A DNA stretch of 46,977 nucleotides from an uncultured Dehalococcoidales bacterium (GTDB lineage Bacteria > Chloroflexota > Dehalococcoidia > Dehalococcoidales > BS750m-G39). Location of the stretch: contig CAYWCO010000001.1 of NCBI GenBank assembly GCA_964456815.1, positions 1 through 46,977 of the forward strand, given 5' to 3'. This document shows positions 1-46,977 of the stretch, piece after piece. The stretch's first letter is position 1, and each line of letters begins with the position of its first letter. The notes beneath the pieces are model-generated. The model saw nothing but the letters and a program-made list of their open reading frames with translations. It was not told the origin of the DNA and made no database searches. The translations under genes were made by a program, and so were the position numbers.

Positions 1-580
1 TCGGGATGCCCATCCAGTCAGAGAATTCCAGAATCTTCTCAGGCTCATTTTCCATAACCTTATCATAATAGCCTATCGCATCTAGCATAATTGCTCCGCC
101 AGTGTGCTTGGGGAAATTCTCATTGGCCAGACCCTTATCCCAGCCCTGATATACATAATGGCGGTATTTCATCCACCCCGGGGTAAGCCAATAGACATCC
201 TTACCCTCGCTTATTCTCTCCCTCTCCTCCTCGCTGGCCAGCATGTCAATACAGTGAGAGGCTTTTATTCTGGAAATCCTGATTCCAGGTTCCTCTTGTT
301 CCTGAATTATGGTGTCTATCTTTCGATATGGATTATCGGCATTAACGTAGCAGAACTTACCGCCGTAGACCACGATGACGTTAGAAGCGTAGGTCTTGGC
401 TGTACCTAGCTGTTTAATAAGCTGGCTTTCAAGTTTCCGGGGCACTTCATGGCGGCCGGGCTTGGTATAAAGAATTTTCTTGGCATCCAGAAAGCCACTG
501 TTTCTAAGATAGTTCAGTTCCATACTGAGCGTGCCGCAGGCAACAATGGCATAGTCCTGAAACGAGACACGTTTCTCCAT
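1..580 (-). CDS. DUF1638-like protein (3'-partial; C-terminus lies beyond the window start)
   Basis: Absent from the ORF track because it runs off the edge. ATG at 580-578 follows AAAAGGGGGAAAGC. Hand translation gives 193 stop-free codons: MEKRVSFQDYAIVACGTLSMEL...VVYGGKFC...SHCIDML...YWLTPGW. This resembles the DUF1638 pattern. Confidence 0.55.
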   Translation of the reverse strand, partial: MEKRVSFQDYAIVACGTLSMELNYLRNSGFLDAKKILYTKPGRHEVPRKLESQLIKQLGTAKTYASNVIVVYGGKFCYVNADNPYRKIDTIIQEQEEPGIRISRIKASHCIDMLASEEERERISEGKDVYWLTPGWMKYRHYVYQGWDKGLANENFPKHTGGAIMLDAIGYYDKVMENEPEKILEFSDWMGIP

Positions 581-666
581 GCTTTCCCCCTTTTAAGTTA
601 GAAATGCTTCCAGTCAGAGAAAGTAACTCGTGGGACTCCTCGAATCCTTCCGGAGTATAATCTCCC

Positions 667-1203
667 TTACCTGGGCAGCTGCACTAATACCTGGGACAGC
701 TGCTCGTTGGCCTTTTTCAACTCTTGTGCTGCTTGTAATGCGCTATTATAAATTGGATTGCCCTCCAAGTTATTGGATTTCTCCACCCATTTGTTGAATT
801 TCTCGGCATGCTTTTTGTTATGCTCGACCCACGAGGTCAAAAGCACTTTAAGTCTCCCAGTTTCATCAGTCGGGAACCTCTTTAGGATATCCTCAACCAT
901 TGTTCGGATAGTATTCTCAGGCACCGCCCCGAGGATTTCGTCTACCTTTTCACCATCACCAAAGAACATCTGCATGGGTATACTCATAATCTGATATTTC
1001 ACCGCTGTGCGCTGGTTCTCATCCACATTCAGCTTGCAGAACTTGAACCTGCCATCATACTCCTCTGAGAGCTTGTCGTATATAGGTGAAACCATCATAC
1101 AGGGGCCACACCAGGGCGCCCAGAAATCGACCTCTGTGGGAAGGTCTGAGTTCAGGACTTCCTCTTCAAAATTTTGATCCGTAATTTCTGTTACTTTGCT
1201 CAT
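667..1203 (-). CDS. trxA: Thioredoxin, long form (canonical WCGPC domain plus a ~70-aa helical C-terminal extension)
   Basis: FWAPWCGPC active site and a thioredoxin fold over the first ~108 aa. The extra tail reads TDETGRLKVLLTSWVEHNKKHAEKF... Confidence 0.88.
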   Translation of the reverse strand: MSKVTEITDQNFEEEVLNSDLPTEVDFWAPWCGPCMMVSPIYDKLSEEYDGRFKFCKLNVDENQRTAVKYQIMSIPMQMFFGDGEKVDEILGAVPENTIRTMVEDILKRFPTDETGRLKVLLTSWVEHNKKHAEKFNKWVEKSNNLEGNPIYNSALQAAQELKKANEQLSQVLVQLPR

Positions 1204-1253
1204 ACTACCTCCTTCTTGATTGATTGTTAACCTACAACTACATTAGGGACATA

Positions 1254-2174
1254 TCACCCTTGCTCTTGAACATATTTAAAGGCGGACATAGCAGCAGTGA
1301 CACCGTCTCCGACCGCAGCGGCGATCTGGCGAGGTGAGCTCCTACGGATGTCGCCAGCGGCGAAAATTCCAGAAGCTGAGGTCGCCATCGTTTCATCAGT
1401 GACGATATAACCGGCATCGTCCAGCTCAAGAATGTTGAAAAAGCCCCGGCTGTTGGGCATGAGCCCTACAGCAACGAAGACTCCGTTAACTTTCAAGTTA
1501 GACTGCTGGCCTGTTTTCACATGGCGTAGTTTAAGCTCCTCCAGTACTTTATCCCCCGAAACCTCTTCCACCACCGTGTCCCAGATGAACTCCAGCTTGG
1601 GATGGGCAAATGCCCGCTCTTGGAGAGCCCTTCCTGCCCGGAGCTGGTCTCGCCGATGTATTACGTAGACTTTACTGGCATGCTGACTTAGCTCCAGAGC
1701 ATCAGTAATAGCGGTATCACCCCCTCCTACTACCGCTACCTCACGGTTGCGGAAGAAGAAGCCATCACAAGTAGCGCAGTAGGAAACACCGCGACCAGAC
1801 AGCCTTTCCTCGCCCGCAACTTCCAGCTTACGATACTCTGAACCAGCAGCGATGATTACGGCCGAAGCTTCAAGGTTACCCTCAGTGGTTGAAATACTAT
1901 AATAGGGCTGCTCTTGAGAAATGCCTATGACCTCAGTGGTTGCTACCTCCAGACCGTATCTGACTGCCTGCCGATGCATGAGCGAACCCAGCTCGGAGCC
2001 AGCTATGCCCTCAGGAAAACCAGGGTAATTCTCCACCAGCGCAGCATTGACCATCTGGCCCCCTAACATCCCTCGCTCCAGCAGCAAGCTTCTGAGTCCT
2101 GCCCGTGAGGTGTAAAGACCAGCAGTAAGTCCAGCAGGGCCACCCCCAATAATGATTACGTCATACCTAGCCAT
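1254..2174 (-). CDS. trxB: Thioredoxin-disulfide reductase (low-Mr NTR)
   Basis: GGGPAG FAD motif, CATC redox dithiol (SYCATCDG), GGGDTA and HRRDQLR NADPH motif; 306 aa. Confidence 0.92.
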   Translation of the reverse strand: MARYDVIIIGGGPAGLTAGLYTSRAGLRSLLLERGMLGGQMVNAALVENYPGFPEGIAGSELGSLMHRQAVRYGLEVATTEVIGISQEQPYYSISTTEGNLEASAVIIAAGSEYRKLEVAGEERLSGRGVSYCATCDGFFFRNREVAVVGGGDTAITDALELSQHASKVYVIHRRDQLRAGRALQERAFAHPKLEFIWDTVVEEVSGDKVLEELKLRHVKTGQQSNLKVNGVFVAVGLMPNSRGFFNILELDDAGYIVTDETMATSASGIFAAGDIRRSSPRQIAAAVGDGVTAAMSAFKYVQEQG

Positions 2175-2200
2175 TGTCTGCCCCCGTTCTTAAAGTGGGA

Positions 2201-2449
2201 TTACTTGATGTCTTCCAGAGGCCTCTTGAATGGATCAATGGCACTGGGTATTTTGGCAGGTGCCTCAAATTGCCCATCGGGTTTCACCCCAGAAGTGCCA
2301 GGGTTACTAACCCCGGTTGCTTCCCCTGGCTTCTCGATATGCCCCCGATATTTCTTACTGAAACACAAGTAGTAGTGTCTGCCGCGGTAAAGGGCACATT
2401 CCCTGCATAATTTCCCAGTGAAGGGACATATCATCTCTTCCTTAGCCAC
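2201..2449 (-). CDS. Small Cys-rich protein of unknown family (82 aa) with C-terminal tail PSAIDPFKRPLEDIK
   Basis: GTG start 8 nt after GGAGG. N-terminal C-x6-C-x2-C-x12-C (ICPFTGKLCRECALYRGRHYYLC). Sits tightly inside the operon, 15 nt after the methyltransferase and 26 nt before trxB. Confidence 0.6.
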   Translation of the reverse strand: MAKEEMICPFTGKLCRECALYRGRHYYLCFSKKYRGHIEKPGEATGVSNPGTSGVKPDGQFEAPAKIPSAIDPFKRPLEDIK

Positions 2450-2464
2450 GATCTATACCTCCAG

Positions 2465-3178
2465 TCAAGTACTAACTACCCCTCGTTTGCCTGCCACTAT
2501 TATCGTAAATCCAGCATCGGGGAAATAGCCTTCCCTTGGCTCTTCCACGTGCTGCACCTTGCCCGGCTGTTGAAAAAGCGTGGAAACAACCCTTTCCGTA
2601 GAAAAGCCCGCCTGTTCCAGCAACTTCAGTGCCTCATCATATGTGTAGAAGGTAACAAATTTATAAAAACGGTGCCCCTGCGCCTTCTGCGTCTGATAAA
2701 ACTGACCCCAGGGACTTTCCTTTAAGACCAGCCCCAGCACTATCTTGCCGCCGGGTATCAGGGTGCGGTTGGCTTCCTTTAAAACGTCCAGAGGAGAGTC
2801 CAGGAAACACAGGGTAACAATCAAAAAGACCGTACCGAATAATTCTTCATCAAAGAACTCCTGCTCTCCCCTTCCTAGAAAGGCACTTATCCCTCTCTTC
2901 CTTGCCATCTCAACGAGCTTGATTGAAGGGTCAATACCAGTCTCTATTCCCAGAGCTTGGGCAAAGCGGCCGCTACCGACACCTATCTCAAGCCATGCCT
3001 TTGGCAGGGACGGCGGGAGTGACTTAAACGCCTGTGCCTCAATTAAGAAGATAAGGCTTCCCTCTCTATCAAACCAGGCATCATATTCTGTAGCCAGGTC
3101 ATCGAAGGGAGACCGCTCAGCGTTCTTCTGCCGTCTCCCCGTATTTGATTTTCGAGTCCTGGAATTGGTTGGCGGCAT
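2465..3178 (-). CDS. Class I SAM-dependent methyltransferase
   Basis: LEIGVGSGRF motif I and a Methyltransf_11-like layout. I prefer the ATG at 3178 (AAGGAGGAAAT upstream) over the track start at 3220, which would overlap cooT. Confidence 0.8.
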   Translation of the reverse strand: MPPTNSRTRKSNTGRRQKNAERSPFDDLATEYDAWFDREGSLIFLIEAQAFKSLPPSLPKAWLEIGVGSGRFAQALGIETGIDPSIKLVEMARKRGISAFLGRGEQEFFDEELFGTVFLIVTLCFLDSPLDVLKEANRTLIPGGKIVLGLVLKESPWGQFYQTQKAQGHRFYKFVTFYTYDEALKLLEQAGFSTERVVSTLFQQPGKVQHVEEPREGYFPDAGFTIIVAGKRGVVST

Positions 3179-3191
3179 ATTTCCTCCTTGG

Positions 3192-3395
3192 TCAAGCTTT
3201 GTCAGCTTTGACACTCTCATTGAGCAGTATCTTCGAGGTCGAGAAATCTATTTCGACCACTCTGCCCGATATAACCCTTTCCTCGCCAAACAGTGTCTCC
3301 AGTTCCACCCGGTCTTCATGCAGTCGCATATGAGCGATGTCCTGAGCAAGCGGCTTTTTGCCCCACTTATTTAGATAAGCCTTAGCAAGACACAT
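3192..3395 (-). CDS. cooT: CooT-family nickel-binding protein
   Basis: 67 aa starting MC-AK with Cys2. The pattern MCxAKxxL...TLFxEE...G...ID...I.L.E matches my recollection of Rhodospirillum CooT. It lies directly downstream of cooC. Confidence 0.7.
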   Translation of the reverse strand: MCLAKAYLNKWGKKPLAQDIAHMRLHEDRVELETLFGEERVISGRVVEIDFSTSKILLNESVKADKA

Positions 3396-3428
3396 ATTCG
3401 CACCTCCTCTTGAGCGGCTAGGCCCACG

Positions 3429-4208
3429 TTATCCCGGTGCTGGCAGACCTGCCTTTGCAAGGATGCGGTCCAAGGCATTCTTGATCTCCCGCACCGCTAC
3501 CCCCTTCACCGGGGTTCTACCGTCTAGACTTGAACTGAAAATATCGGCGTCAAAGTATATACACCCGACCACCCCAATGTGCCGCTCCTGTAATTCCATT
3601 TTCAGTCTGGTGGCTATCTCTTCTGATGGCACCTTATTCAGGATAGCCCAGACATTCTTGATGCCAATTCCTGAAGCCAAGTCGTGTATCTTCTGACCTA
3701 CATTTACTGATTCCAGAGGAGGCTCTACCACAATCAGTACACTGTCAATGCTCGTCTCAACGCCCCGGCCGAAATGCTCTACCCCCGCTTCCATATCCAC
3801 GATAGCCAGCTCGCCTTTCGCCAAAGCGAGCTTCTTTAAGAACTCGCGACTTAATACCCCCATGGGGCAGGCACAGCCTTCCAGGGACTGGAGTATCTTG
3901 CCGATGCCGACCAGCGTAAGACCATCTTTCTGAACCAAATGCTGAGGTGGTAAATCCTCCAACGCGATGCGGCTTTCGGCAAGAACGCTTGGCTGCCCCA
4001 TCTTTCGCTGCAGACTCTTCTTGCCACCGACAAGCTCCATGAGAGGCACAGGCGGGTAGTCAAAGCCCAGCATGCTGAAAAGTCCCGAATTGGACTCATC
4101 CGAGTCCACCACCAGCACACGGTAACCCCTGAGTCGTGCTTCGTTTGCCAGCAGGGCAACTACAGTACTTTTGCCACTTCCCCCCTTACCGCAGACCGAT
4201 ATCTTCAT
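3429..4208 (-). CDS. cooC: CooC-type P-loop NTPase (Ni-insertion accessory protein family)
   Basis: Deviant Walker A CGKGGSGKST, a CxC metal motif (EGCACPMG) and a MinD/ParA-like fold length of 259 aa. Confidence 0.82.
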   Translation of the reverse strand: MKISVCGKGGSGKSTVVALLANEARLRGYRVLVVDSDESNSGLFSMLGFDYPPVPLMELVGGKKSLQRKMGQPSVLAESRIALEDLPPQHLVQKDGLTLVGIGKILQSLEGCACPMGVLSREFLKKLALAKGELAIVDMEAGVEHFGRGVETSIDSVLIVVEPPLESVNVGQKIHDLASGIGIKNVWAILNKVPSEEIATRLKMELQERHIGVVGCIYFDADIFSSSLDGRTPVKGVAVREIKNALDRILAKAGLPAPG

Positions 4209-4228
4209 CGTTTGTCACCCTTCCCTGT

Positions 4229-4441
4229 TTACATTCTTACTATCTCGATTGCCTTCAGAGGGCAGGCACGGACGCAGTCTCCACAACCCTGGCAGACAGA
4301 CGGGTCTGTCATTGGTATATCGTAGGGTGTCTCCTGCTTGAGCAGCTTGTGAGAACACGCCAGGGCAGCAGCACAAATGCCGCTGTCACACTTTTCTGGA
4401 TGGCATTTCTTATAATCTACTAATGCCATCTTGCTTGGCAT
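4229..4441 (-). CDS. Small 2x[4Fe-4S] ferredoxin with an RLI-like first cluster motif
   Basis: KKCHPEKCDSGICAAALAC plus canonical CQGCGDCVRACP. The start shares 1 nt with the stop of the upstream thioredoxin-like gene (TGATG). Confidence 0.8.
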   Translation of the reverse strand: MPSKMALVDYKKCHPEKCDSGICAAALACSHKLLKQETPYDIPMTDPSVCQGCGDCVRACPLKAIEIVRM

Positions 4442-4935
4442 CAGCCTTTCTTTTCAGCCTCCCTTGCCTTCTCTAGCTCCTCCTCTAGCTCCTCCAGCTC
4501 CTGCACCATCGACGGGTGTACTGAGTGAGCTGGCCATCGAGCCTTGAGGTCAGCGATTTTGTCCTCAGTCTCTTTTATCCTATCTGTGCCCGGCTCTTTA
4601 GCTATTACATGCCCCAGCAAGCGCCTCAATGACTTATGGTCCTGAAAACCGAGCAGTTTCCTTACCGGCTGAGAGTCTTTAAAAAGTAATATGGTTGGCA
4701 CAACCATGATGCGATACCGGGCTGACGTATCGGGACTTCCCTCTATATCCACCCTCACAAACTTCACGTTGCCTTCATATTCTTTTACCAATTCATCGGC
4801 AAAAAGACATGTAGGATAACATGTGTGGCACCATCGCGCAGTGAAGCACGTGAACACTGGGAGTTCACATTCCAGCACTTCTTTGTCGAAATTTCGGTCG
4901 GTAATGTCTATCATCTCTGCAGTCGGCTGGGTCAC
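4441..4935 (-). CDS. Thioredoxin-like protein, atypical WCHTC site plus a ~60-aa acidic coiled C-terminal extension
   Basis: FTARWCHTCYPTC and a thioredoxin fold. The tail reads DLKARWPAHSVHPSMVQELEELEEELEKAREAEKKG. It overlaps the Fur gene stop by 4 nt. Confidence 0.8.
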   Translation of the reverse strand: MTQPTAEMIDITDRNFDKEVLECELPVFTCFTARWCHTCYPTCLFADELVKEYEGNVKFVRVDIEGSPDTSARYRIMVVPTILLFKDSQPVRKLLGFQDHKSLRRLLGHVIAKEPGTDRIKETEDKIADLKARWPAHSVHPSMVQELEELEEELEKAREAEKKG

Positions 4936-5363
4936 TGCGTCTTCCCCTGCTCCTCACACTCCGGACAGTAACCCTCAAGGTATAACTCGGCTTTAGTCAC
5001 CCTGAAGCCATGCTCTCGCCTTACTGCCTTGATCAACTTCTGGAAGTAGGGGTTCTGAAATTCGATGACTTTGCCGCATCCCTGGCAGACTAGGTGCTGA
5101 TGCTCAGGCGATTGCTTTATCTCGTAGTAGCAACGAACCTTGCCCAGCCTCATCTCATCAACCAGCCCCAGTTCCTTGAAGAGGTTAAGTGTGCGGTATA
5201 CCGTCGCTGGACTTATAGACTCATCCCGGGCACTAGCACGATGGTACAGCTCTTTAGCGTCAATATGCCCTTCAGCATCGCGCAATAGCTCTAGAAGTAG
5301 GCACCGCTGAGCTGTCATTGAATGACCGTGAATTTCTCTGTCTTTTTTGAGATTGAGACTCAT
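4932..5363 (-). CDS. Fur-family metalloregulator (Fur/PerR/Nur type not resolvable)
   Basis: Winged-helix N-domain (ATVYRTLNLF), HQHLVCQGCG and CPEC structural-Zn CxxC pairs. ATG at 5363 is preferred over the track's TTG at 5369. Confidence 0.85.
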   Translation of the reverse strand: MSLNLKKDREIHGHSMTAQRCLLLELLRDAEGHIDAKELYHRASARDESISPATVYRTLNLFKELGLVDEMRLGKVRCYYEIKQSPEHQHLVCQGCGKVIEFQNPYFQKLIKAVRREHGFRVTKAELYLEGYCPECEEQGKTQ

Positions 5364-5370
5364 TATCAAT
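5352..5370 (-). promoter_or_regulatory. Candidate Fur-family operator (9-1-9 imperfect palindrome) overlapping the Fur start codon
   Basis: Minus strand reads ATTGATAATGAGTCTCAAT. 7 of 9 arm positions are self-complementary, and it contains the GATAATGA half of the classical Fur box. Confidence 0.4.
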
Positions 5371-5376
5371 TTGCAT

Positions 5377-5404
5377 TTTATACGACTTCGACCTCTTTTG
5401 TCAA
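5377..5404 (-). promoter_or_regulatory. Sigma-70-like promoter of the Fur-led operon
   Basis: Minus strand reads TTGACA (5404-5399), 16 nt, TATAAA (5382-5377). The predicted TSS is only a few nt before the ATG at 5363. Confidence 0.5.
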
Positions 5405-5772
5405 GAAGGGGCTAATGTCTCCGTTAGCGGTTCACTGAAGCCAGACGAAGTTACCCATAGAGTTAACCATGCCTTGAAGGTGGTAGGAGCATCGCAGAAG
5501 TTGAGGAGTTACCTTAGGTGGTATTAAAGCCTCACGCATCACAAAAGGGCGGATTGTTGGCTATCAGTTGCACACCCTAGTCCTTACTGCTACAATTACC
5601 TCTGCTGAGAGTTAGGTGGTTAGATAGTAAGGCTAAAAGCTAGTTCGAAAGTTCTGTCTATCGTCCAGTACCGCCCACCATAAAGCTAGAGGGTCTGTGC
5701 CAGACCTCCTGGTTAAGGATTTATCCTCACCCAGCGTACCGACTGCAGAAGTCCCAAAACTTTAGAATTATA

Positions 5773-5801
5773 TTTACAAACCAATAAAGAAACGTTAGTA
5801 T
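5773..5801 (+). promoter_or_regulatory. Promoter of the marR-MATE unit
   Basis: TTTACA (5773-5778), 17 nt, TAGTAT (5796-5801). Confidence 0.5.
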
Positions 5802-5814
5802 AGATATAGTTAAG

Positions 5815-5849
5815 AATGCATACTATATATATCATAAACTATATGCATT
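5815..5849. promoter_or_regulatory. Inverted repeat AATGCATA-N19-TATGCATT, candidate MarR operator
   Basis: Perfect 8-bp arms at 5815-5822 and 5842-5849, just downstream of the predicted -10 and upstream of the marR RBS. Confidence 0.4.
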
Positions 5850-5882
5850 AGATGACCCTTCATCTACCAAGGAGTTAAAAAG

Positions 5883-6338
5883 ATGCAAAATGAGCTCTTG
5901 GATAGAATCACTGCAGACTTATTATCCGTTCCACCTCTTATCTTTAGAGGAACACGCAGAAAACTGCTTAAGACAGCGCTTGCCAATATTGACCCAGATA
6001 TTACACCACTCCATTTTGAGATTATGAAGCTGCTGCATGAAGCAGGAACACTCCACCCCGCCGAAATCGGGGAAAGGCTACTGGTAGCCAGAGCCCAGAT
6101 GACCCATCTGATAGATAAGCTGGTGGACTTGGGTATAGTCGAAAGGCAGGCGAATACTGCCGACAGAAGAATGACAAATATTCTGCTCACCACGGAAGGC
6201 GAAGCCTTTTTCGAAGAACACGATAGCAACATAAAGAATGCGATAAAAGAAACTCTGTCCTACCTCACCGATGAAGAACTGGAGGGTTTATCAGATTCAC
6301 TGCGAAAACTGCGAGATATATTAGCGAAATTGCAGTAA
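5883..6338 (+). CDS. MarR-family transcriptional regulator
   Basis: Winged HTH (LHPAEIGERLLVARAQMTHLIDKLVDLGIVERQANTADRR); RBS GGAG 8 nt upstream. Confidence 0.85.
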   Translation: MQNELLDRITADLLSVPPLIFRGTRRKLLKTALANIDPDITPLHFEIMKLLHEAGTLHPAEIGERLLVARAQMTHLIDKLVDLGIVERQANTADRRMTNILLTTEGEAFFEEHDSNIKNAIKETLSYLTDEELEGLSDSLRKLRDILAKLQ

Positions 6339-6393
6339 CTGAAATCCTGTGTCCACTGTTACAGTATAACTTAGAAGGATATGTAATTAGCCA

Positions 6394-7833
6394 GTGAGTA
6401 ATCAGAATCAAAGCGTACTTGACGATGACCGAATCGGCCGGTTGCTGCTGAAACTATCCCTTCCCGCGTTTCTCGGCATGTTTGTCATGACATTATACAA
6501 CGTGGTAGACACAATTTTTATTGGTCACTACGTTGGTCACCTCGGTATTGCCGGGCTTTCCATAGTTTTCCCCATCCAAATGCTGTCAATAGGAATTGGG
6601 GAAATGACGGGCATGGGCGGCGCATCATTGGTTTCAAGGTTAATCGGAGCCGGTAACATCCCCAGGGCAGAGCGCGCTATCGGTAACGCTATAACTACTA
6701 CTATTGTGCTATCAGCCATACTGATGACCGCCGGCTTAGCCAATCCAGACTTCTGGCTCAGGCTTATGGGCTCGTCGGAGACTATCCTCCCCTATGCCAG
6801 AGACTACATGACAATTATTCTCATCGGCATGTTTTTCATGATCTTCGCCATGGCATTAAATAGCCTAATAAGAGCCGAGGGAAATGCCCGCATACCGATG
6901 ATCGGAATGATAATAGGCGCTGTATTGAATATTATCCTTGATGCCATATTCATCATACCGCTGGGCATGGGGATAAAGGGAGCAGCGCTGGCTACCGTGA
7001 TAGCACAGCTAATTTCTGCCTTATACTTGATGAGCTATTATTTTGCTGGAAAGAGCTTCCTTAAAATTCATTCCAGAAACTTAATCGTTGAATGGAATAT
7101 TCTGAAAGCAATCCTTGCTATAGGAGTCGCCTCGTTTGCTAGGCTGCTGGCTGCGAGCCTATCCGCCGTTTTTGTGAATAGAATGCTTGTTGCCTATGGT
7201 GGTGACTATGCCGTGTCTGCCTTTGGCATCATTAACCGTATAATGATGTTTGCCATTATGCCCGGCATCGTTATCGGTGCTGGGCTTCAGCCGATACTCG
7301 GCTTCAATTACGGGGCAAAGCGCTATGACAGTGCGCTAAAGGCAATAAAGTTAGCCATTGCTGCGGCAACCGCGTGTTGCGTTGTAGTATTTATAGTTCT
7401 CTATTTCGCCCCGGAACCGTTTATTCGCCTTTTCACTACTGATAACGAGTTGATTGCCCTTAGCTCTTATGCTGCAAAGCGAATCTTCCTGGCTCTGTAT
7501 CTGATAGGCTTTATGATGGTCGGTTCACTGGTCTTCCAGTCAATCGGGAAGGCTACCCAGTCATTCGTCACTGCTATATCAAGGCCCTTTCTGTTCCTGA
7601 TTCCCCTGATATTCATACTGCCACAATTCTTACAGCTAGACGGCGTGTGGCTGGCATTTCCAATAGCCGATGCACTTGCATTCCTACTAACCCTCGCTCT
7701 ACTTCTCCCTCAGATAAGGGAACTCCGGAGTATGGACCTGTCAGCGAAAAGGGGGGGGCTACTACTCAGACCTGAGCACTGCGGTGAGGTTAAGTCGGGA
7801 GGTGTTACAAGCGGGATAAAATCCGAGGAATAA
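6394..7833 (+). CDS. MATE-family efflux transporter
   Basis: 12-TM profile and a typical N-terminus (LLKLSLPAFLGMFVMTLYNVVDTIFIGH). The last ~30 codons overlap an antisense gene relic, so the true C-terminus is uncertain. Confidence 0.88.
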   Translation: MSNQNQSVLDDDRIGRLLLKLSLPAFLGMFVMTLYNVVDTIFIGHYVGHLGIAGLSIVFPIQMLSIGIGEMTGMGGASLVSRLIGAGNIPRAERAIGNAITTTIVLSAILMTAGLANPDFWLRLMGSSETILPYARDYMTIILIGMFFMIFAMALNSLIRAEGNARIPMIGMIIGAVLNIILDAIFIIPLGMGIKGAALATVIAQLISALYLMSYYFAGKSFLKIHSRNLIVEWNILKAILAIGVASFARLLAASLSAVFVNRMLVAYGGDYAVSAFGIINRIMMFAIMPGIVIGAGLQPILGFNYGAKRYDSALKAIKLAIAAATACCVVVFIVLYFAPEPFIRLFTTDNELIALSSYAAKRIFLALYLIGFMMVGSLVFQSIGKATQSFVTAISRPFLFLIPLIFILPQFLQLDGVWLAFPIADALAFLLTLALLLPQIRELRSMDLSAKRGGLLLRPEHCGEVKSGGVTSGIKSEE

Positions 7834-7875
7834 GCCAATGCCAACCAGTACAGAAACGGCAAGCGGAACTATGTC
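7762..7875 (-). pseudogene. Relic of the last TM helix and C-terminus of a MacB/FtsX-type permease
   Basis: DIVPLAVSVLVGIGLFLGFYPACNTSRLNLTAVLRSE* matches the intact permease C-terminus (39437..40738) [37 protein letters not shown] at 25/37 residues. No homologous sequence lies upstream of it. Confidence 0.65.
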
Positions 7876-9148
7876 AGGGTCCGGTGACGAAGGAAAGAGG
7901 CGTTTCTCACCGCAGCCAGCGGGTCTCCTGTTGGGCAAGTTTGGCTTACTCATCCTGCTGGCAGGCTTTCTGCTGGCGGCGTGGTACGGTCAGACAGTCA
8001 TTGTTGTCCTGCTTGGTCTGGCGCTAACGGCTGCTGGCTTGGCTAAGCTGTGGAGCCGGTTTTCGCTGGTGGGCGTAAGCTGTGAGCGCCTGTTGAGTCA
8101 GCAGCGTGTCTTCCCCGGCGAACACATTGAGTTAAGGCTGCAGCTCATCAACCGAAAGCTCCTGCCGCTTCCCTGGTTCCAAATGGATGACGAGATACCA
8201 CTCAAAATGTCCTCAGATATTCCACTTGCAGCAAATAATAGACCCGGATTCGGTTTCCTGAGCAAATCGGCGGCACTGCTCTGGTACACAAAGGTAAGCT
8301 GGAAAGAGCGCCTCTGTTGCCATAGGCGCGGCTATTACCAGTTGGGGCCGATAACGGTGACTGCCGGTGATATCTTCGGCTTTTATCCCCGCTCCATCAC
8401 CGAACCACTGATAGACCATGTTATTGTTTATCCAAAAATCTTTCCCATCACGCATCTGGGCATACCATCGTTGTATCCCATCGGCGAAACGACTGCTGAG
8501 CGGCGCATTTTTGAGGACCCCATCCGCGTCATCGGGGTACGCGACTACATTCCCCGTGACAGCCGCCGACATATTCACTGGAAGGCAACCGCCCGGCGCC
8601 AAGAACTACAGGTAAAGGTCTTTGAGCCCACCACAACGTTGAAGGTGGCAATTTTTCTAGCCGTTGATAGCTTCAGGGCAAGGCATGGCGAGGTCTATAC
8701 CGAGGAAGATTTCGAGCTAGGTATCAGTACTGCTGCCTCCATCGCCAGCTATCTTACTGAGCACCGCAGCGCGGTAGGATTGTTTGCCAACTCGTGTCTG
8801 GCTGATTCCGGTCAGCCAGCTACGCTGTTACCCGCTAGCGGCACCAGTCACCTGGTTGAGATTCTGGAAGCCCTCGCCAAGGTTACCCCCTCATCCAGCA
8901 GTCCCTTTGAGAAGTTCCTGCAAGCTGAGCGGACGGCCTTACCCTGGGGAACCACCCTTGTTTTCATACTCTGCAAGCCTTCGGAGTTACTAACGGAGCT
9001 ACTGCTCAGCCTGAAAGAGAGCGGACACAGGATGCTCGTTCTCCAGGTTGGTGATGCAGAGGAAAGTGAACCTCCGGGCACAATTGCCTGGCACCGAATC
9101 AGGCAGCCTGGAGATTTTACGATAGCAGGCACTGGGGGAACAAGATGA
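7838..9148 (+). CDS. DUF58-domain protein (MoxR-associated, vWA-like)
   Basis: Hallmark GVRDYIPRDSRRHIHWKATARR motif and two N-terminal TM helices. The first ~12 codons overlap the relic, so the start may be the M at 7871. Confidence 0.8.
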   Translation: MPTSTETASGTMSGSGDEGKRRFSPQPAGLLLGKFGLLILLAGFLLAAWYGQTVIVVLLGLALTAAGLAKLWSRFSLVGVSCERLLSQQRVFPGEHIELRLQLINRKLLPLPWFQMDDEIPLKMSSDIPLAANNRPGFGFLSKSAALLWYTKVSWKERLCCHRRGYYQLGPITVTAGDIFGFYPRSITEPLIDHVIVYPKIFPITHLGIPSLYPIGETTAERRIFEDPIRVIGVRDYIPRDSRRHIHWKATARRQELQVKVFEPTTTLKVAIFLAVDSFRARHGEVYTEEDFELGISTAASIASYLTEHRSAVGLFANSCLADSGQPATLLPASGTSHLVEILEALAKVTPSSSSPFEKFLQAERTALPWGTTLVFILCKPSELLTELLLSLKESGHRMLVLQVGDAEESEPPGTIAWHRIRQPGDFTIAGTGGTR

Positions 9149-10572
9149 AGCTGGACTGGCGACAAGGCATTTTATATGTCGCCACAATAGGCATGGAGGG
9201 CTGCTGGCTGTATGCCCTGCTCGCCCTGCTAAACAGGCAGGCGGCTGATGGTCGCCTCTCCGTCGCAGGAATCATGGCGCTATATCCTGCCGCTTTCATC
9301 ATTAACGCTTTGCTTGCACGGCTGAGGTGGCCCAGAGCCTGCATTCTCATTGTGAGCTGGCTGGGGTGGGTGATGGGCATGCTGCTCATTGTAAAGGTGC
9401 AACTATTCGCTGACCTGCCGCTCCTGGACTCGGCATGGCTCCTGTCAATACCACAATCAATAGCCCAAGTGATATACACCTTCAGACCGGAGCTATTGAT
9501 TCTTCTGAGCACCGGCATTATTTGGTGGCTAAGCTGGCGGCTAGCCTCCCGCGTTGCCAACTTCCCATCAATGGTCAGTGAATTCCAGTTCGGGCTTGTT
9601 ATGCTTGTCTTGGTCTTCTTCGCCGCCTCCCAGTTAAAAGCCGGTCTCAATAACCCCGTTCCCATAGCCCTAAGCTTTTTCCTATTTGCCCTGCTTGGAA
9701 TATCGGTGGCGCATGCCCTGGAAGGCACAAGCTGGCTCTCCGGGCTCTACCAGGGACACTGGTCAGGACTCTTGCTGGTCAGTATCAGCCTGATTCTTCT
9801 TCTGGGTTTACTTGTCAGCGCGGTGGTAACACCTGACCTACTCCAGGTAATCTGGGGAGGTATCAAATGGGCTTGGGGGCTAATCTGGGGACTAATTATG
9901 AAAGTGCTTCTCTTTTTCGCCAGCCTTTTCCCTGAGCCAGAACCAGGTGAACTACCGTCTATGCCGTCTATGCCAGCAGCGGAACCTTCCGAGGAGTTTC
10001 AGCTGTGGACTATGCCGGAGTGGCTGCGGGGCGGTCTCCGCCTTAGCTGGAGCATCCTGGTGCTGGGACTTATTCTCCTCGCCCTGTGGCGTATCTCCTC
10101 TGGCATATTTCGCTGGATGCGCCGCAAGCTGTCCAGCATGGTAGGTGCCGAGTTTGAGCCAATGCCAGGCGCATTCAAAGCTGATTTTCTGAGCCTCTTA
10201 AAGCGCGCTCTTCTCAGATTGCTCAGACTGAAGCTGCCCTTCCGGTTAAGAGGGAAACAGGAGATATTGCCACCTGAGGTAGCCTCTGTACGCCAGACCT
10301 ACCGCCAGCTTCTGCGCTGGGCAGCCGCCGGTGGCTATCCCCGGCAGCTCTCGCAGACTCCGCACGAGTACTGCTACACTCTGACAGGCCTTCTGCCAGA
10401 AGCCAGTAAAGATCTAAATTTCGTTACGCAACAATATGTCAGGGCACGCTATGGAGCTTTGCTATCGGCGGGAGACGAACTAGACGAGCTGAGCCAGGCG
10501 TGGCACAGAGTCAAGCAAACCCGCCTGAAGAGAACAGCTACTGAGCTTGCTCATGATAAGGAGGTAAGTTAA
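9145..10572 (+). CDS. Polytopic membrane protein with a C-terminal DUF4129-like domain
   Basis: About 7 TM segments, then SQTPHEYCYTLTGLLPEASKDLNFVTQQYVRARYG. ATGA start/stop overlap with the DUF58 gene. I saw no transglutaminase Cys-His-Asp core. Confidence 0.7.
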   Translation: MKLDWRQGILYVATIGMEGCWLYALLALLNRQAADGRLSVAGIMALYPAAFIINALLARLRWPRACILIVSWLGWVMGMLLIVKVQLFADLPLLDSAWLLSIPQSIAQVIYTFRPELLILLSTGIIWWLSWRLASRVANFPSMVSEFQFGLVMLVLVFFAASQLKAGLNNPVPIALSFFLFALLGISVAHALEGTSWLSGLYQGHWSGLLLVSISLILLLGLLVSAVVTPDLLQVIWGGIKWAWGLIWGLIMKVLLFFASLFPEPEPGELPSMPSMPAAEPSEEFQLWTMPEWLRGGLRLSWSILVLGLILLALWRISSGIFRWMRRKLSSMVGAEFEPMPGAFKADFLSLLKRALLRLLRLKLPFRLRGKQEILPPEVASVRQTYRQLLRWAAAGGYPRQLSQTPHEYCYTLTGLLPEASKDLNFVTQQYVRARYGALLSAGDELDELSQAWHRVKQTRLKRTATELAHDKEVS

Positions 10573-10573
10573 A

Positions 10574-11554
10574 GTGAAAAAAGCAACGTCAGAAACCAGC
10601 CCGGATATATCGCGCATAAAGCAGGCAGCCGATAAATTAGTAAATAATGTCACCAAGGTAATTGTCGGTAAGAAAGAGACCATTGAACTGGTCTTGGTAG
10701 CCCTGCTGTGCGAGGGGCATGTATTAATTGAAGACATGCCCGGCATCGGGAAAACAATGCTGGCTAAAGCGGTAGCTAAATCGCTGGGCTGCAGTTTCAA
10801 AAGAATACAAGCAACCCCGGACCTGCTTCCATCAGATGTAACGGGCATCCACTATTTCAACCAGAAGACCTCAGAATTTGAATTTCGGCCGGGCCCGATT
10901 ATGGCTAACATAGTGCTGGTCGATGAAATAAATCGAGCTACTCCGAGAACGCAGTCGTGCTTGCTGGAGTGCATGCAGGAGCAGCAGGTCACGGTTGACT
11001 TAGAGACAATACCTTTGCCCCGTCCATTCCTGATTATTGCTACACAGAATCCTGTTGAGTTGGAGGGTACTTTCCCATTGCCCGAGGCACAGCTGGACCG
11101 CTTTTTGCTTAGGGTTGGGCTGGGCTATCCCACCAAGGATGAGGAAGAGGTAATCTTGTCTAGATTCCAACACTCAAATCCCCTGGACAACCTAACCAGC
11201 GTAATTAAGGCAGCTGAACTGCTGGAGCTTCAGAAATTATGCCGTCACGTATACGTCGACGACTCAATTCGTGACTACGTTACTGCCATTACCAGGGCTA
11301 CGCGGTGTCACGAAAACATCAAGCTGGGCGCTAGCCCACGTGCCTCACTGGGCCTCCACCTTGCGTCCCAAGCTCTGGCGGCCATTCAAGGACACGGCTA
11401 CGTGATACCGGATGATGTAAAGTGCCTGACCGTACCTGCCCTAGCCCATCGCCTTATTGCCAAAACAGAGGCGCGATTAAGGGGACAGTCATTGGAGGCT
11501 ATAGTAAGTGAAATAGTGTCTACCGTGCCTGTGCCAGTAGAAGACCAGTCGTAA
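10574..11554 (+). CDS. MoxR-family AAA+ ATPase
   Basis: Walker A MPGIGKT, Walker B VLVDEINRA, an AAA_3-like layout, and GTG after AAGGAGG. Confidence 0.9.
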   Translation: MKKATSETSPDISRIKQAADKLVNNVTKVIVGKKETIELVLVALLCEGHVLIEDMPGIGKTMLAKAVAKSLGCSFKRIQATPDLLPSDVTGIHYFNQKTSEFEFRPGPIMANIVLVDEINRATPRTQSCLLECMQEQQVTVDLETIPLPRPFLIIATQNPVELEGTFPLPEAQLDRFLLRVGLGYPTKDEEEVILSRFQHSNPLDNLTSVIKAAELLELQKLCRHVYVDDSIRDYVTAITRATRCHENIKLGASPRASLGLHLASQALAAIQGHGYVIPDDVKCLTVPALAHRLIAKTEARLRGQSLEAIVSEIVSTVPVPVEDQS

Positions 11555-11638
11555 GGACTACAAGGACACAAATTCTGGCACTGCTACAGACTTCGTGCTA
11601 AAATAATAGCACTAAACTGGAAAGAGGTAGATTGAAAG

Positions 11639-13201
11639 GTGACCATTTCGGAGATGGTATCCCGAAATAGGCGAATGTATCCCGATGATACCGCGCTTAT
11701 TGAACTAAAACCAAGCCAGGGACTGAGAAAAGAAATCACCTGGAAGCAGTTTGACGAAAGGGTAAACCGGCTGGCCAACGCCCTTATCGAGCGGGGGGTT
11801 AAAAAAGGCGACCGGGTTATCCACTGGATGCTCAACTCCACTAGCTGGCTTGAGGCCTATTTCGGCATTATCAGGACGGGGGCATGGGCAGTGCCGCTTA
11901 ACTTCAGGTTTAGCAGCCAGGATTTTAAGTACTGTGCCGATATCGCTGAGGCTAAGGTGATGATTCTTGGCGAGCAGTTTATAGAGAGAGTAGAAGCTGC
12001 CCGTTCCCAACTACCCGCAATTAAGAGCTATATCCTCGTCGGGCAACCTTTGCCCGAATATATGGAGGATTTTGAAAAGGTAATAGACAGCTCTTCCCCC
12101 CAGCCAGTAGAGGTGGATTTGAGCGATGAGGATGAGTGCGGGCTGTACTTCACCTCGGGTACCACCGGGGCGCCCAAGCCGATACTGCTTACCCACAAGA
12201 ACATGGAATGTGCCGCCATAACCGAGAACCGCCACCACTATCAAACCCGTGAGGATAATTTTATTCTTATACCGCCCCTGTACCATACCGGAGCCAAGAT
12301 GCACTGGTTTGGCAGTCTGATTGTAGGCGGGCGCGCTACCCTGCTCACTGAAAGCAGCCCCCAGTATATTTTTGAAGCCATTCATAAAGAGAGAGGGACG
12401 ATAGTATGGCTGCTGGTGCCCTGGGCTCAGGATATTCTGATTGCCCTGGACAAGGGAGAGCTGAAGAAAGAGGACTACGACCTGAGCTGCTGGCGGCTTA
12501 TGCATATGGGGGCGCAACCTATACCGGTCAGCCTGATTAGGCATTGGAAGCAATACTTCCCCGATATGCAGTACGATACCAGCTACGGGCTAAGCGAATC
12601 CACCGGACCAGGATGCGTCAACCTTGGCATACAGAACCAGCATAAGCTGGAAGCTACGGGCAAGCCCGGCTTTAACTGGAAGACCCGTATTGTCAATGAT
12701 AAGGATGAGGATGTTGCTCCAGGAAAGGTCGGCGAGTTGTTAGTCAGGGGTAATGGGGTGATGAAGGAATACTACAAAAACCCGGAGAAGACGGCGGAAA
12801 CCTTAAAGGATGGCTGGCTACATACCGGCGATATGGCTAGAGAGGATGAGGAGGGGTTTATCTACATTGTTGATAGAAAAAAGGATGTGGTCATCACCGG
12901 GGGTGAGAATATCTTTCCTGTAGAGGTAGAAGAAGCCCTGCGGCGAAATTCCAAGATTTATGATGCCGCCGTAATTGGTATCCCCGATGAGAGGCTGGGG
13001 GAGATAGCTCTAGCCGTAATCGACCCCAAGCCGGGGGAGGCACTGACTGAAGAAGAGATAAATCAGTTCTGCGAACAGAATCTGCCTAGGTATAAGAGAC
13101 CAAGGCGCATCGTATTTGATAAGGTGCCACGAAATCCCACCGGCAAGATAGAAAAACCAAAACTAAGGCAAAAACACGCTGCACTTAGGAGGCCAGGTTG
13201 A
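11639..13201 (+). CDS. AMP-forming acyl-CoA synthetase/ligase (substrate unknown)
   Basis: YFTSGTTGAPKP AMP-binding motif, YHTGD and GELLVRG; 520 aa. Confidence 0.9.
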   Translation: MTISEMVSRNRRMYPDDTALIELKPSQGLRKEITWKQFDERVNRLANALIERGVKKGDRVIHWMLNSTSWLEAYFGIIRTGAWAVPLNFRFSSQDFKYCADIAEAKVMILGEQFIERVEAARSQLPAIKSYILVGQPLPEYMEDFEKVIDSSSPQPVEVDLSDEDECGLYFTSGTTGAPKPILLTHKNMECAAITENRHHYQTREDNFILIPPLYHTGAKMHWFGSLIVGGRATLLTESSPQYIFEAIHKERGTIVWLLVPWAQDILIALDKGELKKEDYDLSCWRLMHMGAQPIPVSLIRHWKQYFPDMQYDTSYGLSESTGPGCVNLGIQNQHKLEATGKPGFNWKTRIVNDKDEDVAPGKVGELLVRGNGVMKEYYKNPEKTAETLKDGWLHTGDMAREDEEGFIYIVDRKKDVVITGGENIFPVEVEEALRRNSKIYDAAVIGIPDERLGEIALAVIDPKPGEALTEEEINQFCEQNLPRYKRPRRIVFDKVPRNPTGKIEKPKLRQKHAALRRPG

Positions 13202-15096
13202 AAGAATTAACTGTGAGTTCTGATGCCCCCGGGGAAAGGCTTTTTGTCCTGGGCAATGAGGCGATAGCCAGGGGGGCGATTGAGGCCGGGGTTCAGGTGG
13301 TGGCTGCCTATCCCGGCACCCCATCAAGTGAAATACTGGAAACCCTGGCCGGGGTAGCCAAAGAGCTTGACATGTACGTTGAGTGGTCAACCAATGAGAA
13401 GGTTGCCTTTGAGGTTGCCCTCGCCGCCTCAATCTGTGGTGTAAGAGCCATGGCATCTATGAAACACGTTGGGGTAAATGTAGCCCACGACCCGCTAATG
13501 ACCGCCAGTTATATAGGCGCCAAAGGGGGGCTGGTTCTGGTCTCCGCTGATGACCCGTGGGCGTGGAGCTCCCAGAATGAGCAGGATAACCGTTATATCG
13601 CCCTGCAGGGCTACATACCAGTCCTTGAGCCCTCCTCAGTCCAGGAAGCCAAAGATATGATGGCTGACGCCTTCAAGCTCTCCGAGGAATTCAAGCACCT
13701 TTTCATGCTCCGGCCGGTAACCAGGATAAGCCATGCACGGAGTGATATCGTCCTGGGGGAAATATCACGGGAAAGGAGAAAGGGCTCCTTTAAAAAAGAC
13801 CGCACCTGGTTGGTCTATACCCCGCGCGAGGCCAGAATAAACAAACCTTTGATGCTGGAAAGGTTTGAAAAAATAAAGAAAGCGGTGAATACCCTCCCCT
13901 ATAATCAGCTAAAGCTCGCTGAGGGAGCCAAACTGGGCATCATCGCCTGCGGGTTGTCCTACAGCTATACTTTGGAGGCGGTAAAGTGGCTGGGGATTGA
14001 GGACAGGGTCTCCATACTCAAGATTGGCACCCCCCACCCCCTCCCCGAGGAACTGGTAATAAAATTGCTAAACTCAGTAAAAGAGGCGCTGGTAGTAGAG
14101 GAACTGGACCCCTTTGTTGAGCTACATGTCAAAGCCATCGCCGGGGAGCATAATATCCCGATTAAAATTCACGGTAAGGACTTGGTGCCCCGGATTGGAG
14201 AGCTATCCACCAGAAAGGTCACCGAGGCTATTATCCAGTTAACCGGCTCCAAGCCTCCGGTCGATTTCGCGGCGCTAGATAAGCTGGAGAGAGAAGTAGC
14301 CCCCCTCCTCCCGTGGCGACCACCCGCCCTATGCCCTGGCTGCCCCCACCGTGCCTCCCACTATGCCATCAGGATAGCCTCACGAAGAGTAGCCAGAGAC
14401 CTTGGCCAAGAGGTAGAGCCTATCTACCCGGGTGACATTGGCTGCTATAATCTAGCCTATAACCCACCACAAGAAGCGTCAGATACCACCATCTGTATGG
14501 GAGGCAGCTTCGGCATCGCCAACGGGTTAGCCCATGTGGTTGGCGCACCAATAGTAGCCCACCTGGGCGACTCTACCTTCTTTCATGCCGGGATACCACC
14601 GCTAATAAATGCCGTCTACAATAAGGCAAACATAACCATGGTAATACTTGATAACTCAGCCACGGCTATGACTGGCTTCCAGCCTCATCCTGGCACCGGT
14701 CATACCGCTACCGGAGACGAGACCGTCTTGCTAAAACCAGAGGATATAGCCAGAGCCTGCGGGGTAGAATTCGTCGAGGTCGTCGACCCCTTTGACCTGA
14801 AAACAGCAGCCAAGGCTATAGAAAAAGCAATAAGGTTCCCCGGACCGGCGGTCGTAGTCTCCCGAAGGCTGTGCACCATAATTGACCAGAGGGAGAAGAG
14901 GAAACGGGGGGAGAAGGTTATCCTCTACTCCATAGACCCGGACAAATGCAATATTAAATGTAACGCCTGCATCGAGCTCCTGGGCTGCCCGGCGATAATA
15001 AAACAGGGGGCTAAGACGGTAATTGACAGCTCGCTGTGCACTGGTTGCGGGCTCTGTGCCCAGGTCTGTCCCCATAAAGCTATAATACAGGAGTAA
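13198..15096 (+). CDS. iorA: Indolepyruvate/aryl-pyruvate:ferredoxin oxidoreductase alpha subunit
   Basis: TPP-binding GDSTFFH...NS, a C-terminal 2x[4Fe-4S] domain (CNACIELLGCP, CTGCGLCAQVCP), and a TTG start inside the ligase stop (GTTGA) 6 nt after TAGGAGG. Confidence 0.88.
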   Translation: MKELTVSSDAPGERLFVLGNEAIARGAIEAGVQVVAAYPGTPSSEILETLAGVAKELDMYVEWSTNEKVAFEVALAASICGVRAMASMKHVGVNVAHDPLMTASYIGAKGGLVLVSADDPWAWSSQNEQDNRYIALQGYIPVLEPSSVQEAKDMMADAFKLSEEFKHLFMLRPVTRISHARSDIVLGEISRERRKGSFKKDRTWLVYTPREARINKPLMLERFEKIKKAVNTLPYNQLKLAEGAKLGIIACGLSYSYTLEAVKWLGIEDRVSILKIGTPHPLPEELVIKLLNSVKEALVVEELDPFVELHVKAIAGEHNIPIKIHGKDLVPRIGELSTRKVTEAIIQLTGSKPPVDFAALDKLEREVAPLLPWRPPALCPGCPHRASHYAIRIASRRVARDLGQEVEPIYPGDIGCYNLAYNPPQEASDTTICMGGSFGIANGLAHVVGAPIVAHLGDSTFFHAGIPPLINAVYNKANITMVILDNSATAMTGFQPHPGTGHTATGDETVLLKPEDIARACGVEFVEVVDPFDLKTAAKAIEKAIRFPGPAVVVSRRLCTIIDQREKRKRGEKVILYSIDPDKCNIKCNACIELLGCPAIIKQGAKTVIDSSLCTGCGLCAQVCPHKAIIQE

Positions 15097-15101
15097 AGGG
15101 A

Positions 15102-15713
15102 ATGGTAAAGGAATTCAATATACTAATCACCGGTGTCGGCGGGCAGGGGGTGATTTTGATGTCGGAGCTCCTGGGAAAGGCAGCCGTCGCCGATGGACTG
15201 AGGATTAGAGGCTCTGAGATATTGGGGATGGCAGTCAGGGGCGGCTCGGTAACCAGTATCATCAGAATTGGAGACGAGGTCTATGGCCCCCTCCTCCCGG
15301 CGGGAAAGTGTAACGCCCTGGTCGGCATGGAGCCGGCGGAGGCACTGAGAAATATTGTCTATCTAGCAAAGTCCAGCCTGGTCATAATCAATACGGCGGC
15401 AACTATTCCCTTCACCGTCTCCGTGGGTGAAAGTAAATACCCCAGCCTGGAGGAAATCCTGGGACAGCTGGGCAAAGCCTCAGGCAGGATAATCCAGCTA
15501 GATGCGGCTCAACTGGCTCAAGAAGCGGGAAGCCTGCTGGCCACCAACATTGTGATGCTGGGGGCATTATTCGGCAGCGGGCAACTTCCCATAAAAATAG
15601 CCACCATAAAGGAAGCCATCCAGGCGCGTTTCCCGGCTAAAGTAGCTCCGCTTAATATCAAAACCTTTGACCTGGGCTACCAGACGTGCCGAGAGGCATT
15701 AAGCCCGGCTTAA
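15102..15713 (+). CDS. iorB: Indolepyruvate:ferredoxin oxidoreductase beta subunit
   Basis: POR gamma-like domain (ITGVGGQGV); starts 5 nt after iorA. Confidence 0.85.
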   Translation: MVKEFNILITGVGGQGVILMSELLGKAAVADGLRIRGSEILGMAVRGGSVTSIIRIGDEVYGPLLPAGKCNALVGMEPAEALRNIVYLAKSSLVIINTAATIPFTVSVGESKYPSLEEILGQLGKASGRIIQLDAAQLAQEAGSLLATNIVMLGALFGSGQLPIKIATIKEAIQARFPAKVAPLNIKTFDLGYQTCREALSPA

Positions 15714-16918
15714 GGTATCACCCCTTCATCCTTTAGCTTGGCAATATCCTCCCAGCTATAACCGAGCTCCAGTAAAATCTCCTCAGTATGCTGCCCAAGC
15801 TCGGGGGCTTCCCTTTTCACCGAGGCTGGGGTCTCATGAAATGTCCAGGGAAAGCCCAGCATCCTTATCTTGCCCCACACCGGGTGCTCAACCGGGACAA
15901 TATAATCATTAGCTACGGCTTGAGGGTCTTCAAACACCTCGCTAGCTGACTGAACTGGGGTATAGATTACATTCTCCTTCTTAAAAATCTTAAACCACTG
16001 CGCTCTTGTCTTGGCGGCAAACTTCTTATCCAAGATAGCCACCAGCTCTTTGGCATTATCATGCCTGGCTTCTATAGTGCTGAATTTTGGGTCATGCTCC
16101 AGCTCTTCAATTCCCATCGCCTTGCACACATTAGGCCAGTATCTATCCGGCTGAAGGTGAGCAATGACAATCCATTTATCGTCTTTACACTTATAGTGGT
16201 TATAAATTGGGTTACCGGCTTCAGCCCTGAGCAATCTGGGAAACTCCTGCCCCAAAACCCCGGGAGCAGCAAAGTTGACCCCGTGTAAAGCAATCAGGCT
16301 ACCCATTAATGAAGTATCTACCAGCTGCCCTTTACCGGTCTTCTCCCTGGCATAGAGGGCGGCGGTCACCGCCCAGGCACACATAAGTCCGCCCTGTTCG
16401 TCACCCATTCCTGGTATCAGGGTTCCCGGTGGACCACCCCGCTCCCCAGACATCATCATGGTTCCACTCCTGGCTATCCCAGTATAGTCAAAGGAAAGTT
16501 CATTAGCATCCGGACCCTTTCTCCCCCAACCAGAGGCGTGGGTATAAATAAGCCGCGGGTTTCTCGACATTAGCGCCTCGGGGCCAATGCCCATCTTCTG
16601 CGGGGCATTTATACTCATATTGGTCAGAAAGACGTCAGCGGTATCAATCAGCTTTAAAAATATCTCAATCCCTTTTTCAGTTTTCAAATCCAGAGCGATG
16701 CTTCTCTTATTGCGATTATTGCTTTCAAAGTAGTAGTTTCGACCTTTCAAACCGGTATCGGCACCGACGATTCTCATCATCCCCCGCCCCGGGTCTCCAG
16801 TTGGCGGTTCCACCTTAATTACGTCAGCACCCAAATCGCCCAGTCTCATGCCAGCAACCGGTCCTTGCTGAAACATGGATATTTCCACCACTTTAACCCC
16901 ATCTAAAGGTCCAGCCAT
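15710..16918 (-). CDS. Family III CoA-transferase (CaiB/BaiF/Frc/FldA family)
   Basis: N-terminal GVKVVEISMFQQGPVAGMRLGDLGADVIKVEPP signature; 402 aa. Confidence 0.9.
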   Translation of the reverse strand: MAGPLDGVKVVEISMFQQGPVAGMRLGDLGADVIKVEPPTGDPGRGMMRIVGADTGLKGRNYYFESNNRNKRSIALDLKTEKGIEIFLKLIDTADVFLTNMSINAPQKMGIGPEALMSRNPRLIYTHASGWGRKGPDANELSFDYTGIARSGTMMMSGERGGPPGTLIPGMGDEQGGLMCAWAVTAALYAREKTGKGQLVDTSLMGSLIALHGVNFAAPGVLGQEFPRLLRAEAGNPIYNHYKCKDDKWIVIAHLQPDRYWPNVCKAMGIEELEHDPKFSTIEARHDNAKELVAILDKKFAAKTRAQWFKIFKKENVIYTPVQSASEVFEDPQAVANDYIVPVEHPVWGKIRMLGFPWTFHETPASVKREAPELGQHTEEILLELGYSWEDIAKLKDEGVIP

Positions 16919-16966
16919 CTCTTTGCCCCTTTTGCCAACATTAAGCAGAGCCGCAGGTTCGTATTT

Positions 16967-18817
16967 TCAAACGCCTATTTCCTGCGCCGCCTTTTCCAAC
17001 CCCAAGTCCATGAGTTTCTTTCTAGTCGGAACTCCATCCTTACTCCAGCCGCGTAGCTGGTAATAAGCATCTACCGCTTCCTCAAATTTTTCCCGGCTTA
17101 TCTTATGCCCCTCACCGGGTCCTTTAGGCATAGGTTCTTCAAAGACCCTGCCTGGTAGAATATCATCTTTTTTGGATATATTCCCTTCCCTGACATTAAA
17201 TGCCCTTATTAGCTGCTCCGTTCTTTCCCCAACGAGCAGGAATTCGTCCATGCTGATGTCAGAGCCGAGGGCACCATTCAACAGGCTTAGGTGAATTTCC
17301 GGCGGGAGAAAGTTGAAAATACAGCTGATAAGAGTCTCACGCGCCGTAGCCAGGTCTTCGGTGTCCTTTACTATCTTTGGCTTTCCCTCAAGGGTGAATC
17401 TATCAGGAACCTCAGGCGCTCCAGAGAATTCGATAAAGTCAACGTCAGAGCTCAAGTGACAGGCACCTCTGTCGCTAACAGCAAAACTGAATCCATGTCC
17501 CTGGGCACCCCTTATATCCCAGGCGGCGGGGAAGGCCAGTCCCTTTACCTGCATGGCAAATTTTTCTGAACCACGGCCAATCTTATCAGCCATCGCCTTT
17601 GTGCCCTGGGCGAGTAACTTGCCAAGACCTTTTCTATAGGCTATGTCCGTTACCATCTCGAGGGCAGCTTGCTCATTCCCAAACCGTACCTCCGAACCAC
17701 CAGTATCTTCCTGGGACATTAATCCTTTCTCATAGCATTCCATAACAAAGGACACTGCATTTCCGGTTTGAATCGTGTCCATTCCCATTTTGTCGCAGAG
17801 TAAGCCCAGATAGGCTATGGTCTCGTAATCGGTTATTCCGATATTCGGACCCAGTAGCATGAGGGTTTCAAATTCAGTTTCGGCGCTAAATTTGCCCCAT
17901 TTCCCACCGGTTATTCTAACCAGCTTCTCGCAGGCTATCGGGCATCTATAGCAGGACAGGCGTTCAGGCTTATACCTCGCCTCTATCGCCGGTCCGGAAA
18001 ACCGCTCAGCCACTTCTTCTTCCATAACCCCGGTTGAGTAATTTTTGACGGTGGCAATGCCCATGGCTTGAGCCATAGGTATCATGGTTAGTGTCCCGTA
18101 TTTACTTAAGCCCTCTTGTATTACCTTATTATTCCTGATGTTCTCATTGGCTGCCCTCACTGCCTCCCTAAAACTGCTTTCGTCAGCTACCTTAGCCTTA
18201 CCCGTTCCCTTGACTACAATTGCTTTCAGGTTCTTAGAGCCCATTACCGCCCCTATTCCCCCTCTGCCAGCCTGCCGGTAAATCTGATGACATACACAAG
18301 CATGACTTATCAGATTTTCTCCAGCCGGTCCTATGGAGGCAATCTGCACGTCTCTACCGAACCTATCTTTCAGAGCTTTCTCGGTTTCCACTACATCCTT
18401 GCCCCACAGGTCAGTGGCGTCTTCGATTTTGACCTCTTCGTCATTAATGTAGACGCATACCGGTTTTTCCGCCTTTCCTCTTACGGTCACAAGATCGTAG
18501 CCAGCAAATCTAATTCCGGGACCCAAGCTTCCCCCCACATAACTATCAATAAATATTCCGGTTAAGGGAGACTTGGTGGCAAATGCGGTCTTGGCAAAGG
18601 CGGGGGCACTTGTCCCGACAAGAGGGCCCGTCACCATGACCAAAACATTATCTGGGCTTAAGGGATTTGTCCCCGGCTTTAGCTCATCATAAAGTACCTT
18701 GGCGGCAAACCCCTTGCCACCGATAAAGTTTTTAAGAACATCCTCCTCAATTTTCCCCTTGGTTACTTCCTTGGCAGACAAGTCTATGGTTAGCCGTTTT
18801 CCGTAGCTCTCAGTCAT
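16967..18817 (-). CDS. aor: Tungsten-type aldehyde:ferredoxin oxidoreductase
   Basis: 616 aa with the AFOR N and C domains and CYRCPIAC (C-x2-C-x3-C) cluster ligands. Confidence 0.9.
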   Translation of the reverse strand: MTESYGKRLTIDLSAKEVTKGKIEEDVLKNFIGGKGFAAKVLYDELKPGTNPLSPDNVLVMVTGPLVGTSAPAFAKTAFATKSPLTGIFIDSYVGGSLGPGIRFAGYDLVTVRGKAEKPVCVYINDEEVKIEDATDLWGKDVVETEKALKDRFGRDVQIASIGPAGENLISHACVCHQIYRQAGRGGIGAVMGSKNLKAIVVKGTGKAKVADESSFREAVRAANENIRNNKVIQEGLSKYGTLTMIPMAQAMGIATVKNYSTGVMEEEVAERFSGPAIEARYKPERLSCYRCPIACEKLVRITGGKWGKFSAETEFETLMLLGPNIGITDYETIAYLGLLCDKMGMDTIQTGNAVSFVMECYEKGLMSQEDTGGSEVRFGNEQAALEMVTDIAYRKGLGKLLAQGTKAMADKIGRGSEKFAMQVKGLAFPAAWDIRGAQGHGFSFAVSDRGACHLSSDVDFIEFSGAPEVPDRFTLEGKPKIVKDTEDLATARETLISCIFNFLPPEIHLSLLNGALGSDISMDEFLLVGERTEQLIRAFNVREGNISKKDDILPGRVFEEPMPKGPGEGHKISREKFEEAVDAYYQLRGWSKDGVPTRKKLMDLGLEKAAQEIGV

Positions 18818-18847
18818 TGTTCCCCCCCTTTTTTTATAGTATGTGGT

Positions 18848-19567
18848 TTATCCTCCCAGGTATGCCCTCTTGACAATCTCGCTACCTTTAAAGGCATCGA
18901 TGTTCCCCTCTAGAACTACTTTGCCAACCTGTAGCGCATAAGCCCTCTCGGCCACCCGGAGGGCTAAGGGAACATTTTGCTCCACCAGAAGAACACCGAC
19001 ACCGCTTTGATTAATGTTTTTAATGATAGGAACCAGTTCATCAACCAGTTTAGGAGCCAATCCCAGCGAAGGCTCGTCCATCAAAAGTAGCTTTGGTTTG
19101 GCCATTAAGCCACGGGCAATAGCTAACATCTGCTGTTCGCCACCGCTTAAGGTTCCCGCTTTTTGATTACGCCTCTCCCATAATATAGGGAAGTGCTCAA
19201 AGACCCCCTTCATGTCCTTCTCTATGCCAGCCCTGTCCTTTCGCAGGCTGGCACCAAGTTTAAGATTGCTCAAAACAGTAAGATAAGGGAAAAGCCTTCG
19301 TCCTTCAGGAATATGGACTAGGCCAAGATTCACAATATGATAAGGTGGCATCCTATCTATCCTTCTATCCAGAAACCATATTTCCCCTGAGGTTAACGGT
19401 GTTAACCCGGACAAGGCTTTCAAAATGGTGCTTTTGCCAGCGCCGTTAGCCCCAATAATGGTAACTACAGTTCCCTCAGCAACTTCCAGGGACACACTGT
19501 CTACTGCCGTGGCTTTCCCGTAGTGCACCGATATATCTTTTACTCTAAGCAGCATGCTCACTCCCAA
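18848..19567 (-). CDS. livF: Branched-chain amino-acid ABC transporter ATP-binding protein
   Basis: Walker A GANGAGKST and LSGGEQQ signature. The likely true start is the M at 19555. Confidence 0.88.
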   Translation of the reverse strand: MGVSMLLRVKDISVHYGKATAVDSVSLEVAEGTVVTIIGANGAGKSTILKALSGLTPLTSGEIWFLDRRIDRMPPYHIVNLGLVHIPEGRRLFPYLTVLSNLKLGASLRKDRAGIEKDMKGVFEHFPILWERRNQKAGTLSGGEQQMLAIARGLMAKPKLLLMDEPSLGLAPKLVDELVPIIKNINQSGVGVLLVEQNVPLALRVAERAYALQVGKVVLEGNIDAFKGSEIVKRAYLGG

Positions 19568-20372
19568 AGTAGGCTTGGATTACATCCTCATCCCGCCTCA
19601 CTTCTTCAGGCAAGCCTTCGGCAATCTTCTGCCCGAAATTCAGTACTATAACCCTGTCACATAAGCTCATGAACTCCATATTGTGCTCAACCAACAGGAT
19701 GGTGGTCCCTTGCGACTGTATTTTCTCAAAGACTCCGAGTGAAAAAACAATCTCGTCACGGGTCATCCCGGCTATCGGCTCATCAAGTAACAGCAGTTTC
19801 GGCTTAACCGCCAGGGCTCTGGCCACACCAAGTACCTTCTGGTAGCCGTGGGGTAGATTCTTGGCAAGTTCATCTTTTACTTTATCTAGCCCAACGAGCT
19901 GCAAGATTTCCATTGCCTGGTTTGAGATATATTCCTCTTTCTTGCGGTATCCAGGGGTATTCAACGCAGCCTCCCAGAAGCTGAACTTTGGATATAAATA
20001 GAATGATGCCACTAAATTTTCCATTACCGTGAAATCAGCAAAAAGATAGGCGGCTTGAAAAGTGCGGCCTATTCCTATCTTGGCAGCTAAATGTGGCTTC
20101 TTGCCAGTAATATCTTCCCCGTCAAATATTATCTTGCCTCCTGAGGGGCGGAGAACACCGGTTATCAAATTGAAAACGGTTGTTTTCCCGGCGCCATTAG
20201 GGCCGATGATGCCAACAATCTCTCCCCGGTTGACGTGCATGTCCAGTCGCGAGACAGCCGCTAATCCACCGAAATACTTGGTTAATCCCCTGGTTTCAAG
20301 CAACACTTCCGGGTACCTTTCTGTTACGGACTTCTCCATACTTTGCTCTAATCTGATCGAACAGACCGGCAA
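19545..20372 (-). CDS. livG: Branched-chain amino-acid ABC transporter ATP-binding protein
   Basis: GPNGAGKTT and a LivG-type C-terminal extension. The likely start is MEKSV at 20339. Confidence 0.88.
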   Translation of the reverse strand: MPVCSIRLEQSMEKSVTERYPEVLLETRGLTKYFGGLAAVSRLDMHVNRGEIVGIIGPNGAGKTTVFNLITGVLRPSGGKIIFDGEDITGKKPHLAAKIGIGRTFQAAYLFADFTVMENLVASFYLYPKFSFWEAALNTPGYRKKEEYISNQAMEILQLVGLDKVKDELAKNLPHGYQKVLGVARALAVKPKLLLLDEPIAGMTRDEIVFSLGVFEKIQSQGTTILLVEHNMEFMSLCDRVIVLNFGQKIAEGLPEEVRRDEDVIQAYFGSEHAA

Positions 20373-21333
20373 TGCCCTGAGGCATTAAAAAGACCACGAG
20401 TAACATTATAGCTCCCAGAATAAGAGGAGCATACTCTCTCAACCCGCGGAAAAATTCGAGGACCAAGACCAGAATAGCCGTTCCGATAATAGGTCCGGCG
20501 AATTTATCGCGACCACCTACCAGCATATACATCACCAGGAATATGCTTGGTAGAAAACTAAAAGTGCCGGGTGCCAGTACCAGATTGTAATGGGCATAGC
20601 TGGCACCAGCAATACCGGCAAAAAAACAGCCTACCGCCAGGGCAAGGACTCTAAAGCCGGCCTCATTAATGCCGACGCTGGATGCCACAAAATGGGATTG
20701 GGCAATAGCCTTCCAGGTCATGCCGACACGAGAGTGCTCAATCCTATATAGAACCAAAAGGCAGACTATAGTTAGCACCAGGGTAAAATAATAGTATGGC
20801 ACCTTCTGGCCAACAAAAGTTATATTTACCAAGCCGGGAATATTGATGGGGTCTAGAGGAGGGATGCCAGCGAGGCCGGCAGCACCGGTCCATTTCTGGG
20901 CTACTCTTATTAAAGCCACTATGGCTATTCCCCCAAAAAGGCTCACCATGGAAAAGTAGATTGCCCTTACCCTGGTAAACGGGTAACCCACTAAAATCGC
21001 GACCATCATCGCCGCTAATCCCCCCAGCGGTATGGTAAGCCAGGGTGAAAAGCCCAGCTCTTTTGATACCACACCGGAAAAGTAAGCGCCAATACCCATG
21101 AAGGCAGCATGGGCGACAGACACCTGACCGGAAAGGGCTATGGTGCGCAGGCTGCTAACGACAATGATATATAGCATCGTTATAATGAAAATGTGAATAT
21201 AGTAAGGCTTTTGGATAATTAAGGGGATTAGGAATAAAAGGATTATAAAAATGGCAAAACCAGCCGGCTTGGTTAGATTCCTAATCCCCTTCATCAAAAA
21301 CATCCTTGAAACATATTTATGCCTCGTGGCCAA
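20296..21333 (-). CDS. livM: Branched-chain amino-acid ABC permease
   Basis: Polytopic LivM-like protein in a contiguous operon. Start is uncertain (internal M at 21303 or 21294). Confidence 0.85.
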   Translation of the reverse strand: MATRHKYVSRMFLMKGIRNLTKPAGFAIFIILLFLIPLIIQKPYYIHIFIITMLYIIVVSSLRTIALSGQVSVAHAAFMGIGAYFSGVVSKELGFSPWLTIPLGGLAAMMVAILVGYPFTRVRAIYFSMVSLFGGIAIVALIRVAQKWTGAAGLAGIPPLDPINIPGLVNITFVGQKVPYYYFTLVLTIVCLLVLYRIEHSRVGMTWKAIAQSHFVASSVGINEAGFRVLALAVGCFFAGIAGASYAHYNLVLAPGTFSFLPSIFLVMYMLVGGRDKFAGPIIGTAILVLVLEFFRGLREYAPLILGAIMLLVVFLMPQGIAGLFDQIRAKYGEVRNRKVPGSVA

Positions 21334-22180
21334 ACAGACCTTGGGGTCTAAAGAGCAGGATAGTGATCACTATGCCGAGGCCAATGGCATCAGTGGCACT
21401 GCCGCTTATAAAGAGGGGTAAAGAGGCATCTATAGTACCCAGAATCAGCCCGGCACCGAGGACACCGCCAATACTACCTATCCCAGCCAGGATGACTATT
21501 TCAATTGCTTTTACCAGCATCTGGTCTCCCATATAGGGGCTTAAACTGACTATGGCACCCATTAAGCTGCCAGCTACCGCTGCCAAGGCACAGGCTATCA
21601 CAGTGGCAACGGCAGAAACGCGATAGATATTAATCCCTTGCAGGACAGCACCGATAGAGTCCTGAGAAACGGCCAGCATTTGCTGGCCTATCCTAGTCTT
21701 CCGTATGAAAAAGATAAGCGCTAGCAGTAGGACGGCAGCGATAATGAAGGTTACTACCCTCTCGACACTAACTGAGACACCCCCGCTCCGGATAACACCT
21801 GAGGCAAAGGCGGGTAGGGCTCTCACCTGAGTGCCCACCAATATGTTGACTGCGGACTCCAGAATTACAATTAAGGCAAGCGTCATGACTATGGTGCGGT
21901 TGACATCCCCAAAAAATGGGCGGAAACAAAACCTCTCAAGGAACAGCCCGAATGCCCCCATTATTAATGCGGCCAGCACCAAGGACAGCCACTGGTCCAA
22001 GCCATATACTATCGCCAGTTGATAGCAAGCATAACCACCAACCATGTAGATGACGGCATGGGCAAAATTTAGAACGCGCATGACGCTAAGCATGAGAGCA
22101 AAACCAAGCGCCATCAAGATGTATATTGATGACAGCATCAAGGCATTTACGCCAACTTGCGCCAGTAATTCTGGGTCCAA
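21317..22180 (-). CDS. livH: Branched-chain amino-acid ABC permease
   Basis: Polytopic LivH-like protein, 287 aa. Confidence 0.85.
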   Translation of the reverse strand: MDPELLAQVGVNALMLSSIYILMALGFALMLSVMRVLNFAHAVIYMVGGYACYQLAIVYGLDQWLSLVLAALIMGAFGLFLERFCFRPFFGDVNRTIVMTLALIVILESAVNILVGTQVRALPAFASGVIRSGGVSVSVERVVTFIIAAVLLLALIFFIRKTRIGQQMLAVSQDSIGAVLQGINIYRVSAVATVIACALAAVAGSLMGAIVSLSPYMGDQMLVKAIEIVILAGIGSIGGVLGAGLILGTIDASLPLFISGSATDAIGLGIVITILLFRPQGLFGHEA

Positions 22181-22269
22181 ATCGTTCTTATCTTTCTAGC
22201 TTTTCGCCTTATTGGCTATCTTGCAGGAGAGGATCCTCCCCCACAAGATAGCCATACAGCACAACTAAC

Positions 22270-23469
22270 CTATGGCAGAGGTACTTCCTGCCATTTAACC
22301 CAGACCACCTCTCCATCCTGAAGGGCGGACAATGGCATCGGGTAGCTTACAGTGTGGTTGATGCCATAGGTGCTCAGCCCACCTATCCTCCCCGACCCAT
22401 ATGCGGCATCGATTGAGGTCATCTGCTCCCAGGAATCCTTGACCACAGCAGGGTCAAGGCTCTGTGCCTCCTCAATAGCCTGGGTAAGACAATAGCAAGC
22501 ATTCCAACCCCAGACATGTGTTGGTGACGCTTTGCCATATGTGGCTTCGCCCCGGCTGGCGATTTCCCTTATCATGTCAGTCATCTCAGGGTCATCCATC
22601 TTTACATTATGGACATAAAACTCTGTAGATGCCTCTACGCCGGCAACCTCACGGATATCATAGGGGTCTTCATGACAGGCGAACACCGGGCCGGTGAAGC
22701 CCAACTCCCTGGCTGCTTTGAGCATAGCCCCCATGTGTATTGGCCAGCCGTTGATGAGGAATATAGCGTCGGGCTCAGGGGCAAGGGCATTGACGACAAA
22801 TGTGGTGAAGTCGGTTGTGTCCAGAGGCCATAACACCCAGCCCACTTTCTCAAGCCCCTCGGCGGCAGCCTTTTGGTCAAATACTGGCTCAAAAAAGGCA
22901 GGAGCCCCATCATCCGGGGTGAGAACGGAGATAGTTGTGAGGTCGGGGTAAGCCTCTTTCATATATTGCATATTGGGGGTCATATAGTCCAAGGTGGTGT
23001 CATTACAGACGAAGGTGTACGGGGTGTTCGCACCGTATTCATCCGGTGTGCCGCAGTTGTAGTATGCAACACGGATTACCCCGGCCGGTTCGGTGACTGT
23101 CCCCGCAGCTATAACCATGAAAGGCATAACCGTTCCAACAATGAAATCTACCTCATGGTCATAGACAAGCTTGGTCGCCGCGTCTACAGCACCGTCGGCA
23201 CTGCTCTGCCCGTCTTCAACAACAAAATCAATCGTGTATGGCTGCCCATCAATAGTAATCCCGCCTTCCTCATTAATCCATTCCTCGTACAGCTGTACCC
23301 CCTCCCAGATTAGTGCCTCAGACGCCGAGGCAAAGCCAGTCAGAGACATCAAAGCACCAATCTTCAAGGTCTGTGGTTCTTTTTCTTCACAGGCCGCCAT
23401 GAATGGTAACGCGACTAATAATAAAACCAAGAAAACACTCCCCAGTATTATTAATCCTTTCCTTTTCAA
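22270..23469 (-). CDS. Amino-acid ABC substrate-binding lipoprotein (LivK/type-I PBP)
   Basis: TTG start after AAGGAGGG, a signal peptide with lipobox FMAAC, and a Peripla_BP_6-like length. Confidence 0.82.
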   Translation of the reverse strand: MKRKGLIILGSVFLVLLLVALPFMAACEEKEPQTLKIGALMSLTGFASASEALIWEGVQLYEEWINEEGGITIDGQPYTIDFVVEDGQSSADGAVDAATKLVYDHEVDFIVGTVMPFMVIAAGTVTEPAGVIRVAYYNCGTPDEYGANTPYTFVCNDTTLDYMTPNMQYMKEAYPDLTTISVLTPDDGAPAFFEPVFDQKAAAEGLEKVGWVLWPLDTTDFTTFVVNALAPEPDAIFLINGWPIHMGAMLKAARELGFTGPVFACHEDPYDIREVAGVEASTEFYVHNVKMDDPEMTDMIREIASRGEATYGKASPTHVWGWNACYCLTQAIEEAQSLDPAVVKDSWEQMTSIDAAYGSGRIGGLSTYGINHTVSYPMPLSALQDGEVVWVKWQEVPLP

Positions 23470-23564
23470 TTTAGCCCTCCTTTAAATCTTTGAGCTACTG
23501 AACATTAATGAATTAACCCTGTTTATCACCCCCCTTCACTGGTCAACTTCACAAGTCATACTAT

Positions 23565-23614
23565 CACAAAAAGGACACCAGCCACCGCCATATTTAGTTA
23601 GTGGTTCCGTGTCC
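23565..23614 (-). terminator. Candidate intrinsic terminator after the peptide ABC operon
   Basis: Minus strand reads GGACAC-GGAA-CCAC...GTGG-CTG-GTGTCC followed by TTTTTGTG. Confidence 0.4.
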
Positions 23615-23857
23615 TTCTTCATCTACCCACTTCATAAATCAGCACTACATTATGTTATATCAAGGATGTTATATCAATACCATCTCCCGCCTGGTGGTCT
23701 AAGTCTAATCCTTACCTGTGTGATTGTCAATGCCGTATTCTAATTCAGCGGTGGATTTGTGTGCAGGTAAATTCGGGGTATAAATTGCCGCACTATTCCT
23801 GGCACGCATGTGAGGATACAAGGCAAGTTGCTTCTTAAAAATTGCTGTGGGAACAGT

Positions 23858-23929
23858 TCACTTCAGTCCGTGTTGAATGGCGATGACAGCCGCCTGGGTG
23901 CGGTCGGACACACCCAACTTTGCCGGAAC
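23858..23929 (-). pseudogene. Relic of a LuxR/GerE-type HTH C-terminus
   Basis: VPAKLGVSDRTQAAVIAIQHGLK* has no upstream start. An in-frame stop sits 6 codons upstream, and it abuts the stop of the ABC ATPase gene. Confidence 0.5.
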
Positions 23930-23937
23930 TACACTGC

Positions 23938-25641
23938 CTACCTTGATTCAATGGCTCGAGGTAGCTCACTGGATTCGGCTGAGTGCAGGGCTGAGGCGGC
24001 ACTTAGCAGGTTCTTAGTATAGTCTTGCTTCGGAGCGGCTATGATTTCATTTGAGGGCCCCTCTTCGATAACCCTGCCGTCAAGCATCACTGCTATTCGG
24101 TCGCTTACCTTTCGGGCGGCAGCTATATCGTGGGTGATGTAGAGCATACTCAAGCCCCGCTGCTCCTGAAGGTTAAGTAATAGCTTTAAAATCTTAGCCT
24201 GTATACTGGCGTCTAGGAAAGCGGTGGGTTCGTCAGCAATAACTAAAGCCGGGTCCAGCACCAGCGCCCGCGCTATGGCTAAGCGCTGCATCTCGCCGCC
24301 GCTCAAATGGTGAGGGTACTTATTCAGGAAGTCATTGGTCTGGGGCAGCTCCACTTCGCCCAGGACCTTTATTGCTTTGTTTTCCCTCTCCTTCTTGGTT
24401 CCTATTCCCTGAACATCAAGCGGCTCCATCACAGCTTCCAGTGCCGATAGGCGGTGGCTTAGAGATTCGCCGGGATTCTGGAATACCATCTGTACCCTCT
24501 TATAGAAATCCTTTCCCCGATTACCAACCTTGACGCCCTCAAGGTAGACACCACCCTCAGTAGGCTGGTAAAGACCCATAATCGTTTTTGCCAGCGTCGT
24601 CTTCCCCGAGCCAGTTTGTCCCACCAGCGCCAGGGTCTCTCCCGACTCAATGTGCAGGTTCACCGAGTCAACGGCCTTGAGCGAGCCGAAGAACCTGGCT
24701 AAATTCCTGGTTGACAGCAGGGTAATAATGCCGCCCCGGTGGCAGGCGACTTGGCGCCCTTGATGCCGCAGGAGCCGTGGCGTCTTGGTTCGGCAAATGT
24801 CTATTGCCTGCGTACAGCGGGGGTGAAACGGGCAGCCACTTACCGGGCGAGCCATCCTGCCCTTGATGCCCTGGAGGTCTTTCACCGTGGTCATGTTAGG
24901 GTAGGCCCGGATTAAAGCCCTGGTATAGGGGTGCCTCGGCCGGTAGAAAACGTCTCGGGTTAGCCCCGCCTCGATAATCTTACCCCCATAAAGCACAACC
25001 ACCCGCTCCGCCAGCTTGCCCGCGGTATCTAAATCGTGGGTTGCCACCAACCTGGCACTTTGCTTATCTGTTTCTCTAAGCAGGTCTCCAACTTGAGCCC
25101 TGGCGGCGGCATCAAGCGAAGACAGCGGCTCGTCCAGTATCAGCAATTCGGGGTTATTTGCCATCGCCATAGCTAAGAGGACTCTCTGCTGCTCGCCACC
25201 GCTAAGCTGGTGAGGATAGGCGGCAAAGCGGCCTTGGGGAAAGCCAAAATATCTCAGCAGTTCCGCGGCCCTATCCCGGGCTTCCTTCTTGGTCTTCAGC
25301 CCGTGCTCTACCATAGGCTCAATGATTTGATTCAGGACGGTATAAACAGGGTTGAGCACATTGTTGGCATTCTGGAAAGCCATGGCAATCTGGCTCCACC
25401 TTATCTGCTGCATCTCGCTGTCAGATAGCGCCAGGAGGTCTTTCCCCTTAAAGCGTATAGTCCCCCGGACGGTGCCTTCTACCAGGCGCATGATGCTCAA
25501 GCCCAGGGTGGTCTTTCCCGTACCCGACTCCCCAACGATAGCCAGGGTCTCCCCCGGCCCCAGTTCCAGCTCTATTCCATTAAGGACCACGTCCTGACCG
25601 TAACTGACCCTAAGATTTTTAATCTCAAGCAATGCCAACAC
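23938..25641 (-). CDS. Fused double ATPase of a peptide/nickel-type ABC importer (DppD/DppF-like)
   Basis: Two Walker A sites (GESGTGKTT, GQTGSGKTT), two LSGGE(Q/M)QR signatures and an oligopeptide-type C-terminal CPFHPRC motif. Confidence 0.88.
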   Translation of the reverse strand: MLALLEIKNLRVSYGQDVVLNGIELELGPGETLAIVGESGTGKTTLGLSIMRLVEGTVRGTIRFKGKDLLALSDSEMQQIRWSQIAMAFQNANNVLNPVYTVLNQIIEPMVEHGLKTKKEARDRAAELLRYFGFPQGRFAAYPHQLSGGEQQRVLLAMAMANNPELLILDEPLSSLDAAARAQVGDLLRETDKQSARLVATHDLDTAGKLAERVVVLYGGKIIEAGLTRDVFYRPRHPYTRALIRAYPNMTTVKDLQGIKGRMARPVSGCPFHPRCTQAIDICRTKTPRLLRHQGRQVACHRGGIITLLSTRNLARFFGSLKAVDSVNLHIESGETLALVGQTGSGKTTLAKTIMGLYQPTEGGVYLEGVKVGNRGKDFYKRVQMVFQNPGESLSHRLSALEAVMEPLDVQGIGTKKERENKAIKVLGEVELPQTNDFLNKYPHHLSGGEMQRLAIARALVLDPALVIADEPTAFLDASIQAKILKLLLNLQEQRGLSMLYITHDIAAARKVSDRIAVMLDGRVIEEGPSNEIIAAPKQDYTKNLLSAASALHSAESSELPRAIESR

Positions 25642-26470
25642 CTCTCAATCTGGGCTCAATAACCGGTTCGGCGGCATGACCGACGAAGGTCAAGCCAATT
25701 ATGATTAGCGACAAGGCAACGCCGGTAGGGACCAGCCACCACTGCCAGACATCCAGGTAGCTGAAGCTGAGGGCATCACGCATCATCATCCCCCAGCTAA
25801 CCACCGTCGGGTCGCTTATCCCCAGAAAGGCAAGCCCTGCCTCCATGAAAACAGCTCTCCGAACGCCGTAGATGAACTCAACCAGCAGTATCGGCCCCAG
25901 GTCGGGCACTACATGCCGCCAGGCAAGGTAGAGGCGATTAGCCCCGAATGACCTTGCCGCAGCCACATGCCCCCTCTCCTTTAGGGAAAGGGCTTGCGCC
26001 CGCATAATTCTGGCGCCACCCTGCCAGCTCAGCAGTGATAAGAGAAATATAAGGGTTAAGATACCAGGCCTAATGTAGGCTGATATCAGGATAACGACGA
26101 TTATCATGGGAATCACGATAAAGGCATCGACCATCCTCATTACAACCTTTTCGTAAAGCCCGCCGACCAAGGCTGCCGATACACCGAACGCAGTGCCCAG
26201 GAGCGTGGCGAGAGTGCCCACCCCGAACCCGACCAGGAGGGAGGTTCTGGCACCGAAGGCCAGACGGCTCCAGACATCCTGACCAACGTGGTTCGTACCC
26301 AGCCAGTGACTCCAGGACGGCGAAAGCAGGGAGGCGGTTGATTGCTGGTAGGGGTCGTAGGGAGCTAAGACGGGCGCTAGGAGAGCCACCGCTATCATTA
26401 GCAGCAGGATAATGAGTCCGGTCTTGCCGGGACCGCTCTCCTTTATTTCCCTCTTCAGGTCAATATGCAT
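25625..26470 (-). CDS. ABC permease (DppC/NikC-like)
   Basis: BPD_transp_1 layout, 6 TM, overlapping starts and stops within the operon. Confidence 0.85.
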   Translation of the reverse strand: MHIDLKREIKESGPGKTGLIILLLMIAVALLAPVLAPYDPYQQSTASLLSPSWSHWLGTNHVGQDVWSRLAFGARTSLLVGFGVGTLATLLGTAFGVSAALVGGLYEKVVMRMVDAFIVIPMIIVVILISAYIRPGILTLIFLLSLLSWQGGARIMRAQALSLKERGHVAAARSFGANRLYLAWRHVVPDLGPILLVEFIYGVRRAVFMEAGLAFLGISDPTVVSWGMMMRDALSFSYLDVWQWWLVPTGVALSLIIIGLTFVGHAAEPVIEPRLRGVGIA

Positions 26471-27431
26471 AGCTCACCCTCGGGTCTAGCTTCGGGTAGG
26501 AAAGGTCAATCAGAAAGTTGGCTGCCAACACGAAGATAGCCACCATCAAAAACACCCCTTGAATGATGGGGTAGTCCCGGGCTAACAGCGCTTCATAGGT
26601 GAGGTAACCAACGCCCGGATAGGCAAAGACGAGCTCAACAAAGAGGGCTCCGGTAATCACCCTGCCCATCCAGATACCGCTGCGGGTAACCACCGGCAGC
26701 ATAGAGTTTCTACCGGCGTGCCGGTATTTGAGTACTCGCTGCGATAAGCCCTTGGCCCTGGCGGTAAGCATATAAGGCTCCTTGAGTACCGTAATCATGG
26801 TGTTTCGAGTAAGTAGATAGCCACCGGCTAAATGAGCCAGGGTGAGGGCAGCTAGCGGCAGGAATAGGTGTCTCAATACGTCAAGCAGCCAGGCTAACCC
26901 TGATAAACCGGAGTAGGGAGTTAGCGCCCCGGCCAGGGGAAAGATTCCCAGCGTTACACCAAAGGCGATAAGCAATAACATCCCCAGGAAGAAGTCAGGG
27001 AAGCCATTCAGACTCATCAGCCCGGCTAGCATAGCGCGGTCAGTTCTGGAACCCCGCCGCCACCCCGATTCTATTCCCAGCGTTATTCCCAATATTGTAG
27101 AAAGCAGCAGCGAACTACCCACCAGGAGCAGAGTCCACGGCAAGTGTCCCAGGATTACTGATAAGACGGGCGCATTATAGTAGTAGGAGTAGCCCAGTTC
27201 ACCCTGAAAGAGCGCCACAAAGTAAGCGCCGAGCTGCTGCCACAGCGGCTGGTCCAGGGCAAAACGCTCCACAAGCTCAGCCTTGAGCTCCGGCGTCATG
27301 GTAATCAGCGCCTCATCGCCGTAGATCGCCATCAGCGGGTCTCCCGGCATCATTCTGGGCAGCAGGAAGTTAAGCGCCAGAATGAACAAAAAGGCTATGG
27401 CGTAGGTAACCAGATTTCCCTTGCTGAACAC
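26460..27431 (-). CDS. ABC permease (DppB/NikB-like)
   Basis: Typical N-terminus LNFLLPRMMPGDPL; 323 aa. Confidence 0.85.
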   Translation of the reverse strand: MFSKGNLVTYAIAFLFILALNFLLPRMMPGDPLMAIYGDEALITMTPELKAELVERFALDQPLWQQLGAYFVALFQGELGYSYYYNAPVLSVILGHLPWTLLLVGSSLLLSTILGITLGIESGWRRGSRTDRAMLAGLMSLNGFPDFFLGMLLLIAFGVTLGIFPLAGALTPYSGLSGLAWLLDVLRHLFLPLAALTLAHLAGGYLLTRNTMITVLKEPYMLTARAKGLSQRVLKYRHAGRNSMLPVVTRSGIWMGRVITGALFVELVFAYPGVGYLTYEALLARDYPIIQGVFLMVAIFVLAANFLIDLSYPKLDPRVSYAY

Positions 27432-27461
27432 CTTCCTTAAGCAATCCCCCGATTATTTTTG

Positions 27462-29042
27462 TTATCTGACAAAGGATAGCCTGTTCAAAGGAAGGGGTAT
27501 GCCGCTAGCCAAGCCATCCTTGGTGTAGAACAGGTTCACAGTGCCATCGTGAGCCCAGTACCATTTGGGATAGTAGAGGGTCAGTGCCGGCAGGTCTTCG
27601 GCGTAAGCCTCCTGGATCTGGAATACCAGCTCCTTTCTTCTCTCGGCATCCATCTCGCCCAGCTGCTCTTCAAGAAGCTGGTTCAGTGTTTCATTCAATG
27701 TGTAGCGGGCACTGTTGAAGCCATCGTCCATAATCACCCTTTTCAGAATAGACGGCTCATAGAGGCCTCCATGCCCGTAAATAGAGAGGTCGAAGTCCCA
27801 TGCCTCCACCCTGGCATCAACCGTCTTTGCTTCCATAGTTCTGAAGTCCACCTTTATGCCCACTTCTTCCAGTTGCTGCTTGATGAATTGCCCGACCTCC
27901 TTGAACTGAGCTGTAGCTAGAAGCTCCAACTCCAGTACCTTGTCGTCCTTGGTGAAATAACCGTCCTCCATCTCGTAGCCAAGCCCCTCCAGGAGCCCTT
28001 TTGCCCTGGCTGGGTCGTACTGGTATTGCGGGGTGTCGGGGTTGTACCAGTCACTGGTGGGCGGAATCATCCCCGGGCTACCGGCTACGGCGTGCCCTCG
28101 CTGGGTAATCTGGACAAGGGCTTCCCGGTCTATGGCATATGCCAGCGCCTGACGGAACTGCTTGGAGGAAAGAGGCTCCTGGTGGTGGTTTATGGTCATC
28201 TTGGCATTCCAGGCAACCGGCGCCGTGATTACAGTAAGCCCTGTCTCCTCCATTTCAGAGACGACCTCAGGGGGTATATCGCCGGCGCTTGCTGAGCCTT
28301 CCCGCAACGCCGCCGGAATCATCTCGGCGCTTATCTTAACGAACTTGATTTCGTCCACAAAGGGTTTTCCCAGATAGTAGTCATCGTAGGCTTGATAAAG
28401 GTAGGTACCATGTTCCTTACTGTAGTCTGCTAATGTGTAAGGTCCGGTTCCGATGACAGCCTCCGCTCCCGTCAGGCTCTTGGGGTCATCCACGCCCTCC
28501 CAGATATGCTTGGGAATGATAGCCAGGGTTCCCGCTACATCGTGCAGGAAAGGAGCGTAAGGCTGCTCCAGGTAAAGTTTTACGGTGTAGTCGTCAATTA
28601 CTACTGCCTCCCTTACCCCGCTGGGGCCTATCAATGTAACGAAGGGGTTAGGGTGGGCCTTCACGTAATCAATAGTAAAGACAACATCCTCGGCGGTGAA
28701 TTTCTTGCCATCATGCCATGTAACATTCTTGTGCAGCTTGAACATATAGGCGTTTTCTTCGGCAATATATTCCCACTCCTCAGCCAGTTGCGGAATAAAG
28801 CCGGAGGCGTCCTTCCAGACAAGGGTTTCAAAGATAAAGCTCATCCGGGTATATCCGGGGCCGCGGGAATAGTGGGCGTATGGAGAGGGATAGCCCCAGT
28901 CTCCAGTGCTATCGGCAATGGTGTAGGAACTGATTTCTGGTGTCCCGGCAGTGCATGATGGGAGCACAAGTAGCGCAGCTATCATGGCCGGGATAAGTAA
29001 TTTTGGTAGCAGGTTCAGCGTTTCTTTGCTCATTAGCTTCAC
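27462..29042 (-). CDS. Family-5 substrate-binding lipoprotein (peptide/nickel)
   Basis: SBP_bac_5-like, 526 aa, signal peptide with lipobox LPSC, GTG start after AAGGAGG. Confidence 0.85.
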   Translation of the reverse strand: MKLMSKETLNLLPKLLIPAMIAALLVLPSCTAGTPEISSYTIADSTGDWGYPSPYAHYSRGPGYTRMSFIFETLVWKDASGFIPQLAEEWEYIAEENAYMFKLHKNVTWHDGKKFTAEDVVFTIDYVKAHPNPFVTLIGPSGVREAVVIDDYTVKLYLEQPYAPFLHDVAGTLAIIPKHIWEGVDDPKSLTGAEAVIGTGPYTLADYSKEHGTYLYQAYDDYYLGKPFVDEIKFVKISAEMIPAALREGSASAGDIPPEVVSEMEETGLTVITAPVAWNAKMTINHHQEPLSSKQFRQALAYAIDREALVQITQRGHAVAGSPGMIPPTSDWYNPDTPQYQYDPARAKGLLEGLGYEMEDGYFTKDDKVLELELLATAQFKEVGQFIKQQLEEVGIKVDFRTMEAKTVDARVEAWDFDLSIYGHGGLYEPSILKRVIMDDGFNSARYTLNETLNQLLEEQLGEMDAERRKELVFQIQEAYAEDLPALTLYYPKWYWAHDGTVNLFYTKDGLASGIPLPLNRLSFVR

Positions 29043-29059
29043 CCTTCCTCCTTAAGCTT

Positions 29060-29164
29060 ATTGCACTGGTTGGCAATTGCAACTCATTGCATCAAGACAC
29101 GTAATAAAAACCTGCTTGGCAACAGGTGACTTGCAAATGAGAGTAGTTGCAACTAGTTGCAACT
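29060..29164. promoter_or_regulatory. Array of TTGCAA-type palindromic sites in the leader of the peptide ABC operon
   Basis: ATTGCA at 29060, 29076 and 29086; TTGCAA at 29130; a perfect tandem of the self-complementary 10-mer AGTTGCAACT at 29145-29154 and 29155-29164. Confidence 0.55.
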
Positions 29165-29177
29165 ACCTTTTAGCATT

Positions 29178-29206
29178 ATATTAATACACTTTGGCTTCGG
29201 TGTCAA
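29178..29206 (-). promoter_or_regulatory. Strong sigma-70-like promoter of the peptide ABC operon
   Basis: Minus strand reads TTGACA (29206-29201), 17 nt, TAATAT (29183-29178). The palindrome tandem begins ~14 nt downstream of the -10. Confidence 0.6.
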
Positions 29207-29245
29207 CTAGCTCCTGCTAAAGACCGGTTAACTTTTAGAGCCTAT

Positions 29246-29339
29246 GCTCGGGGCCGGCTATACCCTCAGGAAAGCCGGGGTAATTCTCCACCAGCGCAGC
29301 ATTGACCATCTGACCCCCTAACATCCCTTGCTCCAGCAG
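29246..29339 (-). pseudogene. Relic of a trxB paralogue (codons 31-61 only)
   Basis: 94 nt align without gaps to 1991..2084 with 7 mismatches, all transitions. It encodes LLEQGMLGGQMVNAALVENYPGFPEGIAGPE, bounded by in-frame stops on both sides. Confidence 0.8.
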
Positions 29340-29405
29340 TATTCATGCATGCAGTCTCTACGCCCTTTGCCTTCTTCTTTTCTTGAGCGAATAATTGCTA
29401 CCTAT

Positions 29406-30890
29406 TTACTTGTTTCCCAATACATATTTGGCTGCGTTTTCTCCAGCGATATAACCGGAACAAAGGGCAAAGCACAATGCTGCACCGGCAGATCTAAAAC
29501 TGTAATCTATGAATTCCCAACCGCTAGCGTTATCACCGACGGCATAAAGTCCGCTAATCAAGCTATCCTGCTTATTAATAACCTCCATACGGTGATTAAT
29601 CTTAATGCCGCCTACTGTAGTATCACAGCCCTGGCGACCTAGAACGGCATAGTAAGGCGGTGTACGTAGTGGCAGGAGATACCTTTCCTCTTTGAGAAAA
29701 TCTGCATCATAGCCCTTATCGCAGAAGGAGCTGTATTGCTCTACCGTGGCCCTTAGGGCTTCAGGTTTAGCTCCCATCCACTCAGCAATCTCTTCCCATG
29801 AATCAGCTACTTTAGCTGTTCCCTCGGCTGCGTCTGATTGGAAATCATTTTCCAATTCGTCCATCCAGGCTCCATTATTTCCCTTCTGTCCTTCAATGCC
29901 GCTGAGGACCTCTCTTTTTTGGATCATATCCCGTTTTACCTTCGAATCTATCAGAGCGTAACAAATTTTACCCGGCTGCCTGCTCAGGCAATTACTAGCC
30001 ATGTCCATATGATGAAGACCAAGGGATTCATCAACATAACGTTCTCCATTTTTATTCACCAAAATCACTTCAGGTCGCCGAACGAGTATGTCTAAGCTAC
30101 CGGCCCCTTGATAATGCTGAGGGCCGATTAACAAAATTGCTAACTGGTCGCCGATAACGGCTCCCGCTTCTGCGGCCATTAGTATGCCATCCCCCGTCAT
30201 TTGAGGTAGCGAATTGCAAAATATATCTCCATGTGAGGGGAAATACTTATTTATCATTTCTTTGTTTTCCCCGAATCCCCCGGTAGCAATGATAACGCTT
30301 TTAGCGGTGATTTTGAGTTCCTTATCCTTCGTTGTTGCCAGAACCCCATTCACTTCCCCTTTTTCATCGATGAGAATCTTCCTTGCCGCAGTTTCACAAA
30401 GCAACTGCACACCCCGGTCCTGGCAGCCCTTGATCAACGTTTCGGCAAGTCCATGCCCAACAGCTCCTGAAGCTCCTGCACCTAACATATGAAAAACCTT
30501 GGGGCCTTCTCCCTCAACTACGAATTCTAAAATAGAGTTAAACTTCAGCCCCTCTTCTTCCAGCCATCGAATGATATCTCCTGATTTGTTGATAATGACG
30601 CGAACGAGCCTGGGGTCAACCCTCCAATTAGCGCTTTCCATTTTCTCCTTAAAAACCTCATCCCCTGAAATCTTGATGCCCAGCCGCTTCTGAGCTGGAC
30701 TTTCGACAGCGAAAATACCATGCGAAATACCTGCATTTCCACCCAGGCTGGGAGCCTTTTCTAGCACGATAATGTTCTTCGCCCCGGCTTCTGCTGCCGC
30801 TATTGCTGCGGTCAGGCCAGCTCCCCCTCCACCAATGACCAGAATGTCAGCCTGTAGATTTTCCGCATTTGAATTTCTGGTAGTACTCAT
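29406..30890 (-). CDS. Soluble FAD-dependent oxidoreductase, fumarate-reductase/urocanate-reductase-like flavoprotein family
   Basis: ILVIGGGGAGLTAAIAAAEAG dinucleotide fold, an FAD_binding_2-like length (494 aa), and RBS GGGAGG. No signal peptide, haem or FMN domain seen. Confidence 0.8.
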   Translation of the reverse strand: MSTTRNSNAENLQADILVIGGGGAGLTAAIAAAEAGAKNIIVLEKAPSLGGNAGISHGIFAVESPAQKRLGIKISGDEVFKEKMESANWRVDPRLVRVIINKSGDIIRWLEEEGLKFNSILEFVVEGEGPKVFHMLGAGASGAVGHGLAETLIKGCQDRGVQLLCETAARKILIDEKGEVNGVLATTKDKELKITAKSVIIATGGFGENKEMINKYFPSHGDIFCNSLPQMTGDGILMAAEAGAVIGDQLAILLIGPQHYQGAGSLDILVRRPEVILVNKNGERYVDESLGLHHMDMASNCLSRQPGKICYALIDSKVKRDMIQKREVLSGIEGQKGNNGAWMDELENDFQSDAAEGTAKVADSWEEIAEWMGAKPEALRATVEQYSSFCDKGYDADFLKEERYLLPLRTPPYYAVLGRQGCDTTVGGIKINHRMEVINKQDSLISGLYAVGDNASGWEFIDYSFRSAGAALCFALCSGYIAGENAAKYVLGNK

Positions 30891-31004
30891 AATAACCTCC
30901 CTAATTATGTTTTACTTTCGTTGAGGATATTCCTCTAACGCAACTACCACAATTGCTGCCCTGAGATTTATTTCTTACCCTGTTTGTCCAACCAGAGCAA
31001 TCTA

Positions 31005-31076
31005 CTACTTGATATCTTCCAGGGGCCTCTTAAACGTATCAATGGCGCTAGGATACGGTAATGTTTCACCTTTCAT
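31005..31076 (-). CDS. 23-codon mini-ORF or relic carrying the PSAID(P/T)FKRPLEDIK tail
   Basis: MKGETLPYPSAIDTFKRPLEDIK*. The last 48 nt match 2201..2248 with 8 differences, 6 of them at third codon positions. The RBS is weak. Confidence 0.35.
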   Translation of the reverse strand: MKGETLPYPSAIDTFKRPLEDIK

Positions 31077-31131
31077 TGCGGTCGGCCCTACATTCTTTAT
31101 TTTCGACTTATGCAAGTCGTCGCTTAGCTTT

Positions 31132-31207
<76 letters not shown>

Positions 31208-31220
31208 TTAAATCACAATT

Positions 31221-31249
31221 ATTCTAGTCCAAAAATCCCCGGCTGTAAA
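31221..31249 (-). promoter_or_regulatory. Promoter of tRNA-Gly
   Basis: Minus strand reads TTTACA (31249-31244), 17 nt, TAGAAT (31226-31221). The tRNA 5' end is 13 nt downstream of the -10. Confidence 0.6.
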
Positions 31250-31287
31250 GAGAGATGGCTATTAATACGAGCGCCAGCAAAAGTGCT

Positions 31288-32349
31288 TCAGGCTTGCATC
31301 TTTAAGACCTTGGACCCCCGAATCTTGCCGCTTTTTAGCTCAACCAGCGCCTTATTTGCTTCCTCCAGCTTGAACTCTTGAACCTCGGGGGCAATCTTCG
31401 CCTGGGCTGCCAGGGGCAGGAACTCCTCCGCATCCTTCCTGGTTACATTGGCTACCGATTTAATCTCCTTCTCCCACCAGAGATGCCTGGCATAATCCAG
31501 CTTCAAGAGGAACTCTTTGTCTACCTCCTCTTTTCTAATCAGATTGATGACCAGCCTTCCCCCCCTCTTCAGATTCTCCAGGGCTTTAAGCGTCGGCTTC
31601 CAGACGGGGGTAGTATCAATGGCACAGTCCAGCTTCTCTGGAGTTTCGTCTTCAATCTCACCCACCCAGTCAGCACCCAATTTCTTGGCCAGTTCCCTTT
31701 CCACCGGATTTCGGGTTAAAACAAACTTTTTGGAATTGGGAAATTTGAAATTCGCCGTCTGGATTAGCAGGTGGTGCGCCCCTCCAAACCCGTAAAGCCC
31801 CAGGGTCTTGCCATCCTCCATGCCGGTAAGCTTCAAAGAACGATAACCAACCACCCCTGAGCACATCAGAGGCGCCGCCCGGGGTAAATCGGTAAATATC
31901 TGCGGAATTTCGTAGGCGAAGTCCTCGGAGATTACCATATACTCGGCATAGCCGCCGTCAGCGTCGCAGCCAGTCCCCTTAAACTGCTGGCACAGGTTTT
32001 CCTCACCCCTGAGGCAGAACTTGCACTTACCGCAACTGGAATATATCCAGGCGGCACCAACACGGTCGCCAACCTTAAATCTGGTCGCCCCCTCACCCAG
32101 AGCCTCCACTACCCCCACCGGCTGATGACCCAGAATTACCGGCAATTTGGGTGGGGTAATCCTGCCCTCTATCTGGTCAAGCTCGGTGCGGCAAACGCCG
32201 CAGGCTAAAACCTTAATTAGAATCTCCTTCGGCTGGGGCTTTGGAAGCGGCAAATCAACCAGTTCCAGGGGCTCAGCCCCTCCCTCAACCCTAACCTGGC
32301 AGATTTCCTTGAGCACCATTGCCTTCATTTTTCTCTTCTCCACCGTCAC
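31288..32349 (-). CDS. Zinc-dependent alcohol dehydrogenase (MDR family)
   Basis: GHQPVG catalytic-Zn motif and structural-Zn Cys cluster CGKCKFCLRGEENLC. The probable start is MKAMVLKE at 32328. Confidence 0.88.
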   Translation of the reverse strand: MTVEKRKMKAMVLKEICQVRVEGGAEPLELVDLPLPKPQPKEILIKVLACGVCRTELDQIEGRITPPKLPVILGHQPVGVVEALGEGATRFKVGDRVGAAWIYSSCGKCKFCLRGEENLCQQFKGTGCDADGGYAEYMVISEDFAYEIPQIFTDLPRAAPLMCSGVVGYRSLKLTGMEDGKTLGLYGFGGAHHLLIQTANFKFPNSKKFVLTRNPVERELAKKLGADWVGEIEDETPEKLDCAIDTTPVWKPTLKALENLKRGGRLVINLIRKEEVDKEFLLKLDYARHLWWEKEIKSVANVTRKDAEEFLPLAAQAKIAPEVQEFKLEEANKALVELKSGKIRGSKVLKMQA

Positions 32350-32373
32350 CGGTAATCTATATTTAATTATATA

Positions 32374-32958
32374 CTATATTACTACCATCACCAGCCCGGC
32401 AAACAGGGGCATGGTCAGGTTATCATTCAGGGGGAGGGGTAATAGTACGGCTTCGGCGACAGTCGCCGCCAAAGAGCCGACCACGATAATAAGCAAACTG
32501 ACATCCAGACCGGCATAATAGAAGATAATGCCCACTATTAGGCAGGAAACAAAACAGGCTAAGTCTCCTTCAAGTGTCTTGCCAAAGAGTCTGGTTTTCC
32601 CTAGCCGCTTACCAACAATGGTAGCCATGACATCACCCACCGCCAGAAAAGAAACCGCCACCACGGCAATATCCCTGGGGAAAACCAGAAAGGCTACAAG
32701 AGAGCCAACAAAGGTATAACTAGCGCCGGTTAAGCGTGACGTCTCTTCTCCCCTTAGCAACGGCTTGAAAAGCGAGAGGAACCAACGGTTTACCCCCGGG
32801 ACCTTGAGCCTAATAAACTCAAAGGCTAGGAAAACGAAGGTTATCACCCCGAGGGTCATCAGAAAGACTATCCTGGGCAGAAAGAGGGCGGCTAGCGGGA
32901 TAACCATCACGCCAAGCATGTGAAACAGCCCCCGCCCCAGGGTGACCGATATGCTCAA
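32374..32958 (-). CDS. Polytopic membrane protein, CTP-dependent polyprenol/diacylglycerol kinase or cytidylyltransferase-like family
   Basis: GDVMATIVGKRLGKTRLFGKTLEGDLACF resembles the CdsA/dolichol-kinase/phytol-kinase signature region; 6 TM. Confidence 0.55.
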   Translation of the reverse strand: MSISVTLGRGLFHMLGVMVIPLAALFLPRIVFLMTLGVITFVFLAFEFIRLKVPGVNRWFLSLFKPLLRGEETSRLTGASYTFVGSLVAFLVFPRDIAVVAVSFLAVGDVMATIVGKRLGKTRLFGKTLEGDLACFVSCLIVGIIFYYAGLDVSLLIIVVGSLAATVAEAVLLPLPLNDNLTMPLFAGLVMVVI

Positions 32959-33045
32959 AGCCTTCCCTCCTGCTTCGCCAGTTTACCACAGAGGAAAGCA
33001 ATAAATAAATAAGCAGGGCGGTGAGGCAGGCTAAGAGCAAACTCT

Positions 33046-33074
33046 TTGACAGCCCACCAGCGGCGTGTTATCAT
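33046..33074 (+). promoter_or_regulatory. Promoter of mobB-smr
   Basis: TTGACA (33046-33051), 17 nt, TATCAT (33069-33074). Confidence 0.55.
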
Positions 33075-33133
33075 AACTCTCTGGCTCTACAAAGCTAACT
33101 CAGTGCGCCTAACTCAGCACGAAGGTAAAAACA

Positions 33134-33778
33134 ATGCCTCCTATAGTCTCAATTATAGGTAATTCTAAGTCAGGAAAGACGACCCTCATTGAAAAGCTAC
33201 TTCGGGAGCTAAAAACAAGGGGCTATAAAGTAGCCACCGTAAAGCACACTAACCAAAAGCTGACCTTTGACGAGCCGGGCAAGGATAGCTGGCGCCACAC
33301 CCAGGCCGGTAGCGAGGCTGCCATAATCAGCTCCCCGGACAAGATTGTGCTAATCAAGCCCGTTGCCACCGAGCCCAGCCTTGAGGAGATAGCCTACCTC
33401 GCCGGTAAGGACTATGACCTCATCCTGACTGAAGGTTTCAAGGAGGGTAATACGCCCAAAATAGAGGTCCACCGCAAGGAAGCCGGCCCGCCCCTCGCCG
33501 TCAAGAAGCGCATAGCCATAGTCAGCGATGAGCCCCTGGAAACCAAGGCCAGGCAGTTCTCCCCCGACGATACTAAGGGTTTAGCCAACCTCCTGGAGCA
33601 GGGCTTCATAACGCCGCAAAGGGAGCGGTTGTCACTTTATGTAAACAATACCCCCGTATCTCTGAGCAGCTTCCCCCGAGAGCTTATCGGCAACATCCTC
33701 CTGGCTCTAGCCTCCTCCCTGAAGGGAGTGAAAGAGATAAAAAGCCTGGAGCTTTTCCTGAAGAAGAAATCTCCATAG
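33134..33778 (+). CDS. mobB: Molybdopterin-guanine dinucleotide biosynthesis adaptor MobB with a ~50-aa C-terminal extension
   Basis: IIGNSKSGKTTLIEKL P-loop, VATVKHT and EGFK motifs. Confidence 0.8.
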   Translation: MPPIVSIIGNSKSGKTTLIEKLLRELKTRGYKVATVKHTNQKLTFDEPGKDSWRHTQAGSEAAIISSPDKIVLIKPVATEPSLEEIAYLAGKDYDLILTEGFKEGNTPKIEVHRKEAGPPLAVKKRIAIVSDEPLETKARQFSPDDTKGLANLLEQGFITPQRERLSLYVNNTPVSLSSFPRELIGNILLALASSLKGVKEIKSLELFLKKKSP

Positions 33779-33790
33779 GGGGCATTTACG

Positions 33791-34066
33791 GTGCGCAAAA
33801 CTAAGCACCACACAACACCGCCAAACGAGGTGCATCTCCGCCGACTCACCATAGATGAGGCATTAATAAAGCTTGACCAGTTCCTGCACGATGCCTTTAT
33901 GGCCGGTCTTTATCAGGTGAGGGTAGTCCACGGTAAGGGGACCGGTACGCTGCGCCAGGCCGTTCGTGAGAAGCTTGCCCGTCATCCTCTGGTGAAGTCA
34001 TACCGCCCCGGCGAATATGGAGAGGGTGGCGAGGGAGTTACCATTGCCACGCTTGCCCCAAGGTAA
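33791..34066 (+). CDS. Stand-alone Smr-domain protein
   Basis: LRRLTIDEAL...VRVVHGKGTGTLRQAV...GGEGVTIA matches the Smr pattern; GTG start. Confidence 0.8.
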   Translation: MRKTKHHTTPPNEVHLRRLTIDEALIKLDQFLHDAFMAGLYQVRVVHGKGTGTLRQAVREKLARHPLVKSYRPGEYGEGGEGVTIATLAPR

Positions 34067-34084
34067 TCCTTAAAAAAATCATCA

Positions 34085-34113
34085 TTGAAAGGGAAGGGGC
34101 TTTTAGCTATAAT
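34085..34113 (+). promoter_or_regulatory. Promoter of the tRNA-His/tRNA-Arg pair
   Basis: TTGAAA (34085-34090), 17 nt, TATAAT (34108-34113). Confidence 0.6.
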
Positions 34114-34130
34114 AGCTATACTTCAGCCGT

Positions 34131-34208
34131 GGTGAGTGTAGCCCAGTGGTCTAAGGCGCCAGGTTGTGGCCCTGGAGATCGAGGGTTCAAATCCCTCCAC
34201 TCACCCCA
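34131..34208 (+). tRNA. tRNA-His (anticodon GTG) with encoded G-1 and CCA
   Basis: G(-1)+GTGAGTG/CACTCAC acceptor, CCAGG-TTGTGGC-CCTGG anticodon arm, GAGGG-TTCAAAT-CCCTC T arm. Confidence 0.9.
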
Positions 34209-34211
34209 AAT

Positions 34212-34284
34212 GCGCCTATAGCTCAGCGGATAGAGCATCGGTCTTCGGAACCGAGGGTCGTGGGTTCGAATCCCTCTAGGCGCG
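34212..34284 (+). tRNA. tRNA-Arg (anticodon TCG), no encoded CCA
   Basis: GCGCCTA/TAGGCGC acceptor, GCTC/GAGC D stem, TCGGT-CTTCGGA-ACCGA anticodon arm. The T arm GTGGG-TTCGAAT-CCCTC has one T-T mismatch. Confidence 0.85.
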
Positions 34285-34322
34285 TATCTGGATTGTCCTT
34301 ATATGCCAACGTTTTCCCCCAA

Positions 34323-34357
34323 TTCTTAACAGGTTCTTAATATTTAGATGCTATTAT
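34323..34357 (+). promoter_or_regulatory. Box S1: TTCTTAA-cagg-TTCTTAA, 11 nt, TATTAT
   Basis: Direct 7-mers at 34323-34329 and 34334-34340; -10 at 34352-34357; 61 nt upstream of micropeptide P1. Confidence 0.6.
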
Positions 34358-34417
34358 CCATCCAGTATCCACGGAGAAGACGGCAAACAACAGCAATGAC
34401 TTGAAAGGAGTAACATT

Positions 34418-34510
34418 GTGTCTAAACGGCGTGCTCTACTCTATGCCCTACTGGGAGTGGGTATCCTTATGGTCACCGTAGGCCTAATTCTCGCCCTGTT
34501 ACAATCCTGA
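34418..34510 (+). CDS. Single-TM micropeptide P1 (30 aa)
   Basis: GTG start 7 nt after GAAAGGAG. MSKRRALLYALLGVGILMVTVGLILALLQS*. Too short for the ORF track. Confidence 0.5.
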   Translation: MSKRRALLYALLGVGILMVTVGLILALLQS

Positions 34511-34532
34511 CAAGCACAAAAATTTGCTCAAT

Positions 34533-34567
34533 ATCTTAACCGGAATTTAATATTTGATTGCTATGAT
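34533..34567 (+). promoter_or_regulatory. Box S2: ATCTTAA-ccgg-AATTTAA, 11 nt, TATGAT
   Basis: 7-mers at 34533-34539 and 34544-34550; -10 at 34562-34567. The flanks resemble S1 (tatttgattgc vs tatttagatgc). Confidence 0.55.
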
Positions 34568-34604
34568 TAAATCATCAAATAATAGAAAGGGGGGTGAAAC
34601 ATAA

Positions 34605-35036
34605 ATGTGGCATAGTAAAAAGTTTCTTCTGGCTACGGTCCTGGCTATAGTGGTGCTACTTGGGAGCATAGGCGGGGTTGCTCTTGCCCAGACAGGTACC
34701 GGAGATGACAGCCAGCCTGCAGCTCAACATGAGGCTCTGCTGAATAGAGTCTGCGCCATCTATGAAGAGAACACAGGCGTAGCTATCAACTCTGAGGAGC
34801 TAGAAAATGCCTTTACCCAGGCTCGAGATGAGATGCAAGCAGCTGCTATGGAAGACCGTCTTGCCAAGATGGTAGAAAACGGCGTGATAGATGAGGCACA
34901 AGCTCAGGAGCTTCAAGAATGGTTAGAGTCAAAGCCGGATGTAGCTATCCCGTTTACACCCGGGTTTTCTGGCCATGGCATGCCTCGCGGCTTCGGTGGT
35001 TTCCCCGGTGGGGATGCACCAGAACCCACAGAATAA
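34605..35036 (+). CDS. Secreted acidic helical protein with a Gly/Pro-rich tail (tentatively YckD/DUF2680- or Spy/CpxP-like in role)
   Basis: Signal peptide ...GGVALA/QTG. Contains the element MVENGVIDEAQAQELQEWLESKPD. RBS AAAGGGGGGTGA. Followed by a strong terminator. Confidence 0.7.
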   Translation: MWHSKKFLLATVLAIVVLLGSIGGVALAQTGTGDDSQPAAQHEALLNRVCAIYEENTGVAINSEELENAFTQARDEMQAAAMEDRLAKMVENGVIDEAQAQELQEWLESKPDVAIPFTPGFSGHGMPRGFGGFPGGDAPEPTE

Positions 35037-35074
35037 CTAACGAGGATTCCACACCGATAACCTAGCTGACCATA

Positions 35075-35110
35075 AGAGGGAGGGGGATACCCCCCTCCCT
35101 CTTTCTTTTT
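35075..35110 (+). terminator. Intrinsic terminator
   Basis: AGAGGGAGGGGG-ata-CCCCCCTCCCTCT followed by TTCTTTTT. Confidence 0.8.
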
Positions 35111-35140
35111 AACAATTTCTTAACATTTGTGGTATAACAT
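35106..35140 (+). promoter_or_regulatory. Box S3: TTTTTAA-caat-TTCTTAA, 11 nt, TAACAT
   Basis: 7-mers at 35106-35112 and 35117-35123; 24 nt upstream of the response-regulator ORF. Confidence 0.5.
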
Positions 35141-35163
35141 TAAGGAAAGACAGCAAATCACAA

Positions 35164-35871
35164 ATGGGCTCTGAGATGGCGGGTAAAAAGATTCTGGTGG
35201 TTGATGATGATGCTAAAACGGTAGAACTGGTCAAGCTCTATCTGAACCGGGACGGCTATCGTGTCCTTACCGCTTATGATGGCACTGAAGCCCTGCGACT
35301 GGCCCGTGAGAGCCATCCTGACCTTATTGTTCTGGACCTCATGCTACCTGGTGTTGATGGTCTTGAGGTCTGTCGTACCCTCAGAAAGGAATCTGATGTG
35401 CCCATCATCATGCTCACCGCCAAGACCACTGACCAGGATAAGCTAATAGGCCTGGGCTTAGGGGCAGATGACTATGTGACCAAGCCCTTCAGCCCCAGAG
35501 AGCTGGCGGCCAGGGTACGAGCAGTGCTCCGGCGCCTGCCCGGAGAACGTGGTCCGAAGAGGATTGAGCATGGCGGGCTTACCCTAGACCTCCTTAAATA
35601 TGAAGCCTCTCTTGCCGGCAAGCCATTAAACCTCACCCCGGTTGAATTCAAGCTACTGGGGGTCCTAGCTAAGGAACCGGGGCGGGTTTTCAGCCGGGCG
35701 CAGATTATTGAGAAGGCTTTTGGCTATGATTTTGATAGTTTTGACCGCACTATTGATGTTCATATCCTTAAGTTACGCCGCAAGATTGAGCCCGACCCCC
35801 ACCACCCCAGATACATAAAGACGGTTTACGGAGCCGGCTACAAGCTTTCGGAGGTGGGAAGTGATACATAG
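35164..35871 (+). CDS. OmpR/PhoB-family response regulator
   Basis: Receiver domain (VVDDD...DLMLPGVDG...LTAK) plus a winged-helix Trans_reg_C domain (LTPVEFKLL...[11 protein letters not shown]). The start may be the ATG at 35176. Confidence 0.92.
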
Positions 35872-37204
35872 CCTGAACTTTCGTCTCCTGATAGCTTTCG
35901 CTCTGGTGATAATTGTAACCATTGGTTCCGTGTTTTTCTTCACTTACCAGAGCACCCGCAGTGAAATCAGCCAGTTCGGGGAACGAATGGAACTGATGCA
36001 AGCTAGAAGAGTAGAAGCTGAGCTATCTAGTTATTACTACCAACAAGAGAGCTGGGAGGGTGTTCAGCCCTTCGTAGCTCAGTGGGGCAACCTCTACGGA
36101 CGGCGGATTATACTGACCGACAACAATGGAGTGGTAACCGCTGATTCTGAGGGAGAGCTTCTGGGCAAGCCATATGAGACCGATATACCGGGAATACCCA
36201 TGTCCCCCCCATGGGAAAAAGGTGCTATTGGTATACTTTACCTCGATCCCGGGTCACCACCGGAGGTAGACATTGCCTCACTGCATATCGTGTATGGAGC
36301 CATAGGCCGCTTCTTCATCTGGGGCGGCTTGCTGGCAATTGCCATCGCCCTTTTGCTTACCTTTGTCCTATCACGGCGTATATTAGCCCCGGTCAAGGCC
36401 CTCACTCAGGCTGCCAGGCGTTTAGGGAAAGGCGATTTCTCGCAGAGAGTCCGTGTCAGGGATAAAGGCGAAGTAGGCGAGCTGGCGCAGTCCTTTAACT
36501 CTATGGCTAGCGACCTGGAGCGTGCTGAGCAGTTGCGGCGAAATATGGTAGCTGACGCTGCCCATGAACTCAGAACTCCCCTTTCCAACATCAGGGGTTA
36601 TCTGGAGGCAATTCGTGACGGTATAAAGAAGCCGGATGCTGGCACTATTCGCTCCCTTGATGAAGAAGCGTCCTCACTGTCACGGCTTGTTGATGACCTC
36701 CAGGAACTGAGCCTGGCTGATGCCGGCGAGCTAAAACTGATTTGCCAGAAGGAAGACGTCTCCAAGCTAATCGATGAGGCAGTAGCTGCGTTGCAATCTC
36801 AGGCAGCGGCGAAGGGCTTAACGCTGGCGGTTAAGCTGCCAGAAAAACTCCCCCTGGTAAATATTGACTCACACCGCATCAAGCAGGTCCTGCGTAACCT
36901 TCTGGAGAATGCAGTGGCTCACACCGGGCAGGGAGGCAGCGTAACGGTAGAGGCGCGGCAACAGGGTAGGCAGATAAAGGTCAGCGTGGTTGACACCGGT
37001 GAGGGCATTCCGGCCAAGGACTTGCCCAACATATTTGAGCGCTTCTACCGTGTGGATAAGTCCCGCGCCAGAGCCACCGGCGGCAGTGGTCTGGGGCTTA
37101 CCATCGCCAAACGCCTGGTGGAAGCCCACGGGGGCAGGATTGAAGTCCAGAGTAAGCTGAAAAAGGGCAGCCGCCTTACCTTTACTCTCCCCCTGTCAGA
37201 ATAG
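35861..37204 (+). CDS. Sensor histidine kinase (2 TM, ~130-aa extracytoplasmic domain, HAMP, HisKA, HATPase_c)
   Basis: H-box [11 protein letters not shown]-box [11 protein letters not shown]1 DTGEGIP, G2 [13 protein letters not shown] start overlaps the regulator gene by 11 nt. Confidence 0.92.
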
Positions 37205-37221
37205 TTTGTAAGGCGCTGTCA

Positions 37222-37256
37222 ATCTTAATAATTTCTTAATAATTTCCAGTCATACT
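37222..37256 (+). promoter_or_regulatory. Box S4: ATCTTAA-taat-TTCTTAA, 11 nt, CATACT
   Basis: 7-mers at 37222-37228 and 37233-37239; -10 at 37251-37256. Confidence 0.6.
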
Positions 37257-37269
37257 AGTCAGTAAAAAA

Positions 37270-38757
37270 ATGATGTTTCCCGTCCTCTCACGGGTAAAGG
37301 AGCGGAAAGGGACAGGTGAATATAAGATGAGAATCTTAAAGCTAGGCCTAATAGCTCTTATTCTGTGCACTATTATCATCCTCCCCATAAGCTGTGGTAA
37401 AACGGCGGAAACAACTCCAGAAAGCCAACTGGTAACAGTGCAGCGAGGAGACCTAACAGTAGACATTACTGCTGCTGGCAACTTGGCATATTCCGATTAT
37501 GAGGACCTCGCTTTTCAAATATCCGGAACCTCGACGCAACAACCACTGACGGTGGAAGAAGTGCTGGTGGAAGAGGGTGATTCTGTTGAAGAGGGGCAGG
37601 TGCTAGTTAAAGCTGACACTGTCTATCTGGAGCAAGCAGTAACGACAGCAGAGCGAGCGGTCAAAACGAGTGAGATTTCCCTGGAGAAGGCGACGGATAG
37701 CTGGAGAAGTATAACCTATCCCTATACCTTTCGTGCCTTGAGCCTCGATATCCCCGCAGCTAATTCGCTTATCGGTGATGCCCTGCGGGAATTAGAAAAC
37801 GCGGTGGAAGTAATGCAGGAGTTGGGGCTGAGCCGGGAGCAATACGACTGGCACCAGTACTGGGAGGTATGGGACAACCTACAGAAAGCCCAAGACGACC
37901 TAAATGATGCTAAGGCATATACGAGGTACGGACAGGGTGCGGATCTCTTTGGTGGTTTTTTCGATACAACAACCGATGTCGGTGAACAAATCATCCCCAT
38001 GGCAGATTATTGGACACTGAGAGCTGCCCAACTGGATACGGAGACAGCCCAAGTAGCTCTAGATACGGCTAATGATAACCTGAGTCAAGCTCAAGAAAAA
38101 CTAGAAGAGGCGGTAATAGTTGCTCCATTTGCCGGTTTCATTACCATTGTAAACGTCAATGGTGGTGATGAGGTACAGAGGGGCACAGTGGCAGTGCGCC
38201 TTGTTGACCCCACCAAGTTTGAAGCCGAACTCCTGGTCAATGAGATGGATATATTTCAGCTAAAGCTGGGGGGAGATGCTACGGTGCAGATAGATGCCAT
38301 GCCAACGCTCACCCTTCCGGCTAAAGTCACCTTCATCTCGCCGACGGCTACTATTAGCTCAGGTGTAGTGAATTACACAGTCAAGATCGAAATACAGTCA
38401 GTTGAAGCAGCACCGGGAGAAGGACTGGTGCCGACGACGTTACCTGAAGACATTCAGCTCAGGGAGGGGCTGTCCGTTACCGTGAGCATCATCGTGGCGC
38501 AGAGGACTGGTGTCCTGCTGGTGCCCAATACGGCAATTACGACCCAACTAGGTCAAGCCTACGTCCAAGTGCTGACACCTAGCGGCGCCGTTGAGGAGCG
38601 CGCCATACAGACGGGCGTCAGCAACTGGCAGTATACCGAGGTGACTGAGGGTTTGAGCGAAGGCGAAGAGGTAATTGTTCCGCAGGGGACTACCACCACA
38701 ACGCCAACAACACAAGAACAAGGGGGGTCACCGCCAATGTTCTTTCCCCCACCCTAA
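37270..38757 (+). CDS. HlyD/MacA-type periplasmic adaptor, probably a lipoprotein
   Basis: Biotinyl-lipoyl-like, coiled-coil and beta-barrel pattern. The probable true start is the ATG at 37327 (AGGTGA RBS), giving MRILKLGLIALILCTIIILPISC lipobox-like. Thr/Pro-rich C-terminus. Confidence 0.85.
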   Translation: MMFPVLSRVKERKGTGEYKMRILKLGLIALILCTIIILPISCGKTAETTPESQLVTVQRGDLTVDITAAGNLAYSDYEDLAFQISGTSTQQPLTVEEVLVEEGDSVEEGQVLVKADTVYLEQAVTTAERAVKTSEISLEKATDSWRSITYPYTFRALSLDIPAANSLIGDALRELENAVEVMQELGLSREQYDWHQYWEVWDNLQKAQDDLNDAKAYTRYGQGADLFGGFFDTTTDVGEQIIPMADYWTLRAAQLDTETAQVALDTANDNLSQAQEKLEEAVIVAPFAGFITIVNVNGGDEVQRGTVAVRLVDPTKFEAELLVNEMDIFQLKLGGDATVQIDAMPTLTLPAKVTFISPTATISSGVVNYTVKIEIQSVEAAPGEGLVPTTLPEDIQLREGLSVTVSIIVAQRTGVLLVPNTAITTQLGQAYVQVLTPSGAVEERAIQTGVSNWQYTEVTEGLSEGEEVIVPQGTTTTTPTTQEQGGSPPMFFPPP

Positions 38758-38771
38758 GGAGGGCAACCCCA

Positions 38772-39440
38772 ATGATCCGATTACAGGATATAGCTAAGGT
38801 CTATCCCATGGGTAAAAGAGAGCTGGCCGTGCTCAGAGGGGTAAATCTCAACATTGAAAAGGGCGAACTGGTGGCGATTATGGGTCCCTCCGGCTCGGGC
38901 AAGACAACCCTGCTTAACCTGATTGGTTGCCTGGATCAACCGACATCCGGTAGCTACTATTTGGGGGGTAAAGAAGTCAGCCGGCTCAGCAGCGACGAGT
39001 TAGCCCAAATCAGGGCGCAGAAGATTGGTTTTGTCTTTCAGACTTTTAACCTGCTGCCACGGCTCTCGGCACTGGCAAATGTGGAGCTTGGTATGAGATA
39101 TGCTGGCGGAAGCGACCCAAAACGGGCTCTCAAGGCACTGGATAAGGTCGGACTCTCCAACCGAGCTAATCACCGTCCTACCGAGCTTTCCGGTGGGGAG
39201 CAGCAAAGAGTAGCCATAGCCCGGGCTCTGGTAAAAAGGCCTCCCCTGATTCTGGCCGACGAGCCTACCGGTAACCTAGACAGCCGCTCCGGCGAGGAGA
39301 TAATCTCCATCCTCACCTCTCTACATGCCGAGCGGGGCATTACGCTGGTCATGATAACTCATGACGCCGGCATTGCTCACCACTGCCAGCGAATCATACA
39401 CCTCAAGGATGGGCAGGTGGTGTCAGAGGAGACCGTATGA
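38772..39440 (+). CDS. MacB/LolD-type ABC ATP-binding protein
   Basis: [35 protein letters not shown]. Confidence 0.92.
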
Positions 39441-40738
39441 AAAAGTGGCTTCTGAAAAAGTGGCTAGAGCCTTTAGAGACTGCTTTGATTAGCGTTGCCA
39501 CCCGTAAGGGTGTGAAGAGGTGGTCTGAACCCTTATCAACCGCCTGGGTTGGTGTGGTTACTCATAAACTCCGTAGCTCCCTGACCATGCTTGGGATTGT
39601 CATTGGCGTAGCCGCTGTGATTAGCCTGATGTCCGTTGGGCGGGGTGCTGAGGCACAGATTATTTCCAATATTGAACAAATGGGTTCAGACCTGATAACC
39701 ATCCGTCCTGGCTCGTTCACCTTTGGCGGTGTCAGGGGTGGCGTCTCGGAAACACTAACCATAGAGGATGCAGAGACAATATCAGAACAGGTTCCCTATG
39801 TTTCAGCCGTTGCCTCTTCTTACTCAAGCAACCTGCAGCTGGTTGTGGGGGGTGAGAATATGAGTGCTACGGTCACCGGCATAACCCCCGAATATATGCA
39901 GATAAACAACATGAAGATTGCCAGTGGCGCTTCCTTCTCGGAGCAGGACTACCAGCGCGGTGCCAAGGTAGCTGTGGTCGGTACCAATGTTGCCGAAACT
40001 CTGTTTGGCAATGCTAATCCTATAGGGCAACAGATGCGGATGGGCACTATTATCGTGCATGTCATCGGTGTTCTGGAGAGCAAGGGGACCAGGTTCAACT
40101 CCCCGGATGATGCCGTCTACATCCCGCTGGCCGCCATGCAGCAAGCGGTGGCTCAGCCGCGAACCCCCCAGGGCGGCCGCATTGTGAGCACTATATCCCT
40201 GACGGTAAGTGACCAGTCACAGACACAGAATGTCATTGATACTATCACCAGCCTGCTCCGCACCAACCACAAGCTCACCGCCTCTGCTGATAACGATTTC
40301 AATATCATGTCCACAGAGGAGATAGCCAGCACTCTCTCCGAAACGATGGGCACGATGACCCTCCTTCTGGGTGCTATTGCCGCCATTTCACTGCTGGTAG
40401 GAGGCATCGGTGTGATGAACATCATGCTGGTCTCAGTGCTGGAGAGAACCAGAGAGATAGGCATCCGCAAGGCACTCGGCGCCAGGGAGCGGGACATATG
40501 GCTTCAGTTCCTTATTGAGGCAGCCTTCCTGACCTTCGCCGGGGGTATTATCGGGGTTGTCCTGGGCTGGGTAATTGCATATTTGGTCTCCAGCATGGGG
40601 TTAATGACGACTGTAGTTACTGCTGATATAGTTATCCTTGCCGTCTCAGTATCGATTTGCATTGGTCTGTTCTTTGGTTTTTATCCGGCGTGGAATGCTT
40701 CCCGACTGAATCCAATTGAAGCACTAAGAGCTGAGTGA
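39437..40738 (+). CDS. MacB/FtsX-type ABC permease (4 TM with a large extracytoplasmic domain)
   Basis: [18 protein letters not shown] TM1, MacB_PCD-like domain, FtsX C-terminus. ATGA coupling with the ATPase gene. Confidence 0.9.
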   Translation: [433 protein letters not shown]

Positions 40739-40762
40739 TGGGCGTTCAGAAAAGGATATCCG

Positions 40763-40798
40763 TTTACAACGGTTTCTTAAATGTCATGTTGACAACTT
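40763..40798 (+). promoter_or_regulatory. Box S5: TTTACAA-cggt-TTCTTAA with only a weak -10 (CAACTT)
   Basis: 7-mers at 40763-40769 and 40774-40780, 25 nt after the permease stop. No plus-strand ORF follows. Confidence 0.4.
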
Positions 40799-40849
40799 TA
40801 CCAAAAGCACAGACGCTCTAGGTAGGCTGGAGTGAGGGCTTGATTCCCA

Positions 40850-40933
40850 TCAGAACACGCCAAAAAACGTAAGTGCCCACCATATGAGTGCAAGAACTAG
40901 TACTCCCAACAGGACGTAAATTAGTGTTCTCAT
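40850..40933 (-). CDS. Single-TM micropeptide P2 (27 aa)
   Basis: ATG 9 nt after GAGGGAG. MRTLIYVLLGVLVLALIWWALTFFGVF*. Shares a core with P1. Confidence 0.45.
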   Translation of the reverse strand: MRTLIYVLLGVLVLALIWWALTFFGVF

Positions 40934-40995
40934 CTTTTCTTTCTCCCTCTGGCTTTCATTCGCCCACCTGGGTTAGAATCCCAAATTTGTCACCC

Positions 40996-41001
40996 ATTAT
41001 A
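40996..41001 (-). promoter_or_regulatory. Perfect TATAAT -10 upstream of P2
   Basis: Minus strand reads ggtgTATAATggg, 62 nt upstream of the P2 ATG. The -35 is weak (TTCCAT at 17 nt). Confidence 0.4.
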
Positions 41002-41015
41002 CACCATAGTCGGCC

Positions 41016-42290
41016 TTAATGGAATACCCCTTTTAGCCCAATATTGGCCGGCAGAGCCTCCGTTAGCTTCACCGGCAATAGCCTGTTGGCTAAATCCTCA
41101 CTACTCTTAGTATAAACCCTTATATAGTTATCGGTGAGCCCGGCCCAGACACCACCGCTCTGCTTCTCCCACAGTACAGTCATCGTCTTACCCAGGAACC
41201 TCTGCCTGAAATTATGAGCGCTCTCTTCGGCTAGAGCCAGCATCCTTCGGCTTCTTTCCCGCTTGACCCCATCCCCCACCCCGTCTGGCATCAGTGCTGC
41301 CTGAGTCCCCTGACGCGGCGAGTAAGGGAAGACGTGAATCCGGGAAAAACCTATCTGACGGCAAAGTTTATAGCTCTCTTCGAATTCTGCTTCGGTCTCA
41401 CCGGGGAAGCCAACGATAATATCGGTGGTGATAGCCACCCCCGGCACCACATCCCTGATTAAGGCTACCGCCCGTTGGTAGCCGCCAACAGTATAGCCCC
41501 GCTTCATGCGGCGGAGCACCCCATCACTGCCGCTCTGCAGCGAGAGGTGAAAATGGCGGCATAGCCTTTTGTCATGCCAAAGCTCGATAAGCTCGGGGGA
41601 TATCTCCCCGGGCTGGAGGGAGGAAAGCCTCAACCTCTCAACATCGGTCTCGGCTAGTATGCGCTCCAGCAGCCCCTGTAAACCAATCCCCTGATAGCGA
41701 TATAAGCCAATCTTGACCCCGGTTAGCACCACCTCCTTATAGCCATCAGCCACCCTCTGCCTGACCTCGCCAATAACCCGGTCAATGGGAATGCTTTTCT
41801 CCCCGCCCCGCACCAGAGGGACGATGCAATAAGAACAGGAGCTATTACAGCCATCGTGAACCTTAACCAGGGCGCGGGTGCGGAAATCGGCTATAGCTGA
41901 ACCTGCCTGACTATAGCTGGGACGGCTGAGACGCCCCGACTTCTCCAGCCGCCCCATCAGGTTTGATTTTTCACTGTTGCCCAGGACAAGGTCAACCCCT
42001 TCAATCTGGGCCAGCTCATGGCGGGCTCGCTCGGCATAACAGCCGATAGCCACCACCACCCCGCCGGGGTTGCGGCGATGAGCCAGCCTCAGCCGCTGGC
42101 GGCATTTGCGATCGGCAACATGGGTAACGGTGCAGGTATTTAATATGTAGACGTCAGCCTCATCATCGGCAGATACCAGCCTGTACCCCGCCTGAGCAAA
42201 CTGCCGGGCTAAGAGCTGGGTCTCAGCCTGATTGAGCTTACAGCCAACTGTATCTAAGGCGACCCTCGGGATTTTTAGGCTTCCAGCCAT
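41016..42290 (-). CDS. mtaB: Radical-SAM tRNA methylthiotransferase, MtaB-like
   Basis: UPF0004 N-domain (TVGCKLNQAE), CNSSCSYC radical-SAM motif, C-terminal TRAM-like region. Confidence 0.75.
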   Translation of the reverse strand: MAGSLKIPRVALDTVGCKLNQAETQLLARQFAQAGYRLVSADDEADVYILNTCTVTHVADRKCRQRLRLAHRRNPGGVVVAIGCYAERARHELAQIEGVDLVLGNSEKSNLMGRLEKSGRLSRPSYSQAGSAIADFRTRALVKVHDGCNSSCSYCIVPLVRGGEKSIPIDRVIGEVRQRVADGYKEVVLTGVKIGLYRYQGIGLQGLLERILAETDVERLRLSSLQPGEISPELIELWHDKRLCRHFHLSLQSGSDGVLRRMKRGYTVGGYQRAVALIRDVVPGVAITTDIIVGFPGETEAEFEESYKLCRQIGFSRIHVFPYSPRQGTQAALMPDGVGDGVKRERSRRMLALAEESAHNFRQRFLGKTMTVLWEKQSGGVWAGLTDNYIRVYTKSSEDLANRLLPVKLTEALPANIGLKGVFH

Positions 42291-42409
42291 AGCGCACCCA
42301 CCTAAGTATTATATTTTTAATATTCCCCGGCGGTCAAACGAGAGCCTCCTTGCACGCCAGCCAAAATTGTGGTAGAAATATCTAGCTAAACTTTACCCTC
42401 GTTAATGTT

Positions 42410-43663
42410 ATGTCAAGCACAAACAATAGAGTAGCGGTCACTGGCATCGGTGCCCTATCCCCTCTTGGTCTGGACACTAGCACCATGTGGCAGGGTCTTA
42501 TCAGCGGCAAGTCCGGCATTGACCGCATCACCCTCTTTGACGCCAGCTCATTTGAGACCAAGATTGCCGGCGAGGTAAAGGGCTTTGAGCCCGCCAATTA
42601 CATGAACCCAAAGGACGTCCGCCGCAACGACCGCTTTTCCCAGATGGCGGTAGCCGCCAGCCTTGAGGCTTTGAAGCAGGCGGGGCTGAAAATCGACGAC
42701 ACCAATAAAGGCGATATCGGCGTCATAATCGGCAGCGGCATCGGCGGACTAACCACCCTCTTTGAGCAAACCAGGGTCTTGCTGGAGAGGGGGCCCGACA
42801 GGGTAAGCCCCTTCCTTATCCCGATGATGATGCCCAACATAGCCTCCGCCCAGACATCCATCGTGCTGGGAGCGAAAGGTCCTAACCTGTGCACGACGTC
42901 AGCCTGCTCCAGCGGCTCCGATGCCATAGGGGTTGCCTACGAGACGATAAGGCGTGGTGACGCTAAGGTCATGATAACCGGCGGCAGCGAGGCGATAATC
43001 AACCCGGTAGGTGTCAGCGCCTTCAATGCCCTGAAGGCGATATCAACCAGAAACAATGAGCCGCAGCTGGCCTCCCGCCCCTTTGATGCCGAGCGTGACG
43101 GCTTTGTCATCGGTGAGGGGGCGGGCATTCTTATTCTGGAAGACCTCTCCTCTGCCCGAAAGCGGGGGGCTGAGATACTGGCTGAGCTTATCGCCTATGG
43201 AGCCACCGGCGATGCCTACCATATCACGGCGCCGATTGAGAGCGGGGAGGGGGCGGCTGAGGCAATGCAGATAGCGCTGGATAAAGCCGGACTCAAGCCC
43301 GATGAAATCGACTATATTAACGCCCATGGCACATCCACACAGTTAAATGACAAGATGGAGACGAAGGCGATAAAGACTGCCTTCGGCGCCCAAGCCTACA
43401 AAATCCCGATAAGCTCCACCAAGTCAATGATAGGGCATCTCGTGGGGAGCGCCGGGGCGGTTGAGGCGGCAATATGCATTATGGCTGTCAGGAACGGAAT
43501 CATCCCGCCAACGATAAACCTCACCCACCCCGACCCCGAGTGCGATTTAGACTATGTGCCCAATACCGCTCGCCAGGCCAAGGTCGCCACCGCCATGTCT
43601 AACTCCTTCGGCTTTGGAGGTCATAACTCGGTCCTGATATTCCGGGAGTACTCTGAGGAGTAA
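42410..43663 (+). CDS. fabF: 3-oxoacyl-ACP synthase II
   Basis: Active-site TSACSSG, NAHGTST, GHLVGSAG; 417 aa. Confidence 0.92.
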   Translation: MSSTNNRVAVTGIGALSPLGLDTSTMWQGLISGKSGIDRITLFDASSFETKIAGEVKGFEPANYMNPKDVRRNDRFSQMAVAASLEALKQAGLKIDDTNKGDIGVIIGSGIGGLTTLFEQTRVLLERGPDRVSPFLIPMMMPNIASAQTSIVLGAKGPNLCTTSACSSGSDAIGVAYETIRRGDAKVMITGGSEAIINPVGVSAFNALKAISTRNNEPQLASRPFDAERDGFVIGEGAGILILEDLSSARKRGAEILAELIAYGATGDAYHITAPIESGEGAAEAMQIALDKAGLKPDEIDYINAHGTSTQLNDKMETKAIKTAFGAQAYKIPISSTKSMIGHLVGSAGAVEAAICIMAVRNGIIPPTINLTHPDPECDLDYVPNTARQAKVATAMSNSFGFGGHNSVLIFREYSEE

Positions 43664-43665
43664 GA

Positions 43666-45348
43666 TTGAAGCACTACCGTTGGAACCTGCTGCCGCCTGC
43701 TCCAGACAGTCATCTGGGCAGTAGTTCAGGTTTCCCCCCGTTATTGGCCCAACTCCTCTATAACCGTGGTGTCAGAGAGCCGTCCCAGCTAGAGCCATTC
43801 CTTAACGCCGATAAGCGCCTTGCCGGCGACCCCTCCCTCCTCCCCGACATGAGCCTGGCAGTAGGCAGAGTCTACCGGGCACTACTCTCCGGGGAAAACA
43901 TCGCCATCTACGGCGACTTTGACGCCGATGGCATTACCGGGACCGCCCTGCTGGTCAAAGGGCTGGCGTCCCTCGGCGGTAAGGTCATCCCCTATATACC
44001 ACACCGGCAGACCGAGGGCTACGGGCTTAGAACCGCCGCCCTGGAAAATCTCCGCAACAAGGGCATCAGCCTGGTTATCAGCGTTGACTGCGGAATTACC
44101 GCTCTGGCTGAGGTGAAGCGGGCAAAAAGGCTGGGGCTGGATATAGTTATAACCGACCACCACACCCCCCTTTCCGAAATCCCGTCCGCCGTCGCCACCG
44201 TTAATCCCAAGCGAACCGACTCAAGCTACCCATTTCTGGAGCTGACTGGCGCCGGGGTAGCCGTCAAGCTGCTTCAGGCCCTATTTGAAAGCCTCGGGAA
44301 ACAGGGGCAGGCGGATGAAATGCTGGACCTGGTTGCCCTGGGGACAGTAGCCGATATGGCACCGCTATCCGGGGAGAACCGGTACTGGGTCAAGCAGGGG
44401 TTGAAGCTGATGAATACCAACCCCCGCCTTGGAATCAGGGAGATTATAACCCAGGCCGGGCTGAGCATCGGCAGCCTTGATGCCGAGAGCATCTCATGGG
44501 TTATTGCCCCCAGGCTGAATGCCGCCGGCAGGCTGGCTCACGCCATGACCAGCTATAAACTACTGATGACGGACTCCCCGGTGGAGGCAAAGGAGCTGGC
44601 GACATGGCTGGAGAAGAAGAACGGGGAGCGCCAGAGGCTGACGAGCAAGGCTCTGAATAAGGCCAGAGCGCAGGTAGCGGCTGAGGGAATATCGCCCCTC
44701 TTGATTGCCAGCGACAGGGACTATCCGGTTGGAATCGCCGGGCTGGTAGCGGGCAGGCTAGCCGAGGAATTCTACCGCCCCTCTATCGTTGTTAGAACCG
44801 GAGAGGTGGTAAGCAGCGGAAGCTGCCGCAGCATCCCCGAGTTCAATATCATCCTCGCCCTGAACCAGTGTAGCCAATTACTATCCCAGTTCGGCGGTCA
44901 CTCACAGGCAGCCGGTTTTATCCTGCCGACCAAGAACCTGCCCCGTCTCAAGCAGCACCTCTGCGAGCTGGCAACCACTCATCTTGCCGAGGTTGACCTC
45001 CATCCGCAGCTGGATATTGATGCCGAAGCCAAATTCCCTGAACTCAGCGGTAATACCTTCAACCTCATTCAACAGCTTGCCCCATTCGGGAGAGGTAACC
45101 CGGCACCCGTCTTCCTCAGCCGAAGGGTGGAGATAGTTGACTGCCGAACTATGGGTGGTAATGGAGAACACCTGCGGCTGAAGCTGAGGCAGGGTGGCAT
45201 TATGTGGAACGGGGTCGGCTTCAGGATGGGTAGTTATCGGGCTGAGATATCTAACAACCTTGACATCGTATATAATATGGAAATAGACCGCTGGCAGGGG
45301 GAGGAGAGGCTGAGGCTTAATATCTTGGATTTCGCCCCCGCTAGGTAG
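43666..45348 (+). CDS. recJ: Single-stranded-DNA-specific exonuclease RecJ
   Basis: DHH motifs (YGDFDADGITG, SVDCG, ITDHH) and a DHHA1 GGH motif; TTG start. Confidence 0.9.
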   Translation: MKHYRWNLLPPAPDSHLGSSSGFPPLLAQLLYNRGVREPSQLEPFLNADKRLAGDPSLLPDMSLAVGRVYRALLSGENIAIYGDFDADGITGTALLVKGLASLGGKVIPYIPHRQTEGYGLRTAALENLRNKGISLVISVDCGITALAEVKRAKRLGLDIVITDHHTPLSEIPSAVATVNPKRTDSSYPFLELTGAGVAVKLLQALFESLGKQGQADEMLDLVALGTVADMAPLSGENRYWVKQGLKLMNTNPRLGIREIITQAGLSIGSLDAESISWVIAPRLNAAGRLAHAMTSYKLLMTDSPVEAKELATWLEKKNGERQRLTSKALNKARAQVAAEGISPLLIASDRDYPVGIAGLVAGRLAEEFYRPSIVVRTGEVVSSGSCRSIPEFNIILALNQCSQLLSQFGGHSQAAGFILPTKNLPRLKQHLCELATTHLAEVDLHPQLDIDAEAKFPELSGNTFNLIQQLAPFGRGNPAPVFLSRRVEIVDCRTMGGNGEHLRLKLRQGGIMWNGVGFRMGSYRAEISNNLDIVYNMEIDRWQGEERLRLNILDFAPAR

Positions 45349-46111
45349 TTTTGGCCCTCACCCACCGCGTCCTTAAAGCCAGTATAGGCACTGCGATAGC
45401 TAACACGATTATGCCTATTACCTGAGCCTGATGTAAGCCCAAGATGAAGGGTGTCCCCTCCCGCAGGAAGCTAATGCCAATCCGCCACAACGAATATAGA
45501 CTAATATAGACGAGAAATAGAGAGCCCTCGGGCTTAAGCCGCCCCCTCAAACTGAAGACGACCCCAAAAATTATAAGTAGATATATAATCTCGTAAAACG
45601 GGACGGGGTGGACGGCCACGCCGAGGGGGGCATAGCTCTCAGGGTTAGTATAGACTACAGACCAGGGTAGCCAAGCTGGTGCTTCTATGCCATAGCAGCA
45701 GCCATTTATAGTGCAGCCCACCCTCCCCACCGCCTGAGCCAGTAAAACACCCGGCGCCACCAAATCGGCAAAGTAGCCAAAGCGGAAACTGCTGAACTTA
45801 CTATAAATCCAGATACCCAGGATAGCGCCGAGAATAGCACCGTAGATGGTTAGCCCACTGCCGCTAATTATCTGACCTGGATACTGGCTGTAATAACCCC
45901 ACATATCAATAACATGTAATAGCTTTGATATTATTATTCCGGAGGGAATGGCAATCAGAGAAGCGGTGAAAATAGTATCATAGGAAAGTTTAGCCCCCCG
46001 CCTTATCTCCCACATCACCCACAGCACTACCACCACCACCGCCAGGGCAACCATAATGCCGTACCACCTAACATTCAAGAAGGCTACCGGGTCTATACTT
46101 ATGGTAATCAA
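45341..46111 (-). CDS. lgt: Prolipoprotein diacylglyceryl transferase
   Basis: Polytopic protein with WYGIMVALA near the N-terminus and GRVGCTINGCCYG in place of the usual GRxGNFxNxExxG. Confidence 0.8.
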   Translation of the reverse strand: MITISIDPVAFLNVRWYGIMVALAVVVVVLWVMWEIRRGAKLSYDTIFTASLIAIPSGIIISKLLHVIDMWGYYSQYPGQIISGSGLTIYGAILGAILGIWIYSKFSSFRFGYFADLVAPGVLLAQAVGRVGCTINGCCYGIEAPAWLPWSVVYTNPESYAPLGVAVHPVPFYEIIYLLIIFGVVFSLRGRLKPEGSLFLVYISLYSLWRIGISFLREGTPFILGLHQAQVIGIIVLAIAVPILALRTRWVRAKTT

Positions 46112-46126
46112 TACCTACCTCCAAAA

Positions 46127-46977
46127 TCAGGAAAATAGCGCCTCAACGAAGCTCTCAGCATTAAAAGCAGCCATATCCTCCAGTCCATCGCCAGTGCCGA
46201 TGAACTGGATTGGTATTTTCAGCTCATCACAGATAGCCAGCACGATGCCCCCTTTAGCCGTACCATCCAGCTTAGCCAGGAAAACGCCGGTTATCCCCAC
46301 TGCCTCAGTGAAATACCTTGCCTGGGTCAAGCCGTTCTGGCCAGTGGTGGCATCAAGCACCAGAATTACCTCATGGGGGGCGGTGGCATCAGCCTTAGCC
46401 GCCACCCGCTTAATCTTTTTCAGCTCCTCCATCAGGTTAAACTTGGTATGCAGCCTGCCGGCAGTATCAACGATTACCTCCTGGGCATTTCGGCTGCGTG
46501 CCGCCTCCAGGGCGTCAAAGACCACCGCCCCGGCATCAGCCCCAAGCTGATGGGCAATAACCTCAACACCAATCTCCGCCCCCAGCTTCTTAAGCTGGTC
46601 AATAGCTGCCACCCTGAAGGTATCAGCCGCCGCCAGTATAATCTGCCTTCCCTCTTTTTTAGCCTTATAGGCAAGCTTGGCGATAGAGGTGGTCTTACCG
46701 CTGCCGTTAACACCTACCGCCAGGATAACCCTGGGCACTGACGCCGAACCTGCCGCCGGAGCCTCAATCTTCAGCATTTTTATCATCTCCGCCTTAAGGG
46801 CATCGCGCACCGACGAGCCGTCTAGCTTCTCTCTGGCAGCCCCCTGCCTCACTTTCTCAATAAGCTTCTCCGCAGTGCTGACGCCAACATCAGCCGAGAT
46901 AAGAAGCTCCTCAAGCTCAGCCCAGACCGCCTCATCCACGGTGGTGCGGTCAAAGAGACGCGCCACCCGGCTAAACC
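46127..46977 (-). CDS. ftsY: Signal-recognition-particle receptor FtsY (5'-partial; N-terminus lies beyond the window end)
   Basis: NG domain: GVNGSGKTTSIAKLA, DTAGR, TKLDGTAKGG. The reading frame stays open to the window edge, so the track's start at 46966 is probably internal. Confidence 0.9.
   Translation of the reverse strand, partial: FSRVARLFDRTTVDEAVWAELEELLISADVGVSTAEKLIEKVRQGAAREKLDGSSVRDALKAEMIKMLKIEAPAAGSASVPRVILAVGVNGSGKTTSIAKLAYKAKKEGRQIILAAADTFRVAAIDQLKKLGAEIGVEVIAHQLGADAGAVVFDALEAARSRNAQEVIVDTAGRLHTKFNLMEELKKIKRVAAKADATAPHEVILVLDATTGQNGLTQARYFTEAVGITGVFLAKLDGTAKGGIVLAICDELKIPIQFIGTGDGLEDMAAFNAESFVEALFS

Follow-up and report, generated by a model that had tools for sequence, protein, structure and literature searches.

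CooC and CooT are established accessory factors of nickel-dependent CO dehydrogenase (CODH) (PMC6344411), and proteins of the DUF1638 family have been tied genetically to RamA-type corrinoid reactivation and to B12 reactivation (PMC5764234, PMC12478193). Genes for all three families lie close together in the stretch of DNA that we analyzed, a window of 46,977 nt from an uncultured, anaerobic Dehalococcoidales bacterium. Here, they stand among genes for a thioredoxin system, a ferredoxin and a methyltransferase, behind a gene for a Fur-family regulator.

Layout and conservation of the operon

Ten open reading frames run in one direction between positions 1 and 5363, below a predicted promoter and operator:

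5377..5404, minus strand: predicted sigma-70-type promoter (-35 TTGACA at 5404-5399, 16-nt spacer, -10 TATAAA at 5382-5377)
5348..5370, minus strand: Fur-box-like candidate operator, TGATAATG-AGTCT-CAATCTCA (8-5-8), which may also be read as the 19-bp ATTGATAATGAGTCTCAAT
4932..5363, minus strand: Fur-family repressor, 143 aa from the ATG at 5363 (PF01475, 7.8e-32)
4441..4935, minus strand: atypical thioredoxin-fold protein with a W-C-H-T-C-Y-P-T-C active site (PF00085, 6e-17)
4229..4441, minus strand: ferredoxin of 70 aa with two Cys4 motifs (Fer4 families)
3429..4208, minus strand: CooC-like SIMIBI ATPase, 259 aa (best PDB match CooC1 3kje, 1.3e-21)
3192..3395, minus strand: CooT-family protein, 67 aa (PF10133, 53.2 bits against a cut-off of 27)
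2465..3220, minus strand: class I SAM-dependent methyltransferase of the TM1293/1VLM family (Methyltransf_11, 3.9e-12)
2201..2449, minus strand: Cys-rich protein, 82 aa, GTG start, no Pfam or NCBIfam match
1254..2174, minus strand: thioredoxin-disulfide reductase TrxB (TIGR01292, 369 bits against a cut-off of 343; Pyr_redox_2, 1e-51)
667..1203, minus strand: canonical WCGPC thioredoxin (TIGR01068, 111 bits against a cut-off of 97)
1..580, minus strand: DUF1638 protein, N-terminal 193 aa, cut by the window edge (PF07796, 1e-19)

The family assignments of the original prediction, including CooC, CooT, and DUF1638, each passed a profile or PDB test, and the close packing that it described on the minus strand was recovered, with intergenic gaps of -29 to +86 nt. 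From fur onward, these are -4 nt to the WCHTC thioredoxin gene, -1 nt to the ferredoxin gene, 20 nt to the CooC-like gene, 33 nt to cooT, -29 nt to the methyltransferase gene, 15 nt to the Cys-rich gene, 26 nt to trxB, 50 nt to the WCGPC thioredoxin gene, and 86 nt to the DUF1638 gene. The true start of the methyltransferase is probably the ATG at 3178 (237 aa), which has GGAGG just upstream and would turn the gap after cooT into one of +13 nt. The DUF1638 gene carries its own Shine-Dalgarno (SD) sequence and could have a separate promoter within the 86-nt gap.

At least seven Dehalococcoidia genomes, in which the flanks are unrelated, have preserved the order Fur, WCHTC thioredoxin, 50-aa peptide, ferredoxin, CooC, CooT, methyltransferase, and Cys-rich protein. 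The seven orthologous clusters compared below are that of the window and those at loci L009, L011, L013, L016, L093, and L095; the same Fur-to-Cys-rich order is found in L176 and L181, and all related sequences come from metagenomes or metagenome-assembled genomes. The 50-aa helical peptide (KARWPAHSVHPSMVQELEELEEEL) is fused to the WCHTC thioredoxin in the window, and most relatives encode it separately, as L009, L011, L013, and L095 do with an open reading frame for it alone. DUF1638 follows downstream in five of the six other orthologous clusters, the copy in L011 being only a short fragment. The ten genes thus form what we take to be a real, conserved operon, a single unit headed by the Fur-family gene as had been proposed, whose co-transcription we infer from spacing and synteny.

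Beyond these genomes, the CooC-like protein belongs to a distinct subfamily, marked in the alignment by DSDESN, EGCACP, and EAGxEHFGRG, which comprises 107 representatives at 50% identity (E<1e-30) and which we followed through about 90 loci from several phyla, at 47 to 78% identity. A CooT gene follows within 1.5 kb at 39 or more of the 63 loci whose sequence extends downstream. Among 80 loci, genes near the CooC-like gene include those for Fur (18), the thioredoxin with a DUF8180 extension (15), a small ferredoxin (19), and DUF1638 (15), as well as NifU, Mrp, CbiA-Fer4, and NifX-like genes (6 to 11 each); these counts, labeled by phmmer with a home-made panel, are lower bounds because many contigs are short. 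The linkage of CooC/CooT with thioredoxins, for which the original prediction had called for a neighborhood analysis, recurs widely.

Promoter, operator, and regulator

Both elements predicted at the head of the operon were located and are conserved. The hexamers of the TTGACA-16-TATAAA promoter match at 11 of 12 positions; the -35 hexamer does not vary among the seven orthologous clusters, each of which also has a -10-like element, and the promoter is also found at more distant loci. A second reading of the promoter, with an 18-nt spacer and TAAAAT, can be made in the window. The palindrome at 5370-5348, a single copy in the window, differs from the 7-1-7 Fur consensus TGATAATnATTATCA by two mismatches and overlaps both the predicted transcription start and the fur ATG. 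It is kept in 7/7 orthologous clusters, where both members of the outermost pair have changed (A..T to G..C), synonymously in fur codon 4 on the right-hand side. A related TGAGAATGAGAAACATTCGCA stands at the equivalent position in 12 of 16 distant loci, with TTGACA, a spacer of about 17 nt, a -10 element, and then the Fur box at the start codon. The fur start has no SD sequence and a leader of only about 4 to 8 nt, and its mRNA is essentially leaderless.

The regulator most closely resembles Campylobacter jejuni Fur among PDB structures (4ets/6d57, 3e-25), with a weaker match to PerR (2fe3). It has a Cys4 zinc site (C93, C96, C133, and C136), a regulatory site made up of H33, E81, H88, H90, and E101, whose Fur-type Glu ligands are conserved in the orthologs, and a degenerate S3 site (E87, Q89, Q108, and H118). 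From the regulatory ligands and the type of box, the corepressor metal would most likely be Fe2+.

The regulator also bears on a rival explanation, that the cluster is a PerR-like thiol or oxidative-stress regulon in which a Fur-family oxidant sensor controls an operon that mainly restores protein thiols through two thioredoxins and a thioredoxin reductase, with the remetallation of oxygen-damaged centers by CooC and CooT as a side task. Operons of trxB or trx under PerR exist in Firmicutes and offer a precedent. In addition, the CooC-like gene is accompanied most constantly by thiol-redox genes (11 of the 16 loci with both flanks), and the operons of relatives add a YruB-type glutaredoxin, GroES, a SufT-like DUF59 protein, CoADR/Nox-type flavoproteins, and a nitroreductase. 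However, the regulatory ligands are Glu81 and Glu101 rather than the two Asp usual in PerR, the half-site is the Fur-type TGATAAT and not the PerR-type TTATAAT, and no peroxidase, rubrerythrin, superoxide reductase, or catalase was found in any version of the cluster that we looked at. We consider this explanation rather unlikely, and the peroxide-responsive option of the original prediction is disfavored by the same ligands and half-site.

CooC-like ATPase, CooT, and their redox partners

The CooC-like protein carries a deviant Walker A motif (GKGGSGKST) with the signature Lys8, and its Cys112-Ala-Cys114 aligns with the CxC of Carboxydothermus hydrogenoformans CooC1 (3kje). Pfam assigns it only to the generic CbiA family, and JGI names it "CO dehydrogenase maturation factor." The EGCACP subfamily shares only about 30% identity with CooC1, and its cargo could be Fe-S, Co, or Zn instead of nickel. 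The CooT-family protein begins with Met-Cys2, of which Cys2 is invariant in the orthologs, and its only PDB matches are the three CooT structures, aligned over the full length.

The WCHTC protein scores below the TIGR01068 cut-off, and alignment to PDB structures places an extra Cys where classical thioredoxin has the buried Asp26, giving four clustered Cys; its active-site motif is kept in 7/7 orthologs. The WCGPC thioredoxin has a helical C-terminal extension of about 70 aa, labeled PF26551/DUF8180 in orthologs, and TrxB has the redox motif CATC and the NADPH-type motif HRRDQLR. The eight ferredoxin Cys (C13, C18, C23, and C29; C50, C53, C56, and C60) are invariant in the orthologs, and their pattern is that of the N-terminal domain of RLI/ABCE1, the RLI N terminus also being the best NCBIfam match. 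Electron input is present in every version of the cluster and is interchangeable: TrxB, CoADR/Nox-type reductases, or NuoE-NuoF-NuoG-like proteins.

The two remaining proteins are conserved members without an assignable step in the mechanism proposed below. The methyltransferase matches PDB 1VLM (TM1293) at 4.8e-38 and, weakly, the DVU_1556 family (33 bits against a cut-off of 155). A SAM methyltransferase beside a complete thioredoxin/thioredoxin reductase system would also suit metal(loid) detoxification, in which the enzyme would methylate As, Se, Te, or Hg species with reducing power from the thioredoxin system and under a metal-sensing repressor, and some relatives have an ArsP_2 permease and a further UbiE/ArsM-like methyltransferase. 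Yet this TM1293-family enzyme has a single Cys and no ArsM match, the regulator is of the Fur type and neither ArsR nor MerR, and the methyltransferase occurs in only 9 of 80 loci, being absent from most distant CooC-CooT-thioredoxin cores; detoxification is thus highly improbable. The Cys-rich protein has an invariant-rich N-terminal block of 36 aa (MAKEDMICPFxGKLCxECxLYRGRHYYLCFxKKYRG, with C8, C15, C18, C29, and H25), followed by a variable linker and a C-terminal SAIDPF motif. Its AlphaFold2 model is of low confidence (pLDDT 51), and none of its 226 homolog clusters has a Pfam domain. The protein is not a signature of the system: its gene occurs in three classes of genomic context, and of 80 loci counted at species level, at least 45 have it at the head of a Mo-hydroxylase operon.

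Clients and proposed mechanism

As the original prediction stated, the window contains no CODH/ACS gene: every open reading frame of at least 490 aa was annotated, and none encodes either enzyme. Among the neighbors examined in about 95 related loci, judged by Pfam labels at looked-up loci and by spot annotation of recurrent large unlabeled frames in the metagenomic set, we found no CODH, ACS, or other Ni-enzyme gene. The module stands apart from any CO dehydrogenase gene cluster, and because no Ni-enzyme gene accompanies it in the window or these loci, we can only infer its client.

The neighborhoods of relatives offer some indications. In L095 and L113, the module is adjoined by genes for MTHFR, a methyl-branch enzyme of the Wood-Ljungdahl pathway, and DUF5981, and in L147 by DUF5981 alone. 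The gene strings of L099 and L142 given below, in which RACo and DUF1638 follow CooC and CooT, likewise link the module to this pathway and to corrinoids. A link to nickel comes from L098, where a Nik/Opp-type ABC transporter is followed by FmdE, DUF3842, CooT, and CooC. A link to Fe-S assembly comes from L011, L016, and L181, where the module is immediately preceded by an ORP/Mrp/NifU cluster in the same orientation; MrpORP is an Fe-S carrier (PMC6345978).

DUF1638, with its link to B12 reactivation, could also speak for a rival reading, a corrinoid maintenance module that works on cobalt and has no role for nickel. The CooC-like protein, CooT, ferredoxin, thioredoxins, and methyltransferase might together with DUF1638 (and RACo in relatives) rereduce and remethylate, or remetallate, inactivated corrinoid proteins, for example, CFeSP, corrinoid methyltransferases, or dehalogenases. 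In the window and in most relatives, the operon is followed by DUF1638, which in L099 and L142 adjoins RACo in a single string (Fur-CooC-CooT-...-Trx(DUF8180)-FeS(PF04060)-RACo-DUF1638). Downstream genes of relatives match BluB and the corrinoid-protein-associated methyltransferase CpaM, but at 81 and 65 bits these matches fall far below the cut-offs of 150 and 180 bits. Moreover, CooT is nearly constant but L095 and several distant loci lack DUF1638, the structurally solved CooC and CooT homologs are Ni proteins, and the cluster has no gene for a corrinoid-binding protein. Corrinoid maintenance as the main function therefore seems improbable to us.

The reading that we prefer, tentatively and at a little less than even confidence, is a Fur-autoregulated, ATP- and reductant-driven kit for the insertion or repair of metallocenters, whose clients are encoded elsewhere and are probably Wood-Ljungdahl enzymes. 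The earlier proposal of thiol-redox-coupled maturation or repair survives in this form, shorn of its peroxide option, as the recurrent partners (Fe-S assembly genes, thioredoxin reductase or NuoEF-type input, and RACo/DUF1638) fit thiol- and ferredoxin-coupled maturation or repair of metal centers.

In such a kit, the Fur-like dimer would sit on the operator and keep the operon off as long as the corepressor metal is present, and metal shortage or oxidation of the sensor would lead to derepression. NADPH would then reduce the WCGPC thioredoxin-DUF8180 protein through TrxB, and this thioredoxin may keep reduced Cys2 of CooT, C112-x-C114 of the CooC-like ATPase, which would be placed at the dimer interface, and the thiols of the four-Cys WCHTC protein. 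The RLI-type 2x[4Fe-4S] ferredoxin would be the source of low-potential electrons. Nickel could be passed by CooT and the CooC-like ATPase, alone or as a Ni/Fe-S fragment, to clients encoded elsewhere, most likely the Wood-Ljungdahl enzymes CODH/ACS, and DUF1638 may take part in the reductive reactivation of a partner corrinoid protein. With a core that recurs across phyla, this Fur-controlled operon of CooC/CooT and thioredoxin genes appears to be undescribed.

Operon layout and gene identities

The family labels that the original prediction had assigned to this operon (Fur, CooC, CooT, TrxB, WCGPC thioredoxin, DUF1638, and others) were upheld by profile and structure-database tests. The operon and its control region comprise the following features.

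5404-5399, minus strand: -35 hexamer, TTGACA
5382-5377, minus strand: -10 element, TATAAA, after a 16-nt spacer
5370-5348, minus strand: palindrome reading ATTGATAATGAGTCTCAATCTCA
1-5363, minus strand: ten ORFs in a row, in the order Fur-family regulator (ATG at 5363), WCHTC thioredoxin-like protein, ferredoxin, CooC-like ATPase, CooT, methyltransferase, Cys-rich protein, TrxB, WCGPC thioredoxin, DUF1638 protein
4441-4935, minus strand: WCHTC thioredoxin-like protein
2201-2449, minus strand: 82-aa Cys-rich protein, without a family match
667-1203, minus strand: WCGPC thioredoxin

From fur onward, the intergenic gaps measure -4, -1, 20, 33, -29, 15, 26, 50, and 86 nt, and moving the methyltransferase start to the ATG at 3178, the one with a Shine-Dalgarno (SD) sequence ahead of it, turns the 29-nt overlap into a gap of 13 nt. 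A GGAGG-like SD lies 5 to 10 nt before each gene with the exception of fur, the first. This tight packing, together with the conserved synteny and the Fur-box promoter at the head, suggests that the genes are co-transcribed as a single operon.

The regulator matches PF01475 (7.8e-32; 110 bits versus a cutoff of 23). CooT scores 53.2 bits against PF10133 (gathering cutoff, 27) and its PDB matches are only the three CooT structures; its N terminus, MCLAKAYL, is invariant in seven orthologues and includes Cys2, a putative Ni ligand. The closest PDB relative of the CooC-like ATPase is CooC1 of Carboxydothermus hydrogenoformans (3kje, 1.3e-21), aligned over nearly the full length (residues 1 to 220). 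Its deviant Walker A motif, G7-K8-GGSGK13-S-T, contains the signature lysine, and C112-A-C114, invariant in the subfamily alignment, aligns with C-Y-C of CooC1. The DUF1638 gene is cut by the window edge, leaving the N-terminal 193 aa, of which residues 40 to 193 match PF07796 (71.4 bits versus 27). Thus, the CooT, CooC, and DUF1638 labels all stood when checked by profile or structure search (PF10133, 3kje, and PF07796). TrxB exceeds the trusted cutoff of TIGR01292 (369.3 versus 343.45 bits) and has a CATC redox motif within the translation SYCATCDG, while the WCGPC thioredoxin scores 111.2 bits against TIGR01068 (cutoff, 96.8) and ends in a helical extension that is DUF8180 in the orthologues. 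The 70-aa ferredoxin carries two Cys4 motifs, all eight Cys residues being invariant in the orthologue alignment, and in NCBIfam the Fe-S domain at the N terminus of RLI/ABCE1 matches it best. NCBIfam offered no specific name for the CooC-like ATPase, CooT, the methyltransferase (33 bits to DVU_1556 only), or the Cys-rich protein.

The methyltransferase is of the class I SAM type and a homologue of the uncharacterized Thermotoga maritima protein TM1293 (1VLM, 4.8e-38). We rejected an ArsM-type role for it, given its single Cys and its TM1293 family membership. That the operon serves metal(loid) methylation is therefore very improbable, the enzyme being not ArsM-like and, in addition, absent from most of the distant versions of the module, i.e., of the CooC-like and CooT genes with their redox partners.

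The first thioredoxin-like protein contains a WCHTCYPTC motif and scores 70.7 bits against TIGR01068, below the cutoff of 96.8, which indicates a thioredoxin fold rather than a canonical thioredoxin. The motif W-C-H-[TS]-C-Y-P-T-C is invariant in its orthologues, and alignment to thioredoxins places a Cys at the position of the buried Asp26 of the classical proteins. Therefore, four Cys residues surround the active site, an arrangement suggestive of metal or cluster binding. The C-terminal 50 residues (4441-4600) form a helical peptide, KARWPAHSVHPSMVQELEELEEEL. In the window and in L093, one of the related loci on other contigs (L-numbers), it makes up one protein with the thioredoxin, but most relatives (L009, L011, L013, and L095) encode it in a gene of its own, placed after the WCHTC thioredoxin and before the ferredoxin. 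The peptide is likewise found with distant module versions (L097, L141, and L159).

Promoter, candidate operator, and putative metal-sensing regulator

The promoter is the top match of the first 6 kb (11 of 12 positions). Since the fur ATG lies only 13 nt past the -10 element and lacks an SD, the mRNA is effectively leaderless. The palindrome contains a perfect Fur half-site, TGATAAT, and deviates at two positions from the classical 7-1-7 Fur box; alternatively, it can be read as an 8-5-8 inverted repeat. The original prediction of a TTGACA-16-TATAAA promoter and a Fur-box-like palindrome is borne out by comparison, as the -35 hexamer, a -10 element, and the palindrome are found with identical spacing in seven of seven orthologous clusters. 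In the two most divergent of these, the outermost operator pair has changed from A..T to G..C on both sides, the right-hand change being a synonymous substitution in fur codon 4. In distant loci, TGAGAATGAGAAACATTCGCA is found at the start codon in the same layout (12 of the 16 loci in which Fur is present and the upstream sequence is long enough). Comparison thus gives good evidence for the palindrome as a candidate operator of the Fur type that would be autoregulated.

The stretch between this promoter and the divergent MarR-MatE genes (5883-7833), at 5405-5882 (about 480 nt), has neither an annotated gene nor an Rfam match, and its 45 nt directly upstream of the -35 hexamer are nearly identical in L013. 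An Rfam search of positions 1-6500 at a permissive threshold gave nothing credible, and in the 478 nt of untranslated sequence ahead of the promoter it revealed no riboswitch, of the NiCo class or otherwise.

With respect to the regulator itself, the closest solved structures are Fur proteins, with that of Campylobacter jejuni first (92 bits), followed by those of Magnetospirillum, Escherichia coli, and others; PerR (72 bits), Zur (64 bits), and Nur (60 bits) match more weakly. For the reference proteins, the ligand identities are those of the literature. A Cys4 zinc site (C93-x2-C96 and C133-x2-C136) aligns with the CxxC pairs of C. jejuni Fur and is kept in near and distant orthologues, with a Ser at the C96 position of L016 as the single exception. 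The residues of the regulatory site, H33, E81, H88, H90, and E101, are present by the same alignment and invariant in near and distant orthologues. At the third metal site (S3: His, Asp, Glu, His), the regulator instead has E87, Q89, Q108, and H118, the last position being variable among orthologues.

PerR proteins have Asp at both acidic regulatory positions, and PerR boxes read TTATAAT. The regulator has Glu at both positions and its box reads TGATAAT; PerR identity was rejected on these grounds, and the peroxide-responsive option of the original prediction is disfavored by them. The wider idea that the operon forms a PerR-like oxidative-stress regulon could draw on its stress-type accessory genes, but the ligands and the box are of the Fur type and no peroxidase, rubrerythrin, superoxide reductase, or catalase was found in any of the cluster versions examined, so that we consider it unlikely. 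The Glu ligands and the TGATAAT box lead us to read the regulator as a metal-sensing repressor, for which iron would be the default guess and nickel is possible.

Conservation and genomic neighborhoods

By looking up contigs that encode close homologues, we found the order Fur, thioredoxin (WCH[TS]C), 50-aa peptide, ferredoxin, CooC-like ATPase, CooT, methyltransferase, and Cys-rich protein in the JGI metagenome contigs L009/L010, L011/L012, L093, and L095 and in the NCBI MAGs L013 and L016, labeled Dehalococcoidales and Dehalococcoidia. L176 and L181 have the same Fur-to-Cys-rich order. The flanks differ in every genome, being MarR/MatE in the window and molybdopterin oxidoreductases, NuoEF/MTHFR, fatty-acid genes, or an ORP-like cluster elsewhere; therefore, the block moves as a unit. 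Thus, the linkage does recur beyond the genome of the window, and gene order is kept in close relatives. Downstream follows a variable tail, drawn from SufT-like DUF59, YruB-type glutaredoxin, GroES, TrxB, Trx-DUF8180, PCC, DUF1638, one or two CoADR/NADH-oxidase-type flavoproteins, nitroreductase, UbiE-type methyltransferase, and AF_2141. In the window, the region upstream of the operon holds DUF58-DUF4129-MoxR (AAA_3) genes (7838-11554, plus strand), which are not conserved beside the module in other genomes. A MobB gene (molybdopterin-guanine dinucleotide synthesis; 33134-33778) lies 28 kb from the operon, and MobB ends the adjoining ORP-like cluster in L011, L097, and L181, with Fur following immediately downstream in L011 and L181.

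For the CooC-like ATPase, HMMER, run exhaustively against 1.8 billion representatives, gave only 107 clusters at E<1e-30. Full-length members of the subfamily share the motifs DSDESN, EGCACP, and EAGxEHFGRG, and CooC1 differs at the aligned positions. The loci with the full gene order mark the source of the window as an uncultured Dehalococcoidia (Chloroflexota), a clade whose abundance in metagenomes is shown by more than 120 distinct 90%-identity clusters of the CooC-like protein with at least 80% identity. Neighborhoods of subfamily members 47 to 55% identical to the window protein took the following forms.

Arrangements of the module in distant loci
L097, L159: Fur-NuoE-NuoF-NuoG-like-Trx-Trx-50 aa-Fd-CooC-CooT (in L097, a second Fur and an ORP-like cluster after CooT)
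L099, L142: Fur-CooC-CooT-122 aa-Trx(DUF8180)-FeS(PF04060)-RACo-DUF1638 (in L099, an ORP-like cluster ahead of Fur and AF_2141 after DUF1638)
L100 (Thermodesulfobacteriota MAG) and the similar L129, L131, L136, L138, L143: Grx/GroES divergent from Fur-CooC-CooT (in longer contigs of this type, then Trx(DUF8180)-FeS and ArsP_2)
L101: flavoprotein disulfide reductase, CooC, CooT, TrxR-like
L098: Nik/Opp-type ABC transporter, FmdE, DUF3842, CooT, CooC

In 80 further loci, metagenomic like all our comparative data, neighbors were labeled by phmmer with a panel from Pfam-annotated loci, and many contigs are short, so that the counts are minimum values. CooT lies within 1.5 kb downstream of the CooC-like gene in at least 39 of the 63 loci that have downstream sequence. 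Nearby were a small ferredoxin in at least 19 of the 80 loci, Fur in at least 18, Trx-DUF8180 and DUF1638 in at least 15 each, FeS(PF04060) and NifU in at least 11 each, and ORP-type ATPases, NifX-like proteins, and Mrp in 6 to 8 each. DUF5981 adjoins the module in two further loci, in one of them (L113) together with MTHFR. The constant features are the CooC-like ATPase with CooT, a source of reducing power (TrxB or NuoEF-like or CoADR-like flavoproteins), thioredoxin and/or a small ferredoxin, and very often Fur in front. In L106 (1192-3477), a 761-aa protein encoded near the CooC-like/CooT pair joins a NifS-like class V aminotransferase to AIRS/AIRS_C (SelD/HypE type), and two other loci have stand-alone relatives of AIRS size.

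The claim that the window contains no CODH/ACS gene was confirmed for all ORFs of at least 490 aa, every one of them annotated, and for most smaller ones. Beyond the window, cooS, cooF, and acs were not found near the CooC-like gene in about 95 related loci, where look-ups spanned about 10 kb on either side and covered Pfam-labeled neighbors and, by spot annotation, recurrent large unlabeled ORFs; the latter are dehydrogenases, transporters, a NifS-AIRS fusion, and the like, with no CODH or ACS among them. Genomic association with cooS or acsB, on which the definition of CooC and AcsF was based, was thus found neither in the window nor in the related loci examined.

In the neighborhood check seeded on the Cys-rich protein, which the original prediction had proposed, only 2 of 80 species-level loci had the cluster, the rest being Mo-hydroxylase or ORP-like settings. 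The family comprises 226 clusters with an almost invariant basic N terminus, MAKEDMICPFxGKLCxECxLYRGRHYYLCFxKKYRG, followed by a variable linker and a C-terminal SAIDPF. In at least 45 of the 80 loci, its gene is the first of the series Cys-CoxG-like (SRPBCC)-FAD-2Fe2S-Mo subunit-72 aa, the 72-aa protein that closes these anaerobic Mo-hydroxylase operons being zinc-finger-like; the taxa include Dehalococcoidales, Anaerolineales, Desulfobacterota, Syntrophorhabdus, and Aminicenantes. Upstream of these operons, GlcDEF-like flavoproteins or a BcrAD-type activator ATPase are often encoded. The Cys-rich gene ends ORP-like clusters in about 10 of the 80 loci, from Dehalococcoidales genomes, and occurs in the present module only in a narrow Dehalococcoidia clade. 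Some proteins of about 200 aa (L041, 9603-10193; L063, 2827-3456; also L064, L066, L068, and L072) join the N-terminal motif to a response-regulator receiver domain, which hints at a signaling or nucleic-acid-binding role. An AlphaFold2 model from a 25-sequence alignment reached a pLDDT of 51 and a pTM of 0.24. In view of the varied contexts and the receiver fusions, we regard the protein as a promiscuous small adaptor, putatively metal binding or regulatory, rather than as a marker of the module. L014 and L017 have the order ORP-like, NifU, radical SAM, Cys, whereas in L016 the Fur-to-methyltransferase genes stand between radical SAM and Cys; from this synteny, the block may have been inserted into an older ORP-like/Cys arrangement.

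Proposed function and relation to known systems

Considering the conserved features, we tentatively propose, as a reading of real though incomplete plausibility, that the operon encodes a Fur-controlled, reductant- and ATP-driven system for the insertion or repair of metallocenters whose clients are encoded elsewhere. In this model, the metal-loaded repressor would block the promoter, and metal shortage or oxidation of the sensor would derepress it. Electrons would pass from NADPH via TrxB to Trx-DUF8180, which would keep the metal-binding Cys residues of the chaperones reduced, with the ferredoxin as a possible source of low-potential electrons. CooT and the ATPase would then pass Ni, or a Ni/Fe-S unit, to the clients, and DUF1638, together with RACo in relatives, may reactivate a partner corrinoid protein. 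We are less sure of the step of Ni transfer to CODH/ACS than of the regulatory and operon structure. In the window, a Nik/Opp/Dpp-type ABC transporter (23938-29042, minus strand; SBP_bac_5, two permeases, and a fused double ATPase with oligo_HPY) may import nickel, a prediction based on a similarly built transporter that immediately precedes CooT/CooC in L098.

The most plausible clients are Wood-Ljungdahl enzymes, since CooC and CooT are enriched in Ni-CODH directons of the Wood-Ljungdahl group (PMC6344411); since RACo, the FeS (PF04060) domain protein, and MTHFR/DUF5981 recur beside the module; and since part of the gene content of the window and related contigs, including aldehyde:ferredoxin oxidoreductase, 2-oxoacid:ferredoxin oxidoreductase, and acyl-CoA ligases, fits an anaerobic lifestyle. 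A run of window genes at 11639-18817 (AMP-dependent ligase, two-subunit 2-oxoacid [indolepyruvate-type] ferredoxin oxidoreductase, family III CoA-transferase, and aldehyde:ferredoxin oxidoreductase) belongs to anaerobic acid and aromatic metabolism. This run resembles that described for subsurface Dehalococcoidia.

The operon shares features with several known systems. As for the Ni-CODH accessory genes cooC/cooT(/cooJ) of the cooFSCTJ and acs clusters (Rhodospirillum rubrum and C. hydrogenoformans; AcsF for ACS), the families are a CooC-type ATPase with Cys-x-Cys and CooT with Cys2, and cooC-like and cooT are adjacent and co-oriented. Unlike those clusters, the window and the roughly 95 loci have no cooS, cooF, or acs nearby, the ATPase belongs to the separate DSDESN/EGCACP subfamily, and the genes stand among thioredoxins, a ferredoxin, and a methyltransferase, with a Fur-family regulator in place of CooA or RcoM. 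Fur-repressed Fe-S assembly operons, such as E. coli suf, and Fur/PerR-controlled thioredoxin operons likewise place a Fur box over the promoter of metallocluster-handling and thiol-reducing genes, and share the logic of switching on maturation or repair when metal is scarce or damaged. However, the window operon lacks a SufBCD/SufS/IscU scaffold, contains a CooC-like ATPase, CooT, an RLI-type ferredoxin, and a TM1293 methyltransferase, and begins, without a leader, with the gene of its own regulator.

ORP/MrpORP clusters, such as orp of Desulfovibrio vulgaris, also combine SIMIBI P-loop ATPases with RLI-type Fe-S domains, NifX-like proteins, and NifU, and MrpORP is an Fe-S carrier (PMC6345978). 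An ORP-like cluster is contiguous with the module, immediately upstream, in L011, L016, and L181, but the ORP set (CbiA-Fer4 ATPases, NifX-like ORP, Mrp, DUF134, and DUF5320) is absent beside the window operon, in which the ATPase is CooC-like rather than Mrp/NBP35 and the ferredoxin is a separate polypeptide. Furthermore, orp operons are regulated by sigma-54/OrpR (PMC8359166), in contrast to the Fur-type regulator here.

The DUF1638 gene at the 3' end recalls RACo/RamA-DUF1638 corrinoid activation, as DUF1638 co-occurs with RamA-like activators (PMC5764234), and L099/L142 resemble RACo systems in having RACo between the Trx-DUF8180/FeS genes and DUF1638. The window, cut off within DUF1638, shows no RACo or RamA gene. 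Maintenance of corrinoid or cobalt centers as the function of the module would account for DUF1638 and RACo, yet these are optional whereas CooT is constant, making this explanation improbable.

To our knowledge, the understanding of CooC and CooT is limited to their role as helpers of Ni-CO dehydrogenase in a few model organisms. The original prediction did not recognize the arrangement; we likewise found no description of it in the literature, where matches to "Coot" concern mostly the crystallography program of that name. While the component families are known, the assembly, a metallochaperone operon with a separate CooC-like subfamily, CooT, thioredoxins, and its own leaderless Fur, set apart from CODH genes, is new insofar as we found it nowhere described. 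It ranges over Chloroflexota, Thermodesulfobacteriota, and others, occurring in sediment Dehalococcoidia, which are abundant, and in a reduced version in further anaerobic phyla. The chance is substantial that behind the CooC/CooT label lies a broader, so far unrecognized function in metallocenter maintenance. The stronger proposal, about which we are rather doubtful, is that the CooC-like (DSDESN/EGCACP) ATPase, CooT, and Trx-DUF8180 under a dedicated leaderless Fur form an unrecognized cross-phylum system of anaerobes for metallocenter traffic and repair, which would not be CODH maturation but general, iron- or nickel-responsive, driven by reductant and ATP, and directed at several Ni/Fe-S, perhaps also corrinoid or Mo, enzymes.

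If this is not a CODH maturation system, thousands of "CO dehydrogenase maturation factor" annotations would be misassigned. The operon also offers testable partners for three orphan families, namely, the TM1293 methyltransferase, DUF8180, and the 82-aa Cys-rich protein. Should reductant-coupled insertion or repair prove true, it would add a new Fur-family regulon with a clear operator, correct a common automatic annotation, and provide a handle on how strict anaerobes keep their Ni/Fe-S (and corrinoid) carbon-fixation enzymes alive when metal is scarce or oxidation transient.

Follow-up and report, generated by a model that had tools for sequence, protein, structure and literature searches.

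A small Cys/His-rich protein of a Dehalococcoidales thioredoxin operon represents an undescribed, narrowly distributed family with a putative metal-binding head

The open reading frame 2201–2449 is located on the minus strand of the window, which is the whole 46,977-nucleotide stretch analyzed here, from an uncultured Dehalococcoidales bacterium; it is confirmed as a real gene. Sequence comparisons place its 82-residue product in an undescribed, narrowly distributed and lineage-restricted protein family. The product is composed of a Cys/His-rich head, a variable linker and a conserved tail. We infer that it binds metal, docks through its tail and serves as a small cytoplasmic metal-knuckle accessory or adaptor of redox enzymes; this reading is tentative, and we rate its chance just below even.

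The first-pass annotation of this DNA had reported an 82-residue translation, which matches the minus-strand ORF 2201–2449 (stop codon included) exactly. The start codon is GTG (2449–2447). One Shine-Dalgarno sequence, GGAGG, could be read at 2458–2462 of the minus strand; it is separated from the GTG by an 8-nt spacer, in line with the good ribosome-binding site described before. The N-terminal MAK is conserved in the homologues (A2 in 96% and K3 in 97%), which confirms the GTG start. As also described before, the gene is tightly packed between a methyltransferase gene and trxB; the gaps are 15 nt from the methyltransferase stop (2465) and 26 nt to the trxB start (2174). Compared to five orthologues and one paralogue, the dN/dS of the small gene is 0.20–0.42. 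Scanning of the minus strand from 2174 to 3220 revealed no promoter- or terminator-like site. The top promoter-like site of the region is sigma-70-like, agrees at 11 of 12 positions and is located at 5404–5375, directly upstream of gene 4932–5369. This arrangement of sites indicated that the small gene is internal to a long operon.

A search of 5.8 billion proteins identified 226 homologues of the 82-residue protein at E ≤ 0.01. The best 120 of the 226 have E values of 5e-22 or lower, and nearly all of them are 82–84 residues in size; no functional names occur among the matches listed, and the small number that have a label belong to Chloroflexota. An exhaustive profile search against 1.84 billion cluster representatives gave only 161 clusters at E ≤ 0.001, which indicates that the family is small. 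The first-pass annotation could not assign the protein to any family; consistently, neither Pfam nor NCBIfam gave any match to it at E ≤ 1, and the profile search of PDB sequences also returned none. The Pfam scan of 141 diverse members produced one Response_reg match and three isolated weak matches, and nothing else. A YHS/TRASH match is absent from the window protein and from these 141 members in Pfam; YHS/TRASH appears as a source label on one of the 120 listed homologues (P0090). Our literature search found no description of the family.

The distribution of the family is narrow. It is present in 20 of the 24 sampled genomes of the window's taxonomic family, with one to three copies per genome (1.0–1.8 Mb in size), and in 2 of the 16 genomes that represent the order's other families. 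In an even sample across the phylum, 3 of 301 genomes possess it, the window's genome included; the sampled complete genomes of the order contain zero copies of the small gene. The window genome is 88.6% complete and consists of 135 contigs. Its second full copy of the small gene is located on contig C15, where it precedes the genes of one Fe-S (PF04060) protein and one Pyr_redox_2 protein. Another contig, C113, stops exactly at the place where the relatives have a further copy.

The head (residues 1–37, encoded at 2339–2449 of the minus strand) follows the pattern MAKxxMxCPFSGxxCxECxxYRGRHYYLCFxxxYRG and is the best-conserved part of the protein; the mean frequency of the top residue is 0.90 for the head, 0.55 for the linker (residues 38–60) and 0.74 for residues 61–74. 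The four-Cys knuckle described in the first-pass annotation needs correction in two respects. The last spacing is x10 rather than x12, the cysteines of the window protein being arranged as C8-x6-C15-x2-C18-x10-C29. More importantly, Cys8, Cys15, Cys18 and His25 are the sole invariant columns in the MAFFT alignment of the 141 diverse members. When the counts were anchored on the three cysteines, His25 was found in 145 of 145 sequences, Arg24 in 139, Gly23 in 136 and Cys29 in 113 (78%). The invariance of His25, together with the 78% retention of Cys29, points to Cys3-His, not four-Cys, as the likely ligand set, and the head core reads C-x6-C-x2-C-x6-H with the RGRH motif. Judged from this pattern of conservation, Cys29 is likely a lineage-specific extra to the predicted Cys3-His set. 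The window protein possesses all of Cys8, Cys15, Cys18, His25, Gly23 and Arg24, the signature of the head family. The metal-knuckle appearance noted before agrees with these four invariant residues of ligand type. Zinc is most likely the metal of the putative site; one Fe or Fe-S center is equally compatible with the invariant Cys3-His set.

The linker (encoded at 2270–2338 of the minus strand) is variable and rich in Gly, Pro and Ser. The tail (residues 61–82, encoded at 2204–2269 of the minus strand) follows the pattern FExPxKxPSAIDPFKRPLxDIK; as judged from its conservation, it is probably a short linear docking motif. Within the tail, Asp72 and Pro73 are invariant, Phe74 is kept in 98% and Ala70 in 94%; the FExP...DP[FY] pattern is common to the window protein and to the 74-residue and 88-residue subfamilies. 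AlphaFold2 modeling of the window protein with 122 homologues gave an overall pLDDT of 48.8, with about 55 for the head and values below 50 for residues 41–62. In the model of one long paralogue, the pLDDT of the head is 60–64; in both models the confidence is too low for its fold to be set against known knuckles.

The head is followed by different C-termini in the family. In one subfamily it is followed by the 74-residue-form end ...KDPYIxEML; in the 88-residue form it is followed by VLDPFEFDLFDI, and one further form terminates in ...NVEELVERSEG. One form is a fusion to a receiver domain (Response_reg, E value of 2e-11), in which the receiver is C-terminal to the head. Another, long form is of about 152 residues and ends with Gly-Gly in 108 of 111 members. 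Its C-terminal domain, about 100 residues in size, was modeled confidently (pLDDT about 88), and the top Foldseek matches in the PDB are all of the ubiquitin-like β-grasp fold (PB1, SUMO and LC3); these matches are weak, with a best E value of 4.9e-3 and a probability of 0.99. The Pfam scan of the long form gave no ThiS or MoaD match. The gene of this form is located 2–18 nt after one ThiF-family gene and 7–14 nt before one PALP cysteine-synthase-like gene; genes for Rrf2, cysteine desulfurase, hexapeptide transferase, XdhC and MOSC proteins are present around it. The long paralogue is very likely a sulfur carrier of the CysO/ThiS/MoaD type with the head attached. The occurrence of the head with several different C-termini indicates that it behaves as a portable module.

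The operon of the window gene is on the minus strand. Its upstream part (3192–5369) encodes one Fur-family regulator, one thioredoxin-like protein, one small ferredoxin, CooC and CooT, as assigned by Pfam; the Fur-family label of gene 4932–5369 came through its syntenic counterparts in relatives (Pfam FUR, PF01475). The SAM-dependent methyltransferase gene (2465–3220; Pfam Methyltransf_11/23) is the constant upstream neighbor in the window's orthologue group, with a gap of 15–16 nt to the small gene; the same spacing was observed at L028, L005, L061, L062 and L063. Downstream of the small gene are the genes of the thioredoxin-disulfide reductase TrxB (1254–2174; TIGR01292, E value of 1e-110, above the curated cut-off) and of one thioredoxin with a C-terminal extension (667–1203; TIGR01068 and PF00085), the counterparts of which carry DUF8180 in the relatives.

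The window-type order, Fur, Trx, a 50-residue protein, Fer4, CooC, CooT, methyltransferase, the 15–16 nt gap, the small gene and the thiol-redox genes, was found in six contigs, and the small proteins of these contigs are 70–83% identical. The association of the small gene with a thiol-redox module is thus no accident of the window genome. The link to trxB proposed in the first-pass annotation holds for the thiol-redox module as a whole, which is kept in the six contigs, but not for the direct neighbor, as the genes located directly downstream of the small gene in the window-type operons can be TrxB, Trx-DUF8180 or Grx-GroES-DUF59-TrxB. DUF1638 is located farther downstream in five of the six contigs.

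The gene contexts of the whole family were surveyed at 39 loci, which come from 22 related genomes in addition to the window and its genome; the neighbors were clustered and labelled by Pfam. About 22 loci share one order: GlcD-like (485 residues), CCG/Fer4_8 (431 residues), FAD_binding_4 GlcE-like (534 residues), the small gene, CoxG, CoxM, CoxS, CoxL and a 72-residue C2H2-like protein. In this context, the small gene lies 51–106 nt past the flavoprotein gene and −4 to 31 nt from CoxG; the close spacing to CoxG and the wide gap to the flavoprotein gene indicate that the small gene heads the molybdenum-hydroxylase part. In Desulfomonile-labelled contigs, a distant member of the family directly precedes CoxM-CoxS-CoxL-72 aa-CoxG; of the three contigs, L073 and L074 show an ATGA overlap of this small gene with CoxM, and in the third the two genes abut. 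Compared to the Dehalococcoidales operon, the identities of the Desulfomonile-labelled operon are 71% for CoxL, 70% for CoxS, 57% for CoxM, 60% for CoxG and 47% for the 72-residue protein. The presence of an orthologous Cox operon with the small gene in both indicates that the small gene travels with the operon across phyla. No other association of the family is as general as that with the CoxMSL-type molybdenum-hydroxylase operon. Family-wide, the dominant partners are this operon and GlcD-like/CCG flavoenzymes, not TrxB.

In the window's clade, MinD/Fer4, Nitro_FeMo-Co, NifU_N and, at some loci, radical-SAM genes are located upstream of the small gene, and the genes on its downstream side are either those of GlcD-like (457 residues) and CCG proteins or those of Fe-S (PF04060) and Pyr_redox_2 proteins. 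In the tree, the Cox-context clade and the window's clade are separated, both with 99/96 support; the Fur, GlcD and Pyr_redox contexts are unordered within the latter. The molybdenum-hydroxylase operon of the window genome itself (contig C110) has no small gene between GlcE-like and CoxG, where a gap of 80 nt is present, indicating that the molybdenum hydroxylase can exist without a dedicated copy. Overall, the host operons encode enzymes that deal with flavin, Fe-S, molybdenum cofactor, nickel and thiols. Because the contexts are so varied, no single common partner is evident, and the word adaptor is a loose description.

The first-pass annotation had also reported that the tail recurs at a second locus. 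The tail is indeed present at 31005–31064 of the minus strand, where ...PYPSAIDTFKRPLEDIK is encoded; however, comparison with the paralogue on contig C15 identified this segment as a decayed DNA remnant, the 3′ fragment of a paralogous small-protein gene beside tRNA-Gly, and not as a reused module. Over about 70 nt, only 3 positions distinguish the fragment from the C15 paralogue's 3′ end, and the identity extends 9 nt past the stop codon. The head is absent, the invariant Pro73 is replaced by Thr, and the ORF that encloses the fragment overlaps the tRNA-Gly gene (31133–31207). The third-position differences between the fragment and the window gene are explained by descent from the other paralogue. 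On the far side of the flavoprotein gene 29406–30890, we observed one 94-nt trxB fragment (29246–29339, minus strand), which covers about codons 31–61 and is 93% identical to 1991–2084. No orthologue of the FAD_binding_2 flavoprotein 29406–30890 was found in three same-genus genomes; its best match elsewhere is 45% identical. The near-identity past the stop codon, the missing head, the lost Pro, the trxB piece and the flavoprotein without orthologue together identify the locus as a scar left by recombination around a gene of recent acquisition. A selected 23-residue mini-ORF (ATG at 31076) was also considered at this locus; it was rejected, owing to its near-identity to the C15 paralogue past the stop codon, the loss of the Pro and the absence of a clear ribosome-binding site. 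An integrated element of ∼28 kb framed by the tail and trxB repeats was considered as well; against it, each repeat descends from a different gene, and at the second locus nothing but the flavoprotein gene is enclosed between them.

In the accessory model that we tentatively prefer, the 37-residue head would fold around one metal held by Cys8, Cys15, Cys18 and His25, most likely zinc, with Cys29 as an extra. The linker, probably disordered, would connect the head to the tail, and the FExP...DPF motif of the tail may dock on the partner enzyme. The family would originally have belonged to the CoxMSL-type molybdenum hydroxylase operon; within a single uncultured family of the Dehalococcoidales, the small gene seems to have multiplied and to have been placed in other redox operons. 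The window copy would thereby have come to sit in its operon, apparently led by the Fur-family gene, with the thioredoxin system and the nickel and Fe-S maturation genes. The window protein probably links or tunes the redox and maturation proteins of this operon, and it may do so as the thiol redox state changes. The redox-sensing adaptor suggested in the first-pass annotation is therefore still a candidate function.

Two other functions deserve to be weighed in detail. The head may be a mini Fe or Fe-S electron carrier that exchanges electrons with the FAD of the neighboring flavoenzymes (CoxM, GlcD-like, TrxB/Pyr_redox_2); by analogy, it could play in trans the part that the additional Fe-S loop has in 4-hydroxybenzoyl-CoA reductase. 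The adjoining genes are almost always those of flavoproteins (FAD_binding_5 CoxM, FAD_binding_4 GlcD-like, TrxB and Pyr_redox_2), L073 and L074 show translational coupling between the small gene and CoxM, NifU_N, MinD/Fer4 and Nitro_FeMo-Co genes are often located just upstream, and Fe-S clusters at protein surfaces are known to use Cys3-His ligands. However, the head contains one CxxC pair only, it shows no similarity to the rubredoxin, ferredoxin, CDGSH and HiPIP models, and its fusions to the sulfur-carrier-like ubiquitin fold and to the receiver make little sense for a carrier, so we regard this function as rather doubtful. We judge it similarly unlikely that the protein is a thiol redox switch or, as the first-pass annotation had suggested, a thioredoxin-system client. 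The Cys15-x2-Cys18 pair would then alternate between its dithiol and disulfide forms, whether or not zinc is released, with Trx/TrxB as the reductant, and the binding of the tail to its target would change accordingly. Zinc Cys3-His redox switches do exist, RsrA being one example; the Fur-family operon with Trx, TrxB or Grx is conserved, and other copies precede genes of Pyr_redox_2 disulfide-reductase type and of CCG-domain proteins (HdrB/D-type disulfide reductase). On the other hand, the largest and most widespread subfamily is located in the molybdenum-hydroxylase operon, which has no thioredoxin genes; the four invariant ligand-type residues and the invariant Gly/Arg point first to a structural metal site, and the ZAS order H-x3-C-x2-C is absent.

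Two further functions have a much smaller chance. The Arg/Tyr-rich character of the head (YRGRHY and YRG), the existence of the receiver-domain fusion and the position as first gene of a sub-operon at some loci would fit a small zinc-finger regulator of transcription or RNA acting on the host operons. This is improbable, as the gene is in mid-operon between enzyme genes in the window and its orthologues, with gaps of 15–26 nt; the protein has no similarity to DNA-binding families, the sulfur-carrier-like fusion is hard to reconcile with regulation, and an output domain does not usually precede its receiver as the head does. A RiPP precursor (for a ribosomally synthesized, modified peptide) would also be small and Cys-rich, and one radical-SAM gene is located directly upstream in three loci. 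Yet these three are among 39 loci, which show no recurrent modifying, protease or export genes; the best-conserved part is rich in Cys, His, Arg and Gly, typical of a folded metal site and not of a leader, and the paralogues fuse the head to folded domains. A RiPP precursor is therefore highly improbable. In the broadest view, the head would be a new portable metal (possibly Fe-S) module, used as a docking or electron-entry handle for the FAD enzymes of anaerobes (CoxM-, GlcD- and TrxB-type) and as the N-terminal handle of a new class of sulfur carriers with a ubiquitin-like fold, which would supply Moco sulfuration or the making of cysteine. Under this view, thioredoxin would control the window protein as a switch, and the maturation or activity of metallo-enzymes would thereby be tied to the thiol redox state. 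We consider this combined view quite unlikely.

The head of the family defines one conserved domain without Pfam or NCBIfam entry or structure, and small proteins of this kind are often missed or left as hypothetical. The streamlined Dehalococcoidales genomes of ∼1.2 Mb retain one to three copies, always within redox-enzyme operons. The head may mark an unrecognized component of the maturation, regulation or electron supply of the flavin, molybdenum and Fe-S enzymes of anaerobes, and the family could also reveal one component of a sulfur-carrier system. With 82 residues and four candidate ligands, the protein is a compact and testable target.

Several classes of small Cys-rich proteins were compared to the family. 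Different from rubredoxins, in which two CxxCG knuckles form an Fe(Cys)4 site (PF00301), the head has one CxxC, a fourth Cys in 78% of the members and no Pfam match at E ≤ 1. The CDGSH pattern C-x-C-x2-(S/T)-x3-P-x-C-D-G-(S/A/T)-H is absent from the protein and no zf-CDGSH match was found; the ligand type alone is shared. WhiB-like proteins are actinobacterial and are characterized by C-x(14-22)-C-x2-C-x5-C and G[VI]WGG; here the spacings are x6, x2 and x10, with neither a GVWGG turn nor a Pfam Whib match. RiPP precursors have a conserved leader and a variable core and are constantly linked to a modifying enzyme; such a linkage was not seen across the 39 loci. The archaeal one-domain zinc-finger micro-proteins, for example those of Haloferax volcanii, contain two CxxC (C(P)XCG) knuckles and have diverse, mostly unknown functions (PMC6562870). 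Like the window protein, they are of fewer than 100 residues and consist of essentially one Cys/His knuckle; however, the window family has one CxxC within a Cys3-His set, is associated with operons of redox enzymes and shows no sequence similarity to these micro-proteins.

Other known systems resemble the family in gene context as well. RsrA is a small cytoplasmic ZAS protein with a Cys3-His set that includes one CxxC, and it is genetically linked to trxB/trx. The window protein is likewise small and cytoplasmic, has a Cys3-His set with CxxC and is linked to trxB/trx. However, the order is C-x6-C-x2-C-x6-H instead of the ZAS motif H-x3-C-x2-C, and the window protein has neither an anti-sigma domain nor a zf-HC2 match in Pfam; no sigma-factor gene is nearby, and most members of the small family are not adjacent to thioredoxin genes. 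In comparison with CysO, ThiS and MoaD, the long paralogues of the sister genomes share the β-grasp, the Gly-Gly end and the location between ThiF-type E1 and PALP genes beside cysteine desulfurase, whereas the window protein ends with ...LEDIK and has no β-grasp or other folded C-terminal domain. No ThiF-like gene is present near 2201–2449, and none was detected by tblastn in the window assembly (88.6% complete). To our knowledge, an N-terminal Cys3-His head is not known on classical sulfur carriers.

The window family is also similar to DsrC, in being small and Cys-containing, with a flexible C-terminal arm, and in being encoded near CCG-domain proteins; different from DsrC, in which the redox Cys is located in the C-terminal arm, the tail of the window protein is Cys-free, its cysteines are in the N-terminal knuckle and it has no Pfam DsrC match. 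HcrB is the FAD subunit of 4-hydroxybenzoyl-CoA reductase, a molybdenum enzyme of the xanthine-oxidase family, and it contains one extra [4Fe-4S]-binding, Cys-rich loop of about 40 residues. Although the head is carried on a separate polypeptide, with other Cys spacing, one His ligand and a site that is putative only, it resembles this loop, by analogy only, in being about 40 residues in size, rich in Cys and tied to the FAD subunit of a molybdenum enzyme.

The flavoprotein locus of the window (29246..31076) is a recombination scar, in which the gene of an FAD_binding_2 flavoprotein (29406..30890) lies between two gene fragments. On one flank, positions 31005..31064 hold a piece of the 3′ end of a small-protein paralogue; on the other, a 94-nt stretch of trxB (29246..29339) is 93% identical to positions 1991..2084. 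A tRNA-Gly is located directly upstream. No orthologue of the flavoprotein gene was found in three genomes of the same genus.

On contig C110 of the window's genome, the gap between the GlcE-like gene and CoxG is only ~80 nt (1840..1921); unlike in ~20 relatives, the small gene is absent there. Another contig, C113, ends (2843..2852) just past a radical-SAM gene, where relatives have a further small-gene copy; this end may be an assembly break at a repeated gene.

In the Fur-led operon of the window, the thioredoxin-like protein (164 aa; 4441..4935, minus strand) is a fusion. Its final ~50 residues (DRIKETEDKIADLKARWPAHSVHPSM...) match a separate 50-aa gene in four related contigs (L005, L061, L062 and L063), and this 50-aa gene belongs to no Pfam family. 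The operon is closed by a DUF1638 gene (2..580, minus strand), which is also its last gene in all but one of the five related contigs. In some contigs with this operon, nitroreductase and methyltransferase genes adjoin the DUF1638 gene.

In the CoxMSL-type Mo-hydroxylase operon, the last or second-to-last position is constantly occupied by the gene of a 72–77-residue C2H2-like protein (L050, L042, L072:9931-10164 and L073:7392-7610), which has a CPVC...H...H pattern and a weak DUF5810 match. The protein is present in Dehalococcoidales and Desulfomonile-labelled contigs, with 47% identity. As compared between L072–L074 and L027, L038 and L042, the entire operon is common to both groups (CoxL and CoxS are 71% and 70% identical, respectively), which suggests that it moved between phyla along with its two small-protein genes.

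Three sister genomes (G001, G002 and G014) encode ~152-residue paralogues of the small protein (L023:4688-5143, L024:5363-5824 and L025:4830-5288, respectively); none was found in the assembly of the window's genome. Their genes are flanked by ThiF on one side and by a PALP cysteine-synthase-type gene on the other, and the neighbourhood also includes genes for a cysteine desulfurase, XdhC and MOSC. Combining the Cys3-His head of the small protein with a ubiquitin-like β-grasp domain of Gly-Gly end, these paralogues look like an undescribed sulfur carrier with an attached head.
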